From contig JACQWJ010000036.1 of NCBI GenBank assembly GCA_016209325.1, positions 1 through 51,529 on the forward strand: a stretch of DNA of 51,529 nucleotides, in the 5' to 3' direction. Made by a program: the position numbers and the translations under genes. The notes under the pieces were generated by a model. That model was not told the origin of the DNA, ran no database searches, and saw only the letters and a program-made list of their open reading frames with translations. This DNA comes from Candidatus Uhrbacteria bacterium (lineage in GTDB: Bacteria; Patescibacteriota; Patescibacteriia; UBA9934; GWF2-40-263). Shown here in pieces: positions 1 to 51,529 of this stretch; the first letter of the stretch is position 1, and every line of letters starts with the position of its first letter.

Positions 1-93
1 ATCAAAGTATCGGATGAAGCACTCGCTGCCGTGAAGCTTGAACGGGACGCTTTTCACGGGGAGTGGAACTACAGAATTTATCCTGAAACTTGA
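1..93 (+). mobile_element. 3' end of an ISAzo13-family-like DDE transposase gene, cut by the window edge
   Basis: Frame +1 reads IKVSDEALAAVKLERDAFHGEWNYRIYPET*. The ...FHGEWNY.I.P tail matches my memory of ISAzo13-type transposase C-termini. Only 30 codons are visible. Confidence 0.45.
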
Positions 94-170
94 TTAAGTT
101 GTTTTGTTACTGTGCCTAAGGGCTAAGACAGGGCGAGCCGTCCTCCGGATTGAGCCAAATGATAATCGGG

Positions 171-941
171 TTAGAGCACCGACTCCAAGATGACGGGATA
201 CCGCTCACCACCTGCCACCACTTTTTCCAGAAACAGGCGGAGGATGCGGGAGGCGTCGGGGCTCGGGCGGAGCGCCGCGCGGAAGGCATCCTGGGTCTCC
301 TTGGGAATGCCGTAGTTCTTGCCGTAGTAGTCGATGCGGAACATCATGCCGTCCTCGTCCATTTCGGGATGGATGATCATGGCGTACAGGGGCTCGCCGG
401 GAAACGTGTAGGCCTGGATGGGGCTCCGTTCGCTTGAGACGAGATGCACCGCCCCCGCAGGCATGACTTCCAAATGGTCCTTGTGCCCGAGCTGGGCGTC
501 GAACCGGTCGGGAAGCTGTGAGAAGATCGGGCACGCGGCGGCGGCAGGCGTCTTTGAGACGAGAAACGTACCCGTCTCCTGACGCTCCAGATCATGCTTC
601 AATTCCCCACCGAGGGCGAGTGTCACGAACTGGGCACCGAAGCAGACGCCGAGCGTAGGCAGCCCGCGGCGGCGGGCTTCACGGATGAGGGTCTTTACCT
701 TCTCCGCGACCTCGGGAATGTGGCCCTGGGTCAACAGGTAATCCCCACTGCCGCCAAGCATGAGCGCATCAACGCCGTCCAACAAGGAGAAATCCAAATC
801 CGCCTCAAGGGCGTTCACAGCCCTGATTTGATCCAAGCGCATGCCGGCATGCGCGGCAAAACCTTCGACTTCGTGTTCGCACACAAGGGGATCGGGACGA
901 AATTGGAGGAGGAGGATGCGGAGGGTATCTGTAGAAGGCAT
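171..941 (-). CDS. class I glutamine amidotransferase (GuaA-like / COG0518-type GATase1)
   Basis: 256-aa ORF. Nucleophile elbow GVCFGAQ and His-Glu pair in IIHPEMD. Length is typical of a standalone GATase1. Confidence 0.8.
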   Translation of the reverse strand: MPSTDTLRILLLQFRPDPLVCEHEVEGFAAHAGMRLDQIRAVNALEADLDFSLLDGVDALMLGGSGDYLLTQGHIPEVAEKVKTLIREARRRGLPTLGVCFGAQFVTLALGGELKHDLERQETGTFLVSKTPAAAACPIFSQLPDRFDAQLGHKDHLEVMPAGAVHLVSSERSPIQAYTFPGEPLYAMIIHPEMDEDGMMFRIDYYGKNYGIPKETQDAFRAALRPSPDASRILRLFLEKVVAGGERYPVILESVL

Positions 942-965
942 AATGTTCGGTATTCAAGCTACGGC

Positions 966-994
966 ATCATACACAGGCGTTTTTGAGAAAACAA
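966..994 (-). promoter_or_regulatory. candidate sigma70-type promoter for the GATase gene
   Basis: Minus strand TTGTTT (989-994), 17 nt, TATGAT (966-971), about 24 nt upstream of the ATG at 941. It lies just downstream of the ATP-grasp-1 terminator. Confidence 0.35.
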
Positions 995-1001
995 GACTCT
1001 C

Positions 1002-1036
1002 AAAAAAAGAAAAAAGACCCAGGAGTGCTGGATCTT
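1002..1036 (-). terminator. rho-independent terminator after ATP-grasp paralog 1
   Basis: Minus-strand stem AGAUCCAG/CUGGGUCU followed by UUUUUUCUUUUUUU, 17 nt after the stop at 1053. Near-duplicate of the terminator at 2738-2771. Confidence 0.6.
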
Positions 1037-1052
1037 CGAAGAAAAAAGAACG

Positions 1053-2411
1053 TTATGAGGCGGGAGCCTCCAGTCGATGAAGAGCGGCCCAGAGGAGCTC
1101 CTCGGCTCGTGCGATGTTACTCGCGATGGCGACGAGGATGCATCCCGGTGCGTCCAGTGACAAAGCGCCGGGCTTAACGAGCAGAATCCCCTCCGTGCTA
1201 TTTGGTCCGAACACGATATCGCCATACCCGTCCGGGTGATCCGCAAGAACCCGCACGACGTCCCGCCAGTGTCGAGCCGTCGCGGGGTGGCAGGCATGCA
1301 TCACCACGCAGGGATGGGGAACCCTGCCGGAGTCAGCAACTTGAGAACGCACGCTTGCGGCGTACGTTCCCGCCGTCTTGCGCACGTTTGCCTCCAAAAA
1401 ACAGACGTGGAAGGAAGATCGACCGTCAAACGTGACGATCACGTCGAACCCGACATACCCGACGCATTGGGCCTGCCAGAGGTGTTGCGCGAACTCCTCG
1501 CTCTGTCGCCAAACCTCCTCCACGATCCGCCCCCGAACTTCTTCCGGCCAATGCGCGGGAAGAGCGTCCCATTCGTCGGTGCAGACCGCGTTGCCTTGGT
1601 GTTCCCCGGCGACTGTATACTGCTTGGAAAAGAAGATCCGCTCCATCGCATTCGGAGCCAACGGAACGTAAAGCTGACAGGAAGCCACACAGACCTCTTC
1701 TCCTTCGTCGCCCACGTGGGCTTCGATAATGAGACGACGCTCCCCGAGGAACTGTTGAAGGTATGTATCGATGACCTGTCGGAGAGTATCACGGGAGATG
1801 AGGAGGGTCCCGATCCCCGACTCCATGTCGGGCCTTTTGAGCCAGACCTTGGGGTAGCGTTCCAGGAGATCACGCAGGTGCCGACGCACCTCCTCCTCCG
1901 TCATCCCGAAGCGGTGCTCCGGGAAGCAGTGACTGAGACCGAGCGCGCCCGCTTCGATACGGAAGTATTCCTTGTCGTCGAAACGCTGTGCGATTTGGTA
2001 CCAGTCATCATACGTTGGAGTTCTCAGCTTGTGCCTGGGAGGGTCGATTATCCTGATGCAATCCTTCCAGGCCAAGCTGGCACCCGTAAATGTCTCGAAC
2101 GTCGCCCCATTTGCGAGCTGGGAACGAAGCCATGCACATTCTGCCGGATCATTTACGATCGCGTCGAGGATTGAACAATCCCGCGCATCTACGACCCGAA
2201 GTCCCCTTACGCCGATTCCGCTCGGAAGCAGGTGTTCCTGATGGTACTCACGCAGACTCGCGGCGTTATCATCCGAACCATCCACGTAAGCGATGGTGTC
2301 TTTACCTTCTAGCAAGGTACGTTGGGCATACACCGCGACTCCTGGAATGTGCCCCTTAAGCACGTGTTGATAATGAAAGAGACAATCGGCAACGATGCGA
2401 GCTCCAAACAT
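1053..2411 (-). CDS. ATP-grasp superfamily ligase, paralog 1 (carboxylate-amine/peptide ligase type)
   Basis: 452 aa. KRPDMESGIG (nucleotide-binding strand-loop) and FLEANVRKTAGTY (E-x-N Mg/ATP motif). Alignable along its length with ORF 2795-4171. GGAGG SD 5 nt upstream of the ATG. Confidence 0.65.
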   Translation of the reverse strand: MFGARIVADCLFHYQHVLKGHIPGVAVYAQRTLLEGKDTIAYVDGSDDNAASLREYHQEHLLPSGIGVRGLRVVDARDCSILDAIVNDPAECAWLRSQLANGATFETFTGASLAWKDCIRIIDPPRHKLRTPTYDDWYQIAQRFDDKEYFRIEAGALGLSHCFPEHRFGMTEEEVRRHLRDLLERYPKVWLKRPDMESGIGTLLISRDTLRQVIDTYLQQFLGERRLIIEAHVGDEGEEVCVASCQLYVPLAPNAMERIFFSKQYTVAGEHQGNAVCTDEWDALPAHWPEEVRGRIVEEVWRQSEEFAQHLWQAQCVGYVGFDVIVTFDGRSSFHVCFLEANVRKTAGTYAASVRSQVADSGRVPHPCVVMHACHPATARHWRDVVRVLADHPDGYGDIVFGPNSTEGILLVKPGALSLDAPGCILVAIASNIARAEELLWAALHRLEAPAS

Positions 2412-2533
2412 GACAGCCTCCGGTTGTGGCGTGGGTGATATGTTCGATTGGACGAGAACGGTCGGTCCTCCCGGATTGGAGGACCGGGAACGGCGCGAAG
2501 GATTCGCGCGATTCCTGGGTGTCCAAGGGTCGG

Positions 2534-2570
2534 AAGAAAAATGAAAGCCGCCGGTTTTTACCGGCGGCTT
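2534..2570 (-). terminator. hairpin plus U-tract inside the leader of ATP-grasp 1 (attenuator or terminator)
   Basis: Minus strand AAGCCGCCGG-uaaaa-CCGGCGGCUU followed by UCAUUUUUCUUCC, about 134 nt upstream of the start at 2411. Confidence 0.5.
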
Positions 2571-2599
2571 GATCTGTGGGGCTTGTGACGCGAGGCGTG

Positions 2600-2683
2600 C
2601 TACAAACGACCAAATCTTACCACCGGGAGGTCCAGTAGGCTAAGAAGGCCGAGAAGGTTGTTTGAACGAAAGTCGCGGTGCAT
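2600..2683 (-). CDS. mini-ORF P1 (27 aa, MHRDFRSNNLLGLLSLLDLPVVRFGRL); coding status uncertain
   Basis: ATG lies 9 nt after the predicted -10 box and has no SD (would be leaderless). Same position as the mini-ORFs in the other two cassettes. Could equally be non-coding leader RNA. Confidence 0.2.
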   Translation of the reverse strand: MHRDFRSNNLLGLLSLLDLPVVRFGRL

Positions 2684-2692
2684 ATCGATTCG

Positions 2693-2721
2693 AGCGTAGC
2701 AAACCGCATGGAAAAGGTCAA
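2693..2721 (-). promoter_or_regulatory. candidate extended -10 promoter of cassette 1
   Basis: Minus strand TTGACC, 17 nt, (TGc)TACGCT. Same TGnTACGyT box as at 4462 and 6840. Confidence 0.45.
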
Positions 2722-2737
2722 ACGACGCAATTTGGAT

Positions 2738-2771
2738 AAAAATGAAAAAAGACCCAGAAAGACTGGATCTT
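2738..2771 (-). terminator. rho-independent terminator after ATP-grasp paralog 2
   Basis: Minus-strand stem AGAUCCAG/CUGGGUCU plus UUUUUUCAUUUUU, 24 nt after the stop at 2795. Confidence 0.6.
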
Positions 2772-2794
2772 GAAGTCGAAAAAAGGACGTGGCG

Positions 2795-4171
2795 TCAGCA
2801 GCCTGCCTCGAGGCGAGCGGCGGCGGCGTTCATGAGTCGTTCGGCCTCTTCCGGAGTGGAAGCAACCGACATGACGATGCACTTGGGATGACCCTGCTTC
2901 CGAAGAAGCCTCGGATTCAGGACAAGGACGCCGCGATGTTCTCGATTCATCGCCAGGTCCCCAAACCCGTCTCGATCGCTCTCGGAACCCAAAAGACTGA
3001 CCGCCTTCTCCCAGTGATCGATTCCGGAATGTGGATGACAGTTCCTCATGGCGACGCAGGGCTTCAGCGTATGACCGAACTGTTGCACCTGCCAGCGGAC
3101 GCTTTCCGGATACGTCCCGGCGGTTTTGCGCGCGTTGGCCTCTAACAGAAAGAACTGGAACGAGAGACCATCGGAATTCAGTGCCGTGATAAAATCAAAC
3201 CCGATATGCCCGACGTACCCACGCTCCTGTGCGTCTCTGACGAACGTCTCGGTGGTGTGCCATGCCGTCTGGGTGATTGCCTGGCGGGTGGAGTAGTCCC
3301 ATGTCGCGGGAAACGCGTCCGCCTCGTCATGCGGAATCATATTCCCCTGGTGAATCGTGCCGTCGCAGTACTGGCGGCTCAAAAAGCGCCGTTGGGGTTT
3401 CTTGCCGGGCGGAGGAACATACCATTGGACCGAACCGACCGCCTTTTCCTCGCCGTCGATCCACCGCTCAACGATGAGATTTCGCGATCCTTGGGCGTAC
3501 TTGCGAAGGAAGGGAAGAAGACCGGCCCAGGAACGAGTGTCGTGCAGGACATGGAATCCCACGCCGCTTTCCAGGTCAGGCCTCTTGACCACAATTCGGG
3601 GATGACGGAGGCGGAGACGGAGGCAGTCCCAGATAGTTCCCTGAATTCCATGGGAAAAGGTATGCGCAGGAAAGACGTCGCTCCTGCCGATCTGACGGGA
3701 CAGACGACGAAATCCCTCCTTGTCATGCAGTGTTTTGGCCACATCCCACGGCGCCGTACGGATACGTTCCGAAGGAATCTGGAGTTCGGCAAGAAGACGC
3801 CCCCATCCTGGAGAAGCTCCGGTAAACGTCTCAAGAGTGGCGTCCAGGTCGAAAAAAAGTTCTCTGTACAGACGATCACGATGCTCGGGATCGGAGAGAA
3901 TCCCGTCGAAGAGGTTTCCGGACCCCTCGACGAATCTGAGCTCTTTGGCGCCCAGGCCGAACGCCCGCAGATACCGGTGATGGTCACTCATGTATTGAAG
4001 ATGAGGACCTCCCTGAAGGTAGACTGCGCCGTAAGGCAGAACTTCTGCCCGATCGGGATACAGCTCGATCCCGTCAATCTCCCCAATATGGAGGCCGTCC
4101 GCATTGGGGGTCGTGAAAACACTCATGTCGTCGATGGCCCTTCTGTGAAGGGTGGGGAATACGTTTCGCAT
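2795..4171 (-). CDS. ATP-grasp superfamily ligase, paralog 2
   Basis: KRPDLESGVG and LLEANARKTAGTY. Shares ETFTGAS and the C-terminal ...RLEA with paralog 1. Start trimmed to ATG 4171 (MRNVF...), which has GGAGAG 4 nt upstream. The track ORF extends to a GTG at 4339. Confidence 0.65.
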   Translation of the reverse strand: MRNVFPTLHRRAIDDMSVFTTPNADGLHIGEIDGIELYPDRAEVLPYGAVYLQGGPHLQYMSDHHRYLRAFGLGAKELRFVEGSGNLFDGILSDPEHRDRLYRELFFDLDATLETFTGASPGWGRLLAELQIPSERIRTAPWDVAKTLHDKEGFRRLSRQIGRSDVFPAHTFSHGIQGTIWDCLRLRLRHPRIVVKRPDLESGVGFHVLHDTRSWAGLLPFLRKYAQGSRNLIVERWIDGEEKAVGSVQWYVPPPGKKPQRRFLSRQYCDGTIHQGNMIPHDEADAFPATWDYSTRQAITQTAWHTTETFVRDAQERGYVGHIGFDFITALNSDGLSFQFFLLEANARKTAGTYPESVRWQVQQFGHTLKPCVAMRNCHPHSGIDHWEKAVSLLGSESDRDGFGDLAMNREHRGVLVLNPRLLRKQGHPKCIVMSVASTPEEAERLMNAAAARLEAGC

Positions 4172-4286
4172 CTTACTCTCCGAGTGGGGGTGAAACGAAT
4201 CACGTGGACAGGAAGGCGACTCCAACAGGTGAAGCCGCCTTCCGTCCCCGCGAAAATGGACCAGCAATGAAAGGAACGGATCGAAA

Positions 4287-4315
4287 GAGCCGTCGGACCA
4301 GGGTCCGGCGGCTCT
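4287..4315 (-). terminator. 13-bp hairpin in the leader of ATP-grasp 2 (attenuator or terminator)
   Basis: Minus strand GAGCCGCCGGACC-cug-GGUCCGACGGCUC (one mismatch) followed by UUUCGAUCCGUUCCUUUCAUU. Lies between the mini-ORF stop (4339) and the start at 4171. Confidence 0.45.
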
Positions 4316-4338
4316 CGTTGTATCTGCGCTTATGAGCA

Positions 4339-4449
4339 CTAGAACATCGTCGAGGCCACCGGAGTGCCAAGAATGACAAGCATAATGACGATCATGTCGA
4401 CATTACGGCTCACCAGCTTCTTGTGCATTCCAGTGGTTGCGGAGAACAT
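4339..4449 (-). CDS. mini-ORF P2 (36 aa, MFSATTGMHKKLVSRNVDMIVIMLVILGTPVASTMF); hydrophobic, coding status uncertain
   Basis: ATG lies 12 nt after the predicted -10 box. One predicted TM-like stretch. Same cassette position as P1 and P3. Confidence 0.25.
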   Translation of the reverse strand: MFSATTGMHKKLVSRNVDMIVIMLVILGTPVASTMF

Positions 4450-4461
4450 AGTGCTATTTAA

Positions 4462-4490
4462 AACGTAACATGGGGTATGTGGAGCGTCAA
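4462..4490 (-). promoter_or_regulatory. candidate extended -10 promoter of cassette 2
   Basis: Minus strand TTGACG, 17 nt, (TGt)TACGTT. Confidence 0.45.
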
Positions 4491-4554
4491 GAATCGACGG
4501 GGAAAAGGGGAAGCAAGAGGTGTAAGGGGCGTAGGGGGACGGTTGGGGATTCAA

Positions 4555-4650
4555 ATGTCGAATCTGGCATGCCTACTGGCAGGCAGGCGAATAGGCGAAT
4601 GTGGGTTGGGTGGGACAAGGGGTAAGATCCTTCCCGAGGCGGTCAGGATG
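4555..4650 (+). repeat. partial copy (A) of the GGCGAATAGGCGAATGTGG palindromic repeat family
   Basis: GGCGAATAGGCGAATGTGGGTTGGGTGG (4586-4613) is identical to 5243-5270. Flanked by the CTGGCAGGCAGG motif. Confidence 0.6.
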
Positions 4651-4679
4651 GTGGATTGCTTTGGGTTGTAAAAAGGATG

Positions 4680-4904
4680 TTAGGAAAGATGAACTTGCAG
4701 GACTTCCAAAGACACTCCGATGTCATCCAGGATACCTCGAAGGGTACCAAGAGGGATTTCTTTTGAGTGCATCGGAATGACGGCCATACGGCCGTCGGTG
4801 TGGCGGTAAATCGCATGGCTTCCGCGTTGCCTGACCAATGCAAAACCGAGACACTGAAGCGCGGATGCCAGCTGTCTCGGCTTGATGAGCGGTGGCTTAG
4901 GCAC
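4680..4904 (-). CDS. hicA: type II toxin HicA (mRNA interferase)
   Basis: (V)PKPPLIKPRQLASALQCLGFALVRQRGSHAIYRH... is a classic HicA N-terminus with the GSH motif. GTG start at 4904 overlaps the hicB stop by 8 nt. Confidence 0.8.
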   Translation of the reverse strand: MPKPPLIKPRQLASALQCLGFALVRQRGSHAIYRHTDGRMAVIPMHSKEIPLGTLRGILDDIGVSLEVLQVHLS

Positions 4905-5151
4905 GCTTCTTTGCGGGGACGCGGGGCCGTTCCATGGATACGGTGTGGAACGTCTCGAAGCTTTCGTCACGGGGGATGGCGTCCCCCCGGTCGTTCAAGA
5001 CTTCCAAGTAGAGCTCCATGGCTTCCTGGACATGGACGCGCGCCTGCGTAATGGTCTTGCCAACGGTATGGCAACCAGGCAGGGCTGGGACGTAGGCATG
5101 AAAGTGCTTGCCGTCCGGCTCGATGATAACGCGGTAGGTGTATTGATTCAT
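4897..5151 (-). CDS. hicB: type II antitoxin HicB (UPF0150 family)
   Basis: MNQYTYRVIIEPDGKHFHAYVPALPGCHTVGKTITQARVHVQEAMELYLE... is the hallmark HicB fold sequence. Only the last 84 codons of the 271-aa track ORF are plausible. Confidence 0.8.
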   Translation of the reverse strand: MNQYTYRVIIEPDGKHFHAYVPALPGCHTVGKTITQARVHVQEAMELYLEVLNDRGDAIPRDESFETFHTVSMERPRVPAKKRA

Positions 5152-5210
5152 AAAAAATACTGGAATGCAAGTAAAACGTATCACACCCACGAGCCTATTA
5201 AAAGGACGCG

Positions 5211-5372
5211 TGAGCGATTGGGGGTCCGAATGGCGAATCGTGGCGAATAGGCGAATGTGGGTTGGGTGGTTGGATTTTGTTGTAGAGAGGGGTAACCCCT
5301 CCTTAGTCCTCCCCTCAGGCGAGGGGAGGAAATACGATTCCAGATTCGTCATTTGCTTCCAGGCAGTTTTTG
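5211..5372 (+). repeat. full MITE-like copy (B) of the palindromic repeat family
   Basis: Left arm is CGAAT-rich (GAATGGCGAATCGTGGCGAATAGGCGAATGTGG). Central hairpins are GAGGGGtaaCCCCTC and CCTCCCCTCaggcGAGGGGAGG. Right arm is ACGATTCCAGATTCGTCATTTGCTTCCAGGCAGTTT. Confidence 0.65.
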
Positions 5373-5404
5373 GGAAAAAGAAAAAGAGGGTGGAAGACAC
5401 CCTC
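5372..5404 (-). terminator. rho-independent terminator after ATP-grasp paralog 3
   Basis: Minus-strand stem GAGGGUG/CACCCUC overlaps the stop codon and is followed by UUUUUCUUUUUCCC. Confidence 0.55.
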
Positions 5405-6602
5405 AGGAGAGTCGGAGCTTGCGCTCCTCGACTCGTGAGACGAGATCGAGAAGCTTGGTTGTGGTCGGGGCGATGGCCACCCCGTAGGAGAAGCCCCTGC
5501 CCGGAGCCGTCTCGACCTTGGGAAGGAAGCAGAAGGGGACGAACCCCCAGCCTTCCCCGCGACGGAACAGGAGGTCGCGGAAGTGGCCTTCGAGGTCGTG
5601 GATCGTCGCGCCGGTCGGCACGGCGAAGCTCCGCATGTCGAAAGCGAAGCGAGCACTTTTTCCGCCGTACCAGGTCTGCAGCGCTTCGAGGGCGTAGGAG
5701 GCGGCGGTCCACCTCGCGTTGACTTCGAGAGCCCAGACGAGCGACTTGAAGAGATCACAGAGGAAATCGACGGAACCTCTGCCGAAATATCCAATATCCT
5801 TCAGGCGAACGACAATCCGTCGCGTGATCTCCCGCATCTTGAGTCGGAGACGGATCGGGAGTTCCGGAGCGCCGTCCAGTCCGACTCCTGCGGGACGCCA
5901 GTTCCCGCAGTGCGTTTTATGGTCTTTAACATGTTGGCGCGTAACGGGACCGATCGCGACCCGGCCGTTCTGGTCGATCGAGAACTGGACACTCGCGTCG
6001 ACCAACGCGTCTCCCCCGATGTCCGTCTGAACAACGTAGGAGTCTGGCGGAAGGTCCAGTATGGGATCTCCCGGTTGGAGAACCCATTGATATAGACCAC
6101 TCGCGGAGTCGGCCGCCTTGATCCGAGGAACCCCTCCCTTCTCACGGATGCGCGCCACGGCGGCCGGAACATCGTCCCGAGTCTGGCACACGATTCCGTA
6201 AGGGAGGCAGTTGTCCGGATCGTTACCGAAGGCCTTCTGAAAGAAAACCTTGCTGTTTACCATGAGCGAAAACTCCCGCACGGGGCAACGCAATCGACAA
6301 CTGACACCGGCAGCATCTCGATGAAGGGACACGGACGTTCCGGAAAACGGATCGATTTCCCTTCCCTCGAGACCCGTCAAGCTGTTCCGCACGTTCGCGA
6401 CGGGCGTAGGCCCGATGCCCAAGCGATTCAGAAGGAGCACTTCGTCCTGAACAGAACCCTGCGGTTCTTCCACGACGACGATGTCGTTAGCGTCCGCGCA
6501 CAAGAGCGCGCGGCGATCGAATTGACTAAGAAGCTCAAGGCTGAACGCCGTGTGACGGATAACATCTTTCGTTCTGTGACAGTAGACACGTTGTCGACTC
6601 AT
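5403..6602 (-). CDS. ATP-grasp superfamily ligase, divergent paralog 3
   Basis: 399 aa. RIKAADSASGLY and ALEVNARWTAASY (E-x-N motif, same context as paralogs 1 and 2). GGGGAGG SD 7 nt upstream. Confidence 0.55.
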   Translation of the reverse strand: MSRQRVYCHRTKDVIRHTAFSLELLSQFDRRALLCADANDIVVVEEPQGSVQDEVLLLNRLGIGPTPVANVRNSLTGLEGREIDPFSGTSVSLHRDAAGVSCRLRCPVREFSLMVNSKVFFQKAFGNDPDNCLPYGIVCQTRDDVPAAVARIREKGGVPRIKAADSASGLYQWVLQPGDPILDLPPDSYVVQTDIGGDALVDASVQFSIDQNGRVAIGPVTRQHVKDHKTHCGNWRPAGVGLDGAPELPIRLRLKMREITRRIVVRLKDIGYFGRGSVDFLCDLFKSLVWALEVNARWTAASYALEALQTWYGGKSARFAFDMRSFAVPTGATIHDLEGHFRDLLFRRGEGWGFVPFCFLPKVETAPGRGFSYGVAIAPTTTKLLDLVSRVEERKLRLS

Positions 6603-6685
6603 CGGAAACCTCCCCGATTATTGGGTTGTAGGGAAATGTTTGTCTCGTCTCAGAGATGTGGGAGCAAAACTCGCCACACCTCACT

Positions 6686-6726
6686 CAAAAAGACAAAACC
6701 AAACGGCCGCCCTTCCGGGCGGCCGT
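6686..6726 (-). terminator. hairpin plus U-tract in the leader of ATP-grasp 3 (may also terminate dnaE)
   Basis: Minus strand ACGGCCGCCC-ggaa-GGGCGGCCGU followed by UUGGUUUUGUCUUUUU. Confidence 0.6.
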
Positions 6727-6754
6727 GCTTTGCTTGCGTATTCCTTACGCCTGC

Positions 6755-6826
6755 TCAACGACGAAACCACCCGGCTTGGGGAAAGCCGAAGGTAAACAGG
6801 GGAAAGATGAAATTCTGCGTCGTCAT
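6755..6826 (-). CDS. mini-ORF P3 (23 aa, MTTQNFIFPLFTFGFPQAGWFRR); coding status uncertain
   Basis: ATG lies 13 nt after the predicted -10 box. The start and stop codons sit in opposite arms of a long-range helix. Confidence 0.2.
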   Translation of the reverse strand: MTTQNFIFPLFTFGFPQAGWFRR

Positions 6827-6839
6827 ACGAGCAGGGGTG

Positions 6840-6867
6840 AGCGTAGCATGTTGGCTGAAACTGTCAA
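6840..6867 (-). promoter_or_regulatory. candidate extended -10 promoter of cassette 3
   Basis: Minus strand TTGACA, 16 nt, (TGc)TACGCT. Confidence 0.45.
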
Positions 6868-6870
6868 TCG

Positions 6871-6985
6871 TTGAGAGCGATTGGGGGGCCGAAAAACGAA
6901 TCATGGCGAATAGGCGAATGTGGATTGGGGTGGTTGGGAAGGTGTGACCCCTCCTTAGTTCTCCCCTCGGGGGAGGGGAGGAAAA
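6871..6985 (+). repeat. copy (C) of the palindromic repeat family
   Basis: TGAGAGCGATTGGGGGG...GGCGAATAGGCGAATGTGG...CCCCTCCTTAGTTCTCCCCTCGGGGGAGGGGAGG. Ends 5 nt from the dnaE stop codon. Confidence 0.65.
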
Positions 6986-6990
6986 CAACT

Positions 6991-9900
6991 TCATCCCTTC
7001 ACCCACCGCACATGCTGGCGGCCGACGAGGGAGGCCAAGGCGTCGAGGAAGGCGTCGGAGACGGCGACGGCGTAGTCGGTCTGGACGCGGCGGGGCTTGC
7101 CCTGGGACTCAAGGATGAAGCAGACCCGCTCGGGACCGGGGGCGGAGGTGAAAAGCGAGCGGAGCTGCTCCACGAGGTCGTGCGCGGGCTTGCCAACGAG
7201 GACGATCTCGAGCCCGAGCAGCGGAGGCGCTGACGCGGGAACTGCGGCGGACGGCAGGGGAGCCGAGGGTGACCCGGCGGCCGCATCCGGGGGCGTGGCA
7301 GGCGGGACGGAAGCGGCGTGCGCCGGCGGAGGCGTGGGATCGGCGGGCGCGGACGCGGCCTGGCCGCCCCCGTCCATCCTCAGCCATGCGAGGGCCTGGT
7401 CCACATTGTCCTCGTCGACGAGGAGGAAGTAGTTGGCGAGAAGCTTCGGTTCCTCGCCCTCGCGGCGGGAGACCTTGGCCCCCACGATGACCACACGCTC
7501 GGGCAGGAGGAAATCCTGGGAGGAGAGGAAGACCTTGGGGAAGCACACCACCTCGGTCTTCGTCCGGCCGTCCTCAAGTTCGACGAAGGCCATACTGTCG
7601 CCCTTCTTCGTGACGATCTTCTTGACCGAGCTTACGAGGCCCCCGCAGCGGACGACCGCCCCCTCGGGAGAGGCGACGGCGTCGGCAAGGGAGATGACGA
7701 AGGACGCGAGGCGAGGCGCGACGGCGTGGTAGGGGTGGGCGCTGACGTACAAGCCGAGGACTTCCTTCTCCCACCCGAGGAGCTCGCCGCGCTTGGCCGC
7801 CGCCGAGGCCGGGCGCAGGCGGAGCTTCTCCTGGACAAGGGCCGGGGCGAGGTCGAAGAGCGACGACTGGTTCTGGGAGGACTGCTGCTGGGCCTGACGG
7901 TTGAAGAGGAGGATCTGGTCTACGTTGTCGAGAAGTTGGCGGCGCTCGCCGAAGCGGTCGAGGGCCCCGGACTTCGCGAGCGCCTCGAGCGACTTCTTGT
8001 TGAACGCGCGGTGATGGACGCGCTCGGCGAAGTCCGTCAGGTCGATAAACGGGCCGCGGGCCTCGCGCTCGGCGATAATCGCCTGAATGACTTCTTCCCC
8101 CAGGTTCTTAATGACGAGCAGGCCGAAACGGATCGTCTGGTCGTCGATGTAGGTGAAGGTGGAAAGGGACTCGTTCACGTCGGGCGGCAGCACCTTGATC
8201 CCCAGCCGCTCACACTCCTTGACCGCATCGGCCACCGTGTCGAGGTCGCCGGACTCGGCGGTCATGAGGGCCGACATGTACTCGGCGGGGTAATTCGCCT
8301 TCAAGTACGCCGTGTAATAGGCGATCATGCCGTAGCTCGCGGCGTGGGCCTTTCCGAAGCCATACGCAGCGAATGGTTCGATCAGCTTCCAGAGTTCCTT
8401 TGACTTCGACGCGGACAATCCGCCCGCGACCAACCCATCGATCAGCTTGTCCTTCTGTTTCTGCATTTCCTCCGGGATCTTCTTTCCCATCGCTTTGCGT
8501 AACTTGTCCGCCTCGAGCCATGAGTACCCGGCCATCTTGATCGCGATGAACATCACGTCTTCCTGGTACACGATCACGCCATACGATGATTCCAAAAACT
8601 CCTTCATCCGCGGGTCGAGGTAGCTCACGAGGGACGGGTCGTGCTTCCTCCGGATGTACTCGGGGATCGACTCGATCGGGCCCGGGCGGTAGAGGGCGAC
8701 CATGGCCATGATGTCCTCGATGCGCTCAGGACGGAGCTCCATGAGGTACTTCGTCATGCCGTCGCCGTTTAACTGGAACGTACCCATGGTGTAGCCCTTC
8801 GCGAGGAGCTCAAACGTCTTCGGATCGTCGACGGGAATCCGCTCGAGGTCGATGTCGAGATCCTTGATGTGCTTCAGGATCTTCACCGCGTCCCCGAGAA
8901 TCGAGAGGTTCCGGATCCCGAGGAAGTCCATTTTGAGGAGGCCCGCAGCTTCCACGGACTTCATCTCATACTGGGTGATGACCTTCCCTTCCTTGGTTTC
9001 CACCTGGAGGGGCGTGAACTCGGTCAGGGGCTCGGGAGAGATGACGACGCCGGCGGCGTGGATCGAGACGTGGCGGGCGCAGCCCTCGATGCGGCGCGCG
9101 AGATCTATGAGGCGCTTCACCTGGGGGTCGGCGTCGTACTGCTTCTTCAGGTCCTCCGCCTCCTCGAGCGCACGCTCGAGAGTCATGGGAAATCCCTGGC
9201 TGCCCATCGGGACCAACTTCGCGATCTGGTCGACAAAGCCGTAGGGGATGCCGAGCGCGCGGCCGACGTCACGGATGCTCCCGCGCGCCATCATGGTCCC
9301 GAACGTACAGATCTGGGCCACCTTATCCTTGCCGTATTTCTCGGTGACGTAGGCCAGCATCTCGTCGCGGCGGTTGTCGGCGAAGTCCGCGTCAACGTCC
9401 GGGGCCGAGGGGCGCTCAGGGTTCAGAAAGCGCTCGAAGGGGAGCTTGTAGCGGAGGGGATCCACGCTCGAGATGCCGATCGCGTAGCTGACAAGCGAGC
9501 CGGCGGCCGATCCGCGGGTGGTGGTCACAATACCGTTCTTCCGGGCCCACTCGATGTAGTCGGAGACGATCAAAAAGTAGGGGGCGAACCCCTTTACCTC
9601 GATGACGGAAAGCTCGTAGTCAATGCGCTGCCGCATCTCCTCGGTGAGCTCAGGGACCTTGCGGGCAAGTTCGGCATACGCCCGCTGACGCAGGTACTCC
9701 AAGTGGGTCAGCCCATCAGGCACTTCGAAGTGGGCGAAGTTCCATTTTCCAAGCTCGAACGTGACGTTGCAGCGGTCGGCGATGACGCGGGTATTCTCGA
9801 TCGCTTCCGGAACGTCCTTGAACTGCTCTTCCATCTCCTGCGGCGAAACGAATGAGGCATCGTAGTCATATGCCTGCAGGCGCTCGAACTGTTCCAAGGT

Positions 9901-10629
9901 CTTCCCTCCCTGCACGCACTGAAGAATCTTCCAGGCCTCGGCCTCGTCGGGCTTCAGGTAGAAGGCGTTCTTGGTCGCGACGACGGGCACGCCGAGCTCC
10001 TTCCCAAGCTCGATCAGCTGCGCGTTCACGGCCGCCTGCTCGGGAATCTCGGGGCGGTCGACAAGCTCAAGGTAGAAGTTTCCCTCGCCGAAAATCTGGC
10101 GGTACTCGCCGATGAGCGCGACTGCGTGCTCGCGGTTCCCCATCTGGAGGGCCTGGTCGATGTCGCCGAAACGTCCGCCCGACAAGGCGATGAGGCCGTG
10201 GGACTTCCCAAGACAAAACTCCCGCAGGAGCTCTTTGTCGATGCGTGGCTTGTAGTAGAAGCCCTCGAGAAATCCGAGGGACGAAAGGCGGACGAGGGTA
10301 CGATACCCGTCGTTGTTCTCCGCGAGGAGCACCAGGCGGTTCGGCTTCGTGTCGATGCGCGCGCGCTTCTGGTGCCGCCCAGCCGGAGCCACATAGGCGT
10401 CCATGCCGACAATGAGCTTCACACCCTCGTCCTGCGCCTTCTGGTAGGCCTCGATGACCCCGTACAGCGTGCCGTTGTCGGTGAGGGCAAAGGTGTCCAT
10501 CCCCTTCTCCTTGGTCGCCTTAATAAGCGCCTTCACCTTGGGAAGCGCCTCGAGCAACGAGTAGTGACTATGGACATGCAGGTGGACAAAGCGACTGAAA
10601 GGCATAGGAAAAGGGGGAAAAGAGACCAC
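6991..10629 (-). CDS. dnaE: DNA polymerase III alpha subunit
   Basis: PHP motif HLHVHSHYSLLEA at the N-terminus and the usual DnaE core along the length. Start is either GTG 10629 or ATG 10605. Has an unusual P/A-rich linker and extra C-terminal module. Confidence 0.93.
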   Translation of the reverse strand: MVSFPPFPMPFSRFVHLHVHSHYSLLEALPKVKALIKATKEKGMDTFALTDNGTLYGVIEAYQKAQDEGVKLIVGMDAYVAPAGRHQKRARIDTKPNRLVLLAENNDGYRTLVRLSSLGFLEGFYYKPRIDKELLREFCLGKSHGLIALSGGRFGDIDQALQMGNREHAVALIGEYRQIFGEGNFYLELVDRPEIPEQAAVNAQLIELGKELGVPVVATKNAFYLKPDEAEAWKILQCVQGGKTLEQFERLQAYDYDASFVSPQEMEEQFKDVPEAIENTRVIADRCNVTFELGKWNFAHFEVPDGLTHLEYLRQRAYAELARKVPELTEEMRQRIDYELSVIEVKGFAPYFLIVSDYIEWARKNGIVTTTRGSAAGSLVSYAIGISSVDPLRYKLPFERFLNPERPSAPDVDADFADNRRDEMLAYVTEKYGKDKVAQICTFGTMMARGSIRDVGRALGIPYGFVDQIAKLVPMGSQGFPMTLERALEEAEDLKKQYDADPQVKRLIDLARRIEGCARHVSIHAAGVVISPEPLTEFTPLQVETKEGKVITQYEMKSVEAAGLLKMDFLGIRNLSILGDAVKILKHIKDLDIDLERIPVDDPKTFELLAKGYTMGTFQLNGDGMTKYLMELRPERIEDIMAMVALYRPGPIESIPEYIRRKHDPSLVSYLDPRMKEFLESSYGVIVYQEDVMFIAIKMAGYSWLEADKLRKAMGKKIPEEMQKQKDKLIDGLVAGGLSASKSKELWKLIEPFAAYGFGKAHAASYGMIAYYTAYLKANYPAEYMSALMTAESGDLDTVADAVKECERLGIKVLPPDVNESLSTFTYIDDQTIRFGLLVIKNLGEEVIQAIIAEREARGPFIDLTDFAERVHHRAFNKKSLEALAKSGALDRFGERRQLLDNVDQILLFNRQAQQQSSQNQSSLFDLAPALVQEKLRLRPASAAAKRGELLGWEKEVLGLYVSAHPYHAVAPRLASFVISLADAVASPEGAVVRCGGLVSSVKKIVTKKGDSMAFVELEDGRTKTEVVCFPKVFLSSQDFLLPERVVIVGAKVSRREGEEPKLLANYFLLVDEDNVDQALAWLRMDGGGQAASAPADPTPPPAHAASVPPATPPDAAAGSPSAPLPSAAVPASAPPLLGLEIVLVGKPAHDLVEQLRSLFTSAPGPERVCFILESQGKPRRVQTDYAVAVSDAFLDALASLVGRQHVRWVKG

Positions 10630-10650
10630 GGCGGATCTCTTTTTTGCTTC

Positions 10651-10953
10651 CTAGGATACTTTGTCTTCCACATCGCCGGACTTGTGGTCGCGCTTCTTCT
10701 CGACCGCGTACTCGACCACCCGCTTGACGCCCTCGGCCAGGATGCCGATGCCGGAGGTGGCCTTCTCGAAGCGGCCCTTGATGGAGGTGAGGGCTTCCTC
10801 GATGCGGCCGATCTTCTCGCGGGCGTCGGCCATGGTCTCGTTGACGTTCTTCAGGATCATGGCGATCTGCCAGATGAGCCAGCAGACGAAGGCGGTGAAC
10901 CAGAGCGCGCAGAAGGCGAGGACGATGAAGAGGATATCTTTTGATTCGAACAT
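10651..10953 (-). CDS. small N-terminally anchored coiled-coil membrane protein (DUF948-like?)
   Basis: 100 aa. One TM (ILFIVLAFCALWFTAFVCWLIW) followed by a helical, charged segment. Confidence 0.5.
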   Translation of the reverse strand: MFESKDILFIVLAFCALWFTAFVCWLIWQIAMILKNVNETMADAREKIGRIEEALTSIKGRFEKATSGIGILAEGVKRVVEYAVEKKRDHKSGDVEDKVS

Positions 10954-10957
10954 ACAG

Positions 10958-11489
10958 AGAGACGATTGAGGAGCGAATTACGAATCCGGACGAATATGCG
11001 AATGTGGACGGATTTCCCCTCCTTCCCTAAGGAGGGGACTAAGGGGAGGTCACTTCTTACAAGCGTTTCCAATGGCTTCCAAGACTCCCTCCAAGTTATC
11101 AAAAACATCACGATTGGAAAACCGAATGACTTGGAGACCGACGGAGGCGAGGTACTCCGACCGACGCTGGTCATACGCTTCGGCCTCTGGCGTCCCGTGC
11201 GCATTTCCGTCAAGCTCTACGACCACTCTCGTTGCAGGACAGTAAAATCAACGATGTAGGGACCGATGCCTTGCTGACGACGGAATTTATATCCCATCTG
11301 CTTACCCTTCAGATGATTCCAAAGAACGACCTCGGCAGGAGTCATTTCATTTCTCAACGCGCGACGCCGGGAAAGGTTAATCGGATCGTTGAAGAGGACT
11401 CCCATAGGTGTGACCTCCCCTTAATCCCCTCCTTGAGGAAGGAGGGGAGATATGACCATGTTCGGCATTCGGACCCCCAATCGCTCTCA
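10958..11489. mobile_element. DUF559 endonuclease gene bracketed by inverted copies (D, E) of the palindromic repeat
   Basis: Inner ends: CCCCTCCTTCCCTAAGGAGGGGACTAAGGGGAGGTCA (11016-11052) versus the reverse complement of 11411-11447, CCCCTCCTTCCTCAAGGAGGGGATTAAGGGGAGGTCA. The outer arms are CGAAT-rich on both sides. Confidence 0.6.
11050..11405 (-). pseudogene. DUF559 (Vsr-like) endonuclease-domain gene with a -1 frameshift in a T-run
   Basis: Frame A: ...ALRNEMTPAEVVLWNHLKGKQMGYKFRRQQGIGPYIVDF. After the run at 11244-11247 (4 T where 5 would keep frame) the other frame reads PATRVVVELDGNAHGTPEAEAYDQRRSEYLASVGLQVIRFSNRDVF...*. Could be a homopolymer assembly error. Confidence 0.7.
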
Positions 11490-13946
11490 TCTCATCGTAG
11501 CAGAAAAACGGGCGGTCAACACCTGACGCAGGGATTCCATACAGGCGTCTACTTCCTCGGACGACAGGGTCTGATCGTCGGCCCGGAACTCCAGGTGGAG
11601 CGCGAGGGATTTCTTGCCCTCCGGAATTCCCTTCCCCGCGTACGTGTCGAACAGCTCGACATCGACCAAAAGGGGTGCGGCGGCATGCATGGCGAGCTCG
11701 AGATCCGTGTAGGTGACGTCCTTATTGACGACGAACGCAAGATCCCGCTTGACTGAAGGGAACGGCGGAATCGGATGGTAGGTCAGTTCCCGCGCCGGAA
11801 AGGCGGCAAGCAACGATAGGTTTACCTCGCCAACAGCAACCTTGGCCTCGATACCGAGGTCTGTGGCCCGTTGCGGTAATACTTCTGCGAGGTAACCTAC
11901 CGCTTCGCCATCCACAGTAATCGCGGCGCTACGTCCAGGATGCATCCAAGACGCAAGGTCAGACATGGGGAGGAAGGTTGGGGTGTATCCCAACGCACGG
12001 AGCGCGCCCGCGCACAGACGTTTCAGTTCACGGAACGGAAAGATGTCGCCCTTCTTCGCGAAGACGAGTCCGAGTACATGGTCTTGATGAGGAAGCGGCG
12101 ATCCTCCTTCCCCGTTTTCGTCACCAGGAATTTCAGGAACGTACGTACGAGCCACCTCGAACAGGCGAACCGTGTCCGTTTGTCGTTGATTCTTTTCGAC
12201 GTTCTCGAGTAAGTTCGGCACAAGCGTCCGGGCAACATACGGCCGCTCTTTGGAAATAGGATTGGCTAATTGAATGTACCGCGCGGCGTCTTCCCCCAAA
12301 TAGGCAAGCGTGGCAGGACTCGTAAAACTATAATTATACGTTTCGGTTGCCGCGAAACGTTCGGCGAGAATCGAACGCACACGCCGTTCCAGTACCCGCA
12401 TGGGATCCGGTGTGGGCGGCCTGAGGTCCATGCGTGGGAGCGTAGGGGGTATACGCTCATAGCCGTAAATACGCGCCACTTCTTCAACGAGATCCTCGAA
12501 AATCGAAATATCCTTGGTCGCACGCCAACTCGGAATGGTTACAAGATATGCTTCTCCGTCCTGTTTCAAGCCGAATCCCAACCGCTCAAGGATGCCGATG
12601 GCGGTATCAACGGGAATGTTCACACCCAATTTCTGATCCAGACGTTCCAAAGAAAATGGAATCGGACCCTGTTTCAGCTCAAACCGACCGACATCCACGA
12701 CGGGCGAGGCGACCCGCGCGCCCGGAACAAGTTCTAACAGGAGTTCTACCGCACGACGCAGGGCCAGGTCGGACAGATTCGGATCTAGTCCTTTTTCATA
12801 CCGCAAGGATGCTTCGGAACGCAGTCCCAAACGTTGGGATGTTTTACGGATCCAAGAAGGGTGAAAATTTGCGGATTCCAAAAATACGGTCGTGGTTTCC
12901 TCACCGATTTCGCTGTTGTGCCCACCCATAACCCCCGCCAAGGCCACAGCCTTCTTTGCGTCCCGGATGACGAGATCGGACGGACCGAGTTCCCGCTCGG
13001 TATCATCGAGGGTCACGAACCGCTCGCCGGACACAGCGGGACGGACCTCGATCTCGATCGTGCGCGGCTTACTCAACACGTTCTCCAACTTGGCGGCATC
13101 AAAGGCATGGAGTGACTGCCCAATTTCCAGCATCACATAATTTGTCACGTCAACAACAATGTTGACAGGGCGCACACCTACGGCCCGCAGACGTTTTTGC
13201 ATCCACTCCGGAGACGTTTCGATGCGGATGCCGTCGAGGACAACACCCATGTAACGCGGGCAGGCAGCAATGTCGGTTACGTTCACCAATACCTCATACT
13301 CCGTTTCCTCTGAAACAACGGGCGGCCGTCGGTCCTTGAAGGTCGTCCCAAGGAGTGCCCCAACCTCGCGTCCCATGCCACGATGGCTGAAGAGGTCCGG
13401 ACGGTTGGTGAGTGATTTGTTGTCCACGTCAAATACGACATCGTCGAGTCCCAAGACTTCCGCAAGCGGCGTGCCTGGCGGGGCATCCCATCCGCTAAGG
13501 TCGACGATTTCGCGCTCACCTTCGTTTCCAGTGGCTGTGCCGATCTCGTTGGCTGCACAAATCATACCGAACGACTCAACGTCGCGCAGCTTTGTCAATT
13601 TGATTTCAACTAGCTCCCCTTCCCCGTGCCATTTGACCCTAGCCCCCACCAGGGCAACCGCGACCTTCATGCCCGCCAAAAGATTCGTGCCGCCGCATAC
13701 TATTTGCAACGGTTCCCCTTGTCCCGCATCCACCCGGCATACGCGGAGCTTGTCCGCATTGGGATGCGCTTCAACCGCAAGAAGGACGCCCACCACGATC
13801 CGTTCCAACGGGGCGGCCTGGGACGAAATTTCTTCCACCTCCACCGTGCTCAAGGTAATACGACGGGCGAGTTCCTCGTCGGACAGGTCTTCGGGAAGCT
13901 CGACAAATTCTTGGAGCCACTTCTTGGAAACCAACATACCATCCAT
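11487..13946 (-). CDS. pheT: phenylalanine--tRNA ligase beta subunit
   Basis: 819 aa with tRNA-binding N-terminal domain, B3/4, B5 and C-terminal FDX-ACB-like regions. Immediately follows pheS. Confidence 0.93.
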   Translation of the reverse strand: MDGMLVSKKWLQEFVELPEDLSDEELARRITLSTVEVEEISSQAAPLERIVVGVLLAVEAHPNADKLRVCRVDAGQGEPLQIVCGGTNLLAGMKVAVALVGARVKWHGEGELVEIKLTKLRDVESFGMICAANEIGTATGNEGEREIVDLSGWDAPPGTPLAEVLGLDDVVFDVDNKSLTNRPDLFSHRGMGREVGALLGTTFKDRRPPVVSEETEYEVLVNVTDIAACPRYMGVVLDGIRIETSPEWMQKRLRAVGVRPVNIVVDVTNYVMLEIGQSLHAFDAAKLENVLSKPRTIEIEVRPAVSGERFVTLDDTERELGPSDLVIRDAKKAVALAGVMGGHNSEIGEETTTVFLESANFHPSWIRKTSQRLGLRSEASLRYEKGLDPNLSDLALRRAVELLLELVPGARVASPVVDVGRFELKQGPIPFSLERLDQKLGVNIPVDTAIGILERLGFGLKQDGEAYLVTIPSWRATKDISIFEDLVEEVARIYGYERIPPTLPRMDLRPPTPDPMRVLERRVRSILAERFAATETYNYSFTSPATLAYLGEDAARYIQLANPISKERPYVARTLVPNLLENVEKNQRQTDTVRLFEVARTYVPEIPGDENGEGGSPLPHQDHVLGLVFAKKGDIFPFRELKRLCAGALRALGYTPTFLPMSDLASWMHPGRSAAITVDGEAVGYLAEVLPQRATDLGIEAKVAVGEVNLSLLAAFPARELTYHPIPPFPSVKRDLAFVVNKDVTYTDLELAMHAAAPLLVDVELFDTYAGKGIPEGKKSLALHLEFRADDQTLSSEEVDACMESLRQVLTARFSATMR

Positions 13947-13949
13947 CCT

Positions 13950-14969
13950 TCAAAATTGCGCAAGAAATCGCACGTCTCCGCTCTGCATGAGACGGCTATC
14001 ATCGATGCCGTACTTAAGCATGGCCAGACGGGACAGACCGAAACCGAATGCAAAGCCTTGATACGTGTTCGGATCCAACCCGCCCGCTTCCAGAACCCTG
14101 GGATGAACCATGCCGCCCGGCATGGCTTCCAACCACCCGGTGTTCTTGCACACCCGACATCCCTCTCCGGCACACAAAAAACAATTCAATTCTCCACGGA
14201 CCCCCGGTTCGACGAACGGATAAAACTTGGGCATGAGCCGCAACTTGGTATCTGGACCAAACAGATGGACCGCGACAGCTTCCATGACACCCTTCATGTG
14301 CGAGAAGGTGATGCCTTTATCGATAACCAACCCCTCCAGCTGGTAAAACGTGTGCTCGTGACGGGCATCGGTCGCCTCGTTGCGGAAACACCGGCCCGGC
14401 GCAATCATTCGGATCGGTGCCCCGTACTTACGCATAGCCCGAATCTGGACAGGCGACGTTTGGGTACGCATTACCTGATCCGGATGGCCCTTGATATAAA
14501 AAGTGTCCTGCATGTCCCTGGCCGGATGGTCGGGCGGCATATTCAGAGCCGTAAAGTTGTAATAATCGCTTTCGAGTTCTGGTCCGTCGAGCACCATGAA
14601 CCCCATCGAAATGAACAAATCCTCAAGTTTCTGCTGAATCAAGGTAACCGGATGGATGTGACCAATTGACTCCTCCGGAAACACAGGCGCAGTCACGTCG
14701 ATCCATTCCTCTTCGCGGACCGCGCGCGAGCGAAGCTCCGATTCCGCGCGAGCGAACGCCTCTTCCATGGCGCGCTTGGCCTCGTTGGCGGAAGGGCCGA
14801 CGGCCCGGCGTTCGTCTTCGGATAGGTCCTTGAGACCCGTCATGAGATCGGCTAGACGCCCTTTGCGACCGAGGAATTCCGTACGGACGGATTCCAGGAT
14901 GTCCTTATCTTGCGCCGCCGAAAGGGCCGCATCGAAGGCCTTTTTCAGTTCATCAAATTTCTGGTGCAT
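13950..14969 (-). CDS. pheS: phenylalanine--tRNA ligase alpha subunit
   Basis: 339 aa with class II aaRS motifs (HPARDMQDTFY, FRNEA...H.F.Q.EG, GFAFGFGLSRLAM). Confidence 0.95.
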   Translation of the reverse strand: MHQKFDELKKAFDAALSAAQDKDILESVRTEFLGRKGRLADLMTGLKDLSEDERRAVGPSANEAKRAMEEAFARAESELRSRAVREEEWIDVTAPVFPEESIGHIHPVTLIQQKLEDLFISMGFMVLDGPELESDYYNFTALNMPPDHPARDMQDTFYIKGHPDQVMRTQTSPVQIRAMRKYGAPIRMIAPGRCFRNEATDARHEHTFYQLEGLVIDKGITFSHMKGVMEAVAVHLFGPDTKLRLMPKFYPFVEPGVRGELNCFLCAGEGCRVCKNTGWLEAMPGGMVHPRVLEAGGLDPNTYQGFAFGFGLSRLAMLKYGIDDSRLMQSGDVRFLAQF

Positions 14970-15068
14970 ACACAGCAGTTCTCGAATGGGATCTATTTGA
15001 CGAGATTCGATACGTTCGCTATTATTCAGGCATCACCAACGGAAAGCAAGCCCTGTAAGGTCCCGTCC

Positions 15069-15209
15069 TTACGGGGCCCTTTCTTTTACAGCAAGCCTGT
15101 CGCGAAGATCGTTCATGTAACGAAGGAATAGGCGCATGTTCTTGAACTTCAGGAGTCCTGAGAACCGGCGGTTGAGATTCTGACTGTCGATGAAGGCGTA
15201 ATTTTCCAT
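15069..15209 (-). pseudogene. 46-codon ORF resembling the N-terminus of an NYN/LabA-like domain (remnant?)
   Basis: MENYAFIDSQNLNRRFSGLLKFKNMRLFLRYMNDL... resembles the (A/I)FIDG.NL ... (K/R)F(R/K).(Y/F)L pattern. Its stop sits in a 10-bp hairpin (15052-15077). Confidence 0.2.
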
Positions 15210-15218
15210 GACAAGACC

Positions 15219-16337
15219 CTAGCCTCCTGCGAAATTCTTTACATTGCTCAGGAAATCGCCGCTGAAACGGACGATGTCACGATAGGTCACGAGCAGCACG
15301 AGGGCCATGAGCAGGCCGAATCCGAGGTTGTGGACCACAGCCTCGATCCGCTCGTTGACCGGGCGGCGGCGGATCTTCTCGATGAGGAGGAAGAGGATGC
15401 GCCCGCCGTCGAGCGCCGGAAACGGCAGAACGTTTACGATCGCGAGGTTGATGGAAAGCACGGCCGCGAACTGGAGCAAGTACGTGAACCCGAGCTTCGC
15501 CGCCTCGCCTGTCATGACCGCAATCCCGACGGGTCCCGCGAGGTCGACCGCGATCGTCTGATGGACGACGAGGTTCGAGAGCAGCTGGCCGAAGGCGCGG
15601 AGCACTTCCCAGGTGAGGAGGCCGGCCAGGACGAATCCCTGGACCAGCGCTTCGTACCAGGGATAGGAGATAAGGGCAGTCGTGACGAGCCCGACCCCCA
15701 CGCCCACGGTTCCCGCTTCGGATAGGGGCTCGGCCCGCATGATGGCCGTCACGTATTCGCCCTCCCCGCGCTTCAGACTCAGGGAAACGTCGCTCTCGCT
15801 ATGGGAACGGATGTAGGCGCGCGCCTCGTCGGAAGAGGTGAAGACCGTCCCGTCGATGGACACGAGCGTGTCTCCGCCCTGGACGCCGGCGCGGGCCGCC
15901 GGACTCTCCGAAAGGACCGAGGCGACATGCACGACTTCCTCGGATACCCGCGCGCGGGGTGAGACGTCGTCGCCGACGACCGTCGGCAGGCCGACCATGA
16001 GTCCGATCGACAACAGGACGCCCGCGAGCAAAAAGTTCATGGCCACACCTGCAATCAGCACGATAAACCGCTTCCACGCGGGCTTCGAGGCAAAGCTGTC
16101 CGGATCATGGGCCTGATCCCCGGACTCGCCCTTGATCTTCACGAACCCACCAAGCGGAATCCAGTTGATGGAATAGACGGTGTCCCCCCGTTTCACACCC
16201 CACAGTCGGGGTGGAAACCCGAACCCGAACTCTTCGACCTTCATGCCCGCCTTTTTGGCCGTCACAAAATGCCCAAACTCATGGACAAAGACGAGGATGG
16301 ATAAGACGAGGAGAAACAAAAGAATGGTACCGATCAT
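15219..16337 (-). CDS. rseP: RIP metalloprotease RseP (site-2 protease, M50) with PDZ domain
   Basis: HEFGHF zinc motif in TM1, a central PDZ-like segment, and C-terminal NLLPFPALDGG. Confidence 0.9.
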   Translation of the reverse strand: MIGTILLFLLVLSILVFVHEFGHFVTAKKAGMKVEEFGFGFPPRLWGVKRGDTVYSINWIPLGGFVKIKGESGDQAHDPDSFASKPAWKRFIVLIAGVAMNFLLAGVLLSIGLMVGLPTVVGDDVSPRARVSEEVVHVASVLSESPAARAGVQGGDTLVSIDGTVFTSSDEARAYIRSHSESDVSLSLKRGEGEYVTAIMRAEPLSEAGTVGVGVGLVTTALISYPWYEALVQGFVLAGLLTWEVLRAFGQLLSNLVVHQTIAVDLAGPVGIAVMTGEAAKLGFTYLLQFAAVLSINLAIVNVLPFPALDGGRILFLLIEKIRRRPVNERIEAVVHNLGFGLLMALVLLVTYRDIVRFSGDFLSNVKNFAGG

Positions 16338-16393
16338 ACGGGAGGCATTCTATAGGAAATGATCTGAAAATCAAAGGACAGCTCGGACGACTC

Positions 16394-17761
16394 TCAGACC
16401 ACGTTCACCAGAGAGACAATCTCATCACGTTTCGCTTCCATGGTTTTCTGATCGACTGCCTCCAAGTTCACCCGCAGCAGCGACTCCGTATTTGACGCGC
16501 GCACGTTGAACCAGAAATCCGGATAGGTGATCGTGATGCCGTCCAATTCGCTGACAGTGCCCTCGGAAAAATGCGCCTTGATCCGCGCGAGGACCGCGTC
16601 CTTGTCCGCGACGCGGAAATTCAGCTCGCCGGAATGGGCGTAACGGCGGTAGGGGCGGATGAGGTCGGCAAGCGTTTTTTGCTGCCGGGTTATTTCCTGG
16701 AGGATCTGGACCGCGACGGTGACCGGGCCCTCGTAGACGCCCGTCGGGAAGGCGTAAAAGAAATGGCCCGAGGACTCGCCGCCGAAGACGGCATTGACTT
16801 CGCGCATGTGCTGCTTGATGAGGGAATGCCCGACTTTGGTGACCACTGGTTGGCCGCCGGCCTCGCGAATCATGTCTTCCGTAATCTTGCCGGGCCGGAT
16901 GTCGTAGCACACGGTCGCGCCCGGATGGTCGCGGAGGACGATCTGGGCGAGGAGGCCACGCAGGATCGCGGGAGGAACGATCTCGCCCTCGTTGTCGACG
17001 AAGAAAATACGATCCCCGTCGCCGTCGGTCGCGATCCCGATGTCAGCCTGCATCTCCAGAACGCTCTTCTGGAGGTCAGCCATGTTTTCTTCCTTGAGCG
17101 GGTCGGCTTCGTGATTCGGAAACCGACCGTCAAGGTCCCAATAGAGACGGGTCACGTCGGCCGGCACCTTCTCGAAGAGGGCTTCGAGATACTCCGCACC
17201 CATGCCATTGGCGGTATCTGCAACAATCCGAAAGCGATTGACGGGAGACACTCCGGCAACGGCGAGCTGAGACGCGACCGCATGCTCGGTCATGCCTGAA
17301 ACAGTCTGAACGGTTCCCGGGACGTCCGCGGGTGTGAAGGCGCCGCGCTCCACAAGATCGGCGATGTCCAGCATGCCGGTCGGGCCGCCGATCGGAACGG
17401 CACGGTCGCGCGTCAGCTTGAAGCCGTTGTAGGTTGCTGGATTGTGGGACGCCGAGACGACGATACCCCCGTCCGCTTCGAGATGGCCGACGGCGTCATA
17501 AAATGTAGGTGTGGAAACGAGGCCGATGTCGAGGACGTCGGTACCTCCTTCGGTCAGTCCCGCGATCAGACGCTCTGCGAGCTCTGGAGAGCTCTCCCGC
17601 ATGTCGCGACCGACAACGACGCGCAGGCGCTTGTCCGGCAGCTCGGCCTGGCGGAAGGCGGCATAGGCCTGGCCGAGCGAAAACGCCCCTTCCGGCGAAA
17701 TTTCGGTCCCCACGAGCCCCCGGATGTCATAGGCTTTGAACACGTGACACGGCATGCGCAT
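16394..17761 (-). CDS. phosphomannomutase/phosphoglucomutase (alpha-D-phosphohexomutase)
   Basis: FKAYDIRG, active-site SASHNPATYNGFK, metal loop DGDGDR, GGESSGH. Confidence 0.88.
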   Translation of the reverse strand: MRMPCHVFKAYDIRGLVGTEISPEGAFSLGQAYAAFRQAELPDKRLRVVVGRDMRESSPELAERLIAGLTEGGTDVLDIGLVSTPTFYDAVGHLEADGGIVVSASHNPATYNGFKLTRDRAVPIGGPTGMLDIADLVERGAFTPADVPGTVQTVSGMTEHAVASQLAVAGVSPVNRFRIVADTANGMGAEYLEALFEKVPADVTRLYWDLDGRFPNHEADPLKEENMADLQKSVLEMQADIGIATDGDGDRIFFVDNEGEIVPPAILRGLLAQIVLRDHPGATVCYDIRPGKITEDMIREAGGQPVVTKVGHSLIKQHMREVNAVFGGESSGHFFYAFPTGVYEGPVTVAVQILQEITRQQKTLADLIRPYRRYAHSGELNFRVADKDAVLARIKAHFSEGTVSELDGITITYPDFWFNVRASNTESLLRVNLEAVDQKTMEAKRDEIVSLVNVV

Positions 17762-17768
17762 ATGATGA

Positions 17769-17797
17769 TTGACGTTGGAAGCAAAATCCCCTAGGAT
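17769..17797 (+). promoter_or_regulatory. candidate promoter for lemA-htpX-clpC
   Basis: TTGACG, 17 nt, TAGGAT, about 43 nt upstream of the lemA ATG. Confidence 0.35.
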
Positions 17798-17839
17798 AAG
17801 ATCAGATTATTCTATAGAAAGAGCTATTTATTGTCACCT

Positions 17840-18394
17840 ATGTTCACGCCCTTGTGGATCGTCCTCGGAGCCGTCGCGCTCATTGCGATTTGGTTCGTTG
17901 CGACCTATAACCGCCTCATTCAGTCCCGGAACCGCGTGGACGAGGCCTGGTCCGACATCGAAGTGCAGATGAAGCGCCGCTACGATCTCATTCCGAACCT
18001 CGTCGACACCGTGAAGGGCTACACCAAGCATGAGGAGGGTGTGTTCACAAAAGTGACCGAAGCCCGCACGGCCGCCATGTCGGCCACCACCCCCGCAGAC
18101 CACGCCAAAGCTGAAAACATGCTGTCCTCTACGCTCAAGTCGCTGTTCGCGGTGGCCGAAGCCTACCCACAGCTCCAGGCTGTCCAAAGCTTCGTCGATC
18201 TCCAGCACAACCTGACCGACGCCGAGGACAAAATTCAGGCTGCACGCCGCTTCTACAACGCCAACATCCGCGACTTCAACACCATGCTCCAGGTCTTCCC
18301 GACGAATCTGATCGCGGGCATGTTCGGCTTCCTGAAGCGCGAATTCTACGACGCGCCCGACATCGTGAACGAGGCGCCGAAAGTCCAGTTCTAA
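17840..18394 (+). CDS. lemA: LemA family protein
   Basis: N-terminal TM then YNRLI..RNRVDEAWSDIEVQMKRRYDLIPNLV, the typical LemA signature. The track start at 17831 is a TTG; ATG 17840 is preferred. Confidence 0.88.
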   Translation: MFTPLWIVLGAVALIAIWFVATYNRLIQSRNRVDEAWSDIEVQMKRRYDLIPNLVDTVKGYTKHEEGVFTKVTEARTAAMSATTPADHAKAENMLSSTLKSLFAVAEAYPQLQAVQSFVDLQHNLTDAEDKIQAARRFYNANIRDFNTMLQVFPTNLIAGMFGFLKREFYDAPDIVNEAPKVQF

Positions 18395-18435
18395 AATCTA
18401 TTTGGACCACGCGTTCTTCTTGAGATCTCGCAATC

Positions 18436-19338
18436 ATGTACTCCGAAATCACCGCCAACAAGCGCAAGACCTTCGGCCTCATGGCCGCGTTCATCCTCCT
18501 CGTCCTCGGCCTGGGCTGGGCGCTGGGGGAATATTTCGGCTCCCCGAGTGGAGGCCTCATCGCCGCCGGCGTCGTGGCGGCCGTCATGAACCTGATCGGG
18601 TACTTCCAAGGAGACAAGGTGGCGCTCGCGGCCTCGGGCGCCAAGCCGATCGAGCGGCGGGACAACCCCCAGCTCTACACCCTGGTCGAAAACCTGGCGA
18701 TCGCCTCGGGACTTCCGACCCCCAAGGTGTACGTCATCGCCGACCCGTCCCCGAATGCGTTCGCGACGGGACGGGATCCCTCCCATGCCTCGGTCGCGGT
18801 CACGACAGGGCTGCTTGAGATCATGGATCGCGCAGAATTGGAAGGCGTCCTGGCCCACGAGATGTCCCACGTGAAAAACTACGACATCCGCGTCATGACG
18901 ATCGTTGTGGTCCTCGTCGGAACCATTCTGCTCCTGTCCGACTGGCTGCTGCGCATGACCGTCTTCGGAGGGCGCCGCGACAGCGAGAAGTCGTCCGGCC
19001 AACTCGGAGTCATCCTCCTTGTCATTGGATTGGTGCTTGCGATTCTGTCTCCCCTGCTTGCCGAGCTCATCAAGCTCGCCGTCAGTCGGAGCCGGGAATA
19101 TCTCGCGGACGCCTCCGGGTCGCTTCTGACCCGCTACCCCGACGGCCTGGCTCGGGCGCTCGAAAAAATCGCGGCCCACGACCGGCCACTTCTCCGCGCC
19201 AACCACGCGACCGCCCACCTGTTTCTCGCCAACCCCTTCGACCCCCATGTGACGAAAAAGTTCGAGCAGTTGTTCAGCACCCACCCTCCGATCGAGGAGC
19301 GGATCGCCCGCCTGAAAAAGATGGGAACGACCGTATGA
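18436..19338 (+). CDS. htpX: zinc metalloprotease HtpX (M48)
   Basis: HEMSHV zinc motif, four TM segments, C-terminal STHPPIEERI. Confidence 0.9.
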   Translation: MYSEITANKRKTFGLMAAFILLVLGLGWALGEYFGSPSGGLIAAGVVAAVMNLIGYFQGDKVALAASGAKPIERRDNPQLYTLVENLAIASGLPTPKVYVIADPSPNAFATGRDPSHASVAVTTGLLEIMDRAELEGVLAHEMSHVKNYDIRVMTIVVVLVGTILLLSDWLLRMTVFGGRRDSEKSSGQLGVILLVIGLVLAILSPLLAELIKLAVSRSREYLADASGSLLTRYPDGLARALEKIAAHDRPLLRANHATAHLFLANPFDPHVTKKFEQLFSTHPPIEERIARLKKMGTTV

Positions 19339-21851
19339 TGCCCCATGAAATCGTAGAAAAATTCACAAGCCACCTGAAGAGCGTCCTCACCCGGGCGCTC
19401 TGCTTGGCCCTGGAAATGAAGCAGACCAATGTTCAGCCGGAGCACCTCCTGTGGGCGCTCGGGACGGAAAAAGGCTGCGTGGGAGCCGAAATCCTGCATA
19501 AGTGCCACGTGAAACCCGACGCCCTGCGGCGCCTAGCAGGAACAGCACCGGAACGGCAGAGCGCGCGCCTGCCTCGGCCGGAACGGATCGAAAACCCGTC
19601 CCTGTCCCCGGCGGCGAGACGCACGCTCGAAAAAGCCGTCCTGTCGGCCACACATCACGCGCACGCCTACGTGGGAACCGAGCACCTCCTGTCCGGGCTC
19701 CTCGCGGTCAAGGACCGGAGGCTCGAAACGTTCTTCGCGCGAGAGCAGGTGAGCCAAAAGGCTATGGACGAACATCTGAACGTGGTCCTGAGGAGCGTGT
19801 CCAAGTTTCCCGAGCTGGCGCGGACTATGGGCGAACCAACGACGGGGGTCCGGAACCTCCCGGAACAGCGCGAAGAAGGCGAGACGGATGCGGAAGGGGA
19901 CAGACAGAAGACCCCGGCCCTGGACTATTTCGGCCGTGACCTCACGGCCGCCGCACGGGGAGGGCACATCGACCCCCTCGTCGGCCGCGACGCGGAGCTC
20001 CGCCGGGTGACCGAAATCCTGTGCCGGCGCACCAAGAACAACCCACTCCTCCTCGGGGAGCCGGGAGTCGGAAAGACGGCCATCGTCGAGGGACTCGCCC
20101 TCCGGATTACCGAAGGCTCCGTCCCGTCCGCGCTCCAGGGGCGGCGCGTCGTGGCCCTCGACCTCGGGCTCGCAGTGGCGGGCACCATGTACCGGGGCGA
20201 GTTCGAGGCGCGCCTGCACCAGATCATCGAGGAGGCACGCGCGCATCCCGAGGTCATCCTGTTCGTCGATGAGGTACACACGATCGTCGGGGCCGGCTCG
20301 GCTTCCGGCTCGATCGACGCGGCCAACATGCTGAAACCGGCGCTCGCGCGGGGCGAGATCCGCTGCATCGGCGCGACGACGCTGGCCGAGTATCGTAAGC
20401 ACGTAGAACCGGACGCGGCCCTCGAGCGCCGTTTCCAACCCGTCATGGTGGCCGAGCCGCGTCCGGACGAGGCCGTGCGCATCCTGGAGGGCCTGGCCGC
20501 AACCTACGAGCGCTTCCACGGCGTCGCGATCGAACCTGCCGCCCTGCGCGCGGCTGTTGACCTGGCGGTTCGTTACCTGCCCGACAAGCGCCTGCCCGAC
20601 AAGGCCATCGACCTCCTCGACGAGACGGCTTCCGCTGTGCGTATCCGGACCGGGGGCGGGTCGTCCGCTGACCGGGAGCGAGAAGTTGCGCGCGAGCTCC
20701 AGCGGCTGCGCGAAGCCAAGCAGGCCGCCGTGGCCGCCGAACGGTACGAGGAAGCCCTAAAGCTACGCGAAGAGGAACGGGAACGTCAGGAGGAGCTCGC
20801 GCGCCTACGCGCTTCCGCCGTGCCGGCCGCCGCGCTCCCCCTGACCGCCGAAGACGTGCGGCAAACCGTCGCCCGCCTGACCCGCCTGCCGCTCGCCGCT
20901 CTCGAGGAAAACGCACGAGCCACGCTCCTCTTCCTGGAGCGGGACTTGAACGCCCGAATCGCGGGACAGGAGGCGGCCGTCCGCCAGGTGGCCGAAGCCG
21001 TACAACGGGCCTCGACCGGCGTTGGGAATCCCCGCCGGCCGTGGACGTCGCTCCTGTTCGTTGGCCCTTCCGGTGTGGGCAAGACCGAGCTGGCCCGGGC
21101 CGCGGCCGAGGCCGTCTTTGGCGACCCGAAGGCACTCGTGCGCCTCGACATGTCCGAATTTGGCGAAAGCCATAGTGCCTCGAAGCTCCTCGGATCCCCC
21201 GCCGGTTACGTGGGATACCGCGAGTCGACGAAACTCGCCGACCAGCTCCGGCAGCGTCCGGCGAGCGTGGTCCTATTTGACGAGCTCGAAAAGGCCCACC
21301 CCGACGTGCAGCAGCTCCTCCTCCAAATCCTCGAGGAAGGCGAGCTGACCGACGGCGCGGGAAGCCGCATGAGCTTCCGCCACGCCCTGGTCATCCTGAC
21401 CTCGAACGTCGGATCCGAACGGCTCGAGGGGACGCGCCTCGGTTTTTCGGCGGGAGCGGAGAGTGGCGGGTCGCATCTTCGAGAAGATCTGCGACAGGCG
21501 CTCGAGGAACGGTTCCGTCCGGAACTGGTGAACCGGCTCGACTACGTCTGCGTCTTCGAGCCGCTGACCGAGACGGCCCTGCGGGCGATTGCCGCGCGCC
21601 AGCTCGACGAACTGCGGGACCGCCTGGCGGAGCGGGGGACGGTCTTGTTGTGGGAGCCTTCCGTGGTCCAGGCGATCGCAGCGCGCGCCGCGTTGAGCAA
21701 GCTGCGGGCGCGTGAAATCCGGACGAGCATCCAGTCTCAGATCGAACCTCTCCTCGCCCGACACCTGCTTGAGCATTCAGGCCATGAGTCTATCCACGTC
21801 GCCTGGAAGGACAACGCGTTCTGTCTTTTGACCGAGAACGCGACTTCCTAA
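19335..21851 (+). CDS. clpC: AAA+ chaperone, ClpC-type Clp ATPase
   Basis: Clp_N repeats, two Walker A motifs (GEPGVGKT, GPSGVGKT), and a short middle domain with the UVR-like ERYEEALKLREEER. ATGA overlap with htpX. Confidence 0.88.
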   Translation: MMPHEIVEKFTSHLKSVLTRALCLALEMKQTNVQPEHLLWALGTEKGCVGAEILHKCHVKPDALRRLAGTAPERQSARLPRPERIENPSLSPAARRTLEKAVLSATHHAHAYVGTEHLLSGLLAVKDRRLETFFAREQVSQKAMDEHLNVVLRSVSKFPELARTMGEPTTGVRNLPEQREEGETDAEGDRQKTPALDYFGRDLTAAARGGHIDPLVGRDAELRRVTEILCRRTKNNPLLLGEPGVGKTAIVEGLALRITEGSVPSALQGRRVVALDLGLAVAGTMYRGEFEARLHQIIEEARAHPEVILFVDEVHTIVGAGSASGSIDAANMLKPALARGEIRCIGATTLAEYRKHVEPDAALERRFQPVMVAEPRPDEAVRILEGLAATYERFHGVAIEPAALRAAVDLAVRYLPDKRLPDKAIDLLDETASAVRIRTGGGSSADREREVARELQRLREAKQAAVAAERYEEALKLREEERERQEELARLRASAVPAAALPLTAEDVRQTVARLTRLPLAALEENARATLLFLERDLNARIAGQEAAVRQVAEAVQRASTGVGNPRRPWTSLLFVGPSGVGKTELARAAAEAVFGDPKALVRLDMSEFGESHSASKLLGSPAGYVGYRESTKLADQLRQRPASVVLFDELEKAHPDVQQLLLQILEEGELTDGAGSRMSFRHALVILTSNVGSERLEGTRLGFSAGAESGGSHLREDLRQALEERFRPELVNRLDYVCVFEPLTETALRAIAARQLDELRDRLAERGTVLLWEPSVVQAIAARAALSKLRAREIRTSIQSQIEPLLARHLLEHSGHESIHVAWKDNAFCLLTENATS

Positions 21852-21897
21852 GCCGCTTAAATCGACATGCCGTGCTCCCGCATGGCCACGTTCGTCT

Positions 21898-22959
21898 ATG
21901 GAGGCTGCCAATCCGACATACTCGTCCCTGCCCGCGCGCAGGCCCGCTCCCCCGCCGTCTCCCCGCTCCCTGTCGGAGGCGGGAGCGCAGACGCACGCGC
22001 GGATCGCGGCCAAGGGCCTGGAAACCGAATCGGCATGGGTCGGTCGTCTACGGCACGCCACGGCCCAAGAGCGGCTGACGAAGCCGTCTCCGGCGGCATC
22101 GGTCCCTGCTTCCCCGCGCGGCCTGCGCGGAGTGGCGAGCCAGGCGTTCACCCAACGGATGGCCGCGGTGCCGGACGGCGTTCCCGTCGAAGGACAGCGG
22201 CAGCTGCAGGAGAACGTGCTGCGTGAGCGCCTCCAGGCCAGCCGGCTGACGACCCAAAAACATCCCCCTCTCTCCCCCTTGTCATTCAATCCGGCTGCGG
22301 CCAACGCCAACTTGGGACGTATCCGGGCCGCGCGAAAAAACCCGGAGACCACTCCCGAAGACGCGGAACTTCTGGAAGAGGCAGAAGCGTCACCCGAGCA
22401 GGGGATCGCGCGCCAGCTGGCCTTTCGCCTGTCCCTCCGGCGCCAGCAGCAGATGGACCGCATGCGCGCCCTAACGGGGCAAAGCGAGGAGGACAAGGCG
22501 AAAGCCGAGCTGCAAAAACAGGTACGCAAAGCCGCCAAGGCGGCCATTCGGCGCGGCGTCCAGTATCTCTTCACCTCGATCGCGAACGTCCTCACGGTCG
22601 GAACCGCCGGAGTCGCGATCGTCGTCACAATTTTCATCTACGCCTTTTCGCTTCTCGACCTCAACATCCAGATGATTTGGGGGTATTATATTACCAAGAA
22701 AAAAAGCCTGTTCTTCCCGCCCCTCGAATGGGCCCCCCTACCCATCCCGCTGCCTGACATCGTTCTGCACGCGCTCGTGGTGTTCGTCGACATCGCTCTC
22801 TTTCTGGGACTGATGGCGGTCGGTATCAGTATGTTCATCATGCTGTTCGGACCCATGCTTGCCGCACTCCTCGGACCGGCAGCTGCCCTCACGCTGTTTA
22901 CCAATCCAGCCTTCCTGAATATCATGTCGAACGTGGCGGCAAACGTCATTGCATTCTAA
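21898..22959 (+). CDS. membrane protein: P/A/R-rich N-terminal half, multi-TM C-terminal half
   Basis: The C-terminal 130 aa form 3-4 hydrophobic helices (VGTAGVAIVVTIFIYAF..., VVFVDIALFLGLMAVGISMFIMLF...). The N-terminal boundary is uncertain. Confidence 0.5.
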   Translation: MEAANPTYSSLPARRPAPPPSPRSLSEAGAQTHARIAAKGLETESAWVGRLRHATAQERLTKPSPAASVPASPRGLRGVASQAFTQRMAAVPDGVPVEGQRQLQENVLRERLQASRLTTQKHPPLSPLSFNPAAANANLGRIRAARKNPETTPEDAELLEEAEASPEQGIARQLAFRLSLRRQQQMDRMRALTGQSEEDKAKAELQKQVRKAAKAAIRRGVQYLFTSIANVLTVGTAGVAIVVTIFIYAFSLLDLNIQMIWGYYITKKKSLFFPPLEWAPLPIPLPDIVLHALVVFVDIALFLGLMAVGISMFIMLFGPMLAALLGPAAALTLFTNPAFLNIMSNVAANVIAF

Positions 22960-22966
22960 CGCGAGT

Positions 22967-24193
22967 ATGACAGAACGCACCAAAAAAATCCTGGCGATCC
23001 TCGCCTTCCTCGCTTCCGTGGTGGGCATCGGTACCGCCCTCTATGTTCTGTTTTTCGCGCCAGCTCAGGAACCGCCAGCCCCGACCGTCGGGGAGGAAGC
23101 CTTCGGGGAAGGCGGTTTGCCCACGGCGGGCCTCGGCGACTTTGTTGCCATCGAATCCGACAACGGCGGACAAGGAACGGTCCTCCCTCCTGCGGACGAA
23201 ATCGCCCGGGGCGGACTGACGAAGACGACGATTCTGACCGCCGCGCCCGTTACGTCGATCGGAGGTTCGGACGGGGGAACGGACGTCAACTACTACGATC
23301 CGGCCGACGGGCGCTTTTATGCGACCGACGCCGACGGCAATGTACATGCACTATCTCCGGAGAAATTCCCCGCCGTTTCTTCGGTCGCTTGGAACGGGGA
23401 AGGAAATAAGGCTGTACTGGAATTTCCGGATGGCTCGAACGTCGTCTACGACTTTGAAAACGAGCGGCAGGTGACCCTTCCCAAACACTGGGAGGAGTTC
23501 GCGTTCTCCCCCGTCTCCGACCGCATCATGGCAAAGAGCCTCAGCATCGATCCCGGTAACCGCGCCCTCGTCGTCTCAAACGCTGACGGCTCGAATGCGC
23601 GTGCGGTCCAGGCGCTCGGGGAAAACGCCGACAAGGTCCAAGTGAATCCCTCGCCCAATCGCCAAGTCATCGCCTTTTCGGACACCGGGGAGGCACAAGC
23701 CGGGTTCGGACGCAGCATGATCCTCCCGCTCGGGGAAAACCAGGAAAACTTCAAAGGTTTGATCGTCGAAGGTCTCAACTTCCAGCCGCTCTGGAACCCA
23801 CGGGGAGACGTGCTTGTGTATTCGGTGGCAGGGGAAACAAGCGGGTACAAACCGCTCCTGTGGGCCGTGGACGGTTCCCCGAACCAACTCGGCAACAACC
23901 GTCGGAGCCTTGGCGTCTATACCTGGGCCGACAAGTGCGCGTTTGCGGACCAGACTGTCCTTTACTGCGCGGCTCCGCCCGACCTGCCGGAAAACGCGGG
24001 ACTGCAGCCCGTCCTGGCCGCCTCCCTTCCAGACGTCCTGTACCGCATCGAGCTCGACATCGGACGCGCGACGGTCGCCGCCCGACCCGCGACGGACACG
24101 ACGATGCGAAACCTGCGCGTGGCGTCCGACGGGTCGGTCCTGTATTTTCAAAACGCTCTGACCGGCCGCTTGGAGGCCATTCGACTCAAGTGA
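22967..24193 (+). CDS. membrane-anchored TolB-like (PD40/WD40-like) beta-propeller protein
   Basis: N-terminal TM (ILAILAFLASVVGIGTALYVLFF). Repeated FSP..D.I / PSPN.Q.IAFS / WNPRGD.LVYS blades. Confidence 0.7.
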   Translation: MTERTKKILAILAFLASVVGIGTALYVLFFAPAQEPPAPTVGEEAFGEGGLPTAGLGDFVAIESDNGGQGTVLPPADEIARGGLTKTTILTAAPVTSIGGSDGGTDVNYYDPADGRFYATDADGNVHALSPEKFPAVSSVAWNGEGNKAVLEFPDGSNVVYDFENERQVTLPKHWEEFAFSPVSDRIMAKSLSIDPGNRALVVSNADGSNARAVQALGENADKVQVNPSPNRQVIAFSDTGEAQAGFGRSMILPLGENQENFKGLIVEGLNFQPLWNPRGDVLVYSVAGETSGYKPLLWAVDGSPNQLGNNRRSLGVYTWADKCAFADQTVLYCAAPPDLPENAGLQPVLAASLPDVLYRIELDIGRATVAARPATDTTMRNLRVASDGSVLYFQNALTGRLEAIRLK

Positions 24194-24194
24194 T

Positions 24195-24857
24195 ATGCAA
24201 CACCGCTGGCTTACCCTCTTTAGCATCGGATTTTTGGCGGTCATCGTCTTCGCGCTGTTCTTTTTGCGCCTCCAGCCCGTACGACCCCGCTTCGCGCAAA
24301 CCGCGCAGCCGACGGAAACGGCCGTGACAACGGAACCAAGTGTGCATGTCCGGAATCCGGCCAAAGGAGCGAAGGAACCGCGCGTGACGCTGGTGGAATT
24401 CGGCGACTTCCAGTGCATGCCCTGCAAGGACATGGCCGAATCCATCGACGTACTCCTCAGAACGATTCCCGAAGTTCGCATGGTCTGGAAAAATATGCCA
24501 AACGAGTCTGCCCACCCGCTCGCGACCCCAACGGCAATCGCAGCCCACTGCGCGGCGGACCAGGGAAAATTCTGGGACTACCACGATGCCCTGTATGCAC
24601 AACAAGCCACACTGTCGGAATCTCTCTTCCCTTCTCTCGCAAAAGAACTGGGGCTCGATATGAAACGGTTTGAACAGTGCTACGCCAACCGCGACCCGCT
24701 TCCCTTGATCAAGAAAGACTTTGAAGAAGCCTTGGCTCTCCAACTGAGCGCGACGCCGACCATCTTCATCGGCGAGGAACGCATCGTTGGACTTGCGTCC
24801 GCGGAGGAACTCATAACCGCAGTGCGCCAGGTACTCGCTTCACAGCCCGCCTTATGA
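24195..24857 (+). CDS. membrane-anchored DsbA-family thioredoxin-fold oxidoreductase
   Basis: N-terminal TM. Active site FGDFQCMPCK (CxxC). Thioredoxin-like C-terminus ...PTIFIGEERIVG. Confidence 0.8.
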   Translation: MQHRWLTLFSIGFLAVIVFALFFLRLQPVRPRFAQTAQPTETAVTTEPSVHVRNPAKGAKEPRVTLVEFGDFQCMPCKDMAESIDVLLRTIPEVRMVWKNMPNESAHPLATPTAIAAHCAADQGKFWDYHDALYAQQATLSESLFPSLAKELGLDMKRFEQCYANRDPLPLIKKDFEEALALQLSATPTIFIGEERIVGLASAEELITAVRQVLASQPAL

Positions 24858-26143
24858 AGCGCCTAGCCGTCCTCATCGGACTTCTCCTCACGCTGACGAC
24901 GGTTGGCTTCGAAACGCGCATGGCCCAGGCCGGCAGCTGCGTCTGCTCCGATAAACAGGACGCTTGCCAGGTGTTGACGTCCGCGAGCACCGAGTCCTGC
25001 GACCTCGTTTGCCGGAGCAGCCTCGGAGCTGCCTTCGGCTCGAGCGCCTATTCGGAGCCCACGACGGCCGGCGCGGAGCAGTTAAAGTCCGCGTGCGCGG
25101 CGGCGACCGAGAAGGCAGGGGAGAAAACGGTCGAGCAGGGCACCTACCAGAAGCCCGTTCTCGGTGTTAACATTCCAACCATCTCGTTTTCCGACGCCAC
25201 AAAGGACGGGCGGTTCCTGAAAATCAACTTCCTCGCCGAATACGTCACGGGCGCGTACCGCTTCATGCTTTCGGTCGGATTCACGATTGCCGTCATCATC
25301 CTCATGGTGGGCGGCTTCCAATACGTCCTCCACTGGGACGTCGCCAAGGCCAAGAAGCGGATGACGGAAGCGCTGATCGGTCTCGTGCTCCTCATGTCCG
25401 TCACAATTCTCCTGTACGCGGTCAATCCCCAACTCATCCTGTTCAAGCCGCTCAGCATCGAGCACATCGACGAACTTCGGCTTTCAACGGCGACGGACGG
25501 AGAAGAAGGCGGCGGAACGCGGTCGAACAACCTCAGCGATTTGCCCGCCCAGTGCAAGGACGTGGTCACAGAAGCCAAGACGGAAGGCAAGTGCGATATG
25601 ACAAACGGCGCGAAGTTCAGCTCACCCACCGGGAAAGGACCGAATTGCGGCAAGCACCACTGGCAGGACGGAGGTGCCGAGTGGGATTACAAAAAGATCA
25701 CGAACCTCGACTACGCGGCCGGCTGGGGACAGGCGATCATAGCCCCATTTGACGGCGTCGTGACCTACGCCAAGCAGACCGACGCGACGAACCGCTGCGG
25801 GAACAGGATTTATCTCAAGGGCAGCGGGGCGGACATCACCATCTGCCACGCCAAAGACTTCCTCGACGGATCGAACAGCTACCAGGGCGCGCATGTCGTA
25901 AAGGCGGGGGACGTCCTCGGGCACATCGGCGGCAACTGCTGCCAGGGAGAAAACCCGCCTGGAGACTGGGCGGCTGCCAAGGGAGGCTGGTGCAAGAAAC
26001 CCGGTCCCGCCTGTTCCGATCCGACCAAGGCAGAAAGCTGCAACTGTCAGCCGATCGAGCAGGCCGGCAACACCTCGGGCCCGCACGTCCACGTGACCTG
26101 GAATCCCGTAGGGGGGAATCTCCTCGCCTGCCTTGCCGATTAA
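24854..26143 (+). CDS. Cys-rich secreted/membrane protein with pilin-like 2-TM segment and C-terminal M23 (LytM) peptidase domain
   Basis: Signal peptide. Two TM helices resemble my memory of CPR 'T4SS pilin' proteins. HHWQD (HxxxD) and SGPHVHV (HxH) M23 motifs. At least 15 Cys. Confidence 0.7.
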   Translation: MKRLAVLIGLLLTLTTVGFETRMAQAGSCVCSDKQDACQVLTSASTESCDLVCRSSLGAAFGSSAYSEPTTAGAEQLKSACAAATEKAGEKTVEQGTYQKPVLGVNIPTISFSDATKDGRFLKINFLAEYVTGAYRFMLSVGFTIAVIILMVGGFQYVLHWDVAKAKKRMTEALIGLVLLMSVTILLYAVNPQLILFKPLSIEHIDELRLSTATDGEEGGGTRSNNLSDLPAQCKDVVTEAKTEGKCDMTNGAKFSSPTGKGPNCGKHHWQDGGAEWDYKKITNLDYAAGWGQAIIAPFDGVVTYAKQTDATNRCGNRIYLKGSGADITICHAKDFLDGSNSYQGAHVVKAGDVLGHIGGNCCQGENPPGDWAAAKGGWCKKPGPACSDPTKAESCNCQPIEQAGNTSGPHVHVTWNPVGGNLLACLAD

Positions 26144-26159
26144 CTGCTGAAAAAAAAAC

Positions 26160-26186
26160 GCCGGGACCCGTTTCCCGGCTTTTTTG
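26160..26186 (+). terminator. rho-independent terminator
   Basis: GCCGGGAcccgttTCCCGGC followed by TTTTTT. Also preceded by an A-run, so possibly bidirectional. Confidence 0.7.
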
Positions 26187-26208
26187 ATCGTGGTAGGATG
26201 CCCGGCAT

Positions 26209-27546
26209 ATGTTCGCCTGCGAGAAATGCGACGCCCAATTCCCCAAATGGTCCGGCCGCTGCCCCGGGTGCCAGGGTTGGGGCACTTTGCACGAGGAAGC
26301 CGAGGCGGCTTCTGGAAGCGCGCAGGCGGCGGTGGCCCGCGCGACCCCGAAAAAAGGGGTGCGACTCGCGGACGTTGAAACCACCCAGCACGTCCGGATC
26401 TCCGCGGGAGACGAAGAAGTGAACCGGGTCCTTGGAGGTGGTGTCGTTCCCGGCAGCCTCATGCTGCTCTCGGGCGAACCGGGCATCGGCAAGTCGACGC
26501 TCGTGGCCGCGATTGCTTCCCGGTTCGGTAAGGGGCCGGAAGCGGGCGGCGCGGTCCTGTACGTCTCCGGCGAGGAGTCGGCGGTCCAGCTGTCGAGCCG
26601 CTTCCAGCGGTTGGGACAGGCCTTCGGACACGTGGAGTACCTGGAGGCGGAGCCCGTCGAGACGATCGCGGCCACGATTGCCAAGGAAAAGCCGGCGCTC
26701 GCGATCATCGACTCGATCCAGACCGTCCCCTCAAGCGAGCTCGACGGCACCCACGGCGGCAGCCCGAACCTGCTCCGATACGCGACGAATGTCCTGCTGC
26801 AGTGCGCCAAAAAGACGGGCGTGCCGATCCTCGTGATCGGCCAAGTGACAAAAGAGGGAACAATCGCGGGACCGAAAACGCTCGAGCACCTGGTGGACGT
26901 CGTCCTGTCGCTCGAAGGCGATCCGGTCCACGCGTTTCGGATCCTCCGCGCAACGAAAAACCGCTTCGGTTCGACCGACGAGGTGGGCGTGTTCGAGATG
27001 GGAGCACAGGGACTCGTCCCCGTCGCGAACCCGTCGGAGCGCTTTCTCGCCGAACGTATGGCGGTCCCGGGTTCCGTCATCACGACGCTCCAGGAGGGGT
27101 CACGCGTGTTTCTGGTCGAGGTCCAGGCGCTCGTCGAGAAGAGCTTCTATCCCACCCCGGTCCGCCGCGCCTCGGGGTTCGACCAAAACCGCCTACAGAT
27201 GCTCCTCGCGATCCTCTCGAAGCGGGCCGGGGTCCGCCTCGGCGACCACGACGTGTATGTAAACGTGATCGGCGGCATGCAGCTGACCGAGCCCGCCTCG
27301 GACCTCGCCGTCTGCGTCGCCCTCCTGTCGGCGACTTCCGGCAAAGCGGACGCGGAGCCGACGGTCTATATAGGCGAAGTCGGCCTCGGCGGCGAAGTCC
27401 GCTCCGTCCCCCAGTGCGAGCGCCGCCTCACCGAAGCCGCACGGCAGGGGATGACGCGGGCGGTGGTTCCGATAAAGAATAAGACAGCCATAGCGGGATT
27501 AAAAATAGAAACAGTGGAAAGCGTTAAAGAAATCCGTTCCTATTGA
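26209..27546 (+). CDS. radA: DNA repair protein RadA/Sms
   Basis: N-terminal zinc ribbon CEKC...CPGC, Walker A GEPGIGKST, KNRFG motif, Lon-like C-terminal domain. Confidence 0.93.
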   Translation: MFACEKCDAQFPKWSGRCPGCQGWGTLHEEAEAASGSAQAAVARATPKKGVRLADVETTQHVRISAGDEEVNRVLGGGVVPGSLMLLSGEPGIGKSTLVAAIASRFGKGPEAGGAVLYVSGEESAVQLSSRFQRLGQAFGHVEYLEAEPVETIAATIAKEKPALAIIDSIQTVPSSELDGTHGGSPNLLRYATNVLLQCAKKTGVPILVIGQVTKEGTIAGPKTLEHLVDVVLSLEGDPVHAFRILRATKNRFGSTDEVGVFEMGAQGLVPVANPSERFLAERMAVPGSVITTLQEGSRVFLVEVQALVEKSFYPTPVRRASGFDQNRLQMLLAILSKRAGVRLGDHDVYVNVIGGMQLTEPASDLAVCVALLSATSGKADAEPTVYIGEVGLGGEVRSVPQCERRLTEAARQGMTRAVVPIKNKTAIAGLKIETVESVKEIRSY

Positions 27547-27635
27547 CTTTTTCGAGCCGTTCCTATTCCTACGCACATTCACTCAAACAGACGGAGGAGA
27601 AAGGTCATGCAGCAGGGTGGCGATTTTCTTTTCCT

Positions 27636-27790
27636 GGAAACTGCCTGTCTGGGAATTGCCAAAACGAATATGGATCGGAAACGTTTTCCCCTCCTTCCCC
27701 AAGGCTCGCCCGTTGGGCTACGCCCAACGGGAGGGGATGAAAGGGGAGGAGATACGATACAAATTCGTATTTCGTCTCCAGGCAGTTTCC
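27636..27790. mobile_element. 155-bp MITE-like element (copy F) with perfect 12-bp terminal inverted repeats
   Basis: GGAAACTGCCTG (27636-47) and CAGGCAGTTTCC (27779-90). Sub-terminal arms ACGAATATGGATCG / CGATACAAATTCGT. Central CCCCTCC...GGAGGGG and CCGTTGGGCtaCGCCCAACGG hairpins. Ends 3 nt from the recG stop. Confidence 0.7.
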
Positions 27791-27793
27791 ACG

Positions 27794-29848
27794 TCACTCC
27801 AAATGCACGTCCTCGAACGTCTGCGTAATCCTCTCGCGGACGAGCGGGTGCTGTTCCAAATTCGGGTCCTTGTCCATGAGCCAGCGGGCCCAGTCGCGAG
27901 CTTGCTTCATGAGGTCGGTGTCGGACAGGGTTGCGAGGCGGAAGTCGGGGAAGCCGGACTGGGCGCTGCCGAAAATGTTGCCGCTGCCGCGGATCTGGAG
28001 GTCCTTTTCGGCCAACTCAAACCCATCCTGGCAGGCGACGACGGCCTCGAGGCGATCGCGGCCGGCGATGGTCAGACTGTCAGGACAGAGAAAGCAGAAC
28101 GAGGCCTTGTCCGAACGTCCCACGCGGCCGCGGAGCTGGTGGAGCTGTGCTAGGCCGAAGCGGTCGGCGCCGAGAATGACCATGACGGTCGCATTCGGCA
28201 CGTCCATACCCACTTCGACCACCGTCGTGGAGACGAGCACGTCGAGCGCACCAGCCGCAAAGTCGGCGATGACCGCGTCCTTTTCCTGAGCCTTCAATTG
28301 GCCGTGAAGGATGCCGACCTTAAACCCCTTGAGAGGACCCGCCGACAGACGCTTCGCTGCTTCCTTTACGGACTGGGACCCGATCTGATCGGACGGATCG
28401 ATGAGGGGGCACACGACGTATGCCTGGTGCCCCACTCCGAGCTCCCGCTTCAGTGCCGTGTGCATCTCCCCTTCTCCACCGGGCGGCACGAGGTGCGTCT
28501 CAATCGGCTGGCGTCCAGCTGGACGTTCGTTCAGAACGGACACGTCCAAGTCGCCGTACAGCGTCAGTGTCAGGGAGCGCGGAATGGGCGTCGCTGTCAT
28601 GGAAAACAGGTGCGGGACGCGGTCGCCAGCGCGGGTCAGGAGCGCGTGGCGTTGCTCGACGCCGAAGCGGTGCTGCTCGTCGATCACGACGAGCGCCAGA
28701 CGGTCGAAGTGGACATCCTCCTGGAGGAGCGCGTGCGTGCCGACAACGCAGCACGCCTCTCCCGTCTCAAGCGAGGAGAGAAGTTCCTCCCGTTTCACGG
28801 ATTGGTCCCCGACGTATGCCTTTCCATGAGTGAGTAGAGCGACTTCCCGGGCGGGCAAAAAGGCAGAAAAGGCCCGGTGTTGCTGCCCAGCCAGAATTTC
28901 GGTGGGAGCGAGATAGACGACCTGGCATCCCGCCTGCATGACAGCTTGGGTGAGCATGGCCGCAACGACGGTCTTGCCGGACCCCACGTCCCCCTGGAGC
29001 AAGCGGTTCATAGGGGTCTCCTCGGAAAGATTCTGCACGGCTTCCCACACAGCCTTACGCTGGGCGGTCGTGAGCGGAAACGGGAGCGAAGCGACGAACG
29101 CACGCAGACCGTCGACGTCGATCGGGACGGAATACGCGGGACGGACCACGCGGTCGCGCCGCACCTGGGCAAACAGGAGCTGATGGAGGAACAGCTCGTC
29201 GAACTTCAAACGCCGGACAGCACCTTCCAGATGCGCCGCGGAATCGGGCGCATGGATGGCCGTAAGCGCATGCGTCAGCTGGGGGAATGCCTCGCGCTCA
29301 ATGATGTCTAATGGAAGCCAATCTGGAATCTCTGAGGCAGCAGCCAAGGCAGCATGAATGACCCCGCGCACACGGCGCTGGGTCAGCGATCCTGACAATC
29401 CGTAGATGGGAACCAGACGTCCGGTGTGGATGTTGCGCCCAGGAGGCTCCTGAACCGGATTCACGAACTGCGTGACACCGAACTTCCGGTTGACGCGTCC
29501 AGCGATCGCCACCTTCGTCCCGGGCGGCAGGGCCTGCTCAAGGTAGGCCTGATTGAACCACACGATCTTCACGCTGCCCGTCTCGTTTTCGAGCACGGCT
29601 TCGGTCAGCGTCATCCGCCCGTTCTTCGCCCGGCGGTTGGTCAGGGTGACGATGGTGCCAACGACCGTCACGGTGTCGTCATGACGGAGGCGCGGAATGG
29701 GCTTCGTCTGGGAAAAATCCTCATAGCGGTACGGAAGATGCCAAACGAGGTCGCGGACCGAAACGATCCCGAGACGCTGAAAGTCCTTGTCGAATACCGG
29801 CCCAACGCCCGACAGGTCACGGACCGATGTTCCCAGATGCACGGCCAT
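27794..29848 (-). CDS. recG: ATP-dependent DNA helicase RecG
   Basis: Wedge/OB N-terminus, GDVGSGKT, DEQHRFG, QLHQLRGRVGR. Start trimmed to ATG 29848 (MAVHLGT...) so it does not overlap the upstream gene. Confidence 0.92.
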   Translation of the reverse strand: MAVHLGTSVRDLSGVGPVFDKDFQRLGIVSVRDLVWHLPYRYEDFSQTKPIPRLRHDDTVTVVGTIVTLTNRRAKNGRMTLTEAVLENETGSVKIVWFNQAYLEQALPPGTKVAIAGRVNRKFGVTQFVNPVQEPPGRNIHTGRLVPIYGLSGSLTQRRVRGVIHAALAAASEIPDWLPLDIIEREAFPQLTHALTAIHAPDSAAHLEGAVRRLKFDELFLHQLLFAQVRRDRVVRPAYSVPIDVDGLRAFVASLPFPLTTAQRKAVWEAVQNLSEETPMNRLLQGDVGSGKTVVAAMLTQAVMQAGCQVVYLAPTEILAGQQHRAFSAFLPAREVALLTHGKAYVGDQSVKREELLSSLETGEACCVVGTHALLQEDVHFDRLALVVIDEQHRFGVEQRHALLTRAGDRVPHLFSMTATPIPRSLTLTLYGDLDVSVLNERPAGRQPIETHLVPPGGEGEMHTALKRELGVGHQAYVVCPLIDPSDQIGSQSVKEAAKRLSAGPLKGFKVGILHGQLKAQEKDAVIADFAAGALDVLVSTTVVEVGMDVPNATVMVILGADRFGLAQLHQLRGRVGRSDKASFCFLCPDSLTIAGRDRLEAVVACQDGFELAEKDLQIRGSGNIFGSAQSGFPDFRLATLSDTDLMKQARDWARWLMDKDPNLEQHPLVRERITQTFEDVHLE

Positions 29849-29906
29849 ACGGGCCCATCGTACTGTTCCCGTCCGAAAGAGGCAAAAAAGACTCCACCCA
29901 GGGTCA

Positions 29907-31007
29907 TCAGGCAGCTTGACTCTCTGCTGCCTGATGGAACGGACGCGCGGGAGCCGTGAATCCGTCGATACGGATCTTACCCGCGGATTCCGGAACGGCA
30001 GCCTCGATGGCTGCGCGGCAGCGTTCCAGCTCCGCACGGAGTACATCGGCAGAAAAGGTTGAATCGACTCCGCTCTCCCCAGGTTTGGCAACGTAAATGA
30101 GCGCGAATGGATTCTCTTTCGTGAATGCCAGGCCGCTCTTTTTTACCTGATCGTCCGAAAGGGCACCCTCCGCTTCATACTGTTCGCTAAAGGCGATCTT
30201 CACGGCGAGTACCAAGGCATCCATGGCCTGCTCTGCGGTCAAGATGCGGCGTGTGATGCTGAATCCCGCCGGCATCCATTCCTGCCAAGCCGCGTTTCCG
30301 GTATCGAGCCGGCCGGTAGCGTCGTAGTAGGCGGCGCGGCCTGGATGGTCCCCGGAAATTTTCGCGTGCCCTCCATACTCGATGCCTAACTCGGCGGCAA
30401 GCGTTGTGCCGTAGGCTCGAGCGATCTCATCATCGGTTTTCCCAGTGGAAAGCTCGGGATGCGCGGCCGCAAACGCCTGGACCGCTCCACAGCCCGTATG
30501 GGTATAGACCTGCTTGATTCCGACCGCCTTGAGCTCGGCACGGAACGCGGCCTTCTCCTCGTCCTTCAGCAGGATGCCAGATCCGGGAACACGGAACGTG
30601 CCCGCGGCCCGACGCTCGTCCATGCAGCAGAGGCACGGCTTCTCGTCCGTAAACGCGTCTTCGAGCTCTGGGTACCGCTCCACGTAAGAAGCCACGCCTC
30701 CTACGCTTTCCATTTCCTCAAGAATGCGAGCGTCATACGCATGAATGAGATCTTTTGCCCGTTCCGTCTTCGGTCCGAACGGAACGGCCGCCTCAAACTG
30801 ATCCCGGTAGGACCATGGCCAGACTGGTTCTGGAGCGTGCGTCAAACCGTCGTCTGAGTCGGGTGCCCGACCAGGAACCTTTCCACGGACAACTTCGGGG
30901 TCCGGACTTTTATCGCGGGAGGGTTCTCTCTCAAGAAAAAAATCTTCAAATCCGGGAAGTTCAGATCCAAACATATGCGTTATACCATCCACAAATAACC
31001 AATGCAC
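29907..31007 (-). CDS. hypothetical protein with beta-carbonic-anhydrase-like Cys/His/Cys zinc motifs
   Basis: CCMDER (C-x-D-x-R) and, 42 aa later, HTGCGA (H-x-x-C-G). Start uncertain (GTG 31007 or ATG 30974). Confidence 0.35.
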   Translation of the reverse strand: MHWLFVDGITHMFGSELPGFEDFFLEREPSRDKSPDPEVVRGKVPGRAPDSDDGLTHAPEPVWPWSYRDQFEAAVPFGPKTERAKDLIHAYDARILEEMESVGGVASYVERYPELEDAFTDEKPCLCCMDERRAAGTFRVPGSGILLKDEEKAAFRAELKAVGIKQVYTHTGCGAVQAFAAAHPELSTGKTDDEIARAYGTTLAAELGIEYGGHAKISGDHPGRAAYYDATGRLDTGNAAWQEWMPAGFSITRRILTAEQAMDALVLAVKIAFSEQYEAEGALSDDQVKKSGLAFTKENPFALIYVAKPGESGVDSTFSADVLRAELERCRAAIEAAVPESAGKIRIDGFTAPARPFHQAAESQAA

Positions 31008-31141
31008 GAATTATTCTTCTGGGAATCTTGCGGCAATGCAACAGTTGCTTGGCTACGGATGGATTAAGGAACAATGTGCATGAGTTAATTGAGAATGGTA
31101 TTAATTAACGGTTTCCGCATCAGAATACAGCAAAATCCACT

Positions 31142-31171
31142 AAAAAGAAAAACCGCCACCCGCAAGTGACG
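31142..31171 (-). terminator. terminator after tRNA-Arg
   Basis: Minus strand CGUCAC-uugcgg-GUGGCG followed by GUUUUUCUUUUU. Confidence 0.5.
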
Positions 31172-31178
31172 ACTTTTC

Positions 31179-31255
31179 TGGTGCGCCCAGCACGACTTGA
31201 ACGTGCGACCCTCAGCTCCGCAAGCTGATGCTCTATCCAACTGAGCTATGGGCGC
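31179..31255 (-). tRNA. tRNA-Arg (anticodon GCG), CCA encoded
   Basis: Reverse complement GCGCCCA-TA-GCTC-AGTTGGATA-GAGC-A-TCAGC-TTGCGGA-GCTGA-GGGTC-GCACG-TTCAAGT-CGTGC-TGGGCGC-ACCA folds as a cloverleaf. Anticodon loop is TT-GCG-GA. Confidence 0.88.
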
Positions 31256-31435
31256 TTACATGTAAAACGTTTTTATTTTGCCCATTTTGAGCTTGCGGGG
31301 ACCCCGTTTGTGTTCACCGTCCTTATGAAGGACGCCTCGCAAAAACTGCACCCCGCGCACCCAAACTGGTCTAAAATAAAGAACGTTTTACCACTCTTTC
31401 CTATACACATTGACCAAAAGGAGCAGGCTTTGAAC

Positions 31436-31951
31436 TCAGAGTTTATACAGCCTTCGGATCATATCCGTCAAGGTCTCGTCGGTCCGGTTCAGGTTTTCCG
31501 GGCAGTACTGGAGGAGGATGCCGCGGACCTCGTTGGGGTCCGTGTCCTCAAGTGGGATCGAGACCATGGGGTGCCACAGCTTCTGGAAGTCGAGGTACAG
31601 AAGCTTCACATCCGGCGGACTGTAGGCGATCGAGAAGTCCTTCATCTCCTGGTAGTCGTGGAAGGAATTGCCGATGACGACCCCCGTCGTCGTCAGTACG
31701 ACGTCCACTTTCTCCGGGTCCTGGAACGTCGAAAGAAGGGTGATGATCCCGACCATGAGGATGATGACCGCGAACAGGAAGTTGGCCGTGGCGATCGCGT
31801 ACACGATGAGCAGGACACCGACGACCGCCCCCGCTATGTACCAGGTGCGGGACCGTTCGTGACGGGGATACTCGTCCACCTCCCAGGACAGGAGCGGACT
31901 GCCGTACATAGCCGGAGACACGGGGGTGTCGGAATGGATGACGGGGTCCAT
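31436..31951 (-). CDS. membrane protein (2 TM plus C-terminal soluble domain)
   Basis: 171 aa. TM hairpin WYIAGAVVGVLLIVYAIATANFLFAVIILMVGIITLL. Same strand, 85 nt downstream of the CDPS fusion gene. Confidence 0.5.
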   Translation of the reverse strand: MDPVIHSDTPVSPAMYGSPLLSWEVDEYPRHERSRTWYIAGAVVGVLLIVYAIATANFLFAVIILMVGIITLLSTFQDPEKVDVVLTTTGVVIGNSFHDYQEMKDFSIAYSPPDVKLLYLDFQKLWHPMVSIPLEDTDPNEVRGILLQYCPENLNRTDETLTDMIRRLYKL

Positions 31952-32036
31952 AAGATTATGCCTTTTTGTTGCAGGTCTCCATGATACCGCGAACGGCCCG
32001 CGCCGTCACTTGGATGTCGGAGATTCCGACATAGAC

Positions 32037-33476
32037 CTAGCCATCTACAATGAACGTGCCGTCCCTGCCCGTGTACTTTCTGATCAACCTTGCGACGGTT
32101 CCGTCCTGCTTCAGCAATGCCAATTCCTTGTCCAACAGCGCTTTCAGCCTGGATTCGCCACGCTTCAGCATGAATGTGTTCTCGTACACGCGAATCAGGT
32201 CTGCCGAAGTCGCCACGAGTTTGACCAATGAAGCCTTATTGAAGTGTTCCGCGAGATACGGCTCGACGAACGTGAAGTCGGCGCGATTCTCGGCCACGCA
32301 CTTCAGGCCTTCGGCGTTGTCCGACAGCTGCGGAACCCGGACGCGGCGATGACGGGGAAAGTCCGCCTGCGCGATGGAGTCGGAGATGTCGTTTTCCTTC
32401 ACGGCGACGCGTGCGTTCTCATCGGCCGCTATCTGTGTGGTCGTCCTCCCATCATCGGATCGCGTCCAGACGAATACCGGACTTCTGAAAAGGGACGTGG
32501 AAAAATCCGCCTGCGCTTTCCGCTCGGGAGTGGGCCACACGATACTGCCGAACAGATCGAAGCGGTTCTGATTGAGCCCATCCACGATAACGCCGTACCC
32601 TATCTCCTCGGACCACCGGACCTGCCACCGGTATTTTTTGGCGATCTCGATAATGATCTCGTAGCAAATGCCGGAAAAGTTGTCGTAGTCCCGGTCGTAC
32701 ATGAAGGACGGGATGGAGTTCGCGAAGCCAACCCGCAGGATGCCCGTCTTTTCTATCCTGTCCAAGACGTCCGAAAAGGGCCCTTCGTTTTCCTCGCCTT
32801 CAAGTCCCCACATGGGGTTGTAGGTTTCGTAAGGATTCTCGACGAGCAGGAAGTCGAGGTGCGGCTTCGGAACGCCGTCGAACGTTCCCGCGATGTAGTT
32901 CTCGTACACGTGCCAGTTCTTATGGTAGACGTAGATGACTTGGTCGACTCCAAGGTACGTAGGGGCGAATTCCAAAAAGGCGAATTCCGACAGCAGGTAG
33001 TGGACGGCGATCCCCGTGGCCTTCTCGAGGTCCGGAATGTCCTTCTTTGAACCCTCCAACACCGCCCGTGTCGTGGCGTCTGCACTCGCATGGAATTTGT
33101 CGTTGCCGTGATAGAGAACCAAAACGCGTTCGTAAGCCTCACGATAGACGGGACGGTTTTCCACTTCCCGTTCCCAATCGAAAATCCTTACCACGTCTTC
33201 GCCATAGCCAAGGTCCTCCATGGCTTTGCGCACGCGGTTCTTGAGCCCGTTGCCGCGCGGGATGGCCTTGTCGCGCCGCGCGCGGTTTTCGGGATACCCG
33301 AACGCGACGTAAGTGGATATCGCGGGAACGTCGGCAATCAAAACGGCGACCCGCCCAAACCGCTCCACGACGGTTTTCAAGAGGTAATGAACCTCCTCGT
33401 CCTTGAAGTAGCCATTGCCCGGGCTCATCCCGATGATGGGATAGGTTGTCGGATCGATGGATATCATAGGACTCAT
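32037..33476 (-). CDS. tRNA-dependent cyclodipeptide synthase (CDPS, NYH-type) fused to a family-3 solute-binding (SBP_bac_3/PBP2) domain
   Basis: N-terminal about 230 aa: IIGMSPGNGYF (compare AlbC GISAGNSYF with catalytic Ser and Asn40), HYLLSEFAF (Y178/E182 equivalent), VYH (Y202-H203). C-terminal about 240 aa: ILRVGFANSIPSFMYD...GICYEIIIEIAKK...NRFDLFGS...TPERKAQADFSTSLF...LKQDGTVARLIRKY, typical of amino-acid-binding SBPs. Confidence 0.75.
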   Translation of the reverse strand: MSPMISIDPTTYPIIGMSPGNGYFKDEEVHYLLKTVVERFGRVAVLIADVPAISTYVAFGYPENRARRDKAIPRGNGLKNRVRKAMEDLGYGEDVVRIFDWEREVENRPVYREAYERVLVLYHGNDKFHASADATTRAVLEGSKKDIPDLEKATGIAVHYLLSEFAFLEFAPTYLGVDQVIYVYHKNWHVYENYIAGTFDGVPKPHLDFLLVENPYETYNPMWGLEGEENEGPFSDVLDRIEKTGILRVGFANSIPSFMYDRDYDNFSGICYEIIIEIAKKYRWQVRWSEEIGYGVIVDGLNQNRFDLFGSIVWPTPERKAQADFSTSLFRSPVFVWTRSDDGRTTTQIAADENARVAVKENDISDSIAQADFPRHRRVRVPQLSDNAEGLKCVAENRADFTFVEPYLAEHFNKASLVKLVATSADLIRVYENTFMLKRGESRLKALLDKELALLKQDGTVARLIRKYTGRDGTFIVDG

Positions 33477-33796
33477 CCTGTTTGGTCCCGCATGCGCTCG
33501 AGAGCACGCAACACCGTAGCGGCGACGAAATCTTTGCGTGCTTCCGCCAACACAGGCAATGTCGCCAAAACAGAGGCATTCTTTGTGGGAAGCAGTTCCA
33601 CCTTTCCGCTAGCATAGTCCGTCAGGTGGGTGAGAAATTCATCAAGCCACGATGGCGTAACGGTGAGCACACCATCGAAGTCGATGTGTATCGGCTCGTC
33701 AGAACGAAGCTGTGGACGCATGGCATTGAACGCCTCCTGTCCTGCTGGGCGGGAAATAAGCACGTTTCCAAATTTTTTCAGTTGAATGGTTTGCAT
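33473..33796 (-). CDS. STAS-like protein (DUF4325-type)
   Basis: 107 aa. GNVLISRPAGQEAF...IHIDFDGVLTVTPSWLDEFL matches my recollection of the DUF4325/STAS pattern. Its stop overlaps the CDPS start (ATGA). Confidence 0.6.
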   Translation of the reverse strand: MQTIQLKKFGNVLISRPAGQEAFNAMRPQLRSDEPIHIDFDGVLTVTPSWLDEFLTHLTDYASGKVELLPTKNASVLATLPVLAEARKDFVAATVLRALERMRDQTG

Positions 33797-33807
33797 ATCT
33801 CTAAATC

Positions 33808-34533
33808 TTAAAAGAGGATAACGGCATACGTTCCACGGATATTTTCGTCGGTCATCTTGATACGCATCGATCCGGGGCCTACGGGAATGTGAACGGCACC
33901 GATCCCCGAACGAAACAAGAGACCGATCTCCTTTGATTCCGCGACGGCACGGACGACTTTGAGTCCGTTCCCGCGCTTTTCTGGATTTCTTCCCGAAACG
34001 ATTTCCGTAAACGCCACATGAAGAGCGTCGATGTCCGTAGCCAGGTTCGGCCGAACGTGTTGCAGTGTCGCTTTGACGCCGCGTCCGCGGTCTGCCAGAA
34101 CGATGACCCGTTTAGCCACGTCGTATCCATAAAATACGCCCTGAACGTCAGGCCAATTGCCAACGTTGTGCGCGAAAGAATTGTCGCCGATTTCCCCGGC
34201 GACGAGCGTGAGAAGCGATGCCAATTCTTCGGAGATAGAGCTCTCCCGCTGAAGTTCGGCACCCATCTTGGCCACGCGGCTCGTGAAACGATCTGGTCGC
34301 TCGCAATAATATGTGTCGGAGAGTTCCGGCGCCCATGCGCTTGTTGCCCACGCACGTCCCAATAGCTGGAGATCGATGGCAAAACGCTTCAGGTTTTCTA
34401 ATCCGTAGTAGCGCTGCTTGCCCACGCTTCGTTCAGCACGAAGCTTACCGGATTTTTCCCAGTTGCGCAGAGTTTGCACGGATACGCCCAGCATCTGTGC
34501 AGCCACACCTATGCGTACGTTTTTCTCAACCAT
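33808..34533 (-). CDS. MerR/excisionase-type HTH fused to a GHKL (SpoIIAB/RsbW-like) ATPase/kinase domain
   Basis: HTH VRIGVAAQMLGVSVQTLRNWEKSGKL. N-box GEIGDNSFAHN, G1 box DRGRGV, G2 box KRGNGLKV. Confidence 0.7.
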   Translation of the reverse strand: MVEKNVRIGVAAQMLGVSVQTLRNWEKSGKLRAERSVGKQRYYGLENLKRFAIDLQLLGRAWATSAWAPELSDTYYCERPDRFTSRVAKMGAELQRESSISEELASLLTLVAGEIGDNSFAHNVGNWPDVQGVFYGYDVAKRVIVLADRGRGVKATLQHVRPNLATDIDALHVAFTEIVSGRNPEKRGNGLKVVRAVAESKEIGLLFRSGIGAVHIPVGPGSMRIKMTDENIRGTYAVILF

Positions 34534-34542
34534 AGTAATGCT

Positions 34543-34605
34543 AGGTTAAGACAAAAACCTATAAAAGTCAAGAAAATCTTATAGGTTTAATATGAAAACC
34601 TATAA
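34543..34605 (-). promoter_or_regulatory. promoter with palindromic operator upstream of the HTH-GHKL gene
   Basis: Minus strand TTGACT (34566-71), 17 nt, TAACCT (34543-48), 9 nt before the ATG. Perfect inverted 10-mers AAACCTATAA (34555-64) / TTATAGGTTT (34579-88) bracket the -35 box. A third copy lies at 34596-605. Confidence 0.5.
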
Positions 34606-34897
34606 ACCTGTTATCGATGTTTTTGCGCGCGTGAAGGGTTGCATTCACAGGCCTTCGTGTGACCGATGCGCGAGGATGGCGCGAGAATCATGTCATCCTT
34701 CTTTGGAAAATCGGCGACATTGTTCGTTACAAGAACAGCTCCTCTTTCATTTCGCGTATAATGGACCGGATATGGAGGATGGCAGGTTCACAGAACCCTA
34801 TTATATCAAGGGGAAAAGTGCCAAAGTTTAGTTCTATATAGACATCATACCGAGAAACGGGACTCCGTAAACTGAAACGTGGTAAAATAGCCACGTT

Positions 34898-35227
34898 GTG
34901 AAACAAAAACTCAAACAAAGACAGGTAAGGGAACTGGAGGAAATCATTGTTGACGGGGAACGTAAAAGTCCCGAGATCCGTCGGGCTCAAGTCGTTCTGT
35001 TGTTAAATGAAGAGGTTCCTGTTGCCTCCATTCACCGCATCACCCGTTTCAGCAAAACACGGATATTTGCTATCCGTGCGACCTATTTGAAGTGCGACAC
35101 TGATGCCTTGCGAGATAAACGCCAAGGTAAACCAAAAGAGCTGCTTACGAAGAAGCAGCGCGACGAGATCGTGAGTATCGTCGGTAAGAAAACACCCAAA
35201 CAACTCGGATTCGTAAGTGAATTTTGA
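34898..35227 (+). mobile_element. IS630-family transposase fragment (N-terminal HTH part only)
   Basis: ...EIRRAQVVLLLNEEVPVASIHRITRFSKTRIFAIRATYLKCDTDALRDKRQGKPKELLTKKQRDEI... matches the IS630/Tc1 HTH_Tnp layout. The ORF stops after 109 codons and there is no DDE domain. Confidence 0.6.
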
Positions 35228-35414
35228 ACGAGCGGCATTCTTGGAATCAGTCCTGTTTCATAGTGTGGGGACTATAGTCGAAGCCAACCGCTACGGCGCG
35301 AACGGCACCCCCTTCTCGGTCATCCTCGACAAGGATGGAAACGTCCTCAAGGTGATCGACGGTTTATATTCCGCTCAGGAGCTGCTTGACCAGGTGCTTC
35401 AGGAGCAACTCTAG
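35217..35414 (+). pseudogene. C-terminal fragment of a thioredoxin-fold (TlpA/redoxin-like) protein
   Basis: ...YGANGTPFSVILDKDGNVLKVIDGLYSAQELLDQVL resembles the Y.V.G.PT.(F/V).ID..G.(V/I) redoxin C-terminus. No CxxC-bearing N-terminal part is present. Confidence 0.4.
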
Positions 35415-35432
35415 ACGTTCACTCCAACTCTT

Positions 35433-35945
35433 ATGCGTCTGCCCACGCGCAAATCGGAAATTCTGCGTCAGGTCAAGGAAGGAGATGAGGATCGCTACCT
35501 CACTCCCGCCTCGATTGAGTGCATAAAGCGCGAGATCGACGACCTCGTCGGCCGCCAGCGTCCGGAAGCCGCGGCCGAAGTCCGACGGACGGGCGAGATG
35601 GGCGACTTCTCCGAGAACGCCGCCTACCAGATGGCCAAGGGCCGCCTGCGCCAGATTAACGGTCGCGTCGCCAAGCTCGAGGAGCGCATCCGCTACGCCA
35701 TTCCGATCGACACCTCATCCGGTGGGTCCGGCCGCGTCCGCATCGGCTCGACCGTTGTGCTGGAATGCGGCGGAAAACAGGTCACGTACGAGATCCTCGG
35801 CTCGCAGGAGACGAATCCCCTGAAGGGCCGCATCTCGTACCTGTCCCCCCTCGGCGTGGCGCTCATGGGGCATGCGGCTGGAGACATCTTGACACTCGAA
35901 GTCGGTGGGAACCACGTTCCCTACGTCATCGTCGATGTGCGGTAA
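35433..35945 (+). CDS. greA: transcription elongation factor GreA
   Basis: GDFSENAAYQMAKGRL coiled-coil tip motif and C-terminal FKBP-like ISYLSPLGVALMGHAAGD. Confidence 0.88.
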   Translation: MRLPTRKSEILRQVKEGDEDRYLTPASIECIKREIDDLVGRQRPEAAAEVRRTGEMGDFSENAAYQMAKGRLRQINGRVAKLEERIRYAIPIDTSSGGSGRVRIGSTVVLECGGKQVTYEILGSQETNPLKGRISYLSPLGVALMGHAAGDILTLEVGGNHVPYVIVDVR

Positions 35946-35968
35946 CTCGTACGCCTTATTTTTTTCGT

Positions 35969-37231
35969 ATGTCTGAACGTCCGTTTCACGAGACGATGCT
36001 GGAAATACTGAATGTCGAAAAAAGCGAACGGCGACTTCAGGATCTTTTTCTTAAGAGCGAGTCGATTACCGAAGTCCAGCTGGAGGTCTTTGTCGACGGA
36101 TTGGAAAAAGAAATGCGCGAGCAAATTTCCTCTATCGCCTCGGAGGACGAGCGCATTTCCGTTGTTCTGACCCTTTTGCAACGGAAGACCGTGGTTGACC
36201 CACGAGCCGTCATTCGTTCCATCAAGGAGCGCGGCGGCTTTGCCAAGGTCGCGCAGGAAGAAGACGATGGCGAGGTGGAACTAGACATCAGGACGAGGAA
36301 CCAGAACGGAGGCGTGCAGCGAGAGTATCTGTGGACCGACGATGCTGATGTCGAGGTGGCAGTTCAGCAGCTTCAACGAGGTATCCTAACCAAGCTACGC
36401 CACCGGTTCCGCCAGGAAGTCTGGGAGGACCGAATGGCTCTCCATGCCCTTTCCCACATCATTAAGGTCGGGGAGGTCTTCAAGCTCCTCGGGGGAGATG
36501 TCATGAAGATCACCCCCGAATGGATGGCACCCTACGTGCAAGCCAATCACCGCGCTTTGAAGAGACTGTACACGCTTCCAGAACGCAGTCCCTACGTTTC
36601 CTATGCCCTTCTCGAACGTGAGGTGGGCGAGGTTGATGGGGTTATTGAAGCATTCGAGATTCAACGGAACTTGAATTTCGACACCTTAGACGCCTTGCTT
36701 TACGACCAGGCGGGGCCCCCTTCTCTTGTCAAAACGGTTGGGTACGTTTTTGACTACGTCCGAGGCCTCGTGTTTCTGTTTGAGCGCGGGTTTGCGTTGA
36801 CCGACAATACGTTGGACAACATCGGGGTAAGCCGCGAAAATGGAACGGGTTTTGTGTTCGATTTCGGTGCGCTGTTTCAAGCCGCCGACGCCGTTCCCGC
36901 CTTCATCACCAAAAAAGACTATGGCGCACCTGAAGTGAGACAGAATAGGCTGCATCCAGCTTCAGAGGCAGGCGTCGCTTATGAGATAGGTGCATGCCTG
37001 CATTTTATTCACGCCGCCTACAGCGATCTTTCCCTACCATTTTCTGAGCGCATGGTTCTGCGCCTCGTTTCCGTGTTGGCGCACGACCTTACCGAAGAGA
37101 AGCCACAATTCCGTCTTCCTCTTTTCAAAGTATTGCAAAACCTGGAATATATCTGCCAAGAGATCAAGCGTGTCGGATTGGATGCGGATATGGCGCAATC
37201 GACGTCCACGGCGGGTAAAAAGGTTGCATAA
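35969..37231 (+). CDS. hypothetical protein with degenerate protein-kinase-like C-terminal domain
   Basis: LTDNTLDNIGV (D...N catalytic-loop-like, no HRD His), FDFGAL (DFG) and YGAPEV (APE). Start trimmed to ATG 35969 after the greA stop. Confidence 0.45.
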   Translation: MSERPFHETMLEILNVEKSERRLQDLFLKSESITEVQLEVFVDGLEKEMREQISSIASEDERISVVLTLLQRKTVVDPRAVIRSIKERGGFAKVAQEEDDGEVELDIRTRNQNGGVQREYLWTDDADVEVAVQQLQRGILTKLRHRFRQEVWEDRMALHALSHIIKVGEVFKLLGGDVMKITPEWMAPYVQANHRALKRLYTLPERSPYVSYALLEREVGEVDGVIEAFEIQRNLNFDTLDALLYDQAGPPSLVKTVGYVFDYVRGLVFLFERGFALTDNTLDNIGVSRENGTGFVFDFGALFQAADAVPAFITKKDYGAPEVRQNRLHPASEAGVAYEIGACLHFIHAAYSDLSLPFSERMVLRLVSVLAHDLTEEKPQFRLPLFKVLQNLEYICQEIKRVGLDADMAQSTSTAGKKVA

Positions 37232-37297
37232 GTCCCCGTGTCTCCCTTATTTCGACCGTCCAGACCCGCATCTTGCGCATTCCTCCACATTCATACC

Positions 37298-37326
37298 AAA
37301 AACCACCGGAGCGATCCGGTGGTTTT
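37298..37326. terminator. bidirectional rho-independent terminator
   Basis: AAAACCACCGGAgcgaTCCGGTGGTTTT, with an A-run and a T-run on either side, between convergent genes. Confidence 0.7.
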
Positions 37327-37338
37327 ATGATTCAAGGA

Positions 37339-37551
37339 TTACTCGTAATACACCCCGCTGCTGTCCTCGCTCCAACCCTTCATGTGCAAGACCCAGGACG
37401 GGTTCGTTGCAACGGTCTTAAATGCGCCCGTCTTCAGGTCGAGAACGTACACGGCGCCATGTTCGTTGTCCGGGCCGACGACACTCACGAACGCGAGGAG
37501 TGAAGCGTCATCCGGGGAAAACGTGAAGGCACCGATTTGTGGCTCCTCCAC
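37339..37551 (-). pseudogene. C-terminal fragment of a PD40/TolB-like beta-propeller protein
   Basis: IGAFTFSPDDASLLAFVSVVGPDNEHGAVYVLDLKTGAFKTV is a single PD40 blade. The upstream reading frame is broken. Confidence 0.4.
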
Positions 37552-37744
37552 GGCATTTGGAACGGTCCATTGCGTCGGAGACGCGGATCATGCTGCACAA
37601 ACGGGAGTTGTGCAACAAAGCCGTCCCAAAGCGTTCAATGGTCGGCTCGATGACGGAAAAAAATTCGAACGGTCCTCCGGGAGAATTGATGTGCACCCTG
37701 CAGGGCCCGCCAGTCTCTTGCAGCGCCATCAACAATTTCGCCAT
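37508..37744 (-). pseudogene. fragment of a ClpP/SppA-type (S14/S49) serine peptidase
   Basis: ...CRVHINSPGGPFEFFSVI... contains the INSPGG motif. A GTG preceded by AAGGAGG at about 37795 opens a frame that stops after 8 codons, so the gene appears frameshifted. Confidence 0.3.
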
Positions 37745-38009
37745 GCCGTCTCTGTTGATTCATCCGGAAAAATCGATAAGCCGCACGTCGTCCTCCTTGT
37801 TCTGCGATTCTTCTATGGAACATGCCTATAGATCGCACACTATGAAACGGGACTACTCAACTATTCCCTGAGCCTGTCGAAGGGGCGAAATAGGGACGAG
37901 AAGTCCACTTTCATAATGTGACCACTATAGATGGTAGTAAAAGCGCCAACACAGACGTAGAAAAGTATCATTCGGAGGGGTCACACGTCAACCGCATCGG
38001 TCCTATGGC

Positions 38010-39461
38010 CTACAATGCCGCGAGGTCGAGGGTCTGGTCGAAACGGATCTGGTGGACGAAGTCCTCGGCGTGGCTGACCACGATGAGCGCGCCCTCGTAG
38101 GCGTTGAGCGCCCGGGCGATGACAGGCAGGTGGCGGAAGTTGATGTGGTTCGTGGGCTCGTCGAAGATGAGGAGGCTGGGCGCCTGGAGCACAAAGCGTG
38201 CGAAACACAGGAGGCCCTTCTGACCCTCGGACAGGGTGCCAACCTCGGTGCGGAGCGCGTCGCTGTCGAGCAGGAACTGCGCCGCCGTGCGGCGGACCGT
38301 CTCGTTGTCGGGTACCTCCATGGCGGACTCGAGCGCCTGGTAGGCCGACTGCCCGAAGTCGAGGCCGGAGAAGTCCTGCCGGTAGTAGCCGACCTTCACC
38401 TCCGCGGCAATCTTGGCTCCGGGATCTGATCCCCCTGCCAGGGTCCGAAGCAAGGTGCTTTTTCCAATGCCGTTTGGCCCTGCCACGAGGAGGTGCTGAC
38501 CCTTACGGAGCTTGATGTCGACTTCGACGTGCCTGGCTTCGTGGTTCTTGATGACCTTGAGCGAACTCAGACTAACAATGACCTCGGAAAAAGGCTGGGC
38601 AGGAATGACGAAGTCCTTAATGGTCCGGTCGTCACGCTTCACGTCCACCATGTTGTCCTCGGCGTCTGCGACCTGTTCGCGGAGCTTGGCCGCGAGCTTG
38701 CGCATTTTGCCTCCTTTGTGCGCGAAGAAGTTGACCTTGTCCTTGCGGTCCTGGATGCTCTTCAGGAGCTGGGCATTCTTGGCACGGTCACGTTCCACGC
38801 GGGCGGCAATCTCGCGCACCACGTCGTCGTAGTTGCCGTCGTATTTTTCCACCTTGCCCGTGAACACGTCGAGGTGCAACACGCCCTCGGTGAACGCGTT
38901 TAAGAAGTCCGCGTCATGGGAGATGACGAGCACCGTCTTCGGGTACATGATGAGGAACGCGGTCAGGTGGTCGATACCGTCGCGGTCGAGGTTGTTCGTC
39001 GGCTCATCGAGGAGCAGGATGTCGGGCTCCTGAATGAGGGCGTATGCCAAAAGGAGGCGCGCTTGTTGGCCGCCCGAAAACGCGCCCACCTTCTTGTCGA
39101 GGGGGGCGGAGAGATTCACGACATCCAGGACGTCCTTGATGCGCTTGTCGAGGTCGTACGCCACATCAGGAAACGCGTGCGCGAAGTAGTCCCGGATGGT
39201 TTCCTCGAGGTGCTCACGGGACATGACCTGCTTGGCCGTGGCGATCGTCGTCTTGAGGGGTAGGTGGATTTTTCCTTCGTCGGGCTTCAGCTCGCCCGTG
39301 ATCAGCTTGAAGATGGTACTCTTCCCCGCCCCGTTCTGGCCCATGACCGTGAACTTGGTGTTCTCACGCATCGAAAAGTCGGTCTCGTCGAGGATGGGAT
39401 TGTCCTCGCCATAACCGAACGACACGCCTTCGAACCGAATGACGGTATTGCCGTGTTCCAT
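38010..39461 (-). CDS. ABC-F family ATPase (two ABC cassettes, no TMD)
   Basis: Walker A motifs GQNGAGKST and GPNGIGKST, signature motifs FSGGQQARL and LSEGQKGLL, and an inter-domain linker. Start trimmed to ATG 39461 (MEHGNTVIRF). Confidence 0.88.
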   Translation of the reverse strand: MEHGNTVIRFEGVSFGYGEDNPILDETDFSMRENTKFTVMGQNGAGKSTIFKLITGELKPDEGKIHLPLKTTIATAKQVMSREHLEETIRDYFAHAFPDVAYDLDKRIKDVLDVVNLSAPLDKKVGAFSGGQQARLLLAYALIQEPDILLLDEPTNNLDRDGIDHLTAFLIMYPKTVLVISHDADFLNAFTEGVLHLDVFTGKVEKYDGNYDDVVREIAARVERDRAKNAQLLKSIQDRKDKVNFFAHKGGKMRKLAAKLREQVADAEDNMVDVKRDDRTIKDFVIPAQPFSEVIVSLSSLKVIKNHEARHVEVDIKLRKGQHLLVAGPNGIGKSTLLRTLAGGSDPGAKIAAEVKVGYYRQDFSGLDFGQSAYQALESAMEVPDNETVRRTAAQFLLDSDALRTEVGTLSEGQKGLLCFARFVLQAPSLLIFDEPTNHINFRHLPVIARALNAYEGALIVVSHAEDFVHQIRFDQTLDLAAL

Positions 39462-39509
39462 AGTACGGGCACGAGTAAACCAGAAAAATGATGAACGTGC
39501 AAGGATGTC

Positions 39510-39545
39510 AGGCAAATACCAAAGGACCACCGCGCGCGGTGGTCC
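39510..39545 (-). terminator. terminator after the zinc-ribbon gene
   Basis: Minus strand AGGACCACCGCG/CGCGGUGGUCCU palindrome followed by UUGGUAUUUG. Confidence 0.5.
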
Positions 39546-39557
39546 TGTCTTTCTCGT

Positions 39558-40256
39558 CTACTTCTTTTTTCCCGCCGCCTTTTTCTTGACTTCCTTCTTC
39601 GGGGCCGCGGTCTTGGCTTTCAGTGCCTTCTCTTCGGGAGCGACCGGCTTCTTTTCTTCCTTCTTCAGTTCCTTGACGATGGGTTTCTCCTCCTTCACGG
39701 GCGCCTTCTCTTCTTTTTTGTAAGGCGCTGCCGTGGATCCGGCCGGAGCCAGCGCCTTCAGGAGCGCGTCAAACTTGGCGTTTAGTGCCTTCAGTTGTTC
39801 GGCAACTTGTGAGTCGACCCGTGAGTCGACGCCTCCCCGGTTCTGAGTGGGGCCTCCGCTTGCGCCAAAGCACTGGCGGCAATAGACTGGCTTCTCGCCC
39901 GTGGGCTTGAAGGGTACCTCGCACTGGGTGCCGCACTTGGCGCAGGTCACGTTGTACATCCGCTTGTCGTCAAACGAGAACTTTTCCGGGCGAGAATCCC
40001 GGAATCCTCCCGATCCGCCTCCGCCCTCCTCGTCCTTGCGGAAGCAGTTGGGGCAGAACACCGGCCGTCCGGGAGCCGGTTTGAACGGAACCTCGCAGGA
40101 GTTCCCACATTCGCTGCAGGTCGCCTGATGCATGGGCGGGCGTTCCCCGTCCCGTCCGCCGGGTCCGCGTCCCCACGAGCCACCTCCCCCTCCGCCTCCG
40201 AACTTCCGGCCGCCCCCGAATCCTCCGGAGCCGCCGCCACGATTTCCGTACGCCAT
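39558..40256 (-). CDS. tandem CxxC-x17-CxxC zinc-ribbon protein with Gly-rich N-terminal and Lys-rich C-terminal tails
   Basis: CSEC-17-CPNC and CAKC-17-CRQC, both with CEVPFKP inside. GGGSGGFGGG N-terminus and KKEEK/KKKAAGKKK C-terminus. Confidence 0.75.
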   Translation of the reverse strand: MAYGNRGGGSGGFGGGRKFGGGGGGGSWGRGPGGRDGERPPMHQATCSECGNSCEVPFKPAPGRPVFCPNCFRKDEEGGGGSGGFRDSRPEKFSFDDKRMYNVTCAKCGTQCEVPFKPTGEKPVYCRQCFGASGGPTQNRGGVDSRVDSQVAEQLKALNAKFDALLKALAPAGSTAAPYKKEEKAPVKEEKPIVKELKKEEKKPVAPEEKALKAKTAAPKKEVKKKAAGKKK

Positions 40257-40600
40257 AATGTAATGTTGTCCGCGCGTTGCGCATTTTTATTTAGAACTGC
40301 TGGAGTCTACTCCCGTTCGTGAAAAAAAGCAATAGACAACCCCTCGTTCTTGCGAGGGACACGGATTCGGTCTTCTGGCATAGATCGAATCCGTCGAGTA
40401 TCATCATTACCTTAGGTATTCCTTGAACACTCATATGGGTTCTCACTTTTACCAACACCTCCCTGTCCGAACGGGCGCCTTAAAAGATCTTCTACGCATG
40501 AATTAAATTCCTCAACTGTGGTAGACTGTAAGCAGGAATTAAAGAATCAAACCACAAGAGGAATAAGGATGTTATTTGTGGAAGGTGCCTCAGGGACGAC

Positions 40601-40864
40601 ATGACGAACAAAGCGAGGAAGCTCGCAGAGACGCTGAAAAAGACACGGGCGGACATCCAGGCGAGCGTGCAGCGTGTGTTCGGACGTGTGGCCGAGGACC
40701 TCGAGACCGCCTACCTCGAAGTAAGCGGCGAGCTCGCAGCCCGTGTGGACGACCTGAAGTCCCGCGCCGAGCTAACAAAAGAGAAGTACGGCGAAACCGT
40801 GGCACAGATCGTGGATGACTTTTCGAAGCTCCGCGGATGGAGCAAGAACAGGCTGCAAAGCTGA
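40601..40864 (+). CDS. small all-helical hypothetical protein
   Basis: 87 aa, charged with amphipathic heptad-like composition. No recognisable motif. Confidence 0.35.
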   Translation: MTNKARKLAETLKKTRADIQASVQRVFGRVAEDLETAYLEVSGELAARVDDLKSRAELTKEKYGETVAQIVDDFSKLRGWSKNRLQS

Positions 40865-40993
40865 AGGAGGACCTGACGGTCGGACTGGAAGGACTTCGAG
40901 AATACGCACGACAAACAGGAACAGGATCCACACCATGGTCACCAACACTAGCCACCCATCCCCCGCACCACGGGGGATTTCGTTTCAACCCGT

Positions 40994-41968
40994 ATGAAAC
41001 CGACGTCCGTCTTCGACACCTACTGGAAATTCGCCGCCGAACGCCAGGCGATCTTTTTTCGCAAACTCGAAGGGCGGCCGGGACCGTGGACAGACGATCC
41101 CATCTTACGGGCACACAAGTTCACGAACGCCTACCGAGCGGCGGATCGTGTGAGTCAGTATCTGATCCGACGCGTCATCTACGCGGGCGACCAAGCACCG
41201 CGGGAAGTCTTTTTTCGTACCGTCCTGTTCCGTCTCTTCAACAAGATCGAGACCTGGGAACTGCTGCGGTCAACACTCGGAGAGATACGTAGTGACACCT
41301 ACCAGTTCGCGCAGTACGCGAACGTTGTCGAACAAGCGATGCGCAACGGAACCAAAATATACTCGGCCGCCTACATCATGCCAGCGCGTGCCCAGGACCT
41401 CCGTTCAAGCCGTAAGCACGAAAACCACCTGCGCCTTTTGGAGCGCATGATGCGCGAACGGATCGCGGAACGCGTCATGGAAGCACCAAACCTCCGCGAT
41501 GTCTTTCTCCTATTGCGCAGCCTTCCGATGCTGGGCGACTTTCTCGCGTACCAACTGGCGATCGACCTCAACTATGGCCCGCACGTCAACCATTCGGAAA
41601 TGGCATTTGTCGTACCAGGTCCCGGCGCGTACGGTGGCATCCGGAAATGCTTTTCGGATCTCGGAGGCTGTTCTGAAGCGGACGTGATCCGCTGCGTCTG
41701 CGAACGGCAGGAAGAAGAATTCAAAAAGCGCGGCCTACTCTTCCAAACCCTCTGGGGCCGCCCCCTCCAGCTCATCGACTGCCAGAACCTCTTCTGCGAA
41801 GTCAACAAGTACGCCCGCCTGGCGCATCCGGACATCCCCGACCCGATAGGTCGAACACGCATCAAGCAAAAATACCGCCCTATCTCGGAACCTATCGAGT
41901 ATTGGTTTCCGCCGAAGTGGAGGCTGAAGGCGAGTCAAACTGTTTCCAAAAAAATGGGCTCCGCATAA
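40994..41968 (+). CDS. putative DNA base hypermodification protein (aGPT-Pplase-like)
   Basis: PWTDDPILRAHKFTNAYRAADRVSQYL, LFRLFNKIETW, GDFLAYQLAIDLNY and VPGPGAYGG match my memory of the alpha-glutamyl/putrescinyl-thymine pyrophosphorylase family. Not verified. Confidence 0.4.
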   Translation: MKPTSVFDTYWKFAAERQAIFFRKLEGRPGPWTDDPILRAHKFTNAYRAADRVSQYLIRRVIYAGDQAPREVFFRTVLFRLFNKIETWELLRSTLGEIRSDTYQFAQYANVVEQAMRNGTKIYSAAYIMPARAQDLRSSRKHENHLRLLERMMRERIAERVMEAPNLRDVFLLLRSLPMLGDFLAYQLAIDLNYGPHVNHSEMAFVVPGPGAYGGIRKCFSDLGGCSEADVIRCVCERQEEEFKKRGLLFQTLWGRPLQLIDCQNLFCEVNKYARLAHPDIPDPIGRTRIKQKYRPISEPIEYWFPPKWRLKASQTVSKKMGSA

Positions 41969-41985
41969 TCTTCCACAAAAATCTG

Positions 41986-42441
41986 CTACGCGGTCGGCGT
42001 AAACAGGTCGGCCGCCTCGTCTTTCGCCTTCGAAGCGCGTGCGCGGCGGGGAGGGGCGGACGGCTCACGCGGCTTGGCGGCCAGGTACGCGGCGAGGAGA
42101 AGGGCCAGGAAGTTCCCAGACTCGAGAAGAACGGACGCGGTCGACAACTTGTCCTTCGGCTCTGACCCGTCGATGAGGGCGAAGACGGCCATGCCTACGG
42201 CGAAGTCCAGGGCGATCCAGATCAGAATCGGGCCGATACGCTGCGAAAGCGTCCGCGCGAAGCCGGGGCGGAAGTAGAGCCACCCGAACAGGAGGTAAAA
42301 AAACGGGGCGTTCAGGAGACCGACCAAAAGAAAAAAGTCGTTGAACTGCAAAACGGTCCACGCGATGACCGCGACGGCATTGGCCGCGTAGGAGGCGATG
42401 AAGGAGGCGAGCCAGAGGAAAAGAAGACGACGGATGTGCAT
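41986..42441 (-). CDS. 4-TM membrane protein
   Basis: 151 aa with four hydrophobic helices and a basic C-terminal tail. Confidence 0.5.
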   Translation of the reverse strand: MHIRRLLFLWLASFIASYAANAVAVIAWTVLQFNDFFLLVGLLNAPFFYLLFGWLYFRPGFARTLSQRIGPILIWIALDFAVGMAVFALIDGSEPKDKLSTASVLLESGNFLALLLAAYLAAKPREPSAPPRRARASKAKDEAADLFTPTA

Positions 42442-42575
42442 AGAATATCAGTAGGACTTACGCATTTGAGCCTAGTTCTAGGAGCAGGCGAGCACCGGAG
42501 TAAGCCGTACTTAGAGGTACGACGTCGAGGAGCGGAGCCTGCGACAACGAAATAGGCCAAAGGCGGAAGTCCTAA

Positions 42576-43733
42576 TCAGGAAAAAAGATCAAATAGGGCG
42601 TAGACCATCCCGCCCAAAAAGACGGCGACCAGCCCCCAGCTGACGACGTTTGGGACGTCGAGACAGGTGCGTGTGCGGCACACAGGACTCCTCTGGAGGC
42701 GCTCGTAGGTCAGAATGAGAAGGATCCCGACGCATCCGCCGAGCACGGCGCCGAGGAAGCCGATGAGGTGGATGAACTCGCGGGCGCCGAGGAGGAACGC
42801 GGCGGTCGGCACGGCGAGAGTGAGGAGCCAGGCCTTACGAAGCCCTATGCCGTAGTCGAAGCGAAACGTGCTTTGGAGCTGGATCGTGAGTTGGGAAAAA
42901 ATGGATGCGACCGTCAGAGAACCGAGCACGGCTCCGGCGATGGCAAACGTGCGCCCAAGAAGAGGGACCAGACCGTCGAACGCCTTCTCAGTCGTAAAGA
43001 TCCCGGTGGCGCCGACGACAGCGAATGCGAACGTGGCGTACAAGAAGATGATGATAGCCTGACCGACGACGAGCGCATGCGGCAGGCGTGATGCTTGTTT
43101 GCCGAGGATGTCCTTCATCTCGGGCACGACGCCGAGGCCGGACAGAGCAAAGACGATCACGCCGTACGGCACGAACCAGTGAGGGGTCGAGACGCGCGCA
43201 AGGTTTCCGAGATCGACGTAAGGCAGCGCGGCCAGACTCATGAACGCGAACAGGAACAGCAGGACGGCGACGATCGGCGTCTCAGCCTTGGACAGCTGGG
43301 AATTTCCCCGAAACGTCAGGAGACCGACTAGCACGACCAGGCCCAGATGGTACCAAACGACGGATCCGCCGAGGACGGGCCCGAGCAGAGTAAACAAAAA
43401 TTCGCCCCCCAGAATGACGTACGCCACCATGGCTCCCCACGTATAGGCCATGAACAGAACGGTCGCGATGCCTCCCCAGGGCGAACCGAGGTAGTGCTTC
43501 ACATATCCAGCGATCCGGTAACGTCCGGGCGTCTGCACAGCCACTTCGGCGTACATGAGCTGAAGAGCCAAGAGGAGTCCTCCGACAACCAAGAGCTCCA
43601 GCAATCCCAAAAGGTAGCCGCTCCGCGCAAAGGCGTAAGGGATGCCGAAGACGCCGACCCCGATGACGGAACCGACCATGGTGCCCACAGCGCGAAACCA
43701 CGGGATGTTGGGATGCGCCGGAATTTGTCGCAT
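42576..43733 (-). CDS. amino-acid permease (APC-superfamily, aromatic/Aa_trans-like)
   Basis: 385 aa, about 11 TM, with N-terminal GTMVGSVIGVGVFGIPYAFARSG typical of amino-acid transporters. Confidence 0.6.
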   Translation of the reverse strand: MRQIPAHPNIPWFRAVGTMVGSVIGVGVFGIPYAFARSGYLLGLLELLVVGGLLLALQLMYAEVAVQTPGRYRIAGYVKHYLGSPWGGIATVLFMAYTWGAMVAYVILGGEFLFTLLGPVLGGSVVWYHLGLVVLVGLLTFRGNSQLSKAETPIVAVLLFLFAFMSLAALPYVDLGNLARVSTPHWFVPYGVIVFALSGLGVVPEMKDILGKQASRLPHALVVGQAIIIFLYATFAFAVVGATGIFTTEKAFDGLVPLLGRTFAIAGAVLGSLTVASIFSQLTIQLQSTFRFDYGIGLRKAWLLTLAVPTAAFLLGAREFIHLIGFLGAVLGGCVGILLILTYERLQRSPVCRTRTCLDVPNVVSWGLVAVFLGGMVYALFDLFS

Positions 43734-43783
43734 ATACAGCCCATTATAGCATTCTCTTGAATCCCACAGGAAGCCCGAGTAAG

Positions 43784-45247
43784 ATGAGCGAGCTTATGGC
43801 TGTTGAACGCATTCCTCCCCAAAACCTCGAGGCGGAACAATCGCTTCTCGGTAGCCTACTGATCGATCAGGAGGCCTTTTTCAAGGTAGCGGACGTTACC
43901 CGTTCGAACGACTTTTACCGCGACAGCCATCGGAAGGTATTCGAAGCCATGCTCGATCTCCACGCCAGGCACGAACCGATCGACATCCTGACGCTCGGCA
44001 ACCGTCTCGAGGAACTGGGACAGCTTCAACACATCGGAGGACGGGCGTATCTTGTGGAACTCGCCAACACGATTTCCACCGCAGGGAACGTGCTGCAATA
44101 TGCCTTGATCGTGCAAAAGAAAGCCACCCTCCGACGTCTGCTCACGGCGGCAGGCGACATCACGACCCTCGGCTACAATGAGGCCGAGGACATCGACGTG
44201 GTGCTCGACGAGGCTGAACGCAATCTGTTCGCCGTGTCCCAGCAGTTCCTCCGTAACAGTTTTATCGCGATCAAGAACGTGCTCGCGGACGCCTTCGAGC
44301 GCATCGACGAGCTTCACCAGGAGCGCGGCAAAATCCGCGGGGTGCCCACCGGCTATACCGAACTCGACAACTTGCTTGCTGGCCTTCAAAAATCCGACCT
44401 CGTGATCCTCGCCGCCCGCCCGTCGGTCGGAAAGACGAGTCTGGCCATGGATATCGCACGCAACGTCGCTGTGAAGTCAAAAATTCCGGTCGGTGTCTTT
44501 TCGCTCGAAATGTCCAAGGAACAGCTGGTCGACCGTATGATTTGCGCCGAAGCCGGCGTCGACATTTGGAAACTGCGCACCGGCCGCCTGTCAGACCGCG
44601 ACGACGACTTCCCACGGATCGGTCACGCGCTCGGAAAATTATCCGAAGCTCCAATTTTCATCGACGATTCCCCGACCTTGAACATTATGCAAATCCGCGC
44701 CAAAGCGCGTCGTCTGCAGGCAGAAAATGGTCTCGGTCTTATCATTGTTGACTATCTTCAACTCCTGGAAGGACGCATGCGGAGCAATGGAGACAATCGT
44801 GTCCAGGAAATCTCCGAGATCAGCCGCGGTTTGAAACAGGTGGCCCGCGAGTTAAATGTGCCCGTCCTCGCCTTGTCCCAGCTCTCGCGTGCCGTCGAAC
44901 AGAGTAAGCCCGCGATCCCCAAGCTCTCGCACCTGCGCGACTCAGGCTCCATCGAGCAGGACGCCGATGTCGTGCTCTTCATCTACCGCAAAGCCGCGGA
45001 CATGGGCTACCGCCAGGAGGAGCTCTCCCCCGAGGAAAAACACGTCGCCGAGATCCACATCGCCAAACACCGCAACGGTCCCACGGGTATGGTCCGCCTC
45101 TTCTTCGACGGCCAACGCACCACGTTTCGCAACCTCGAGACCCGCCGTGCCGCGATCCCGAACGCCCCACCCGGACCAATGCAACCCGGAGGACCTCCCC
45201 AACCACCACGGTCCGTGCCACCCCCGCCGGTGGATGCAATGACGTGA
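43784..45247 (+). CDS. dnaB: replicative DNA helicase DnaB
   Basis: PPQNLEAEQSLLGSLL, Walker A ARPSVGKTS, SLEMS, LSQLSRAVE. Pro-rich C-terminal tail. The track start at 43757 is a TTG; ATG 43784 is preferred. Confidence 0.93.
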   Translation: MSELMAVERIPPQNLEAEQSLLGSLLIDQEAFFKVADVTRSNDFYRDSHRKVFEAMLDLHARHEPIDILTLGNRLEELGQLQHIGGRAYLVELANTISTAGNVLQYALIVQKKATLRRLLTAAGDITTLGYNEAEDIDVVLDEAERNLFAVSQQFLRNSFIAIKNVLADAFERIDELHQERGKIRGVPTGYTELDNLLAGLQKSDLVILAARPSVGKTSLAMDIARNVAVKSKIPVGVFSLEMSKEQLVDRMICAEAGVDIWKLRTGRLSDRDDDFPRIGHALGKLSEAPIFIDDSPTLNIMQIRAKARRLQAENGLGLIIVDYLQLLEGRMRSNGDNRVQEISEISRGLKQVARELNVPVLALSQLSRAVEQSKPAIPKLSHLRDSGSIEQDADVVLFIYRKAADMGYRQEELSPEEKHVAEIHIAKHRNGPTGMVRLFFDGQRTTFRNLETRRAAIPNAPPGPMQPGGPPQPPRSVPPPPVDAMT

Positions 45248-45285
45248 AGGGGTTAGCCCCTAATAACCTAATCCCTAACCCCCCA
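45248..45285. repeat. hairpin repeat, left copy flanking ybaB
   Basis: AGGGGTTAGCCCCTAAT followed by AACCTAATCCCTAACCCCCC. Confidence 0.6.
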
Positions 45286-45296
45286 CACACACGGAT

Positions 45297-45596
45297 ATGT
45301 TCAACAAAATCAAAGCCATCAAAGATCTGCGCGACCAGGCCAAGAAGATGCAAAACGAACTTTCCCAGATTTCCGCCGATGGTTCCGGCTCCTGGGGCAA
45401 GGTGAAGGTCACCCTCGACGGGAACCAGCAAGTGCTCTCGATCGAGATTGCCGACGAACTCCTGACCGACAAGGCGAAGCTCCAGGATGCACTCAAAGAA
45501 GCCTTCAACGACGCCGTCAAGAACATCCAGAAAAAGATGGCCCTGAAGATGAAGGACATGGGCGGCCTCGACGCGCTAAAGGGATTGGGAATGTGA
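45297..45596 (+). CDS. ybaB: nucleoid-associated protein YbaB/EbfC
   Basis: 99 aa with ...QAKKMQNEL...GKVKVTLDGNQQVLSIEI..., the canonical family pattern. Precedes recR as usual. Confidence 0.88.
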   Translation: MFNKIKAIKDLRDQAKKMQNELSQISADGSGSWGKVKVTLDGNQQVLSIEIADELLTDKAKLQDALKEAFNDAVKNIQKKMALKMKDMGGLDALKGLGM

Positions 45597-45604
45597 TCGT
45601 GGAG

Positions 45605-45645
45605 GGATTAGGGGCTAACCCCTAATCCCCAACACCCCTACCCCT
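45605..45645. repeat. hairpin repeat, right copy flanking ybaB
   Basis: ATTAGGGGCTAACCCCT (45607-23) is the exact reverse complement of 45248-64. Followed by AATCCCCAACACCCCTACCCC. Confidence 0.6.
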
Positions 45646-45651
45646 ACGGAC

Positions 45652-46257
45652 ATGCGCCGCTTTCCCGAACCCATCCAAAACCTCGTGAGCGCGTTTATGC
45701 GCCTGCCGGGCGTGGGCCCGAAGACGGCCTTACGCTACGTTTTCGCGCTCCTCAAGATGTCCAAATACGATGTGACTCAGATGGCGCGGCTCATGCAGGA
45801 GCTGAGTGAGCGGATCGCGGTCTGCCGGGAGTGCTTCAGCTACACCGAAGGGCGCAACATCTGCGAATACTGTTCCGATCCCAAGCGTGATCCGCGCCTC
45901 CTCTGCGTTGTCGAAACCTCGCGGGACATTTCGACCATCGAAAATACGGACGCGTTCGCGGGCAAGTACTTCGTCCTGGGAGGCACGTTGAATCCCATGG
46001 AAGGTATGACGCCCGACGTGCTGAACGTTCATCCACTTTTGCAAAAAATTAGCGCTTCCCCCGCCCTGGAGGAAATCATCCTCGGCTTCTCCCCGGACGT
46101 CCACGGCGAAATGACCATGCTGTACCTCACTAAGCAGCTCCGCCCCCTCGAACGGAAAATCACGCGGCTCGCCCGTGGCCTCCCGACCGGCGCCAGTATC
46201 GAGTTCGCCGACGAAGTGACCCTCGGCGACGCGCTGCGCGGAAGACGGGAGACGTAG
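45652..46257 (+). CDS. recR: recombination protein RecR
   Basis: HhH LPGVGPKTA, C4 zinc finger CRECFSYTEGRNICEYC, Toprim domain. Confidence 0.92.
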   Translation: MRRFPEPIQNLVSAFMRLPGVGPKTALRYVFALLKMSKYDVTQMARLMQELSERIAVCRECFSYTEGRNICEYCSDPKRDPRLLCVVETSRDISTIENTDAFAGKYFVLGGTLNPMEGMTPDVLNVHPLLQKISASPALEEIILGFSPDVHGEMTMLYLTKQLRPLERKITRLARGLPTGASIEFADEVTLGDALRGRRET

Positions 46258-46280
46258 GTGTTCACGCAGCGCTGGCTGGA

Positions 46281-46586
46281 TCATGCGACGAAGGACGACA
46301 AGACTTCTCGCAACAGACGTTCCAACAGCCTGAGAGGCATGCCGGACGTACTGTCGGTCGTACCTTGGAATATGTGAACGTAATCGCTTACGGGTGGTTC
46401 CTCGACGCGGACCGCGCCTGAACAGTGGAAGATGCGGCCGTCCGCGATCAAGGCGTCGATGACAGATTCGGGCAGCGGATCAATAGACCAGCCTGAACAA
46501 TGAAATATGCCCCTGGCGCCCCGTAATCCCATGCCTTCCAACGGATCGTCCCCCGGCGATATTTCCCCCGAAATTTTTCCTCCCAT
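46281..46586 (-). CDS. short protein resembling the C-terminal half of a Maf-like nucleotide pyrophosphatase
   Basis: ...FHCSGAVRVEEP..YVHIFQGTTDSTSGMPLRLLERLL resembles ...AGAY.IQ....FI..I.G....V.GLPL..L..LL. Only 101 aa, so possibly truncated. Confidence 0.3.
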   Translation of the reverse strand: MGGKISGEISPGDDPLEGMGLRGARGIFHCSGWSIDPLPESVIDALIADGRIFHCSGAVRVEEPPVSDYVHIFQGTTDSTSGMPLRLLERLLREVLSSFVA

Positions 46587-46602
46587 TCCTCCATACGTCG
46601 AC

Positions 46603-47856
46603 CTATTCGATAATCCCCCCGCCGATCATTTCCTCGCCGTTGTAGAAGACGACTGATTGGCCCGGGGTGATGGCGCGCTGGGGTTGGGTGAAGGTGACGT
46701 GAACAGAAGACGCAGGACCCCCTCCTGTCTCCCCCTTCGTAAGGGGGAGAGAACTCGACGGGAACCCCTCGCCGGCAACCTCCCCTAGCCCCTCCTTGGC
46801 AAGGAGGGGGATCGAGACGGTGCACGGCTGGAGCTGCTGGCGGTAACGGACACGGGCTTGGTAGGTCTTCCCTTCCTCCGGCGCTTGGAACCAGTTGCAT
46901 TCGGTAGCAGTCAATTCTGTTTTAAACAGGACTTGGTGGAAATTGCTGGAGACGACAAGTTGGTTCATCTTTGCGCGCTTTTCGACGACGTAATAGGGCT
47001 GCGGCTGGCCGCCGATGTTCAGGCCCTCGCGCTGGCCGATGGTGTAAAACGCGATGCCCTCGTGCCGGCCGACGACCGCGCCATCGGTCGTAACGATGTC
47101 GCCCGGATTCTTCGGGATGCGCGCCTGCAGGAATGAACGGATGTCGACTTCGCCCACGAAGCAGATGCCCGTACTGTCCTTCTTGTCCGCAACCAGCAGG
47201 CCGAGGGCGTGGGCCTTCTCGCGGACCTGCGGCTTGGTCAAATGACCGATCGGAAACAGGACGCGCGAAAGGACGGCCGACGGAACGGCCCAGAGGAAAT
47301 AGGTCTGGTCCTTGTTCACGTCCGTGCCTGCGAGAATACGGTACGGCTCGGGAGATTGCTTCGTCCCACGCCGTGCAGGCCAAGGGCCAGCACCGGCAGG
47401 TCCTCGCAAAGACGAAGAGGACACAATTCGGGCGTAATGCCCTGTCGCGACGAATGCGCAACCGAGCTTGTCCGCCTCCTTTACGAACAGGTCGAACTTC
47501 ACGAAGCGGTTGCACATAACGTCCGGGTTCGGTGTCCGCCCTGCGGCGTATTCGCGAAACATGGCGTCGACGACGTCGCGGCGATACTGTTCCTCAAAGT
47601 CGAACGTCAAAAACGGGATGCTGAGCTGGGCTGCGACGCGCATGGCGTCCCTGCGCTCCTGCCTCCACCCGCACTCGGAAAACCCCTCTCCAACCTTGTC
47701 CGGATCGACACACTGGGGGCCCTCGACGTCTCCCGACCAGTTCTTCATGAACGCCCCGATCACCTCGTACCCCTGTTCCAACAACAACGCCGCGGACACC
47801 GACGAATCGACGCCGCCCGACATGCCGACGAGAACTTTTGGTTTCATGCCTGTCAT
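46603..47856 (-). CDS. mnmA: tRNA 2-thiouridine(34) synthase MnmA, carrying two repeat-derived in-frame insertions
   Basis: PP-loop VGMSGGVDSS, TGHYAR, KDQTYFL, C-terminal PQRAITPGQSVVFY. Confidence 0.9.
   Translation of the reverse strand: MTGMKPKVLVGMSGGVDSSVSAALLLEQGYEVIGAFMKNWSGDVEGPQCVDPDKVGEGFSECGWRQERRDAMRVAAQLSIPFLTFDFEEQYRRDVVDAMFREYAAGRTPNPDVMCNRFVKFDLFVKEADKLGCAFVATGHYARIVSSSSLRGPAGAGPWPARRGTKQSPEPYRILAGTDVNKDQTYFLWAVPSAVLSRVLFPIGHLTKPQVREKAHALGLLVADKKDSTGICFVGEVDIRSFLQARIPKNPGDIVTTDGAVVGRHEGIAFYTIGQREGLNIGGQPQPYYVVEKRAKMNQLVVSSNFHQVLFKTELTATECNWFQAPEEGKTYQARVRYRQQLQPCTVSIPLLAKEGLGEVAGEGFPSSSLPLTKGETGGGPASSVHVTFTQPQRAITPGQSVVFYNGEEMIGGGIIE
46708..46812. repeat. CCCCTCC...GGAGGGG palindromic repeat copy (G) inside mnmA, in frame
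   Basis: CCCCTCCTTGGCAAGGAGGGGG and CTCCCCCTTCGTAAGGGGGAG hairpins. Translated as IPLLAKEGLGEVAGEGFPSSSLPLTKGETGGGPAS. Confidence 0.65.
47352..47415. repeat. second repeat family (TTGCGAGGA...GAAGCAATC) inside mnmA, in frame
   Basis: Minus strand TCGTCTTTGCGAGGACCTGCCGG...GGGACGAAGCAATCTC, translated as SSLRGPAGAGPWPARRGTKQS. Its termini resemble the copy at 51329-51389. Confidence 0.55.
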
Positions 47857-47886
47857 AACGAACGGAAATGGTCATATGACTTTGAC

Positions 47887-48675
47887 TCAAAACAAAAACA
47901 GAATCAATGCCGCCAATGAAATCCGGTAAACAGCAAACCACGCATAACTCGCCCCTTTCATGAGCTTCAGAAGGAAACGGATGGCGAAAAAGCCAGAAAC
48001 GAAGGCGGTCACAAAACCGGCGACGAGCGGCAGGGGCTCCACGTACGCCTGGCCGGTTGCGAGGTCAAGGATGGCCCCAGCCCCGGCCGCAGCCGTGGCT
48101 GGAACCCCGAGGAGAAACGAAAACGTTGCGGCCGTCTCCCGATTGAGACCCGAAAACAATCCGGCTGTGATGGTCACGCCGGAACGTGACGTTCCCGGTA
48201 GAAGGGCGAGGGCTTGGGTCGCACCGATGCCGAGCGCACGCTTCCAGCCGACCAGTCGGACGTCGCTCAGAGCTCCTTTTGAGACGAGGCGGTCGGCGAT
48301 GAATAGTAGGATACCCCAAAACCCAAGGGAAAGAGCCACCAAATGGGAGGAACGGAAAACGACCTCGATCATATCCTTGAACACGAAGCCAATCACCAAG
48401 ACGGGCAGCGTGGAAACGACGATCATCCACCCGAGCCTGCCCCACGGGTCCGTTTTCCAACGCGCCAGACCTCGGACGATCTGCGCGACCTCGGTCCACA
48501 GGGCCGCCAGGATGGCCGCGAGGGTTGCTAAATGGATGGCTGCGTCAAACGCGAGATCCTGGGTTTCCCAACCGAGGAGCCGGGGAACGAGGATCAGGTG
48601 TCCCGAGCTGGAGACCGGAAGAAATTCGGTCAGGCCCTGGACGATGCCAAGGACGGCGGCTTGGAAGACGGACAT
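47887..48675 (-). CDS. uppP: undecaprenyl-diphosphate phosphatase
   Basis: GIVQGLTEFLPVSSSGHL N-terminal signature, PGTSRSG motif, 8 TM. Confidence 0.92.
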   Translation of the reverse strand: MSVFQAAVLGIVQGLTEFLPVSSSGHLILVPRLLGWETQDLAFDAAIHLATLAAILAALWTEVAQIVRGLARWKTDPWGRLGWMIVVSTLPVLVIGFVFKDMIEVVFRSSHLVALSLGFWGILLFIADRLVSKGALSDVRLVGWKRALGIGATQALALLPGTSRSGVTITAGLFSGLNRETAATFSFLLGVPATAAAGAGAILDLATGQAYVEPLPLVAGFVTAFVSGFFAIRFLLKLMKGASYAWFAVYRISLAALILFLF

Positions 48676-48681
48676 ATGCCG

Positions 48682-49551
48682 TTAAGCCGCCTGCGTCTCC
48701 AAAATAGGTTCCTCTTTTGTGGAAACCGTTGGTGTATCAGCGTTAGCGTCTTGTTTCGTTTCTGTTTCTCCGACCTCATGAACAACATTCAGTGTTGTCT
48801 CTTGCGGACGGGCAGAGGCGCGATCAGTTTCCAATGCAGGTTCTTCTGTTATTTCTATTTCTTTCATCTGTCGGATAAGTTCTGCAAAGTCTTCATGCGT
48901 CGAGGTTGCATCCGAACCATCATTCGCGATTCTTGGGATGAAAATGGGGGCCTCTAAGTCCCCTCCCATCAATTCTTCCTTAAAAAGAGTGAGGTATGGA
49001 ATATCGCCTGCCTTGCCCGTCATAACTGCTTCCCAAATCTGGGACAGACTCGGTTTCTTAGGTTTCTCGGGGGCAGGAAATGGTCCTCGATCAATGGCAT
49101 CATGAAGAAGAGTGACTTGCCGTTTTAGAAGGGAGATGGCGTCCGTGAGTTGTACAAGGATCAGACGATCCTTCGGATTTTCCGCGGGTTTCAGGCGTTG
49201 AAGCAGACGATACAACTGCTCTTCGGTCCATTCATGAATACGCGCGACACATTCTCTGTATGCGTCGGCTTCGGCGCGCGAGGAAAGGTGCGGCCGGACG
49301 TAACGCGCCGCAAGAACGTCCAAAAGGACCTCGAGCTCCTCGCGGTCTTCCGGCATTTCCTTCTCGCGCTGCCAGCGACCTGCGGCTTCCTGTTCCAGGA
49401 CGGCCAAATAGCGCTCAGGCGTCATGCCGTTGGCGAGTTGTGATTCGACGTGGGCCGCAACGGTTTCCCGCTTCCGCTGAATATTGTTTGGATCTGCATC
49501 TGGTCTTGAAGTAAACGCGCCTTCGTTTCTTTCGGTCATAGAAAATCTCAC
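48682..49551 (-). CDS. acidic hypothetical protein
   Basis: 289 aa, E/D-rich, helical N-terminal half. Follows the Cys-rich gene with a 2-nt gap. Confidence 0.45.
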   Translation of the reverse strand: MRFSMTERNEGAFTSRPDADPNNIQRKRETVAAHVESQLANGMTPERYLAVLEQEAAGRWQREKEMPEDREELEVLLDVLAARYVRPHLSSRAEADAYRECVARIHEWTEEQLYRLLQRLKPAENPKDRLILVQLTDAISLLKRQVTLLHDAIDRGPFPAPEKPKKPSLSQIWEAVMTGKAGDIPYLTLFKEELMGGDLEAPIFIPRIANDGSDATSTHEDFAELIRQMKEIEITEEPALETDRASARPQETTLNVVHEVGETETKQDANADTPTVSTKEEPILETQAA

Positions 49552-49553
49552 TT

Positions 49554-51320
49554 CTACTTACTCATACCAATAGTATCCCGCATTTGTCTGTTTGGTTCAA
49601 CCTCTTGTTCTAGAAAGCGCAGGTAACAAGGCCTACAGACGACCTTACGTTCGGCAAACGTACCGTTTCCGTAAGCCTGAATTGATACTCGACAGAAGGT
49701 GCATACCACCGCTTTCTGGGTTGGCATGTTGGAAAGCCGAACCAGCTTCTTCAAACGACTGAGGAAGTGCTCGTTTGGAAGCGGAAGGTCACGCGATCGG
49801 TAGAAATCCACTTCCTGGGAGGTAATCGTGAATTGACGCTGGAGACGGGAATCAAAAATGGGCTTTCCGATCCAGGATGCGGCCTCTGGATCGCGACTGC
49901 TGTCTGGAAGCGCAGAGACGTCGATTCCGGTGTCGGAGACGACAAGAATGCCGCCGCGACGGAGATCAAACACGGGAGCGTGAAACACATTCATCTCTTC
50001 CTTGGAATACCCGAAAAACATGTCCCCCAAGGAGAATTGGAATCCGTTCTGGGAAAGGTCAGCTGGGAAAAACCGTCCGTACTCGCCGCGCTCGAGCATG
50101 GCGCCCTTCAGCACATCGACCCGTTCCCAGTACTCCTGTTCAGCATATTGGACGTTGAATAGGCACCATTTCTTCCGCTTGAGGCCTACGCAGCCGAAGC
50201 ATGACTCGCAGTCGTAGCAGTTGATGCAGTACTCCATGTCCCGCGAACGCCAGATACGCAGACAAAACCGGAGGTCCTGACTGGAGACAGAATCGCACGA
50301 TCCGTAGATGCCGCTTCCCCACACGAGCCAGGTGGAAAACGCCGACTGCTCCTGCTCCATCGTGATCCAGCACCAGTCACAGTCAGTGCAAGTGGTGACC
50401 AAGTACCCATCGTGACAGCGGACGGATTCGTACATGTACTCGCCCGAGTAGTCCTCGGACTTGTGGTTGAAGTCCGGCGGCCAGACAGCATCCTGCAAGC
50501 ATTTCAGGAATTGCGCGCGCTGCGCTTCAAAAACAGTGCGCGACGAGAGATCGACCGCGGCGACACGGCGCTCCCATTCCTCCTTTGTCAGCTGCTCGTT
50601 GAACCACAGGTACTTCTTGTTCCTCTGGTTGGTGGCACCGAAGCATGACTCGCAGTTCCTGCAGTCGAAGAGGAACCGCGAGCCGATACAGTCGTAGCTC
50701 TCGAAGACAAAGGCGCAGTCGTACAGGTGGTCGGCACGGTTGACGGCATGACAGAACCTGCTGAAACGGACATTCGCCACGTCGACGGAATCCTCCGTCT
50801 CGTAGGCCGTATACGCATACGACAGACGCCGGCTGAGGCCCGAGCCGAAGACCATGTACCCGTCCTCGCATTTGATAAAGTCGACGCCGATCGAGCGCTG
50901 GTTGCTTCCATCGTCATGCAGCGCGCCGACGGGAATGGAGCGGGCCAGCGACCGCAGCTGGTCGAAAAAAGGGCGCCCGGGATCCGCGTCCGGCCCGGAA
51001 CAGAGATATTCCGCGTCCATCCATTCGCGGTCCGAGACGACCTGGTAGGGACTGTCGGGATGGACGAACGTCAAGATTGGCTGCCCCGTCTTGGCATGTG
51101 GTTTCTTCCACAAGACCGTGCCTGCGCCGAATCCAAGAAGAAATTTCAAGCGCACCGTCGGATGGATGTCCGAAGGGGGAACGTTGAACTGGCGGTACCA
51201 GCCGATCTCGCGCTCCGTCATGTCCCAGGCTTGGCCGGTGAGACGACAAACGCGCAGGCGCGGTTGGAGGGTGTCGAGGATGGGTTTGATCTTGGCGTCG
51301 TAGGTGGGAGTGTGGGACAT
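49554..51320 (-). CDS. Cys-rich repeat protein with internal duplication and C-terminal zinc ribbon
   Basis: Two homologous blocks: DCRNCESCFGATNQRNKKYLWFNEQLTKEEWERRV and NCYDCESCFGCVGLKRKKWCLFNVQYAEQEYWERV. C-terminal CTFC...CRPC. Confidence 0.6.
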   Translation of the reverse strand: MSHTPTYDAKIKPILDTLQPRLRVCRLTGQAWDMTEREIGWYRQFNVPPSDIHPTVRLKFLLGFGAGTVLWKKPHAKTGQPILTFVHPDSPYQVVSDREWMDAEYLCSGPDADPGRPFFDQLRSLARSIPVGALHDDGSNQRSIGVDFIKCEDGYMVFGSGLSRRLSYAYTAYETEDSVDVANVRFSRFCHAVNRADHLYDCAFVFESYDCIGSRFLFDCRNCESCFGATNQRNKKYLWFNEQLTKEEWERRVAAVDLSSRTVFEAQRAQFLKCLQDAVWPPDFNHKSEDYSGEYMYESVRCHDGYLVTTCTDCDWCWITMEQEQSAFSTWLVWGSGIYGSCDSVSSQDLRFCLRIWRSRDMEYCINCYDCESCFGCVGLKRKKWCLFNVQYAEQEYWERVDVLKGAMLERGEYGRFFPADLSQNGFQFSLGDMFFGYSKEEMNVFHAPVFDLRRGGILVVSDTGIDVSALPDSSRDPEAASWIGKPIFDSRLQRQFTITSQEVDFYRSRDLPLPNEHFLSRLKKLVRLSNMPTQKAVVCTFCRVSIQAYGNGTFAERKVVCRPCYLRFLEQEVEPNRQMRDTIGMSK

Positions 51321-51328
51321 AGGAATGG

Positions 51329-51389
51329 CGTCATTGCGAGGAACACGCTTTCACGTTATGACCTGCCTGCCGGCAGGCGAGGCAATCCC
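51329..51389. repeat. intergenic copy of the TTGCGAGGA...GGCAATC repeat family
   Basis: CGTCATTGCGAGGAAC...CCTGCCGGCAGG(palindrome)CGAGGCAATCCC, just upstream of the start at 51320. Confidence 0.55.
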
Positions 51390-51529
51390 GTGGGGATGAA
51401 AATCATACATGGGGAAACCCACTCCTGTCCGGTTAACTTTTTGATCATCTCTCTTTTAGAACAAACCTAAGCGTTATTTTTTAGAAAAAAGATTTTTCGA
51501 TTTCAAAAAAGGTTGGGATGATTGATGGG

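Follow-up and report, generated by a model that had tools for sequence, protein, structure and literature searches.

The stretch of Candidatus Uhrbacteria DNA analysed here (51,529 nt; the window) carries genes for three ATP-grasp carboxylate-amine ligases of the PGM1/BesA structural class, here called P1, P2 and P3, and for a GATase1-fold enzyme. The ligases form two unannotated families, with names so far only from Patescibacteria, mainly Candidatus Uhrbacteria. The ancestral module consists of a P3-type ligase, a P2-type ligase and a stand-alone Cys-His-Glu GATase1-fold enzyme, and it is a recurrent, syntenic and unannotated feature of the tiny genomes of Uhrbacteria and Patescibacteria. 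It probably makes and trims a small peptide-like compound. The reading that we favour, tentatively and with somewhat less than even confidence, is a small, probably gamma-glutamyl-type, peptide ligase/hydrolase system.

Gene layout of the window

An ORF check found the four minus-strand ORFs (GATase1, P1, P2 and P3) where the initial annotation had placed them. The features of the region are as follows.

171-941, minus strand: GATase1 gene (256 aa), stand-alone class I glutamine-amidotransferase-fold / peptidase C26-like enzyme
1013-1037, minus strand: terminator-like hairpin and T-run between P1 and the GATase gene
1053-2411, minus strand: P1 (452 aa), ATP-grasp carboxylate-amine ligase, divergent extra copy of the P2-type family
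2412-2794, minus strand: P2-P1 spacer (383 nt), with a second terminator-like hairpin (2545-2570) and a 37-aa mini-ORF (2617-2730)
2749-2771, minus strand: terminator-like hairpin and T-run after P2
2795-4171, minus strand: P2 (458 aa), ATP-grasp carboxylate-amine ligase, ortholog of the relatives' single-copy gene
4556-4610, plus strand: partial copy of a ~110-nt repeat, intergenic, separate from the ligase system
4680-4970, minus strand: HicA toxin ORF (Pfam HicA_toxin, 3.6e-16)
4897-5151, minus strand: HicB antitoxin (84 aa; Pfam HicB_lk_antitox, 5.1e-10)
5212-5332, plus strand: full copy of the ~110-nt repeat, between P3 and HicB
5386-5404, minus strand: terminator-like hairpin and T-run at the end of P3
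5403-6602, minus strand: P3 (399 aa), ATP-grasp ligase of a second, anciently diverged family
6875-6984, plus strand: full copy of the ~110-nt repeat, between dnaE and P3

The maximal P2 ORF (2795-4339) is open up to a GTG at 4339; the most likely start is the ATG at 4171, which has GGAGAG 8 nt in front of it and at which the ortholog N-termini align. P1 has GGAGG 6 nt upstream of its ATG, and P3 has GGGGAGG upstream of its own. The true HicA start probably lies downstream of 4970. HicAB are inserted toxin-antitoxin genes, separate from the ligase system, and relatives lack HicB in the corresponding P3-P12 spacer. An IS remnant had been proposed next to the ligase and GATase genes, and this is not borne out: no transposase-like ORF was found, and the region holds instead the HicAB pair and copies of the ~110-nt repeat, of which there are three in all.

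A 34-nt repeat (D3) is common to the hairpin at 1013-1037 and the hairpin after P2, and a similar hairpin and T-run is found 3' of the homologous ligase gene at most loci read (e.g. L005, L010, L011, L015 and L018). The P2-P1 spacer is confined to this genome, since P1 is an extra copy. It is possible that it encodes a small RNA or small gene: the RNA fold of 2535-2750 is better than that of shuffles (z = -3.2), the spacer has no match of note in Rfam, and nothing similar occurs in the corresponding spacers of relatives. The initial annotation had named the adjacent mini-ORF peptides among the substrates to try with the ligases. PGM1-style ligation onto a ribosomal peptide from a nearby mini-ORF (e.g. 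2617-2730), or a graspetide-like modification, would suit the presence of PGM1 among the top matches and the well-folding spacer with its own terminator and ORF. However, this mini-ORF has no recognisable ribosome-binding site, its spacer is found in this genome only, and none of the relatives conserves a mini-ORF or spacer sequence in front of its ligase genes. We consider such a substrate very improbable.

The three ligases

P1 and P2 share 35% identity over 446 aa (E 8e-70), much more than chance would give and in keeping with the paralogy first noted for them. All of the motifs quoted at that time are present, namely KRPDMESGIG/KRPDLESGVG, ETFTGAS, LEANVRKTAGTY/LEANARKTAGTY and a C-terminal RLEA in P1/P2, and the core LEVNARWTAASY in P3. 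By BLASTP, P3 matches P2 weakly (E 5e-4) and P1 without significance; an HMM of the P1/P2 family finds P3 at E 2.8e-23, and hhalign aligns the P1/P2 and P3 family profiles over nearly the whole proteins (359 columns, 99.9% probability, E 3e-34). P3 is thus a deep rather than a close paralog, with the same N-domain / ATP-grasp / C-domain layout as P1/P2. The description of three tandem paralogs is accordingly right as to homology, at the profile level, but P3 is no close relative, and with HicAB and repeats between P3 and P2 the three genes are not strictly tandem.

The P1/P2-family HMM matches P2 at E 6.5e-145. P2 is about 51% identical to the L005/L007 genes (E 1e-153 to 1e-157) and groups with them in an NJ tree (179/200 bootstraps), where P1 branches outside the clade of P2 and its orthologs. 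P2 is the ortholog of the relatives' single-copy gene and P1 a divergent, lineage-specific extra copy. P3 is 42-47% identical to Uhrbacteria/Patescibacteria proteins.

None of the three proteins has a significant model match in Pfam or NCBIfam; relatives show weak Pfam matches, to ATP-grasp_3 (11 of 41), PGM1_C (two) and PreAtp-grasp (one). The P1/P2-type family is rare: a set of 1.84 billion proteins contains 102 representatives of it at E<=1e-3. An AlphaFold (AF2) model of P1 (pLDDT 94.4, pTM 0.93) was searched with Foldseek, and BesA (8YI6), 8YND and PGM1 came first (E 1e-21 to 1e-18, TM about 0.7), with PurK, PurT and LdmS behind (about 1e-14, TM about 0.5). The P1/P2 family profile matched PGM1 (3WVQ; E 4e-18) and 8YND (8e-18), with PurD (4.5e-12) and LdmS (1.6e-11) behind, and BesA (5.5e-6) below PGM1 and PurD. 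The initial suspicion of a peptide-ligase-type enzyme (PGM1-like or L-amino-acid ligase) was therefore well placed, since the profile ranks PGM1 and 8YND first and the model BesA, 8YND and PGM1. The P3 family profile matched carbamoyl-phosphate synthetase (CPS) large-chain ATP-grasp domains best in the PDB (2e-12), and LdmS at 1.6e-8.

One might ask whether these are divergent primary-metabolism enzymes (PurD, PurK, PurT, CPS, Ddl or RimK), given that PurD is the next-best sequence match behind the peptide ligases, that CPS domains are the best match of P3, and that NDK is a frequent neighbour. This is highly improbable: the window proteins match no Pfam or NCBIfam model of these enzymes (including the NCBIfam equivalogs for all six), so that the initial reading stands against this alternative, and the sequence matches are restricted to the shared ATP-grasp core. 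In the structure search PurK/PurT trail BesA/8YND/PGM1 by about seven orders of magnitude and have lower TM, and no other purine or pyrimidine pathway genes lie near the ligases.

P1 keeps K192, E230, D323, E340, N342 and R344; in the P3 family K162, D279, N295 and R297 are invariant, and the catalytic residues are kept in all three ligases. From the fold and the conserved Lys/Glu/Asp/Glu-x-Asn-x-Arg residues, each ligase should bind Mg-ATP and phosphorylate a substrate carboxylate, and the resulting acyl-phosphate would be coupled to an amine to give an amide or peptide bond.

The GATase1-fold enzyme and its neighbours

The assignment of the fourth gene as a GATase1 is sound: it matches both Pfam GATase (43.1 bits, cutoff 22.8; 4.7e-11) and Pfam Peptidase_C26 (31.5 bits, cutoff 20.5; 1.9e-7) above the gathering cutoff, and NCBIfam PRK07567 over its full length but below cutoff (9e-38). 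The Cys100/His191/Glu193 triad is invariant in 25 relatives. The family is rare (about 30 clusters). By score its profile finds GuaA subunit A first (4.6e-29), over the core only, and GGP1 gamma-glutamyl peptidase at 6.5e-21, nearly full length (residues 28-226). Full-length matches are to stand-alone COG0518-type proteins, among which GGP1 is the sole characterised one in the match list.

The enzyme is 65% identical to the gene after the ligase in Uhrbacteria loci. A P2-type ligase followed by the orthologous GATase gene is found in the window, L005/6, L007/8, L009, L013, L015, L016, L017 and a JGI contig, in three different genomic contexts (NDK-ComEC, dnaE and GCS2); L009, L015 and L017 have a minimal module of one ligase and one GATase. 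In L010-12, L018 and the P0033 contig the ligase has no adjacent GATase. The module is thus not peculiar to this genome; the additions here are the divergent second P2-type copy (P1, the only lineage-specific ligase), the HicAB pair and the short repeats. Conserved adjacency adds support to the earlier idea of a joint pathway, which is plausible. Some of this adjacency may simply be inherited, since many genomes share the NDK-ComEC block.

Two distant relatives are informative. In L019 the order is P3-type ligase, GCS2 (Glu-Cys-ligase-like), gamma-glutamyltransferase (bona fide; 376 bits, cutoff 358), distant P2-type ligase (E 2.9e-19) and PepT-like M20 peptidase, so that hydrolases stand in the GATase position. 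The ligase-GATase pair of L016 is preceded by a GCS2 gene and a weak glutaredoxin-like protein. These loci and the identity of the top structural match suggest the gamma-glutamyl theme. The ligases, acting in sequence, would most likely build a small di- or tripeptide-like metabolite with a gamma-glutamyl or similar amide bond, and the GATase1-fold protein may be a hydrolase for that gamma-glutamyl or amide bond (peptidase C26, GGP1-like), trimming the product or turning it over. The overall logic would be glutathione-like: ligases plus a gamma-glutamyl-cleaving enzyme. The hairpin found between ligase and GATase at most loci read is easier to reconcile with separate enzymes than with an obligate complex.

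Several observations sit less well with this proposal: the GATase is nearest, by score, to true ammonia-donating subunits, BesA is weaker than PGM1 and PurD by sequence profile, the ligase lacks an adjacent GATase in several relatives, and a two-subunit amidotransferase is a simpler explanation of the minimal module than a ligase paired with a hydrolase of its own product. A glutamine-dependent amidoligase of this kind is the main alternative, possible if doubtful. The P2-type protein would be the synthetase (forming the acyl-phosphate) and the GATase1 the glutaminase delivering ammonia, converting a carboxylate to a carboxamide, with P3 and P1 making the substrate or amidating further sites; in function such a system would resemble MurT/GatD or the step that amidates in NAGGN synthesis, and in architecture CarA/CarB. 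The conserved pair in several genomes, the intact triad, the GuaA score, the similarly narrow distribution of the two families, and the precedent of CPS for ATP-grasp plus GATase1 (with CPS domains as the best PDB sequence matches of P3) all favour it. Against it, terminator-like hairpins separate the two genes at most loci, some lineages have the ligase alone, and in L019 gamma-glutamyltransferase and M20 hydrolases take the GATase position, with no other ammonia donor. In addition, the nearest structural relatives (BesA, 8YND, PGM1 and LdmS) use amino-acid or peptide amines, not ammonia (PMC9486568).

Overlapping with the amidoligase is an unlikely role in cell-wall precursor modification, in which the P2-type ligase would add or amidate D-Glu or another residue on a peptidoglycan precursor, as a functional analogue of the ATP-grasp D-Asp ligase or MurT/GatD. 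One lineage of Uhrbacteria has, immediately upstream of the ligase, a gene of the glutamate-racemase type (Pfam Asp_Glu_race 5e-15, N-terminal GIFDSGMGGLTV motif), 4 nt away in L012; UDP-glucose dehydrogenase is also found upstream, and MurA (EPSP_synthase family) 1-4 kb downstream in L007/8, L009 and the JGI contig. However, these neighbours have housekeeping roles and belong to a block with broad synteny among small genomes, so that they may be close by inheritance. In the window the ligase has relocated next to dnaE and retained only the GATase, and no Mur-ligase or Fem-type partner is present.

Comparison with known systems

CarA/CarB and MurT/GatD are glutamine amidotransferase complexes that combine a GATase1 subunit with an acyl-phosphate-forming ATP-dependent enzyme; MurT has the Mur-ligase fold, not the ATP-grasp fold. 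Unlike these complexes, the window proteins lack a CarA-type docking domain and match neither CPS nor MurT models, and their genes are split by terminator-like hairpins.

The best profile matches of the P1/P2 family, including the region C-terminal to the ATP-grasp core, are PGM1 (the pheganomycin peptide ligase, 3WVQ/3WVR) and the Streptomyces ATP-grasp peptide ligase 8YND (Foldseek E 1e-18 to 3e-21, TM 0.64-0.75). Size (about 430-450 aa) and an E-x-N-x-R-x-T/S motif are similar, but identity is only 14-17%, the partner here has the GATase1 fold, and the genes come from a reduced Patescibacteria genome instead of Streptomyces. Unlike PGM1, the window proteins fall short of the Pfam PGM1_C and PreAtp-grasp models and have no conserved precursor-peptide gene or natural-product cluster. 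The top structural match, BesA (L-propargylglycine--L-glutamate ligase; E 1.1e-21, TM 0.70), is a gamma-glutamyl-forming ATP-grasp ligase and so fits a partner that cleaves gamma-glutamyl bonds, although identity is 17%, the profile match is weaker and the other Bes pathway genes are absent.

LdmS (S. aureus L-Asp--L-Met ligase, 7R8P/7R8Q) is an L-amino-acid ligase matched by both families. It is encoded with the M20 peptidase HmrA, a precedent for a ligase-hydrolase operon (PMC9486568). Similarity outside the core is low and LdmS is paired with an M20 peptidase in place of a GATase1-fold enzyme, but L019 does have an M20 peptidase.

The plant gamma-glutamyl peptidase GGP1 (peptidase family C26, 9K7I), which acts on glutathione and its conjugates, has a C100/H192/E194 triad (PMC12958103). 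The GATase is of similar length, with its triad at C100/H191/E193, and has a conserved Arg and conserved Tyr residues after the catalytic Glu, where GGP1 has R206 and Y212 (matched by region only); over the core, GuaA glutaminase subunits give the bacterial enzyme a better score than GGP1 does. Glutathione itself is made by GshA/GCS and the ATP-grasp enzyme GshB and turned over by GGT and a dipeptidase. P1, P2 and P3 match no GshA or GshB model, but the proposed system would resemble that of glutathione in having two sequential ATP-dependent ligases and a gamma-glutamyl-cleaving enzyme, and related loci carry GCS2, GGT and a PepT-like peptidase beside the ligases.

Gene layout and intervening sequences

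The three ATP-grasp ligase genes (P1, P2 and P3) and the gene of the GATase1 fold (GATase) lie within ~7 kb at the start of the window, next to dnaE. The motifs quoted in the initial annotation are all found in the sequence, and its overall observation is real with the exception of an adjoining insertion sequence.

Features of the ligase region
6991-10629, minus strand: dnaE
6875-6984, 5212-5332 and 4556-4610: direct repeat of ~110 nt, flanking both P3 and HicAB
5403-6602, minus strand: P3, 399 aa
4897-5151, minus strand: hicB (Pfam HicB_lk_antitox)
within 4680-4970, minus strand: hicA (Pfam HicA_toxin)
4680-5151, minus strand: the HicB/HicA toxin-antitoxin pair, inserted between P3 and P2
2795-4171, minus strand: P2, 458 aa, in an ORF open to a GTG at 4339
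2545-2750, minus strand: spacer segment of ~200 nt, from the P2 terminator to a second hairpin, with a 37-aa ORF lacking an obvious ribosome-binding site
1053-2411, minus strand: P1, 452 aa
171-941, minus strand: GATase1 gene, 256 aa

P2 likely starts at ATG 4171, because GGAGAG lies 8 nt upstream and the N-termini of orthologs align at the same point; GGAGG-type sites precede the ATGs of both P1 and P3.

An IS remnant had been described next to the ligase and GATase genes, and this reading is rejected. No spacer ORF matches a transposase family, the repeats are direct copies of ~110 nt and not IS ends, and the genes between P3 and P2 are HicA (59.4 bits) and HicB (40 bits; cutoff 27 for each model), with overlapping ORFs. 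The HicAB pair is missing from the same spacer in relatives. A gene call on another assembly gives a HicB of 151 aa that runs through the repeat, probably an artefact. The repeat occurs at only three sites within the 51.5-kb window, and may be a trace of the insertion or rearrangement by which the module came to lie beside dnaE. It contains a hairpin, CCTCCCCTC...GAGGGGAGG, which adjoins an AAGGAGG-like sequence on the minus strand.

Each ligase gene ends in its own hairpin and T-run, and the 383-nt spacer between P2 and P1 has an extra strong terminator-like hairpin at 2545-2570. The segment at 2545-2750 is predicted to fold more stably than shuffled versions of it (z = -3.2) and could possibly be a small RNA, a small transcript or a mini-gene. 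The 383-nt spacer has no Rfam match and no counterpart in the relatives compared, the 37-aa ORF occurs in this genome alone, and an Rfam search over 1-7200 returned matches at chance level only.

Several ORFs elsewhere in the window also stand out.

Other ORFs of the window
21898-22959, 22949-24193 and 24854-26143, plus strand: ORFs of 353, 414 and 429 aa between clpC and radA, with no Pfam match at E 1e-5
32037-33476, minus strand: 479-aa ORF matching CDPS (residues 14-203, 3.2e-29) and SBP_bac_3 (residues 247-470, 1.3e-19)
40994-41968, plus strand: 324-aa ORF matching HMUDK_hel, the 5-hmdU DNA kinase helical domain (5.9e-110)

The second of these is an unusual fusion of a cyclodipeptide synthase with a periplasmic solute-binding domain, and a second peptide-bond-forming enzyme in this apparently reduced genome. 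On one side of the HMUDK_hel ORF is a treble-clef zinc-finger protein (39558-40256), on the other an amino-acid permease; genes of this type belong to systems of thymidine hypermodification, which have been described for the most part in phages.

Fold and relationships of the ligases

An AlphaFold2 model of P1 built from a 41-sequence alignment reached a pLDDT of 94.4 and a pTM of 0.93 (pLDDT 42 from the single sequence). The ATP-grasp fold, with its N, central lid and C domains, is recognized in P1 from this model, in P2 by identity and in P3 by hhalign. A Foldseek search of the PDB with the P1 model gave 493 matches at E<=1e-3, and every top match listed is an ATP-grasp enzyme. The first is BesA (8YI6; E 1.1e-21, TM 0.70) and the next are the Streptomyces "ATP-grasp peptide ligase" structures 8YND/8YNQ (about 3e-21). 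PGM1 (3WVQ/3WVR) scored 6e-19 to 1e-18 with a TM of 0.65-0.72, and PurK, LdmS and PurT were clearly behind (about 1e-14, TM about 0.5). The P1/P2 family profile, searched against the PDB, matched PGM1 (4e-18), 8YND (8e-18), PurD (4.5e-12), LdmS (1.6e-11) and BesA (5.5e-6); the match to 3WVQ includes a stretch over PGM1 residues 287-430, and so reaches the C-terminal domain. The P3 family profile matched carbamoyl-phosphate synthetase in its ATP-grasp domains (2e-12), and also LdmS (1.6e-8). LdmS is an L-Asp--L-Met ligase that is encoded together with a peptidase (PMC9486568).

The residues expected to bind nucleotide and Mg2+ in an ATP-grasp enzyme (a Lys in a V-x-K strand, a hinge Glu/Gln, an Asp and E-x-N(-x-R)) are present. 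K192, E230, D323 and E340-x-N342-x-R344 of P1 are invariant or at least 90% conserved among the 41 relatives and are common to P2; in the P3 family K162, D279, N295 and R297 are invariant, and P3 carries LEVNAR. Y28, R31, K147, R151, S244, Q264, H271 and N274 of P1 are likewise invariant.

Domain databases recognize these proteins poorly. P1 and P2 have no Pfam match even at E 0.1 and none in NCBIfam, and P3 has sub-threshold matches only (CPSase_L_D2, E 0.055; PRK06524, E 0.0012, 17 bits against a cutoff of 684). Weak Pfam matches appear among the 41 aligned relatives of P1/P2, to ATP-grasp_3 (11/41), YheCD (4/41), PGM1_C (2/41) and PreAtp-grasp (1/41). The PGM1-like models PreAtp-grasp (PF18604) and PGM1_C (PF18105) do not detect P1 or P2; among the relatives, the best PGM1_C match is 2.6e-5 and the sole PreAtp-grasp match 1.5e-3. 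P1 and P3, each searched against the PDB as a single sequence, gave nothing meaningful, and a word-indexed homolog search with P1 returned P1 itself only.

The earlier guess that the ligases resemble PGM1 or L-amino-acid ligases is supported by the Foldseek and profile rankings. It was also checked whether a standard enzyme of primary metabolism is the best match, and none is: the NCBIfam equivalog and Pfam models of PurD, PurK, PurT, CarB, Ddl, RimK and GshB match neither P1 nor P2. Identity with PurD, PurK or CPS is rejected because there is no NCBIfam match and the structure search ranks peptide ligases first. P1-P3 are thus predicted, with support from sequence profiles and the structural model, to be ATP-grasp amide ligases of the PGM1/BesA structural class.

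The three ligases had been presented as paralogs, and all three are indeed homologous; the relationship is clear for P1 and P2 (446 residues aligned, 35% identity, E 8e-70), and P3 is barely seen by BLASTP (E 5e-4 against P2). At the profile level the homology of P3 is unambiguous: the P1/P2-family HMM matches P3 at E 2.8e-23, and the two family alignments, compared by hhalign, match with a probability of 99.9% and E 3e-34 over 359 columns, running from near the N-terminus to the C-terminus. P1 and P2 are thus recent-to-intermediate paralogs, and P3 is an ancient paralog with the same three-part architecture. A family profile scan found no further ligase family member and no second GATase in the 51.5-kb window.

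P2 is ~51% identical to the single-copy gene of relatives and forms a neighbor-joining clade with it in 179/200 bootstraps, and is evidently its ortholog. P1 is 36% identical to that gene and branches deeper. Because P1 and P2 are sisters in 0/200 bootstraps, a recent tandem duplication of P2 to give P1 is rejected; P1 is a paralog that is old or was acquired, or else a copy that evolves fast. The catalytic residues are all kept in P1.

A HMMER search with the P1+P2 profile through 1.84 billion representative proteins yielded 102 at E<=1e-3, of which 50 reach E<=1e-10, so the P1/P2 family is rare. It comprises ~100 representative clusters (50% identity), and the P3 type a dozen clusters (90% identity). 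These are two new families of a known ATP-grasp amide-ligase kind, with a GATase1-fold enzyme as putative partner.

The module in related genomes

The named homologs of P3, P2 and GATase come from MAGs of Candidatus Uhrbacteria or the "Patescibacteria group", with two exceptions, one MAG that bears the label Gammaproteobacteria and another whose label is just "bacterium". The earlier mention of a reduced genome fits this picture, which is drawn from homolog names and not from a marker-gene phylogeny. Conservation of the neighborhood was also borne out, since the module recurs in relatives; the census is small (5 loci from a genome scan and 6 from a metagenome scan, mostly known already).

Gene order at related loci
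L005/6, L007/8 and the JGI contig: unknown protein of ~375 aa, P3-type, P2-type, GATase
L009, L015 and L017: NDK, (unknown), P2-type, GATase
L016: GCS2, 69-aa ORF, P2-type, GATase
L025: P3-type, then P2-type
L018 and the P0033 contig: ligase without an adjacent GATase
L010-12: glutamate-racemase-type gene directly upstream of the ligase, no GATase
L010 7082-7861, L011 6887-7861 and L012 6563-7312: the glutamate-racemase-type gene, directly 5' of the P2-type ligase
L005 6162-7286, L007 6579-7718, L010 5292-6449, L011 5240-6427 and L015 4512-5633: family of ~375-395 aa
L019 6001-12883: P3-type, GCS2, gamma-glutamyltransferase, distant P2-type, PepT-like peptidase, downstream of ComEC-NDK (MAG contig)

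In relatives, the conserved family of ~375-395 aa is encoded on the stretch from NDK to the ligase module; sequence searches of Pfam and the PDB gave no match to it, and the window lacks it. One lineage of Uhrbacteria has a glutamate-racemase-type gene (Asp_Glu_race, 5e-15) in the place of the P3-type ligase, and downstream there are a GNAT acetyltransferase (L011, L012) and a glutamine-dependent NAD synthetase-like NadE (L010, L011).

The ligase-GATase pair is found in three surroundings, a ComEC-MBL-NDK block, the dnaE side (this window) and a GCS2 context, and its survival in all three argues for a functional link over mere inherited synteny. Samples in the range SRR121133xx-SRR121134xx also carry the locus of this window. 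PADLOC found no defence-system match, and a literature search for an ATP-grasp plus GATase system in CPR/Patescibacteria found nothing relevant. The module is a conserved, unannotated feature of Patescibacteria, neither a one-off nor a known pathway.

Predicted function

The GATase matches PF00117 (43.1 bits, cutoff 22.8) and PF07722, Peptidase_C26 (31.5 bits, cutoff 20.5), and in NCBIfam it comes closest to PRK07567, an uncharacterised family of stand-alone proteins, with a full-length match at 9e-38 that stays below the cutoff. Cys100, His191 and Glu193 are invariant in 25/25 sequences, and the motifs GVCFGAQ and HPE are present. The top PDB matches of the family profile are GuaA glutaminase subunits (E 4.6e-29), over core residues 75-194 only, and the profile aligns near end-to-end with the stand-alone proteins TM1158, 3L7N, 3M3P and plant GGP1 (28-226, E 6.5e-21). 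GGP1, with the triad C100/H192/E194, cuts the gamma-glutamyl bond of glutathione (PMC12958103); the correspondence of its R206 with the GATase C-terminal region is positional only. Ammonia-donating subunits and gamma-glutamyl hydrolases have the same S1 pocket, and the two are indistinguishable from sequence alone.

The main alternative reading, somewhat less probable than the one favored below, is that the P2-type ligase and GATase, linked here by gene adjacency, are two subunits of a glutamine-dependent amidoligase, which would be the simpler account of a minimal two-gene ligase and GATase module. To our knowledge, the only ATP-grasp/GATase1 partnership so far is that of carbamoyl-phosphate synthetase, and such an amidoligase would be the second. 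A more specific proposal, which we regard as rather unlikely, is that the pair is a new Patescibacteria-specific amidoligase whose substrate would be a carboxylate of the cell envelope or of a small peptide, a different scaffold thereby doing what MurT/GatD does, or, as an equal variant, that the ligases make a lineage-specific glutathione-like gamma-glutamyl peptide in place of GshA/GshB. MurI and MurA neighbors hint at a cell-wall role, but their presence may simply reflect synteny. A ribosomal peptide in the manner of PGM1 as ligase substrate finds no support, since no mini-ORF or spacer 5' of the ligase genes is conserved across the 10 loci compared; a graspetide or RiPP precursor is rejected on the same grounds.

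The most informative locus for function is L019. Here a GCS2 gene (glutamate-cysteine-ligase-like) adjoins the P3-type ligase, the gamma-glutamyltransferase passes its NCBIfam equivalog cutoff (376 vs 358 bits), and the distant P2-type ligase (family HMM E 2.9e-19) is followed by an M20 peptidase of the PepT-like type. Judged by its gene content, this locus looks like a complete cluster for gamma-glutamyl-peptide synthesis and degradation, and its gene order suggests that GATase can be replaced by gamma-glutamyl or peptide hydrolases. At L016, the ligase and GATase pair has as neighbors a GCS2 gene and a protein with weak similarity to glutaredoxin. The ligases thus recur beside gamma-glutamyl-type ligases and enzymes that cleave gamma-glutamyl or peptide bonds.

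Based on these neighbors, on BesA (a gamma-glutamyl ligase) as the top structural match, on the full-length kinship of GATase with GGP1-type stand-alone proteins, and on the terminator-like hairpins between ligase and GATase in most loci read, we tentatively favor a system for the assembly and the trimming or recycling of a small peptide, probably of gamma-glutamyl type. The ligases would assemble a small, probably gamma-glutamyl-containing peptide, and the GATase-type hydrolase would trim or recycle it.

The Patescibacteria (CPR) are regarded as having given up most of their biosynthesis. A module with two or three ATP-consuming amide-bond ligases and a Cys-His-Glu amidohydrolase, which Uhrbacteria-like lineages conserve and which Pfam and NCBIfam lack, points in spite of this loss to a lineage-specific small molecule or envelope modification that these symbionts still have to produce, and the module bears on what reduced symbionts still synthesise; candidate products are a gamma-glutamyl peptide, a low-molecular-weight thiol, an osmolyte or a peptidoglycan decoration. 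Two "hypothetical protein" families are given a concrete predicted fold and chemistry, the four small soluble proteins are open to direct in vitro testing, and PGM1/BesA-class ligases are also of biocatalytic interest. In its overall logic, the favored arrangement of ligases and a hydrolase would be similar to the synthesis and turnover of glutathione.

Follow-up and report, generated by a model that had tools for sequence, protein, structure and literature searches.

Three cassettes of one layout on the minus strand

The window, i.e., the whole analysed stretch of 51,529 nt from what is probably a tiny-celled member of the Patescibacteria, carries three units of one common layout on its minus strand: a promoter, a mini-ORF, a hairpin, a gene led by a Shine-Dalgarno (SD) sequence, and a terminator. 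Every gene and element of the three cassettes lies on this strand, and all coordinates below refer to it. The shared order is TTGACn, a 16 or 17 nt spacer and TGnTACGyT, an ATG 9–13 nt further on that opens an ORF of 23–36 codons, a GC-rich hairpin, and, after about 100–135 nt, the SD-led gene. The three-unit layout described in the initial annotation was confirmed, including the sequences given there for the mini-ORFs.

A pattern search for TTGACN(16-19)TANNNT gave exact matches at 2693–2721, 4462–4490, and 6840–6867. The candidate promoter of cassette 1 (2693–2721) comprises TTGACC, a 17 nt spacer, and the extended −10 sequence TGcTACGCT, that of cassette 2 (4462–4490) TTGACG, a 17 nt spacer, and TGtTACGTT, and that of cassette 3 (6840–6867) TTGACA, a 16 nt spacer, and TGcTACGCT. 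Besides the pattern match, the enrichment of TGNTACGYT supports these assignments: this motif occurs four times in 51.5 kb versus 1.16 expected, with all four copies inside a 7-kb island. The fourth copy is at 5175–5183, upstream of hicB. The distance from the −10 hexamer to the ATG of the mini-ORF is 9, 12, or 13 nt in the three cassettes (9 nt for P1).

The genes of cassettes 1–3 code for the putative ligases W1 (1053–2411, 452 aa), W2 (2795–4171, 458 aa counted from the SD-led ATG, 35% identity to W1), and W3 (5403–6602, 399 aa), which is only a distant relative of W1 and W2. The hairpins are followed by the gene starts after 133, 115, and about 100 nt, and the sequences GGAGG (2417–2421 for W1), GGAG, and GGGGAGG precede the respective ATGs. 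Terminators at the gene ends were predicted at 1013–1037 (W1), 2749–2771 (W2), and 5386–5404 (W3). The first two, described earlier as near-identical (1002–1036 and 2738–2771), have 85% identity over 34 nt. Downstream of W1, a gene for a class-I glutamine amidotransferase/peptidase C26-like protein (171–941, 256 aa) has its own promoter-like site. It matched Pfam GATase (4.7e-11) and NCBIfam PRK07567 (9e-38, under the curated cutoff of that model). A ligase gene followed by such an amidotransferase gene was present in most loci (the window, L005, L008, L016, L017, L018, L020, L031, and L032).

Hairpins between the mini-ORFs and the genes

The attenuator terminator proposed for cassette 1 (2535–2570) consists of an 11-bp GC-rich hairpin (2545–2570) and a U-rich tail (−21.1 kcal/mol), and that of cassette 3 (6686–6726) of a 10-bp hairpin made almost entirely of G-C pairs (6703–6726) and a U-rich tail (−23.2 kcal/mol). 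Both hairpins, at 2545–2570 and 6703–6726, were predicted to be intrinsic terminators of the minus strand. The hairpin of cassette 2 (4286–4315) is real and has a strong stem (−18.8 to −20.4 kcal/mol) and a weak U-tract; its tail UUUCGAUC is poor in this respect, and terminator prediction called this site on the plus strand only and not on the minus strand. Further hairpins are predicted by folding between terminator and SD: two in cassette 1 (2463–2515), one of which pairs CCUCC with GGAGG, and one each in cassette 2 (4204–4249) and cassette 3 (6653–6682). The three leaders are far more stable than shuffled sequences (z = −6.1, −6.5, and −5.7).

The mini-ORFs are rich in Leu, Ile/Val/Met, or Phe

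Leader ORF P1 (2600–2683, 27 aa, MHRDFRSNNLLGLLSLLDLPVVRFGRL) contains 8 Leu, 7 of them within one 10-residue window. P2 (4339–4449, 36 aa, MFSATTGMHKKLVSRNVDMIVIMLVILGTPVASTMF) has nine consecutive I/V/M/L residues and in total 5 Met, 5 Val, and 3 Ile. P3 (6755–6826, 23 aa, MTTQNFIFPLFTFGFPQAGWFRR) contains 6 Phe, 5 of them within 10 residues. These values were compared to 192 small ORFs in the window, a set in which the leader ORFs themselves were retained: 7 Leu in 10 residues were reached by 1 of the 192, 9 residues out of ILVMF in 10 also by 1, and 5 Phe in 10 by none. The genome-wide frequencies are 10% for Leu, 4.2% for Phe, 4.6% for Ile, and 1.9% for Met. Minor codons (CTT/CTA, TTT, ATT) are over-represented in the amino-acid runs and, as CTT or CTA, make up 4 of the 7 Leu codons in the run of P1. 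The Rfam model Phe_leader aligned end to end with leader 3, at 25.2 bits and thus far under its gathering score of 55.

The ends of the mini-ORFs are complementary to the terminator 5′ arms

In cassette 1, codons 19–24 (segment 2, 2613–2627, CCCGGUGGUAAGAUU) form a candidate antiterminator strand with complementarity to the terminator 5′ arm. The predicted duplex has −17.1 kcal/mol versus −12.3 ± 2.4 kcal/mol in shuffles (p = 0.04). In cassette 2, codons 29–34 (4350–4364, CUCCGGUGGCCUCGA) are complementary to the hairpin 5′ arm CGAGAGCCGCCGGAC with −25.6 versus −14.4 ± 2.5 kcal/mol (p = 0.003), and the alternative fold is predicted as well. The corresponding segment of cassette 3 comprises codons 17–22 (6761–6777, AAGCCGGGUGGUUUCGU; p = 0.06). 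In the minimum free energy folds of leaders 1 and 3, which represent the ribosome-free state, segment 2 is paired with a segment 1 that contains the Leu or Phe codons: codons 13–18 of P1 (2632–2645, UCUUAGCCUACUGG) and codons 12–15 of P3 (6783–6793, T-F-G-F, ACCUUCGGCUU). Segment 1 of cassette 2 (codons 5–9, 4425–4436, CCACUGGAAUGC) pairs with segment 2 to close a long hairpin. Here the codon run sits between the two segments and not inside segment 1, and no one amino acid dominates in leader 2; these points and the weak U-tract of the hairpin count against attenuation.

We examined 19 leaders, the 3 of the window and 16 from related Patescibacteria/Uhrbacteria metagenome loci, and in 17 of them the terminator 5′ arm was complementary to the final codons of the mini-ORF. 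In a first set of 15 leaders (3 from the window and 12 from relatives), the terminator 5′ arm paired upstream better than in dinucleotide shuffles, with p values of 0.003–0.07 for each leader and a Fisher combined p = 5.6e-14, which includes L020 as scored on a wrong hairpin. Except for this mis-scored leader, the pairing partner always fell within the final codons of the mini-ORF, on the stop codon, or directly behind the stop codon. Rescoring of L020 with the right terminator gave p = 0.25, which is not significant; among the four leaders scored later (L020 and three more), three had p values of 0.003–0.02. The weak leaders are L020 and L016, which has a poor hairpin. The same test on 16 gene-end terminators, including those of W1, W2, and W3, revealed no upstream complementarity (median p = 0.75, combined p = 0.999).

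We also folded transcripts cut at the terminator loop with the ribosome at different positions. The antiterminator was predicted with the A site in or ahead of the run and collapsed as the ribosome neared the stop codon. This was clear for leader 3 of the window (W_L3), L005_396, L009_384, and L005_374, and partial for leader 2 (W_L2), L008, and L005_450. In the model for cassette 3, the antiterminator is gone after the A site passes codon 15. Leader 1 showed no change across ribosome positions. Since equilibrium folding of the full-length leaders always prefers the very stable terminators, the switch would have to be kinetic; this and the result for leader 1 count against attenuation.

Leaders in related genomes keep the design but not the peptide sequence

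Architecture and amino-acid bias are kept in relatives, but the peptide sequence is not. W3 has 46% identity to a Patescibacteria ortholog, whose leader MTRRSLPFFFGGFPFFQKAGGFVMGQG is likewise rich in Phe. W2 has 51% identity to P0002 of a Patescibacteria MAG, and leaders of its relatives read ...KIISNVILFVILIP..., ...LCIIIIVTKR..., and MLKSTKHLSLSIIEIVIPMIILGIIILIKRK... with 11 Ile. Among further relatives of the ligases, one has the leader ...MFAFFFILFG..., and others have Thr/Ile-rich leaders that resemble thrL. Genes without relation to ATP-grasp also follow this leader type, which fits a regulatory device of general use; their products are a GCS2-family ligase (leader MTHRQFTFTYFFGFW) and two proteins of 374 and 384 aa. 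In the P0004 ligase clade, the mini-ORF is absent altogether.

The genes after the leaders code for ATP-grasp ligases

A Pfam search gave no direct match for any of the three ligase proteins, and it took a family profile and a structure model to establish the ATP-grasp identity assigned in the initial annotation. The AF2 model of W1 (pLDDT 94.4) matched 8ynd, 8yi6, and 3wvq in Foldseek at E = 1e-19 to 1e-21, and the family profile against the PDB agreed on the likeness to PGM1 and BesA. The profile of W3 matched LdmS (7r8p, 4e-10), 8ynd (4e-9), and PGM1 (6e-9). Profile and model thus place the enzymes among the ATP-grasp ligases, closest to PGM1, BesA, and LdmS. Graspetide-type ligases were not among the best 50 structural matches of the ligase model.

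Probable ribosome-mediated attenuation and alternative explanations

Taken together, each cassette probably places a transcription attenuator ahead of an ATP-grasp ligase gene, ribosome-mediated and of the classical leader-peptide type known from trp, phe, leu, ilv, and thr. Cis-regulatory attenuation had been named as an alternative in the initial annotation and is supported by the Leu, Ile/Val/Met, and Phe bias together with the complementarity of the ORF 3′ ends to the terminator 5′ arms.

We infer transcription start, translation of the mini-ORF, stalling, and the direction of regulation as follows. A strong sigma-70-type promoter would start the transcript only a few nt ahead of the AUG, and the mRNA translated into the leader peptide would therefore be leaderless or almost so. 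With plentiful charged tRNAs for Leu (cassette 1), Ile/Val/Met and possibly Thr (cassette 2), or Phe (cassette 3), the ribosome would reach the stop codon and cover segment 2, so that the GC-rich hairpin 12–35 nt downstream forms and transcription stops with an RNA of about 150 nt. When the tRNA is scarce, the ribosome would stall in the codon run, and the free segment 2 would pair with the terminator 5′ arm. RNA polymerase could then read through, and the ligase would be translated from its own SD site.

Alternatively, the leaders may be untranslated structured RNAs (a riboswitch, a terminator/antiterminator that is T-box-like or under protein control, or an independent small RNA of about 150 nt) with incidental ORFs. 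The folding of the leaders, much better than that of shuffles (z about −6), would fit this, the terminator/antiterminator choice exists with or without translation, and terminated attenuator RNAs of other bacteria are described as able to act in trans (PMC6614838). We nevertheless consider this explanation unlikely. Rfam gave no riboswitch or T-box match even at E up to 5, and in all 19 leaders a frame opened by ATG stops 12–35 nt ahead of the hairpin. In 13 of the 19, this ATG follows the TTGAC-spaced −10 hexamer at a short distance of 8–13 nt and lacks an SD sequence. The in-frame single-residue runs switch identity between paralogs, and upstream of segment 2 sequence and structure vary between genomes, unlike in a ligand-binding aptamer.

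PGM1 ligates peptides of ribosomal origin to an acyl donor. Since PGM1 is among the nearest solved structures, the earlier remark on a ligase using ribosomal peptides has a real basis, but this is a resemblance of the fold only and no evidence that P1–P3 are substrates. P1–P3 as precursor or acceptor peptides of the adjacent PGM1-like ligases, with the ratio of peptide to enzyme set by leaky termination at the hairpin as in RiPP operons, appear improbable to us, although a Streptomyces "ATP-grasp peptide ligase" is also among these structures and mini-ORF, hairpin, and ligase are kept together in several genomes. The peptides of orthologous ligases share composition but no recognizable leader or core sequence or recognition motif, and their single-residue runs (IIII, FFF, LLGLLSLL) are typical of sensory leaders. 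Unrelated proteins follow the same leader type, the P0004 clade lacks the mini-ORF, the enzymes are not of the graspetide type by their best 50 structural matches, and a mere leaky terminator would not need the pairing seen in 17 of 19 leaders. The RiPP interpretation of the initial annotation is therefore not supported.

As a further point against attenuation, the hydrophobic runs could in part reflect a pyrimidine-rich helix strand or a small membrane peptide. Separate short genes for hydrophobic membrane peptides (type-I-toxin-like or accessory subunits) merely upstream of the ligases are very improbable: several peptides do have a hydrophobic stretch of 15–19 residues followed by basic residues (L028 ...IIEIVIPMIILGIIILIKRK, L018 ...VLGVLGLCIIIIVTKR, and similarly P2), but for many a membrane helix is not feasible (P3 and L005_396 with their high Pro/Gly content, L024 with 17 aa), we saw no conservation of the peptide sequences, no antisense RNA, and no toxin context, and the complementarity of segment 2 to the terminator would be left unexplained.

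As a precedent, the ATP-grasp ligase LdmS sits behind elements that respond to Met starvation, among them an S-box riboswitch in some species (PMC9486568). By analogy to this L-Asp-L-Met ligase under Met-starvation control, each ligase paralog might perhaps handle the amino acid sensed by its own leader. Two points count against attenuation: the genes under the presumed control code neither for the biosynthesis nor for the tRNA synthetase of the sensed amino acid, and the pheST genes of the window lack such a leader. The attenuation mechanism as such is already known; new are the lineage and the regulated genes. Judged from their sequences, the mini-genes most likely sense a shortage of leucine (P1), isoleucine/valine/methionine (P2), and phenylalanine (P3), and each would turn on a putative ATP-dependent ligase.

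Organization of the cassettes

The genes and elements of interest all lie on the minus strand. The three-cassette layout described in the initial annotation was recovered completely: the promoter pattern, a mini-ORF (P1, P2 and P3 in cassettes 1, 2 and 3), a hairpin, a ligase gene led by a Shine-Dalgarno (SD) sequence (W1, W2 and W3), and a terminator at the gene end could be located in each case. A pattern search of the window for TTGAC-N16-19-TAnnnT gave exact matches at the three promoter sites first noted. The extended -10 motif TGNTACGYT was present four times in the 51.5-kb window, compared to 1.16 expected copies, and 4/4 copies were within the cassette island. The fourth copy lies upstream of hicB (TGaTACGTT at 5175-5183). 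The hicA/hicB toxin-antitoxin pair (4680-4901 and 4897-5151, minus strand) is positioned between cassettes 3 and 2.

P1 (2600-2683, minus strand) encodes 27 aa, P2 (4339-4449, minus strand) 36 aa, and P3 (6755-6826, minus strand) 23 aa. An intrinsic terminator was called between the mini-ORF and the ligase gene in cassette 1 (2545-2570, minus strand) and in cassette 3 (6703-6726, minus strand). The corresponding hairpin of cassette 2 (4286-4315, minus strand) has a strong stem and a poor U-tract. From the hairpin to the start of the SD-led gene, the distance is 133, 115, and about 100 nt in cassettes 1, 2, and 3, respectively. A separate terminator closes each ligase gene; two of the three share 85% identity. 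All three leaders, the RNAs upstream of the ligase genes, are predicted to be far more structured than their shuffled versions (z = -5.7 to -6.5). When the three leaders were aligned, homology was confined to the promoter. No further attenuator-like leaders were found elsewhere in the window.

Downstream of the putative attenuator terminator, each cassette has one or two further stable hairpins ahead of the SD sequence (2463-2515 in cassette 1, 4204-4249 in cassette 2, and 6653-6682 in cassette 3, all minus strand), and equivalents exist in the related metagenome loci L005, L009, L017, and L018. These hairpins lack a U-tract, and a GGAGG-like stretch is often paired to CCUCC. They might add a translational layer of control or stabilize the read-through mRNA.

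The repeat CACATTCGCCTATTCGCC, with an ATTCG motif every 8-10 nt, occurs in four copies, compared to 0.01 expected (sequence matches at 4586-4603, 5242-5259, 6905-6922, and 10989-11006, minus strand). Longer repeat copies extend over 5212-5332, 6875-6984, 10959-11050, and 11406-11450 (minus strand). The CACATTCGCCTATTCGCC copies are located 40-95 nt upstream of four promoters, namely those of cassettes 2 and 3, of hicB, and of a small ORF near 10951, and none accompanies cassette 1. A hairpin, TTCCTCCCCTC..GAGGGGAG-ACTAAGGAGGGGT, adjoins some of the copies. The repeat could be a binding site for a regulator or a small mobile repeat.

Amino acid runs in the mini-ORFs

P1 contains 8 Leu among its 27 residues, 7 of which fall within one 10-residue window (LLGLLSLLDL). 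In P3, Phe accounts for 6 of the 23 residues, and 5 of the 6 are found in a stretch of 10 residues (FIFPLFTFGF). In P2, nine I/V/M/L residues follow each other in succession, and Met occurs five times in total. The genome-wide frequencies are 10% for Leu, 4.2% for Phe, 4.6% for Ile, and 1.9% for Met. The biases of P1, P3, and P2 were equalled by 1, 0, and 1 of the 192 small ORFs of the window, a null set that still includes the leaders themselves. Minor codons are favored within the runs. All three mini-ORFs are thus short ORFs rich in one or a few related amino acids, clearly so for P1 (Leu) and P3 (Phe) and in a mixed form for P2.

In E. coli, pheST has a Phe leader. In the window, pheT (11487-13946) and pheS (13950-14969) lie on the minus strand just upstream of dnaE. 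The region upstream of pheST (14970-15218) showed no leader peptide or terminator, although the nearby W3 has a Phe-rich leader. The 1212-aa DnaE protein carries a Pro/Ala-rich low-complexity insert of about 70% GC near its C-terminus (7200-7330, minus strand).

Leaders in related loci

The closest loci were found in metagenome-assembled genomes of Patescibacteria/Candidatus Uhrbacteria and in related metagenome contigs. Judged by these loci, the window itself probably comes from Patescibacteria. The Logan contigs with protein 1 were 100% identical to the window and hence showed no variation. In the relatives, the design of the leader recurs, and the peptide sequence differs. The leader of a W3 ortholog with 46% identity is MTRRSLPFFFGGFPFFQKAGGFVMGQG, and that of a W2 ortholog contains KIISNVILFVILIP. 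Other leaders of the W2 clade include LCIIIIVTKR, a 39-aa leader with 11 Ile, and MFAFFFILFG, and several relatives have Thr/Ile-rich leaders that resemble thrL. Among the 19 leaders studied (16 from related loci, the others from the window), 13 have their ATG 8-13 nt past the TTGAC-spaced -10 hexamer, with no SD sequence. An ATG this close to the -10 region implies that translation is leaderless or nearly so.

The same type of leader also precedes genes for proteins other than ATP-grasp ligases, namely a GCS2-family ligase and two proteins of 374 and 384 aa. The latter two had no match in Pfam, NCBIfam, or PDB. One ligase clade from Uhrbacteria, P0004, has no leader at all. Leaders in front of unrelated genes together with a ligase clade that lacks them fit a regulatory device better than a pair of precursor and enzyme.

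A conserved protein of 341-375 aa is encoded after ndk in three of the related loci (L005 3058-4182, L008 5549-6574, L009 2003-3130), and in L005 its gene has its own leader ORF and terminator. This protein had no Pfam, NCBIfam, or PDB match; by eye, RelA/SpoT-like motifs (HHRxK, DRxGxK, FE..) were seen. No homolog was found in the window region.

Alternative structures of the leader RNA

In the minimum free energy folds, the last codons of the mini-ORF (segment 2) are paired to the codon run (segment 1) in both leader 1 and leader 3. In leader 2, by contrast, the run is located between segments 1 and 2. Segment 2, at the 3' end of the ORF (2613-2627, 4350-4364, and 6761-6777 in cassettes 1, 2, and 3), is complementary to the 5' arm of the terminator, as expected for an antiterminator. 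For 15 leaders (12 from relatives plus the three of the window), the strength of this complementarity was compared with that of dinucleotide shuffles. The individual p values were 0.003-0.07. The combined value by Fisher's method, 5.6e-14, takes in the leader of L020 scored on the wrong hairpin, for which the right terminator gives a non-significant p = 0.25. The pairing partner was formed by the last ORF codons or lay at or just past the stop codon in 14 of the 15 leaders, the exception being the mis-scored L020. Significant complementarity was also obtained for each of three more leaders (p = 0.003-0.02). The 16 ordinary gene-end terminators from the same sequences showed no such upstream complementarity (median p = 0.75, combined p = 0.999).

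We also folded transcripts cut at the terminator loop while a 28-nt mask, representing the ribosome, was stepped along codon by codon. The predicted antiterminator was present with the ribosome in or before the run, and it collapsed with the ribosome near the stop codon. This switch was clear in four leaders including leader 3 and partial in three including leader 2; leader 1 showed no switch. Equilibrium folding of the full-length leaders with the ribosome mask did not discriminate, since the terminators are too stable and were favored every time. Any switch must therefore be kinetic, as in the classical systems.

The codon bias, the complementarity between segment 2 and the terminator, and the negative result with the control terminators support the alternative reading offered in the initial annotation, that the leaders are cis-regulatory attenuators. 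We consider it likely that the three cassettes are independent, amino-acid-specific leader-peptide transcription attenuators, responding to Leu (cassette 1), Ile/Val/Met and possibly Thr (cassette 2), and Phe (cassette 3), each controlling a paralog of a PGM1/BesA/LdmS-like ligase.

The ligases and their gene neighbors

W1, W2, and W3 had no significant match in Pfam or NCBIfam. W1 and W2 are paralogs with 35% identity, and W3 has little in common with them beyond an LE-x-N-x-R motif. Homology searches with a word index gave no proteins other than those of the window itself. When 1.84 billion protein-cluster representatives were searched exhaustively with a profile, only 102 relatives were recovered. 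A family profile built from 34 sequences matched 8ynd ("ATP-grasp peptide ligase", 5e-19) and PGM1 (5e-18) in the PDB, and 7 of the 34 family members matched Pfam ATP-grasp_3. With the 34-sequence alignment, the AlphaFold (AF2) model reached a pLDDT of 94.4, compared to 48.8 with a two-sequence alignment. The Foldseek neighbors of the model were 8ynd, BesA, and PGM1 (E = 1e-18 to 1e-21, TM-score 0.61-0.75), with just 14-17% sequence identity; the likeness to PGM1 is confined to fold and profile. A W3-centered profile had LdmS (7r8p) as its best PDB match (4e-10), followed by 8ynd and PGM1. Based on these profile and structure matches, W1-W3 are predicted to be ATP-grasp carboxylate-amine ligases from the neighborhood of PGM1, BesA, and LdmS.

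In the window and in eight related loci, the ligase gene is followed by a gene for a class-I glutamine amidotransferase (C26-like). In locus L032 (854-3274), the ligase/amidotransferase pair lies beside genes for prephenate dehydratase and prephenate dehydrogenase. The same locus encodes a GCS2-family carboxylate-amine ligase with its own Phe/aromatic-rich leader (MTHRQFTFTYFFGFW) and terminator. The P0004 ligase gene is located after a gene for glutamate racemase (TIGR00067, 151 bits) in L009 (5330-8308) and in L011-L013 (about 5150-7300), and in L009 it is also preceded by a Peptidase_M19 dipeptidase gene. These neighbors hint at a link of the P0004 clade to D-glutamate or cell-wall peptide metabolism.

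Comparison to known systems

Attenuation by leader peptides is a textbook mechanism. As in the enterobacterial attenuators (pheA/pheL, leu/leuL, ilvGMEDA/ilvL, and thr/thrL), the gene is preceded by a terminator and a short ORF in which codons for the presumably sensed amino acid are clustered, and the 3' end of the ORF can pair with the 5' arm of the terminator. The mixed Ile/Val/Leu leaders recall ilvL and the Thr/Ile leaders thrL. Leader 3 aligned to the Rfam Phe_leader (RF01859) over the whole model with 25.2 bits, far short of the 55 bits set as gathering threshold (E-value 0.67 for 6.2 kb and 0.022 for 201 nt); the other leaders matched no Rfam family. Unlike in the enterobacterial systems, the ORF appears to start nearly at the 5' end and has no SD sequence, the genes under putative control encode ATP-grasp ligases and not biosynthetic enzymes or synthetases, the terminator is followed by extra hairpins, and the lineage is probably Patescibacteria. 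T-box elements, riboswitches, and known sRNA families were rejected, since Rfam gave no such match at E up to 5 for the window region and up to 1 for eight related loci.

The lysine biosynthetic cluster of Thermus thermophilus is reported to be controlled by leader-peptide attenuation and to include the ATP-grasp ligase LysX, a member of a defined carrier-protein pathway. It shares with the cassettes, as interpreted here, an ATP-grasp ligase gene 3' of an amino-acid-specific leader attenuator. Unlike in T. thermophilus, no carrier protein or pathway genes were seen here.

In mycobacteria, leaderless short ORFs with poly-cysteine runs stall the ribosome, which then unfolds a structure masking the ribosome-binding site (Canestrari et al., bioRxiv 10.1101/834739). 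Those attenuators resemble the mechanism proposed for the cassettes in the leaderless sensory ORF as the first cistron, the stalling run of one amino acid, and the presence of the device at several loci. The mycobacterial system acts by translational control, and the cassettes differ in the amino acids presumably sensed and in the terminator hairpin and U-tract after the ORF, which point to transcriptional control.

LdmS is an L-aspartate-L-methionine ATP-grasp ligase encoded in the hmrA/ldmS operon of Staphylococcus (S. aureus), which lies behind CodY/CymR sites responsive to Met starvation or, in some species, behind an S-box riboswitch (PMC9486568). The operon offers a precedent for the cassettes, with which it would share an ATP-grasp amino-acid ligase adjoining a hydrolase-type gene behind elements that respond to shortage of the ligase's own amino acid. 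In place of leader peptides, hmrA/ldmS is regulated by protein repressors or a SAM riboswitch; an M20 amidohydrolase takes the place of the class-I amidotransferase, and the sequence similarity is remote. PGM1 (the pheganomycin peptide ligase), BesA (the gamma-glutamyl ligase for propargylglycine), and 8ynd from Streptomyces share fold and domain order with the window ligase. Unlike in these systems, the window ligases are not part of a secondary-metabolite gene cluster, and the conserved amidotransferase neighbor is absent from those systems as far as checked.

Possible roles of the mini-ORFs and ligases

The reading first favored for the layout took the mini-ORFs as RiPP precursors or substrates of the adjacent ligases. 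The ligases do have PGM1, a peptide ligase, among their structural neighbors; the comparative evidence speaks against the adjacent peptide as a PGM1-type substrate. The leaders in front of unrelated genes, the leaderless P0004 clade, and the lack of a conserved core in the peptides did not bear this reading out, and we regard it as very improbable. At best equally improbable is that the released leader peptide also serves as an acceptor substrate of its PGM1-like ligase. A graspetide (microviridin-type) system was rejected, since no graspetide-type ligase (MdnB/MdnC) was among the top 50 structural matches and the peptides lack a conserved core, whereas graspetide precursors have a conserved leader and a Thr/Ser-Asp/Glu-Lys core.

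Patescibacteria are generally thought to lack most amino acid biosynthesis. With the cassettes read as attenuators, we infer that each ligase paralog may act on the amino acid that its leader senses. A much more tentative extension, which we think is rather doubtful, is that ligase and amidotransferase form a Patescibacteria-specific response to amino acid starvation, with each paralog acting on the amino acid of its leader (Leu; Ile/Val/Met; Phe). In such a response the ligase might produce intermediates of the gamma-glutamyl or dipeptide type, and their processing by the C26-like amidotransferase might serve salvage, synthesis, or host exchange.

In the literature searched, we found no report on leader-peptide attenuators in Patescibacteria or ahead of ATP-grasp genes. 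If the attenuator reading is right, it is also a caution that a mini-ORF next to an ATP-grasp gene need not mean a RiPP locus. The leader amino acids (Leu, Ile/Val/Met, Phe, and Thr/Ile in relatives) offer a concrete guess at the role of each paralog and at the conditions under which it is needed. If the starvation response is real, the leader peptide would in effect label the substrate of an enzyme family that otherwise defies annotation. With the attenuator reading alone, if it is right, the cassettes would show how reduced, probably host-dependent bacteria sense the shortage of a particular amino acid and point to the enzymes deployed in response.

Follow-up and report, generated by a model that had tools for sequence, protein, structure and literature searches.

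The window, a 51,529-nucleotide stretch of DNA from a Candidatus Uhrbacteria bacterium that we analysed as a whole, contains a segment between pheT and a DUF948 gene in which a broken gene of the DUF559 family lies between two inverted repeat arms. Each arm has an inner part built of three blocks and an outer part, and the segment is laid out as follows.

10954-11486, no strand assigned: the whole inserted segment, filling the interval from the pheT stop codon (11487-11489) to the DUF948 start codon (10951-10953)
10958-11015, plus strand: the CGAAT-rich outer part (O) of the left arm, with terminus GAGAGACGATTGAGG; it aligns with the outer ends of the repeat copies B and C described below
11016-11053, plus strand: inner part of the left arm, a three-block motif of triplex type that contains the DUF559 stop codon; pyrimidine block CCCCTCCTT at 11016-11024, purine block AAGGAGGGG at 11029-11037, mirror block GGGGAGGT at 11043-11050, then a GGTCAC end
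11050-11405, minus strand: DUF559 (PF04480) pseudogene, Vsr-fold PD-(D/E)xK, with a 1-nt frameshift at 11244-11247
11410-11447, minus strand: the three-block motif again, inverted, as the inner part of the right arm, with its third block at 11413-11420, the pyrimidine block at 11426-11434 and the purine block at 11439-11447
11448-11489, minus strand: outer part of the right arm (O'), with terminus ...ACCCCCAATCGCTCTCA and the pheT stop codon inside it

The initial annotation of this DNA had described the arms as inverted, with near-identical inner parts that end at the DUF559 stop codon and just past its start, and both points are borne out. A repeat search pairs 10999-11053 with 11410-11464 (55 nt, 84% complementary without gaps, 356 nt apart), a gapped alignment extends the match to about 88 nt (about 10966-11053 against 11410-11489), and by BLAST the inner 39 nt of the arms are identical at 36/39 positions (92%). 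The DUF559 stop codon (11050-11052) falls within the GGTCAC end of the left arm, and the right arm begins at 11410, 4 nt past the start codon (11403-11405), its third block placing a GGAGG 8 nt before the ATG on the gene strand. The outer layer of the arms is CGAAT-rich and has the terminus GAGAGCGATTGGGGG; the pheT stop codon sits in the TGAGAGCG terminus of the right outer arm, and this arm matches the left end of copy B with 96% identity over 26 nt.

The inner arms have a distinctive design. The window has three instances of the hairpin CCCCTCCTT-N4-AAGGAGGGG, where 100 shuffles gave none (expectation 0.00), and the third block GGGGAGGT, which follows a 5-nt loop, reads as the mirror image of the purine block. 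Aligned as CCCCTCCTT / AAGGAGGGG / GGGGAGGT, the three blocks give 8/9 allowed triplets (G.G, A.A or T.A) in both arms. As single-stranded DNA the inner arm is predicted to form a 10-bp hairpin, the prediction being of a Watson-Crick hairpin and not of a triplex.

Judged by this three-block design, the inner arms are the published BoxC/PIT/TM motif (TM, intrastrand triplex motif). Both consist of a pyrimidine block, its purine complement and a mirror-image G/A or G/T block, and both are rich in G/C, measure about 35 nt and occur in many copies, mostly between genes and often as inverted pairs of two subtypes; the E. coli form CCCTCGCCCCTC-TG-GGGAGAGGG-TTA-GGGTGAGGGG corresponds to CCCCTCCTT-ccct-AAGGAGGGG-actaa-GGGGAGGT in the window. 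They differ in that the window motif caps a DUF559 gene, sits in longer CGAAT-rich arms and belongs to a genome of the candidate phyla radiation (Uhrbacteria-like). The BoxC/PIT/TMECO repeats have been reported to have no associated gene or mobile element, and in E. coli the TM loci are hot-spots of rearrangement (Holder et al. 2015, PMC4666352; earlier work by Bergler 1992, Bachellier, and Hoyne and Maher 2000 is cited there). At the outset the relationship between gene and repeat had been taken to be undescribed; this stands for the DUF559 link, as our literature search found no paper connecting the DUF559/ycjD family with BoxC/PIT/TM repeats, and it does not stand for the repeat itself (PMC4666352).

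The gene between the arms is recognisable over its full length. Its two minus-strand ORF halves, at 11217-11405 and 11050-11226, match positions 6-52 and 55-108 of the 109 in Pfam DUF559 (E-values 2.9e-12 and 2.4e-13), the only other Pfam families matched by these halves being MTES_1575 and DUF2726. Reading through the break yields a 118-aa product that matches a solved structure, PDB 3HRL, with an E-value of 5.3e-21; it keeps the family-invariant residues at 22/22 columns of a 12-member alignment that includes E. coli YcjD, and with them an acidic/histidine core (D53, E64, D66, H70 and D79 in read-through numbering). The reading frame is broken by one missing base in the T-run at 11244-11247, and the initial annotation was thus correct in its call of a Vsr-like DUF559 ORF with a 1-nt T-run deletion. 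The deletion also withstands the check proposed for this homopolymer, since Logan contigs from four groundwater runs cover the point without gap or difference. Because the contigs of the four runs agree at the T-run, the frameshift is the consensus of the population and not an assembly error specific to the window, as read from assembler contigs of a single study that could hide rare intact variants. The frameshift in the window copy is recent. A programmed ribosomal frameshift was ruled out, the canonical slippery heptamer being absent from the T-run.

We then compared the pheT/DUF948 interval with that of relatives. The gap is 533 bp in the window as against 9-47 nt in related contigs (about 17 nt in L085, 47 nt in L086, 9 nt in L087 and L088, and 45 nt in L089), which were chosen through DUF948 protein homologs of 72-85% identity and are not strains of one species. 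Compared with these four (L085, L086, L087/L088 and L089), the 533-bp segment is an insertion, and the presence of a gene in one genome with a precise empty site in its relatives is the pattern used to recognise homing endonuclease genes. When the junctions are set against the empty sites of L085-L089, the native pheT/DUF948 spacer proves to have been replaced, and no direct repeat of at least 3 nt is found that could be a target-site duplication; none was found at copy F either. Of the two features that had been suggested for inspection, empty sites are accordingly present in relatives, and target-site duplications are lacking at both the cassette and copy F.

A further relative carries other cargo at the same place. 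In L090 the pheT/DUF948 gap (L090:2513-3000) holds a gene for a 130-aa PDDEXK_3 protein (PF13366) between 54-nt CGAAT-rich inverted arms, the downstream one of which, on the DUF948 side, agrees with the outer left arm of the window at about 28/31 bases (about 90%). Because the site is empty in L089, a close relative of L090, the PDDEXK_3 insertion is independent. A second small PD-(D/E)xK family thus occupies the same site as the window DUF559 gene, within the same kind of arms.

Long inverted arms might also serve an invertible switch, in which the 55-nt arms would let the 356-bp gene segment flip, and 'DUF559 domain-containing protein' has an odds ratio of 14.3 among predicted programmed-inversion targets (PMC9881135, table row). 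However, the contigs of the four runs, which hide rare variants, contain no joint on the window for an inverted or excised form of the cassette, no recombinase gene is adjacent, and flipping a whole gene together with its own start and stop would change nothing obvious. We regard a switch as very improbable. An odd joint from 11435 to 11029 in these contigs belongs to another copy of the hairpin and is not a variant of the cassette.

The best homolog of the window gene is intact. This protein, P0001, comes from a source named Candidatus Uhrbacteria and has 82% amino acid identity; its gene lies on short contigs (L001) from the same runs, beside an ABC-transporter gene, and ends, as the window gene does, with a stop codon inside the GTGACCTCCCC...CCCCTCCTT..AAGGAGGG arm. 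The L001 cassette and the window are probably in one genome, because the depth of L001 in the four runs (13/6.7/5-9/10) tracks that of the window (13.5/6/5-9/7-9). Between the two genes pS is 0.77, which is saturated, and pN is 0.11; on these values they are old paralogs whose protein has long been under purifying selection. The non-coding 3' arms are nevertheless identical at 37/42 positions, and the 5' arms, compared only as far as the L001 contig reaches (30 nt upstream of the gene), differ mainly by a GGAGGGG/GGGGAGG swap between the purine and third blocks that preserves the mirror relation. This type-2 variant, with a joint change in all three blocks, is found in L001 and in copies B and C. 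The alignments thus indicate that the arms are conserved beyond neutral expectation, with a constraint that follows the three-block logic. A gene-less contig that joins both L001 arms is a B-type solo copy at another locus and not an empty allele.

Gene and arms recur as a unit far beyond this lineage. A protein-first scan of one genome per species (GTDB), in which the window's own genome is not included, gave 80 loci from Proteobacteria, Bacteroidota, Acidobacteriota, Nitrospirota, Chloroflexota, Patescibacteria and other phyla, among them orthologous sets, so that the loci are not fully independent. When the 160 nt upstream of the gene were compared with the 160 nt downstream, the flanks of 77 loci reached a similarity score of at least 30 in inverted orientation in 47% and in inverted or direct orientation in 56%, against 0-1% of 275 controls at positions shifted by 1.3-1.9 kb. 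The density of CCCYTCC..GGARGGG hairpins is 2-4 per kb per locus up to 200 nt from the gene and 0.02-0.1 beyond 400 nt, and hairpins are not drawn to other genes within the same 5-kb DUF559 loci. The third block faces the gene in 121 cases and faces away in 62, and 82 loci gave 179 mirror blocks as against 72 for a direct-copy control.

These counts bear on the simplest alternative, namely that two solo repeats came independently to flank an unrelated gene. Solo copies are indeed common in the window. However, the same geometry is seen in L001 and in about half of the 77 loci, in other phyla, against about 1% of controls, and both paralogs have their stop codon inside the arm; chance assembly is therefore next to negligible as an explanation. 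The initial annotation had treated gene and arms as one unit and had named two independent solo insertions as the case that would speak against it. The unit recurs, in L001 and at 56% of the 77 loci, and that case is contradicted.

Repeats of the same kind also occur in the window apart from the DUF559 gene, as listed here.

4547-4615, plus strand: partial copy A, which forms an inverted repeat with copy B (4547-4570 / 5337-5360)
5212-5360, plus strand: copy B, in which an outer arm and a spacer are followed by a single hairpin motif of type 2 and a second, degenerate outer arm
6872-6984, plus strand: copy C, 89% identical to B, ending a few bases from the dnaE stop codon
27637-27790, plus strand: copy F, with its own terminal inverted repeats (GGAAACTGCCTG...) round one type-1 motif in left-arm orientation
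46708-46812, minus strand: two hairpin motifs read in frame inside mnmA

The gene-less repeats of this genome are 110-170 bp long and end in the same CGAAT-rich outer arms as the cassette. They share with it the outer termini and the hairpin module, and they are mosaics. The type-2 motif of copies B and C (CCTCCCCTC / GAGGGGAGG / GGAGGGG) is single, in right-arm orientation and has a different spacer. The earlier suggestion that solo copies are the two arms collapsed together is thus too simple, because B, C and F each hold one hairpin only, in right-arm (B, C) or left-arm (F) orientation. Within copy F, a 27-nt GC hairpin, CTCGCCCGTTGGGCTACGCCCAACGGG (27705-27731), is nested in the purine block, one small palindromic element inside another. 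In the mnmA ORF (46603-47856, minus strand), the in-frame motifs separate conserved C-terminal segments by about 35 additional residues (…SIPLLAKEGLGEVAGEGFPSSSLPLTKGETGGGPASS…) and resemble the palindromic elements found inside Rickettsia genes; judged from the translation, extra residues …SSSSLRGPAGAGPWPARRGTKQSPEPY… between HYAR and KDQTYFL (47352-47415) may be a second in-frame repeat insertion.

Copies A and B bracket a hicA/hicB pair (4680-5150; HicA and HicB by Pfam) through the 24-nt inverted repeat 4547-4570 / 5337-5360. Because hicAB in the window and PDDEXK_3 in L090 are bracketed as well, the outer arms are not specific to DUF559, and, with the L089 site empty, they could be general landing or recombination sites. 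This observation speaks for the main rival explanation, in which the nuclease is uninvolved: hairpin and CGAAT repeats would spread or persist by other means (an unseen transposase, replication slippage, or use of RNA/DNA structure by the host) and provide fragile sites where small selfish genes land, the cargo being DUF559, PDDEXK_3, hicAB and possibly GIY-YIG. The age of the paralogs and the rearrangement hot-spots at TM loci in E. coli (PMC4666352) also speak for it.

The repeat was also followed on its own. On 445 kb of metagenome contigs chosen by the hairpin alone, a motif-first scan found 81 hairpins of the window type. A DUF559 gene was present at only 5 loci (4 distinct), always 0-13 nt from the hairpin, and 76/81 hairpins (94%) had no DUF559 gene nearby. 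A DUF559 gene is nearly always accompanied by the repeat and most repeats are gene-less, an asymmetry of the RAYT/REP type; the prevalence of gene-less hairpins counts at the same time in favour of the rival explanation.

In Hymenobacter, Nitrospira and Oceanimonas, the DUF559 gene is syntenic across species, and the motif or an inverted pair of motifs is kept just upstream, often with none downstream. Because the upstream motif is syntenic across species, the pairing of gene and motif is long-lived and largely vertical, and the two-sided layout of the window is one of several forms. At five Hymenobacter loci (L007, L025, L032, L065 and L071), inverted motif pairs with a 50-60-nt spacer, resembling REPIN doublets, lie just upstream of the syntenic DUF559 gene, and at L071 complete doublets flank both sides of the gene.

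A degenerate motif covers the stop codon of ycjD in E. coli K-12, and a canonical TMECO follows about 170 nt downstream. The gene is present in 3378/5426 complete E. coli genomes; about 38% lack it yet keep TMECO copies. The gap between sapF and fabI contains ycjD plus TMECO in K-12 (L092:5163-5242) or, alternatively, an eefRABC efflux island in Nissle (L217:6640-7130), and the common sequence of the two strains resumes about 35 nt beyond the K-12 TMECO. Persistence of TMECO without ycjD, and replacement of ycjD by an efflux-pump island near TMECO, again fit repeats that act as landing sites for passengers.

Four observations count against a mere passenger. Unlike the outer arms, the inner TM arms are tied to DUF559 across phyla, at 0-13 nt and mostly in one orientation; other genes of the same 5-kb loci draw no hairpins; the pairing persists at syntenic loci over genus-level time; and the arms have been conserved while synonymous sites became saturated. 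We consider the passenger explanation somewhat unlikely on this evidence, and it is the main rival to a partnership between nuclease and repeat.

A second alternative assigns the gene a function for the host. DUF559 would then be a repair or structure-processing nuclease, for example one that removes hairpins or triplexes, and the flanking motifs would be cis-regulatory: the 5' motif would supply the ribosome-binding site, and the 5' and 3' arms would pair in the mRNA and so keep down the translation of a potentially harmful nuclease. The position of the third-block GGAGG, 8 nt ahead of the ATG, accords with this, as do the constant position of the TM 5' of the gene in the syntenic Hymenobacter and Nitrospira loci, the strong purifying selection on the protein and the vertical inheritance of the genes at fixed loci. 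However, the segment is an insertion missing from close relatives, the gene can be dispensed with, being frameshifted in the window and missing from 38% of E. coli genomes, copies without a gene are far more numerous than genes, and a promoter/terminator scan of 10600-11900 scored no promoter-like or terminator-like site. A host function or a regulatory role is improbable to us.

Among known systems, the closest analogy is that of REP sequences and their RAYT proteins (Bertels and Rainey 2011, PMC3116915; PMC3337134), with an unrelated enzyme in the present case. There, too, a small enzyme gene lies between inverted hairpin repeats, few gene copies accompany many gene-less repeats, the association is long-lived and largely vertical, and target-site duplications are absent. 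By contrast, RAYT is an HUH/Y1 transposase, similar to that of IS200/IS605, which acts on single-stranded hairpins, whereas DUF559 is a Vsr-fold PD-(D/E)xK nuclease, and the window repeat has three blocks and is not a simple palindrome.

Vsr-like (EDxHD) homing endonucleases such as I-Bth0305I share the Vsr-type fold (PMC3239194; Dassa et al. 2009, PMC2677866), and the window gene resembles them in behaving as a selfish gene whose insertion is polymorphic, relatives having empty sites. Those enzymes, however, reside in introns or between split inteins and have a unique coding target, whereas the window gene has inverted-repeat flanks and a presumably multi-copy target, and no intron or intein features were seen at it. 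Carriage by phages finds little trace: among 2.9 million viral contigs, only 4 DUF559 relatives were found, and 0 of these had hairpin flanks. The cassette also resembles a MITE family with its autonomous parent, in that gene-carrying and short gene-less copies have terminal inverted arms in common. It differs in that it lacks both a target-site duplication and a recognisable transposase, DUF559 being its sole ORF, the gene-less copies are mosaics and not derivatives by internal deletion, and the outer arms carry hicAB and PDDEXK_3 too.

Read from its sequence, then, the window segment is a now-dead DUF559 cassette, capped by TM hairpins and nested in lineage-specific CGAAT-rich outer arms. 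The DUF559 family may be the partner of the BoxC/"triplex-motif" repeats. We know of no nuclease activity, cut site, mobility or transposition chemistry for DUF559 proteins. In the partnership that we propose, the nuclease would recognise and nick the folded TM, both beside its own gene and in copies that lack one; repair of the break, or recombination, would then copy or homogenise the TMs, occasionally together with the gene. Such a partnership would resemble that of REP and RAYT, with an unrelated enzyme and no target-site duplication, and would make the gene-less copies dependants or targets of these nucleases and not deletion products of the window copy. We place the probability that DUF559 recognises and nicks the folded motif, with repair copying or homogenising the repeats and sometimes the gene, at roughly 0.45.

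We favour this partnership because of the anatomy of arms and gene, the empty sites, the intact L001 cassette and the conservation of the arms alongside saturated synonymous sites; because of the flanks at 77 loci, the hairpin density near the gene, the orientation of the third block and the abutment at 0-13 nt; and because the TM is kept upstream in syntenic Hymenobacter and Nitrospira loci and ycjD of E. coli has its motif and TMECO. It is disfavoured because the window copy is frameshifted, target-site duplications are absent and the paralogs are old, with no sign of recent copying; because 76/81 hairpins are gene-less and about 38% of E. coli genomes keep TMECO without ycjD; and because many DUF559 genes are syntenic within a genus with the TM on one side only.

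The initial annotation had read the cassette as a possible autonomous parent of the gene-less repeats. Part of that reading survives, in that the unit recurs, is an insertion, has an intact second cassette and shares its outer termini and hairpin with gene-less copies. Because it is a pseudogene, the window copy is not an active parent; this dead copy lacks a target-site duplication, and the age of the paralogs, the outer arms round hicAB and PDDEXK_3, and the adjacency of only 5/81 hairpins to a DUF559 gene also weigh against the parent role. A wider formulation, rather doubtful at present, is that DUF559 proteins would be the cognate enzymes of BoxC/PIT/TM repeats throughout Bacteria, the candidate phyla radiation included, in a transposase-free system driven by a nuclease and parallel to REP/RAYT, with the Uhrbacteria-like outer arms as a shared chassis for the small nuclease or toxin cargos DUF559, PDDEXK_3 and hicAB.

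To these questions the window adds an example from the candidate phyla radiation with clean empty sites in related contigs, covariation of the three blocks between paralogous cassettes, and outer arms common to other cargo, which constrain the models. To our knowledge, DUF559 is among the largest bacterial protein families without a known function, and for the BoxC/PIT/TM repeats neither an origin nor a protein partner has become known since the 1990s. The recurrent, conserved pairing of the two, together with the insertion polymorphism, gives both puzzles a single test, namely whether DUF559 binds or cuts the motif that flanks it. If it does, this would be a second, independent partnership of an enzyme with a repeat in bacterial genomes, and it would explain the rearrangement hot-spots at triplex-motif loci.

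Follow-up and report, generated by a model that had tools for sequence, protein, structure and literature searches.

Gene arrangement at the locus

Three closely packed genes, here called G1, G2 and G3 in their order on the minus strand, lie within the analysed window, by which we mean the whole 51,529-nt stretch of DNA.

33808..34533, minus strand: G1, 241 aa, MerR-type HTH fused to a predicted, divergent GHKL-like ATP-binding domain
33473..33796, minus strand: G2, 107 aa, DUF4325, STAS-like
32037..33476, minus strand: G3, 479 aa (476 aa from the ATG at 33467), NYH-type cyclodipeptide synthase (CDPS) fused to SBP_bac_3

The preliminary description of this DNA had placed three tightly packed same-strand genes here, and their strand, their coordinates and the 11-nt gap between the G1 stop codon (TAA, 33810-33808) and the G2 start codon (ATG, 33796) were all confirmed. 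An ATGA overlap between G2 and G3 had also been reported. The overlap is present between the G2 stop codon (TGA, 33475-33473) and the ATG at 33476, but the alignment of homologues and a database gene call of 476 aa favour the ATG at 33467, which lies 8 nt downstream of an AGGA motif and leaves a 5-nt gap without overlap. Neither the G1-G2 nor the G2-G3 junction showed a promoter-like or terminator-like site upon sequence inspection and in a promoter scan. With either start codon the spacing between G2 and G3 is at most 5 nt, which leaves no space for an independent G3 promoter, so that G3 would rely on the G1 promoter in the window and is almost certainly co-transcribed with G1 and G2 in the source genome. 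A scan of the region from 30.8 to 36.2 kb against Rfam matched a tRNA-Arg alone.

G1, a MerR-type HTH protein with a GHKL-like domain

G1 consists of a MerR-type HTH (aa 7-52), a helix at approximately aa 45-65 and a GHKL-like domain at aa ~85-241. The N-terminal part matched the Pfam MerR profile at 4e-12 and exceeded the cut-offs of both MerR-type profiles (PF00376, 46.1 bits, cut-off 28.2; PF13411, 37.6 bits, cut-off 21.6). Its best match among PDB sequences was CueR (E 7e-4). We found 1587 homologues, of which the best 120 were 66-81% identical and came from Patescibacteria.

An HTH joined to a SpoIIAB/RsbW-type GHKL core had been proposed for this protein; the HTH is clear, but the second half of that assignment holds in a weaker form. 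The N box (GEIGDNSFAHN), G1 box (DRGRG) and G2 box (RGNGLK) can be read in the sequence. Their key residues, E114 and N118 of the N box, D148-x-G150-x-G152 of the G1 box and G188-N-G190-L191 of the G2 box, are invariant in the family in this order, and invariance and spacing hold even across sequences just 30-48% identical to the G1 of the window. The match to HATPase_c_2, however, reached 17.1 bits (E 0.0056), below the cut-off of 27.4 bits, and the same profile was detected at E < 0.1 in just 8 of 27 homologues. Several family members match HATPase_c or HATPase_c_2 at 5e-4 to 1e-3. Profiles of the C-terminal domain gave no meaningful match to PDB sequences. In an hhalign comparison with SpoIIAB (query sequence checked against 1til, 2e-68) the N and G1 boxes were in register at a probability of just 4%. 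The AlphaFold2 (AF2) model of G1 is of low confidence (pLDDT 58); in Foldseek searches it retrieved mostly GHKL N-domains (Hsp90, TRAP1, GyrB; E ~2e-3, TM ~0.3) and, for its N-terminus, some MerR-family HTH structures. The sub-threshold profile match, the missing PDB sequence match and this model speak against the GHKL assignment; we describe the domain as divergent and GHKL-like, with a Bergerat ATP-binding fold as a candidate.

The weak profile, hhalign and model scores and the missing PDB match would also fit a C-terminus that is neither ATPase nor kinase. The fold would then be a degenerate GHKL-like one or an unrelated one that binds a ligand, G2 would serve as a structural co-factor, and G1 would be an ordinary one-component regulator. 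We regard this as unlikely, because the N-box Glu and Asn, DxGxG and GxGL are kept in the correct order and spacing in distant sequences, the profile is matched by several relatives and the Foldseek matches of the C-terminal domain are GHKL N-domains.

G2, a DUF4325 protein

DUF4325 was the sole Pfam family matching G2, at 24.2 bits with a cut-off of 23. Among 404 homologues, the best 120 showed 70-86% identity. A T47-P48-S49-W50 (TPSW) motif does not vary among the homologues. In the AF2 model, which has a pLDDT of 91, it sits where helix 48-61 begins. T47 and S49 are candidates for the phosphorylatable Ser that STAS antagonists carry at the start of the helix after the third strand; no common register with SpoIIAA S58 emerged. 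Foldseek aligned this model to RsbV, SpoIIAA, 4hyl, SLC26 STAS domains and MlaB at TM 0.50-0.56, none of them significant (E > 1). A profile search against PDB sequences gave no match, and hhalign detected no relationship to SpoIIAA (probability 0.08%; query sequence checked against 1auz). The suggested STAS-like protein with a Ser in TPSW is thus upheld with regard to DUF4325 and the invariant motif, but not as a sequence homologue of PF01740-type STAS proteins or SpoIIAA. Since both a sequence relationship to SpoIIAA and a significant structural match are lacking, kinase and phospho-acceptor roles for G1 and G2 are assigned by analogy only.

G3, a CDPS-SBP_bac_3 fusion protein

In G3 an acidic linker connects a CDPS domain (aa ~12-215) to a type-II binding-protein domain of the SBP_bac_3 family (aa ~236-475). 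The reading of this gene as a CDPS-SBP fusion proved correct, with matches to CDPS (PF16715, 3e-29, 102.7 bits, cut-off 27), TIGR04539 (4e-36, 124.7 bits, cut-off 45) and SBP_bac_3 (1e-19, 70.7 bits, cut-off 26.4). In the whole set of proposed profile searches, MerR, DUF4325, CDPS and SBP_bac_3 therefore surpassed their cut-offs and HATPase_c_2 did not; the proposed structure comparison returned GHKL N-domains for G1 and STAS proteins for G2, but with a poor model for G1 and no significant match for G2.

Residues S18, N21, Y160, E164, Y184 and H185 of G3 align to S37, N40, Y178, E182, Y202 and H203 of YvmC (3oqh), and none of these six signature and catalytic residues varies among 27 homologues. 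Of these we take Ser37, Tyr178, Glu182 and Tyr202 (YvmC/AlbC numbering) to be the catalytic residues of CDPSs. More than 200 homologues share the fusion architecture, and the named sources are all Candidate Phyla Radiation (CPR) bacteria except for one labelled 'archaeon'. Judged by sequence, G3 thus belongs to a CPR family of its own in which the catalytic residues are complete. It shares the Rossmann-like fold family and the six residues with YvmC, AlbC and Rv2275, but differs from them in its fusion to a cytoplasmic SBP_bac_3 domain, in the absence of tailoring genes nearby and in its CPR sources.

The best PDB sequence matches of aa 236-468 were polar-amino-acid SBPs and AncCDT-1 (5t0w), of the cyclohexadienyl dehydratases that descend from them, at 4e-12. 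The motif WPTPER...FS in the family consensus resembles what we presume to be the ligand-carboxylate-binding motif of the SBP family. Unlike polar-amino-acid SBPs, the domain lies inside a cytoplasmic enzyme and hence has no signal peptide, and neither the window nor two of the closest relatives (L005, L006) carry transporter genes, such as permease or ATPase genes, beside G3.

Housekeeping genes flank G3; we found no tailoring genes, export genes or biosynthetic cluster nearby and no recurring neighbour family of at least 80 aa across 86 loci. A 171-aa membrane ORF downstream (31436-31951) was considered as a conserved partner and rejected, having one weak match. In a PHROGs scan the SBP domain matched a single PHROG, which is unannotated, and the remaining matches were at HTH level, leaving a phage origin unsupported. 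The one CPR CDPS characterised by Gondry et al., from Parcubacteria RAAC4_OD1_1, belongs to the XYP type and stands alone. Our literature search for CDPSs in CPR bacteria or fused to SBPs found no description apart from a one-line mention of C-terminal fusions (PMC5816076).

A conserved operator at the G1 promoter

The region upstream of G1 carries the following elements.

34579..34606, minus strand: upstream operator pair, TTTATAGGTTT (34596-34606) and inverted AAACCTATAA (34579-34588), 7 nt between the arms
34566..34571, minus strand: -35 hexamer TTGACT of the G1 promoter, part of a composite kept in 7 G1 loci
34555..34565, minus strand: third operator copy, TTTATAGGTTT, directly next to the -35 hexamer and within the 17-nt spacer
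34543..34548, minus strand: putative -10 hexamer TAACCT, 9 nt before the G1 ATG, read from the sequence

Three copies of TTATAGGTTT and a perfect 10-nt inverted repeat (arms 34579-34588 and 34596-34605) bear out the palindrome-guarded promoter that had been described. The 51.5-kb window contains TATAGGTTT three times, each time within 34555-34604, against a chance expectation of 0.05, and none of 100 shuffles reached three. A composite CTTGAC(T/A)TTTATAG(G/A)TT is conserved in 7 G1 loci, which also keep the order TTGAC-TTTATAGGTTT, -10, 6-9 nt and ATG. The putative -10 was not reported by a generic promoter scan; its equivalents in other G1 loci are TATTAT, TATCAT and TAATAT, 6-9 nt from the ATG. 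The short distance of 9 nt in the window implies a leaderless or near-leaderless mRNA.

Similar inverted operator pairs precede G1 in five further loci and direct copies in another one (L007), and the half-sites form arrays of 3-5 copies at G1 promoters. Across 610 kb of loci, operator clusters occurred solely upstream of G1; upstream of G3 in other genomes we found no clusters, just scattered single 8-mers. The idea that the operator marks G3 in trans elsewhere was rejected on these grounds.

G1 shares with CueR, SoxR and MerR the matches of its HTH-wing to MerR profiles and an inverted-repeat operator at its own promoter. It differs from MerR regulators in its GHKL-like effector domain, the array of half-sites and the spacer. 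MerR-activated promoters typically have spacers of 19-20 nt, whereas 17 nt separate the -35 and -10 hexamers both in the window and in L007. This length is optimal, and together with the half-site array it argues for repression, most likely by occlusion, rather than activation by MerR-type DNA distortion.

G1 and G2 form an independent pair

Among the best matches, the G1-G2 pair is conserved at 66-86% identity and constitutes an autonomous pair in Patescibacteria. In each of the 10 G1-G2-type contexts the next gene after the GHKL-like one is of the DUF4325 type, and the GHKL-like domain keeps this neighbour whether its N-terminus is MerR, MarR-like, cytidylyltransferase-like or missing. What comes after G2 varies by locus: a convergent gene (HTH_3, acyltransferase or PNP_UDP_1), a gene for an RsgA GTPase, a tRNA-synt_2d gene at a distance of 318 nt, an ABC transporter gene at 312 nt, or a 115-aa gene of unknown function. 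One variant adjoins a HicB-like antitoxin gene. No sigma factor gene was adjacent in any of the 10 contexts, and a scan of viral contigs did not detect G1. A literature search for DUF4325 or a GHKL-HTH switch retrieved no description.

A partner-switching pair wired to DNA instead of a sigma factor had been suggested. The consistent pairing, the fused HTH and the lack of a neighbouring sigma gene agree with this; the sub-threshold HATPase_c_2 match and the missing SpoIIAA homology do not. As in SpoIIAB-SpoIIAA and RsbW-RsbV, a GHKL-type core of ~150 aa with its boxes stands beside a STAS-like protein of ~100 aa with an invariant Ser/Thr at a helix N-terminus, and the pair is strictly co-inherited. 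In contrast to SpoIIAB-SpoIIAA, the gene order is reversed with the kinase-like gene first, the output HTH is fused to the GHKL-like protein, G2 is a DUF4325 protein, and phosphotransfer is hypothetical. G1-G2 does look like a GHKL/STAS-like pair with direct DNA-binding output.

No linkage of the three genes at other sampled loci

To assess the proposed dedication of the trio to an aminoacyl-tRNA-consuming enzyme, we compared the loci of both parts. Among the loci of G3 homologues, 53 extend 1.2 kb or more upstream, and neither G1 nor G2 occurred at any of these; the 10 G1-G2-type contexts had no CDPS gene. Likewise, tblastn of all three proteins against 92 loci showed G3 loci without G1 or G2 and G1-G2 loci without G3. 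These counts derive from an alignment-based metagenome scan; a single-sequence genome scan gave 4 loci. As 10 contexts were sampled for G1-G2, a rare linkage to CDPS elsewhere is conceivable. In the closest relatives of G3, at eight loci, an XRE regulator gene (68-70 aa) instead overlaps the G3 start by ATGA. Such a gene also lies directly upstream of a stand-alone CDPS at one locus, with a partial match at another, and the other G3 relatives have unrelated neighbours. The window has no such XRE gene.

If the three genes were a dedicated system, a DNA-bound partner-switch would specifically control a CDPS that senses a ligand, and the role could be signalling, toxin production or defence. Such a system would suit the dense packing of G2 and G3 and the apparent dependence of G3 on the G1 promoter. 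It would also suit the XRE genes of close relatives, which indicate that coupling of a regulator to CDPS recurs. We nevertheless consider it improbable, since the trio was not met at any other locus of either kind, the operator is missing from other G3 loci and tailoring or export genes are lacking. The suggested conflict or defence function also found no backing, as PADLOC matched the HTH of G1 and nothing for the GHKL-like domain or G2, and G1 did not appear on the viral contigs that were scanned. It had been foreseen that the trio might never co-occur in other genomes; in our sample this is what we see. We conclude that these are two separately conserved CPR modules, adjacent among the sampled loci only in the source genome, and not a conserved three-gene system.

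Composition and the junction

GC3 is 0.75 in G3, 0.72 in the window median, 0.59 in G1 and 0.55 in G2. The values of G1 and G2 lie at about the 10th percentile of ORFs in the window, a position they share with others, and therefore no more than suggest a recent acquisition. Just upstream of G1 is a decayed stretch of ~0.9 kb with gene fragments and a GC of 0.46 (34534-35432), which contains the following ORF.

34898..35227, plus strand: truncated winged-HTH ORF, resembling a transposase N-terminus (HTH_29 1.2e-5, below cut-off)

We take this ORF to be an IS630-like transposase remnant, and the stretch may mark a rearrangement. A search for flanking repeats delimiting an insertion gave nothing convincing. 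The low GC3 of G1-G2 and the adjoining remnant suggest a lineage-specific regulator replacement; the pair occupies the XRE slot of G3.

Horizontal mobility is also central to the possibility that G1-G2 is an addiction-like or conflict module, for instance kinase-type and toxin-antitoxin-like with an autoregulating HTH, that came to lie beside G3 by chance. Being a closely coupled, autoregulated two-gene operon in varying genomic contexts, 66-86% identical across CPR lineages, with a HicB-like neighbour in one variant, a GC3 below that of its neighbours and a transposase remnant at its side, the pair has traits of such modules. Strong conservation together with a conserved operator, however, tends to mark housekeeping regulators more than fast-evolving conflict genes; a toxin-like domain is absent, and PADLOC and the viral contigs yielded nothing in its favour. 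We judge it very unlikely.

Proposed origin and function

The locus is probably a fusion, particular to this lineage, that joins two independent modules of Patescibacteria (CPR), each uncharacterised: module A, with G1, G2 and their promoter, and module B, with G3. Module A would be a self-contained switch under its own control. The TTATAGGTTT repeats, which lie around and within the -35 and spacer region of G1, are probably bound by G1 itself. Its GHKL-like domain would bind ATP and engage the STAS-like G2, which it may phosphorylate at the invariant T47 or S49, and this interaction would toggle DNA binding, with an HTH fused to the ATPase as output rather than a sigma factor. G3, predicted to be catalytically complete, would make a cyclodipeptide from two aminoacyl-tRNAs, and an amino-acid-like ligand is the probable target of its SBP domain, which would serve either as an allosteric sensor or as a substrate- or product-binding module. 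Carried on an IS-scarred low-GC segment, module A would have replaced the XRE gene at G3, which consequently would now be read through from the G1 promoter.

The position at G3 is exactly the slot usually held by a regulator; the new linkage could be functional and selected in this lineage, and so no accident.

More tentatively, G1-G2 might represent an undescribed, sigma-independent partner-switch that is common in the CPR. In it, a GHKL kinase carrying its own DNA-binding domain would change state when it binds a STAS-like DUF4325 protein in an ATP-dependent manner or phosphorylates it. The N-terminal output domain would be exchangeable (MerR HTH, MarR-like wHTH, cytidylyltransferase-like or none), and here the switch would have captured a ligand-sensing CDPS by displacing an XRE repressor. 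We hold this wider reading to be possible but doubtful.

Tight packing in one genome does not make a system, and the linkage of the trio is probably a local rearrangement. CPR bacteria are generally held to be host-dependent and of limited biosynthetic capacity. Because their genomes are tiny and hold few recognisable regulators, a pair kept at such identity with a conserved operator is a good entry to CPR gene regulation. The G1-G2 switch would carry partner-switching beyond sigma factors, to an output that binds DNA and is fused directly, and if it captured the CDPS, an aminoacyl-tRNA-derived signal would be tied to it. The intact and widely conserved CDPS-SBP fusion points to cyclodipeptide production as a common, unstudied trait of CPR bacteria, possibly in host interaction.

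Gene arrangement and promoter of the locus

Three ORFs are located on the minus strand between 32037 and 34533, here called G1, G2 and G3:
33808-34533, minus strand: G1, 241 aa, MerR HTH followed by a GHKL-like domain
33473-33796, minus strand: G2, 107 aa, STAS-like DUF4325 protein
32037-33476, minus strand: G3, 479 aa (476 aa in the public gene call for the same protein), cyclodipeptide synthase (CDPS) fused to an SBP_bac_3 domain

These genes are as closely packed on one strand as the preliminary description had it. G1 and G2 are separated by 11 nt, and the G2 stop codon TGA (33475-33473) overlaps the ATG at 33476. In G3 homologs, the motif IIGMSPGN is preceded by 10 residues, which fits the second ATG at 33467, with an AGGA sequence 8 nt upstream. 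Depending on which of the two candidate starts is used, G2 and G3 either overlap by 4 nt or lie 5 nt apart. A consensus scan reported no promoter-like or terminator-like sites at either junction. In the public protein collection, the G2 of the window is represented only by an 82-aa product with an internal Met start (P0282); judged by its homologs, the full 107-aa ORF is the conserved protein.

Downstream of G3 lie a gene for a predicted membrane protein of 171 aa (31436-31951, minus strand) with a very high GC3 of 0.86 and a tRNA-Arg(GCG) gene (31179-31255, minus strand). The membrane protein was considered as a partner of G3 and rejected because it is not a conserved neighbor of CDPS::SBP genes elsewhere. 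Two ORFs of the window had no Pfam match, one of 488 aa (35765-37231, plus strand) and one of 366 aa (29907-31007, minus strand); the listed form of the former runs into the 3′ end of greA, and its true start is therefore probably further downstream.

The region upstream of G1 contains the palindrome-guarded promoter that had been proposed. The sequence TATAGGTTT occurs there in three copies (34555-34604), and the rest of the 51.5-kb window has none (chance expectation 0.05). Two of the copies pair up as a perfect inverted repeat of 10 nt, and the third directly follows the -35 hexamer TTGACT. This third copy lies within the 17-nt spacer between that hexamer and TAACCT, which is located 9 nt before the G1 ATG. 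All seven G1 loci, from diverged lineages, share the sequence CTTGAC(T/A)TTTATAG(G/A)TT, a -10-like hexamer located 6-9 nt upstream of the ATG and additional TTTATAGGTTT / AAACCTATAA copies upstream. In the fetched loci, 610 kb in total, only the regions upstream of G1 genes had clusters of the operator motif, which argues for autoregulation by G1. The short distance between the -10-like hexamer and the ATG suggests a leaderless mRNA, from which G1 is probably translated in the lineage of the window and in those of the homologous loci L007, L010, L012 and L093-L095. At the G1 start of the window (34531-34548) and at the equivalent positions in these loci, a Shine-Dalgarno sequence is absent.

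G1 and G2 form an autonomous pair with a conserved core

The domain assignments of the preliminary description were recovered by profile searches, that of HATPase_c_2 in G1 below threshold. The MerR HTH of G1 was matched with an E-value of 4e-12. We found 1587 G1 homologs, the best 120 of which are 66-81% identical and come from Uhr-, Magasanik- and Kaiserbacteria, among others. A profile of the C-terminal domain matched only 343 clusters (50% identity) among 1.84 billion representatives, and the named members belong to the candidate phyla radiation (CPR; Moranbacteria, Peribacteria).

As to the GHKL core claimed for G1, the N, G1 and G2 boxes are invariant (E...N in GEIGNNSFDHN, DRGxG and RGNGLK), even in sequences merely 30-48% identical to the G1 protein of the window, but the HATPase_c_2 match reached just 17.1 bits against a cut-off of 27.4. 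Several family members matched HATPase_c or HATPase_c_2 at 5e-4 to 1e-3, hhalign placed the N and G1 boxes of SpoIIAB in register with the domain, and the Foldseek matches to the C-terminal part of the AF2 model (pLDDT 58) were GHKL N-domains. All signals favoring this assignment are sub-threshold, and PDB sequence searches with the domain returned no matches. We consider it quite likely that the C-terminal domain adopts the GHKL fold.

The N-terminus of this family varies. Besides the MerR HTH form (~242 aa), we found a MarR/TrmB-like winged HTH (P0461), a cytidylyltransferase-like domain (P0399) and, in Peribacteria, a form with no extra domain (~195 aa, P0413). The three non-MerR variants are encoded at L097 705-1591, L099 3001-4084 and L100 3001-4258. 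A gene of 92-97 aa follows each of them, and two of the three that were looked up carry a DUF4325 annotation. This retained neighbor points to a conserved core of the GHKL-like domain and the DUF4325 protein, on which, as far as sequence comparison tells, the N-terminal output domain is exchangeable.

G2 itself matched DUF4325 with 24.2 bits (cut-off 23) and has 404 homologs, the best 120 of which are 70-86% identical. The preliminary description had read G2 as a STAS-like protein with a serine in the position analogous to the SpoIIAA phosphorylation site. T47-P48-S49-W50 is invariant in the family and starts helix 48-61, a kind of position that may be comparable to that of the SpoIIAA phospho-Ser. 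hhalign of G2 versus SpoIIAA found nothing. The AF2 model (pLDDT 91) resembles RsbV, SpoIIAA, 4hyl, SLC26 STAS domains and MlaB with TM-scores of 0.5-0.56, at non-significant Foldseek E-values.

G3 is a CDPS::SBP fusion protein

The fusion of a CDPS to an SBP domain was confirmed by matches to CDPS (E-value 3e-29), TIGR04539 (4e-36) and SBP_bac_3 (1e-19). More than 200 homologs share this architecture; the 120 listed are 51-74% identical, and their named sources are Patescibacteria (Kerfeld-, Uhr-, Nomura- and Parcubacteria), save one labeled 'archaeon'. Residues S18, N21, Y160, E164, Y184 and H185 align with S37, N40, Y178, E182, Y202 and H203 of YvmC (3oqh), and all six are invariant in 27 homologs. 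Judged by these residues, G3 is an intact NYH-type CDPS.

Stand-alone CDPS proteins of ~208 aa lacking the SBP domain share 55-60% identity with the CDPS half of G3, so the SBP domain is an accessory fusion. Their genes (L055-L073, e.g., L059 3269-3910 and L062 2425-3051) retain all catalytic motifs. The SBP domain is nearest to amino-acid-binding proteins and the cyclohexadienyl-dehydratase lineage, and its internal position in G3 implies a cytoplasmic location.

Two homologs deviate. The CDPS::SBP gene at L053 5902-7359, on a 1.1-Mb contig with 37% GC, contains ten TGA codons in frame and only one TAA, consistent with a lineage in which TGA is translated (code 25, Gracilibacteria/Absconditabacteria type). 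The Kerfeldbacteria homolog at L004 8001-8573 aligns with the query only at residues 4-91 and 361-476 and has the appearance of a pseudogene or of a gene with an internal deletion.

Two independent modules joined in one lineage

We searched the G3 loci (4 genome, 2 JGI, 79 metagenome and 1 further contig) by tblastn with G1, G2 and G3 and found neither G1 nor G2 in any of them; in 53 of these loci, 1.2 kb or more of sequence precedes the CDPS start, leaving room for both genes. Conversely, G2 follows G1 at 10-15 nt in 7/7 G1 contexts, and the next gene is never a CDPS but a different one each time: convergent genes for HTH_3, acyltransferase and nucleoside phosphorylase (PNP_UDP_1) proteins, an RsgA GTPase gene, tRNA-synt_2d (318 nt after G2), an ABC transporter gene (312 nt after) and a 115-aa gene with no function assigned. 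The preliminary description proposed a dedicated three-gene system and named co-occurrence in other genomes as its own test; the answer is no, the trio being absent from the 53 G3 loci and the seven G1 contexts. We read the locus as two CPR modules, each conserved on its own, that have been fused into one operon in this lineage. The characterization by Gondry et al. was limited to a P450 fusion and to a Parcubacteria CDPS of the stand-alone XYP kind, and our full-text literature searches found no description of CDPS::SBP in CPR, of DUF4325 function or of an HTH-GHKL/STAS-like switch.

Across loci, G3 has no conserved neighbors of at least 80 aa. All of its closest relatives (71-74% identity; L005, L006, L014-L017, L050 and L101), however, carry a 68-70-aa XRE gene (HTH_3, E-value 1e-14 to 1e-17) whose end overlaps the start of the CDPS gene by ATGA. 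The stand-alone CDPS of L057 is likewise immediately preceded by an XRE gene, and that of L055 by a partial match (XRE coordinates: L005 7792-8004, L014 144-356, L015 5804-6010, L016 151-357, L057 397-603, L101 89-301). Among the XRE proteins, at least 3-4 diverged types can be told apart, with 37-46% identity between types, and the genes in L005 and L006 were missed by public gene calls. The window contains no XRE gene of this kind, and G1-G2 occupies exactly its slot upstream of G3.

GC3 is 0.59 in G1 and 0.55 in G2, compared to 0.75 in G3 and a window median of 0.72, with values similar to G1-G2 in a few other ORFs of the window. The 0.9 kb upstream of G1 (34534-35432; GC 0.46) contains no intact gene but a truncated winged-HTH ORF similar to the N-terminal part of a transposase (34898-35227; HTH_29, 1.2e-5) and an apparent C-terminal piece of a thioredoxin/redoxin-like protein (35217-35414), and is probably a rearrangement scar. 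Together, the low GC3 of G1 and G2 and this low-GC, fragment-bearing stretch are suggestive of a lower-GC segment with G1-G2 having been inserted or recombined upstream of G3, displacing the XRE gene.

Proposed mechanism

In the mechanism we propose, G1, probably as a dimer, would bind the TTATAGGTTT array and most likely repress its own promoter, since one of the sites directly adjoins the -35 hexamer within an optimal 17-nt spacer. An ATP-dependent interaction between the GHKL-like domain and G2, which may include phosphorylation of T47 or S49, would alter DNA binding. G1 and G2 would thus follow partner-switch logic, but without a sigma factor. From what is known of these families, G3 would make a cyclodipeptide from two aminoacyl-tRNAs and its SBP domain may sense or hold an amino-acid-like ligand. 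The absence of a gap suggests that transcription from the G1 promoter continues into G3 in this genome, which would make cyclodipeptide synthesis subordinate to the G1-G2 switch.
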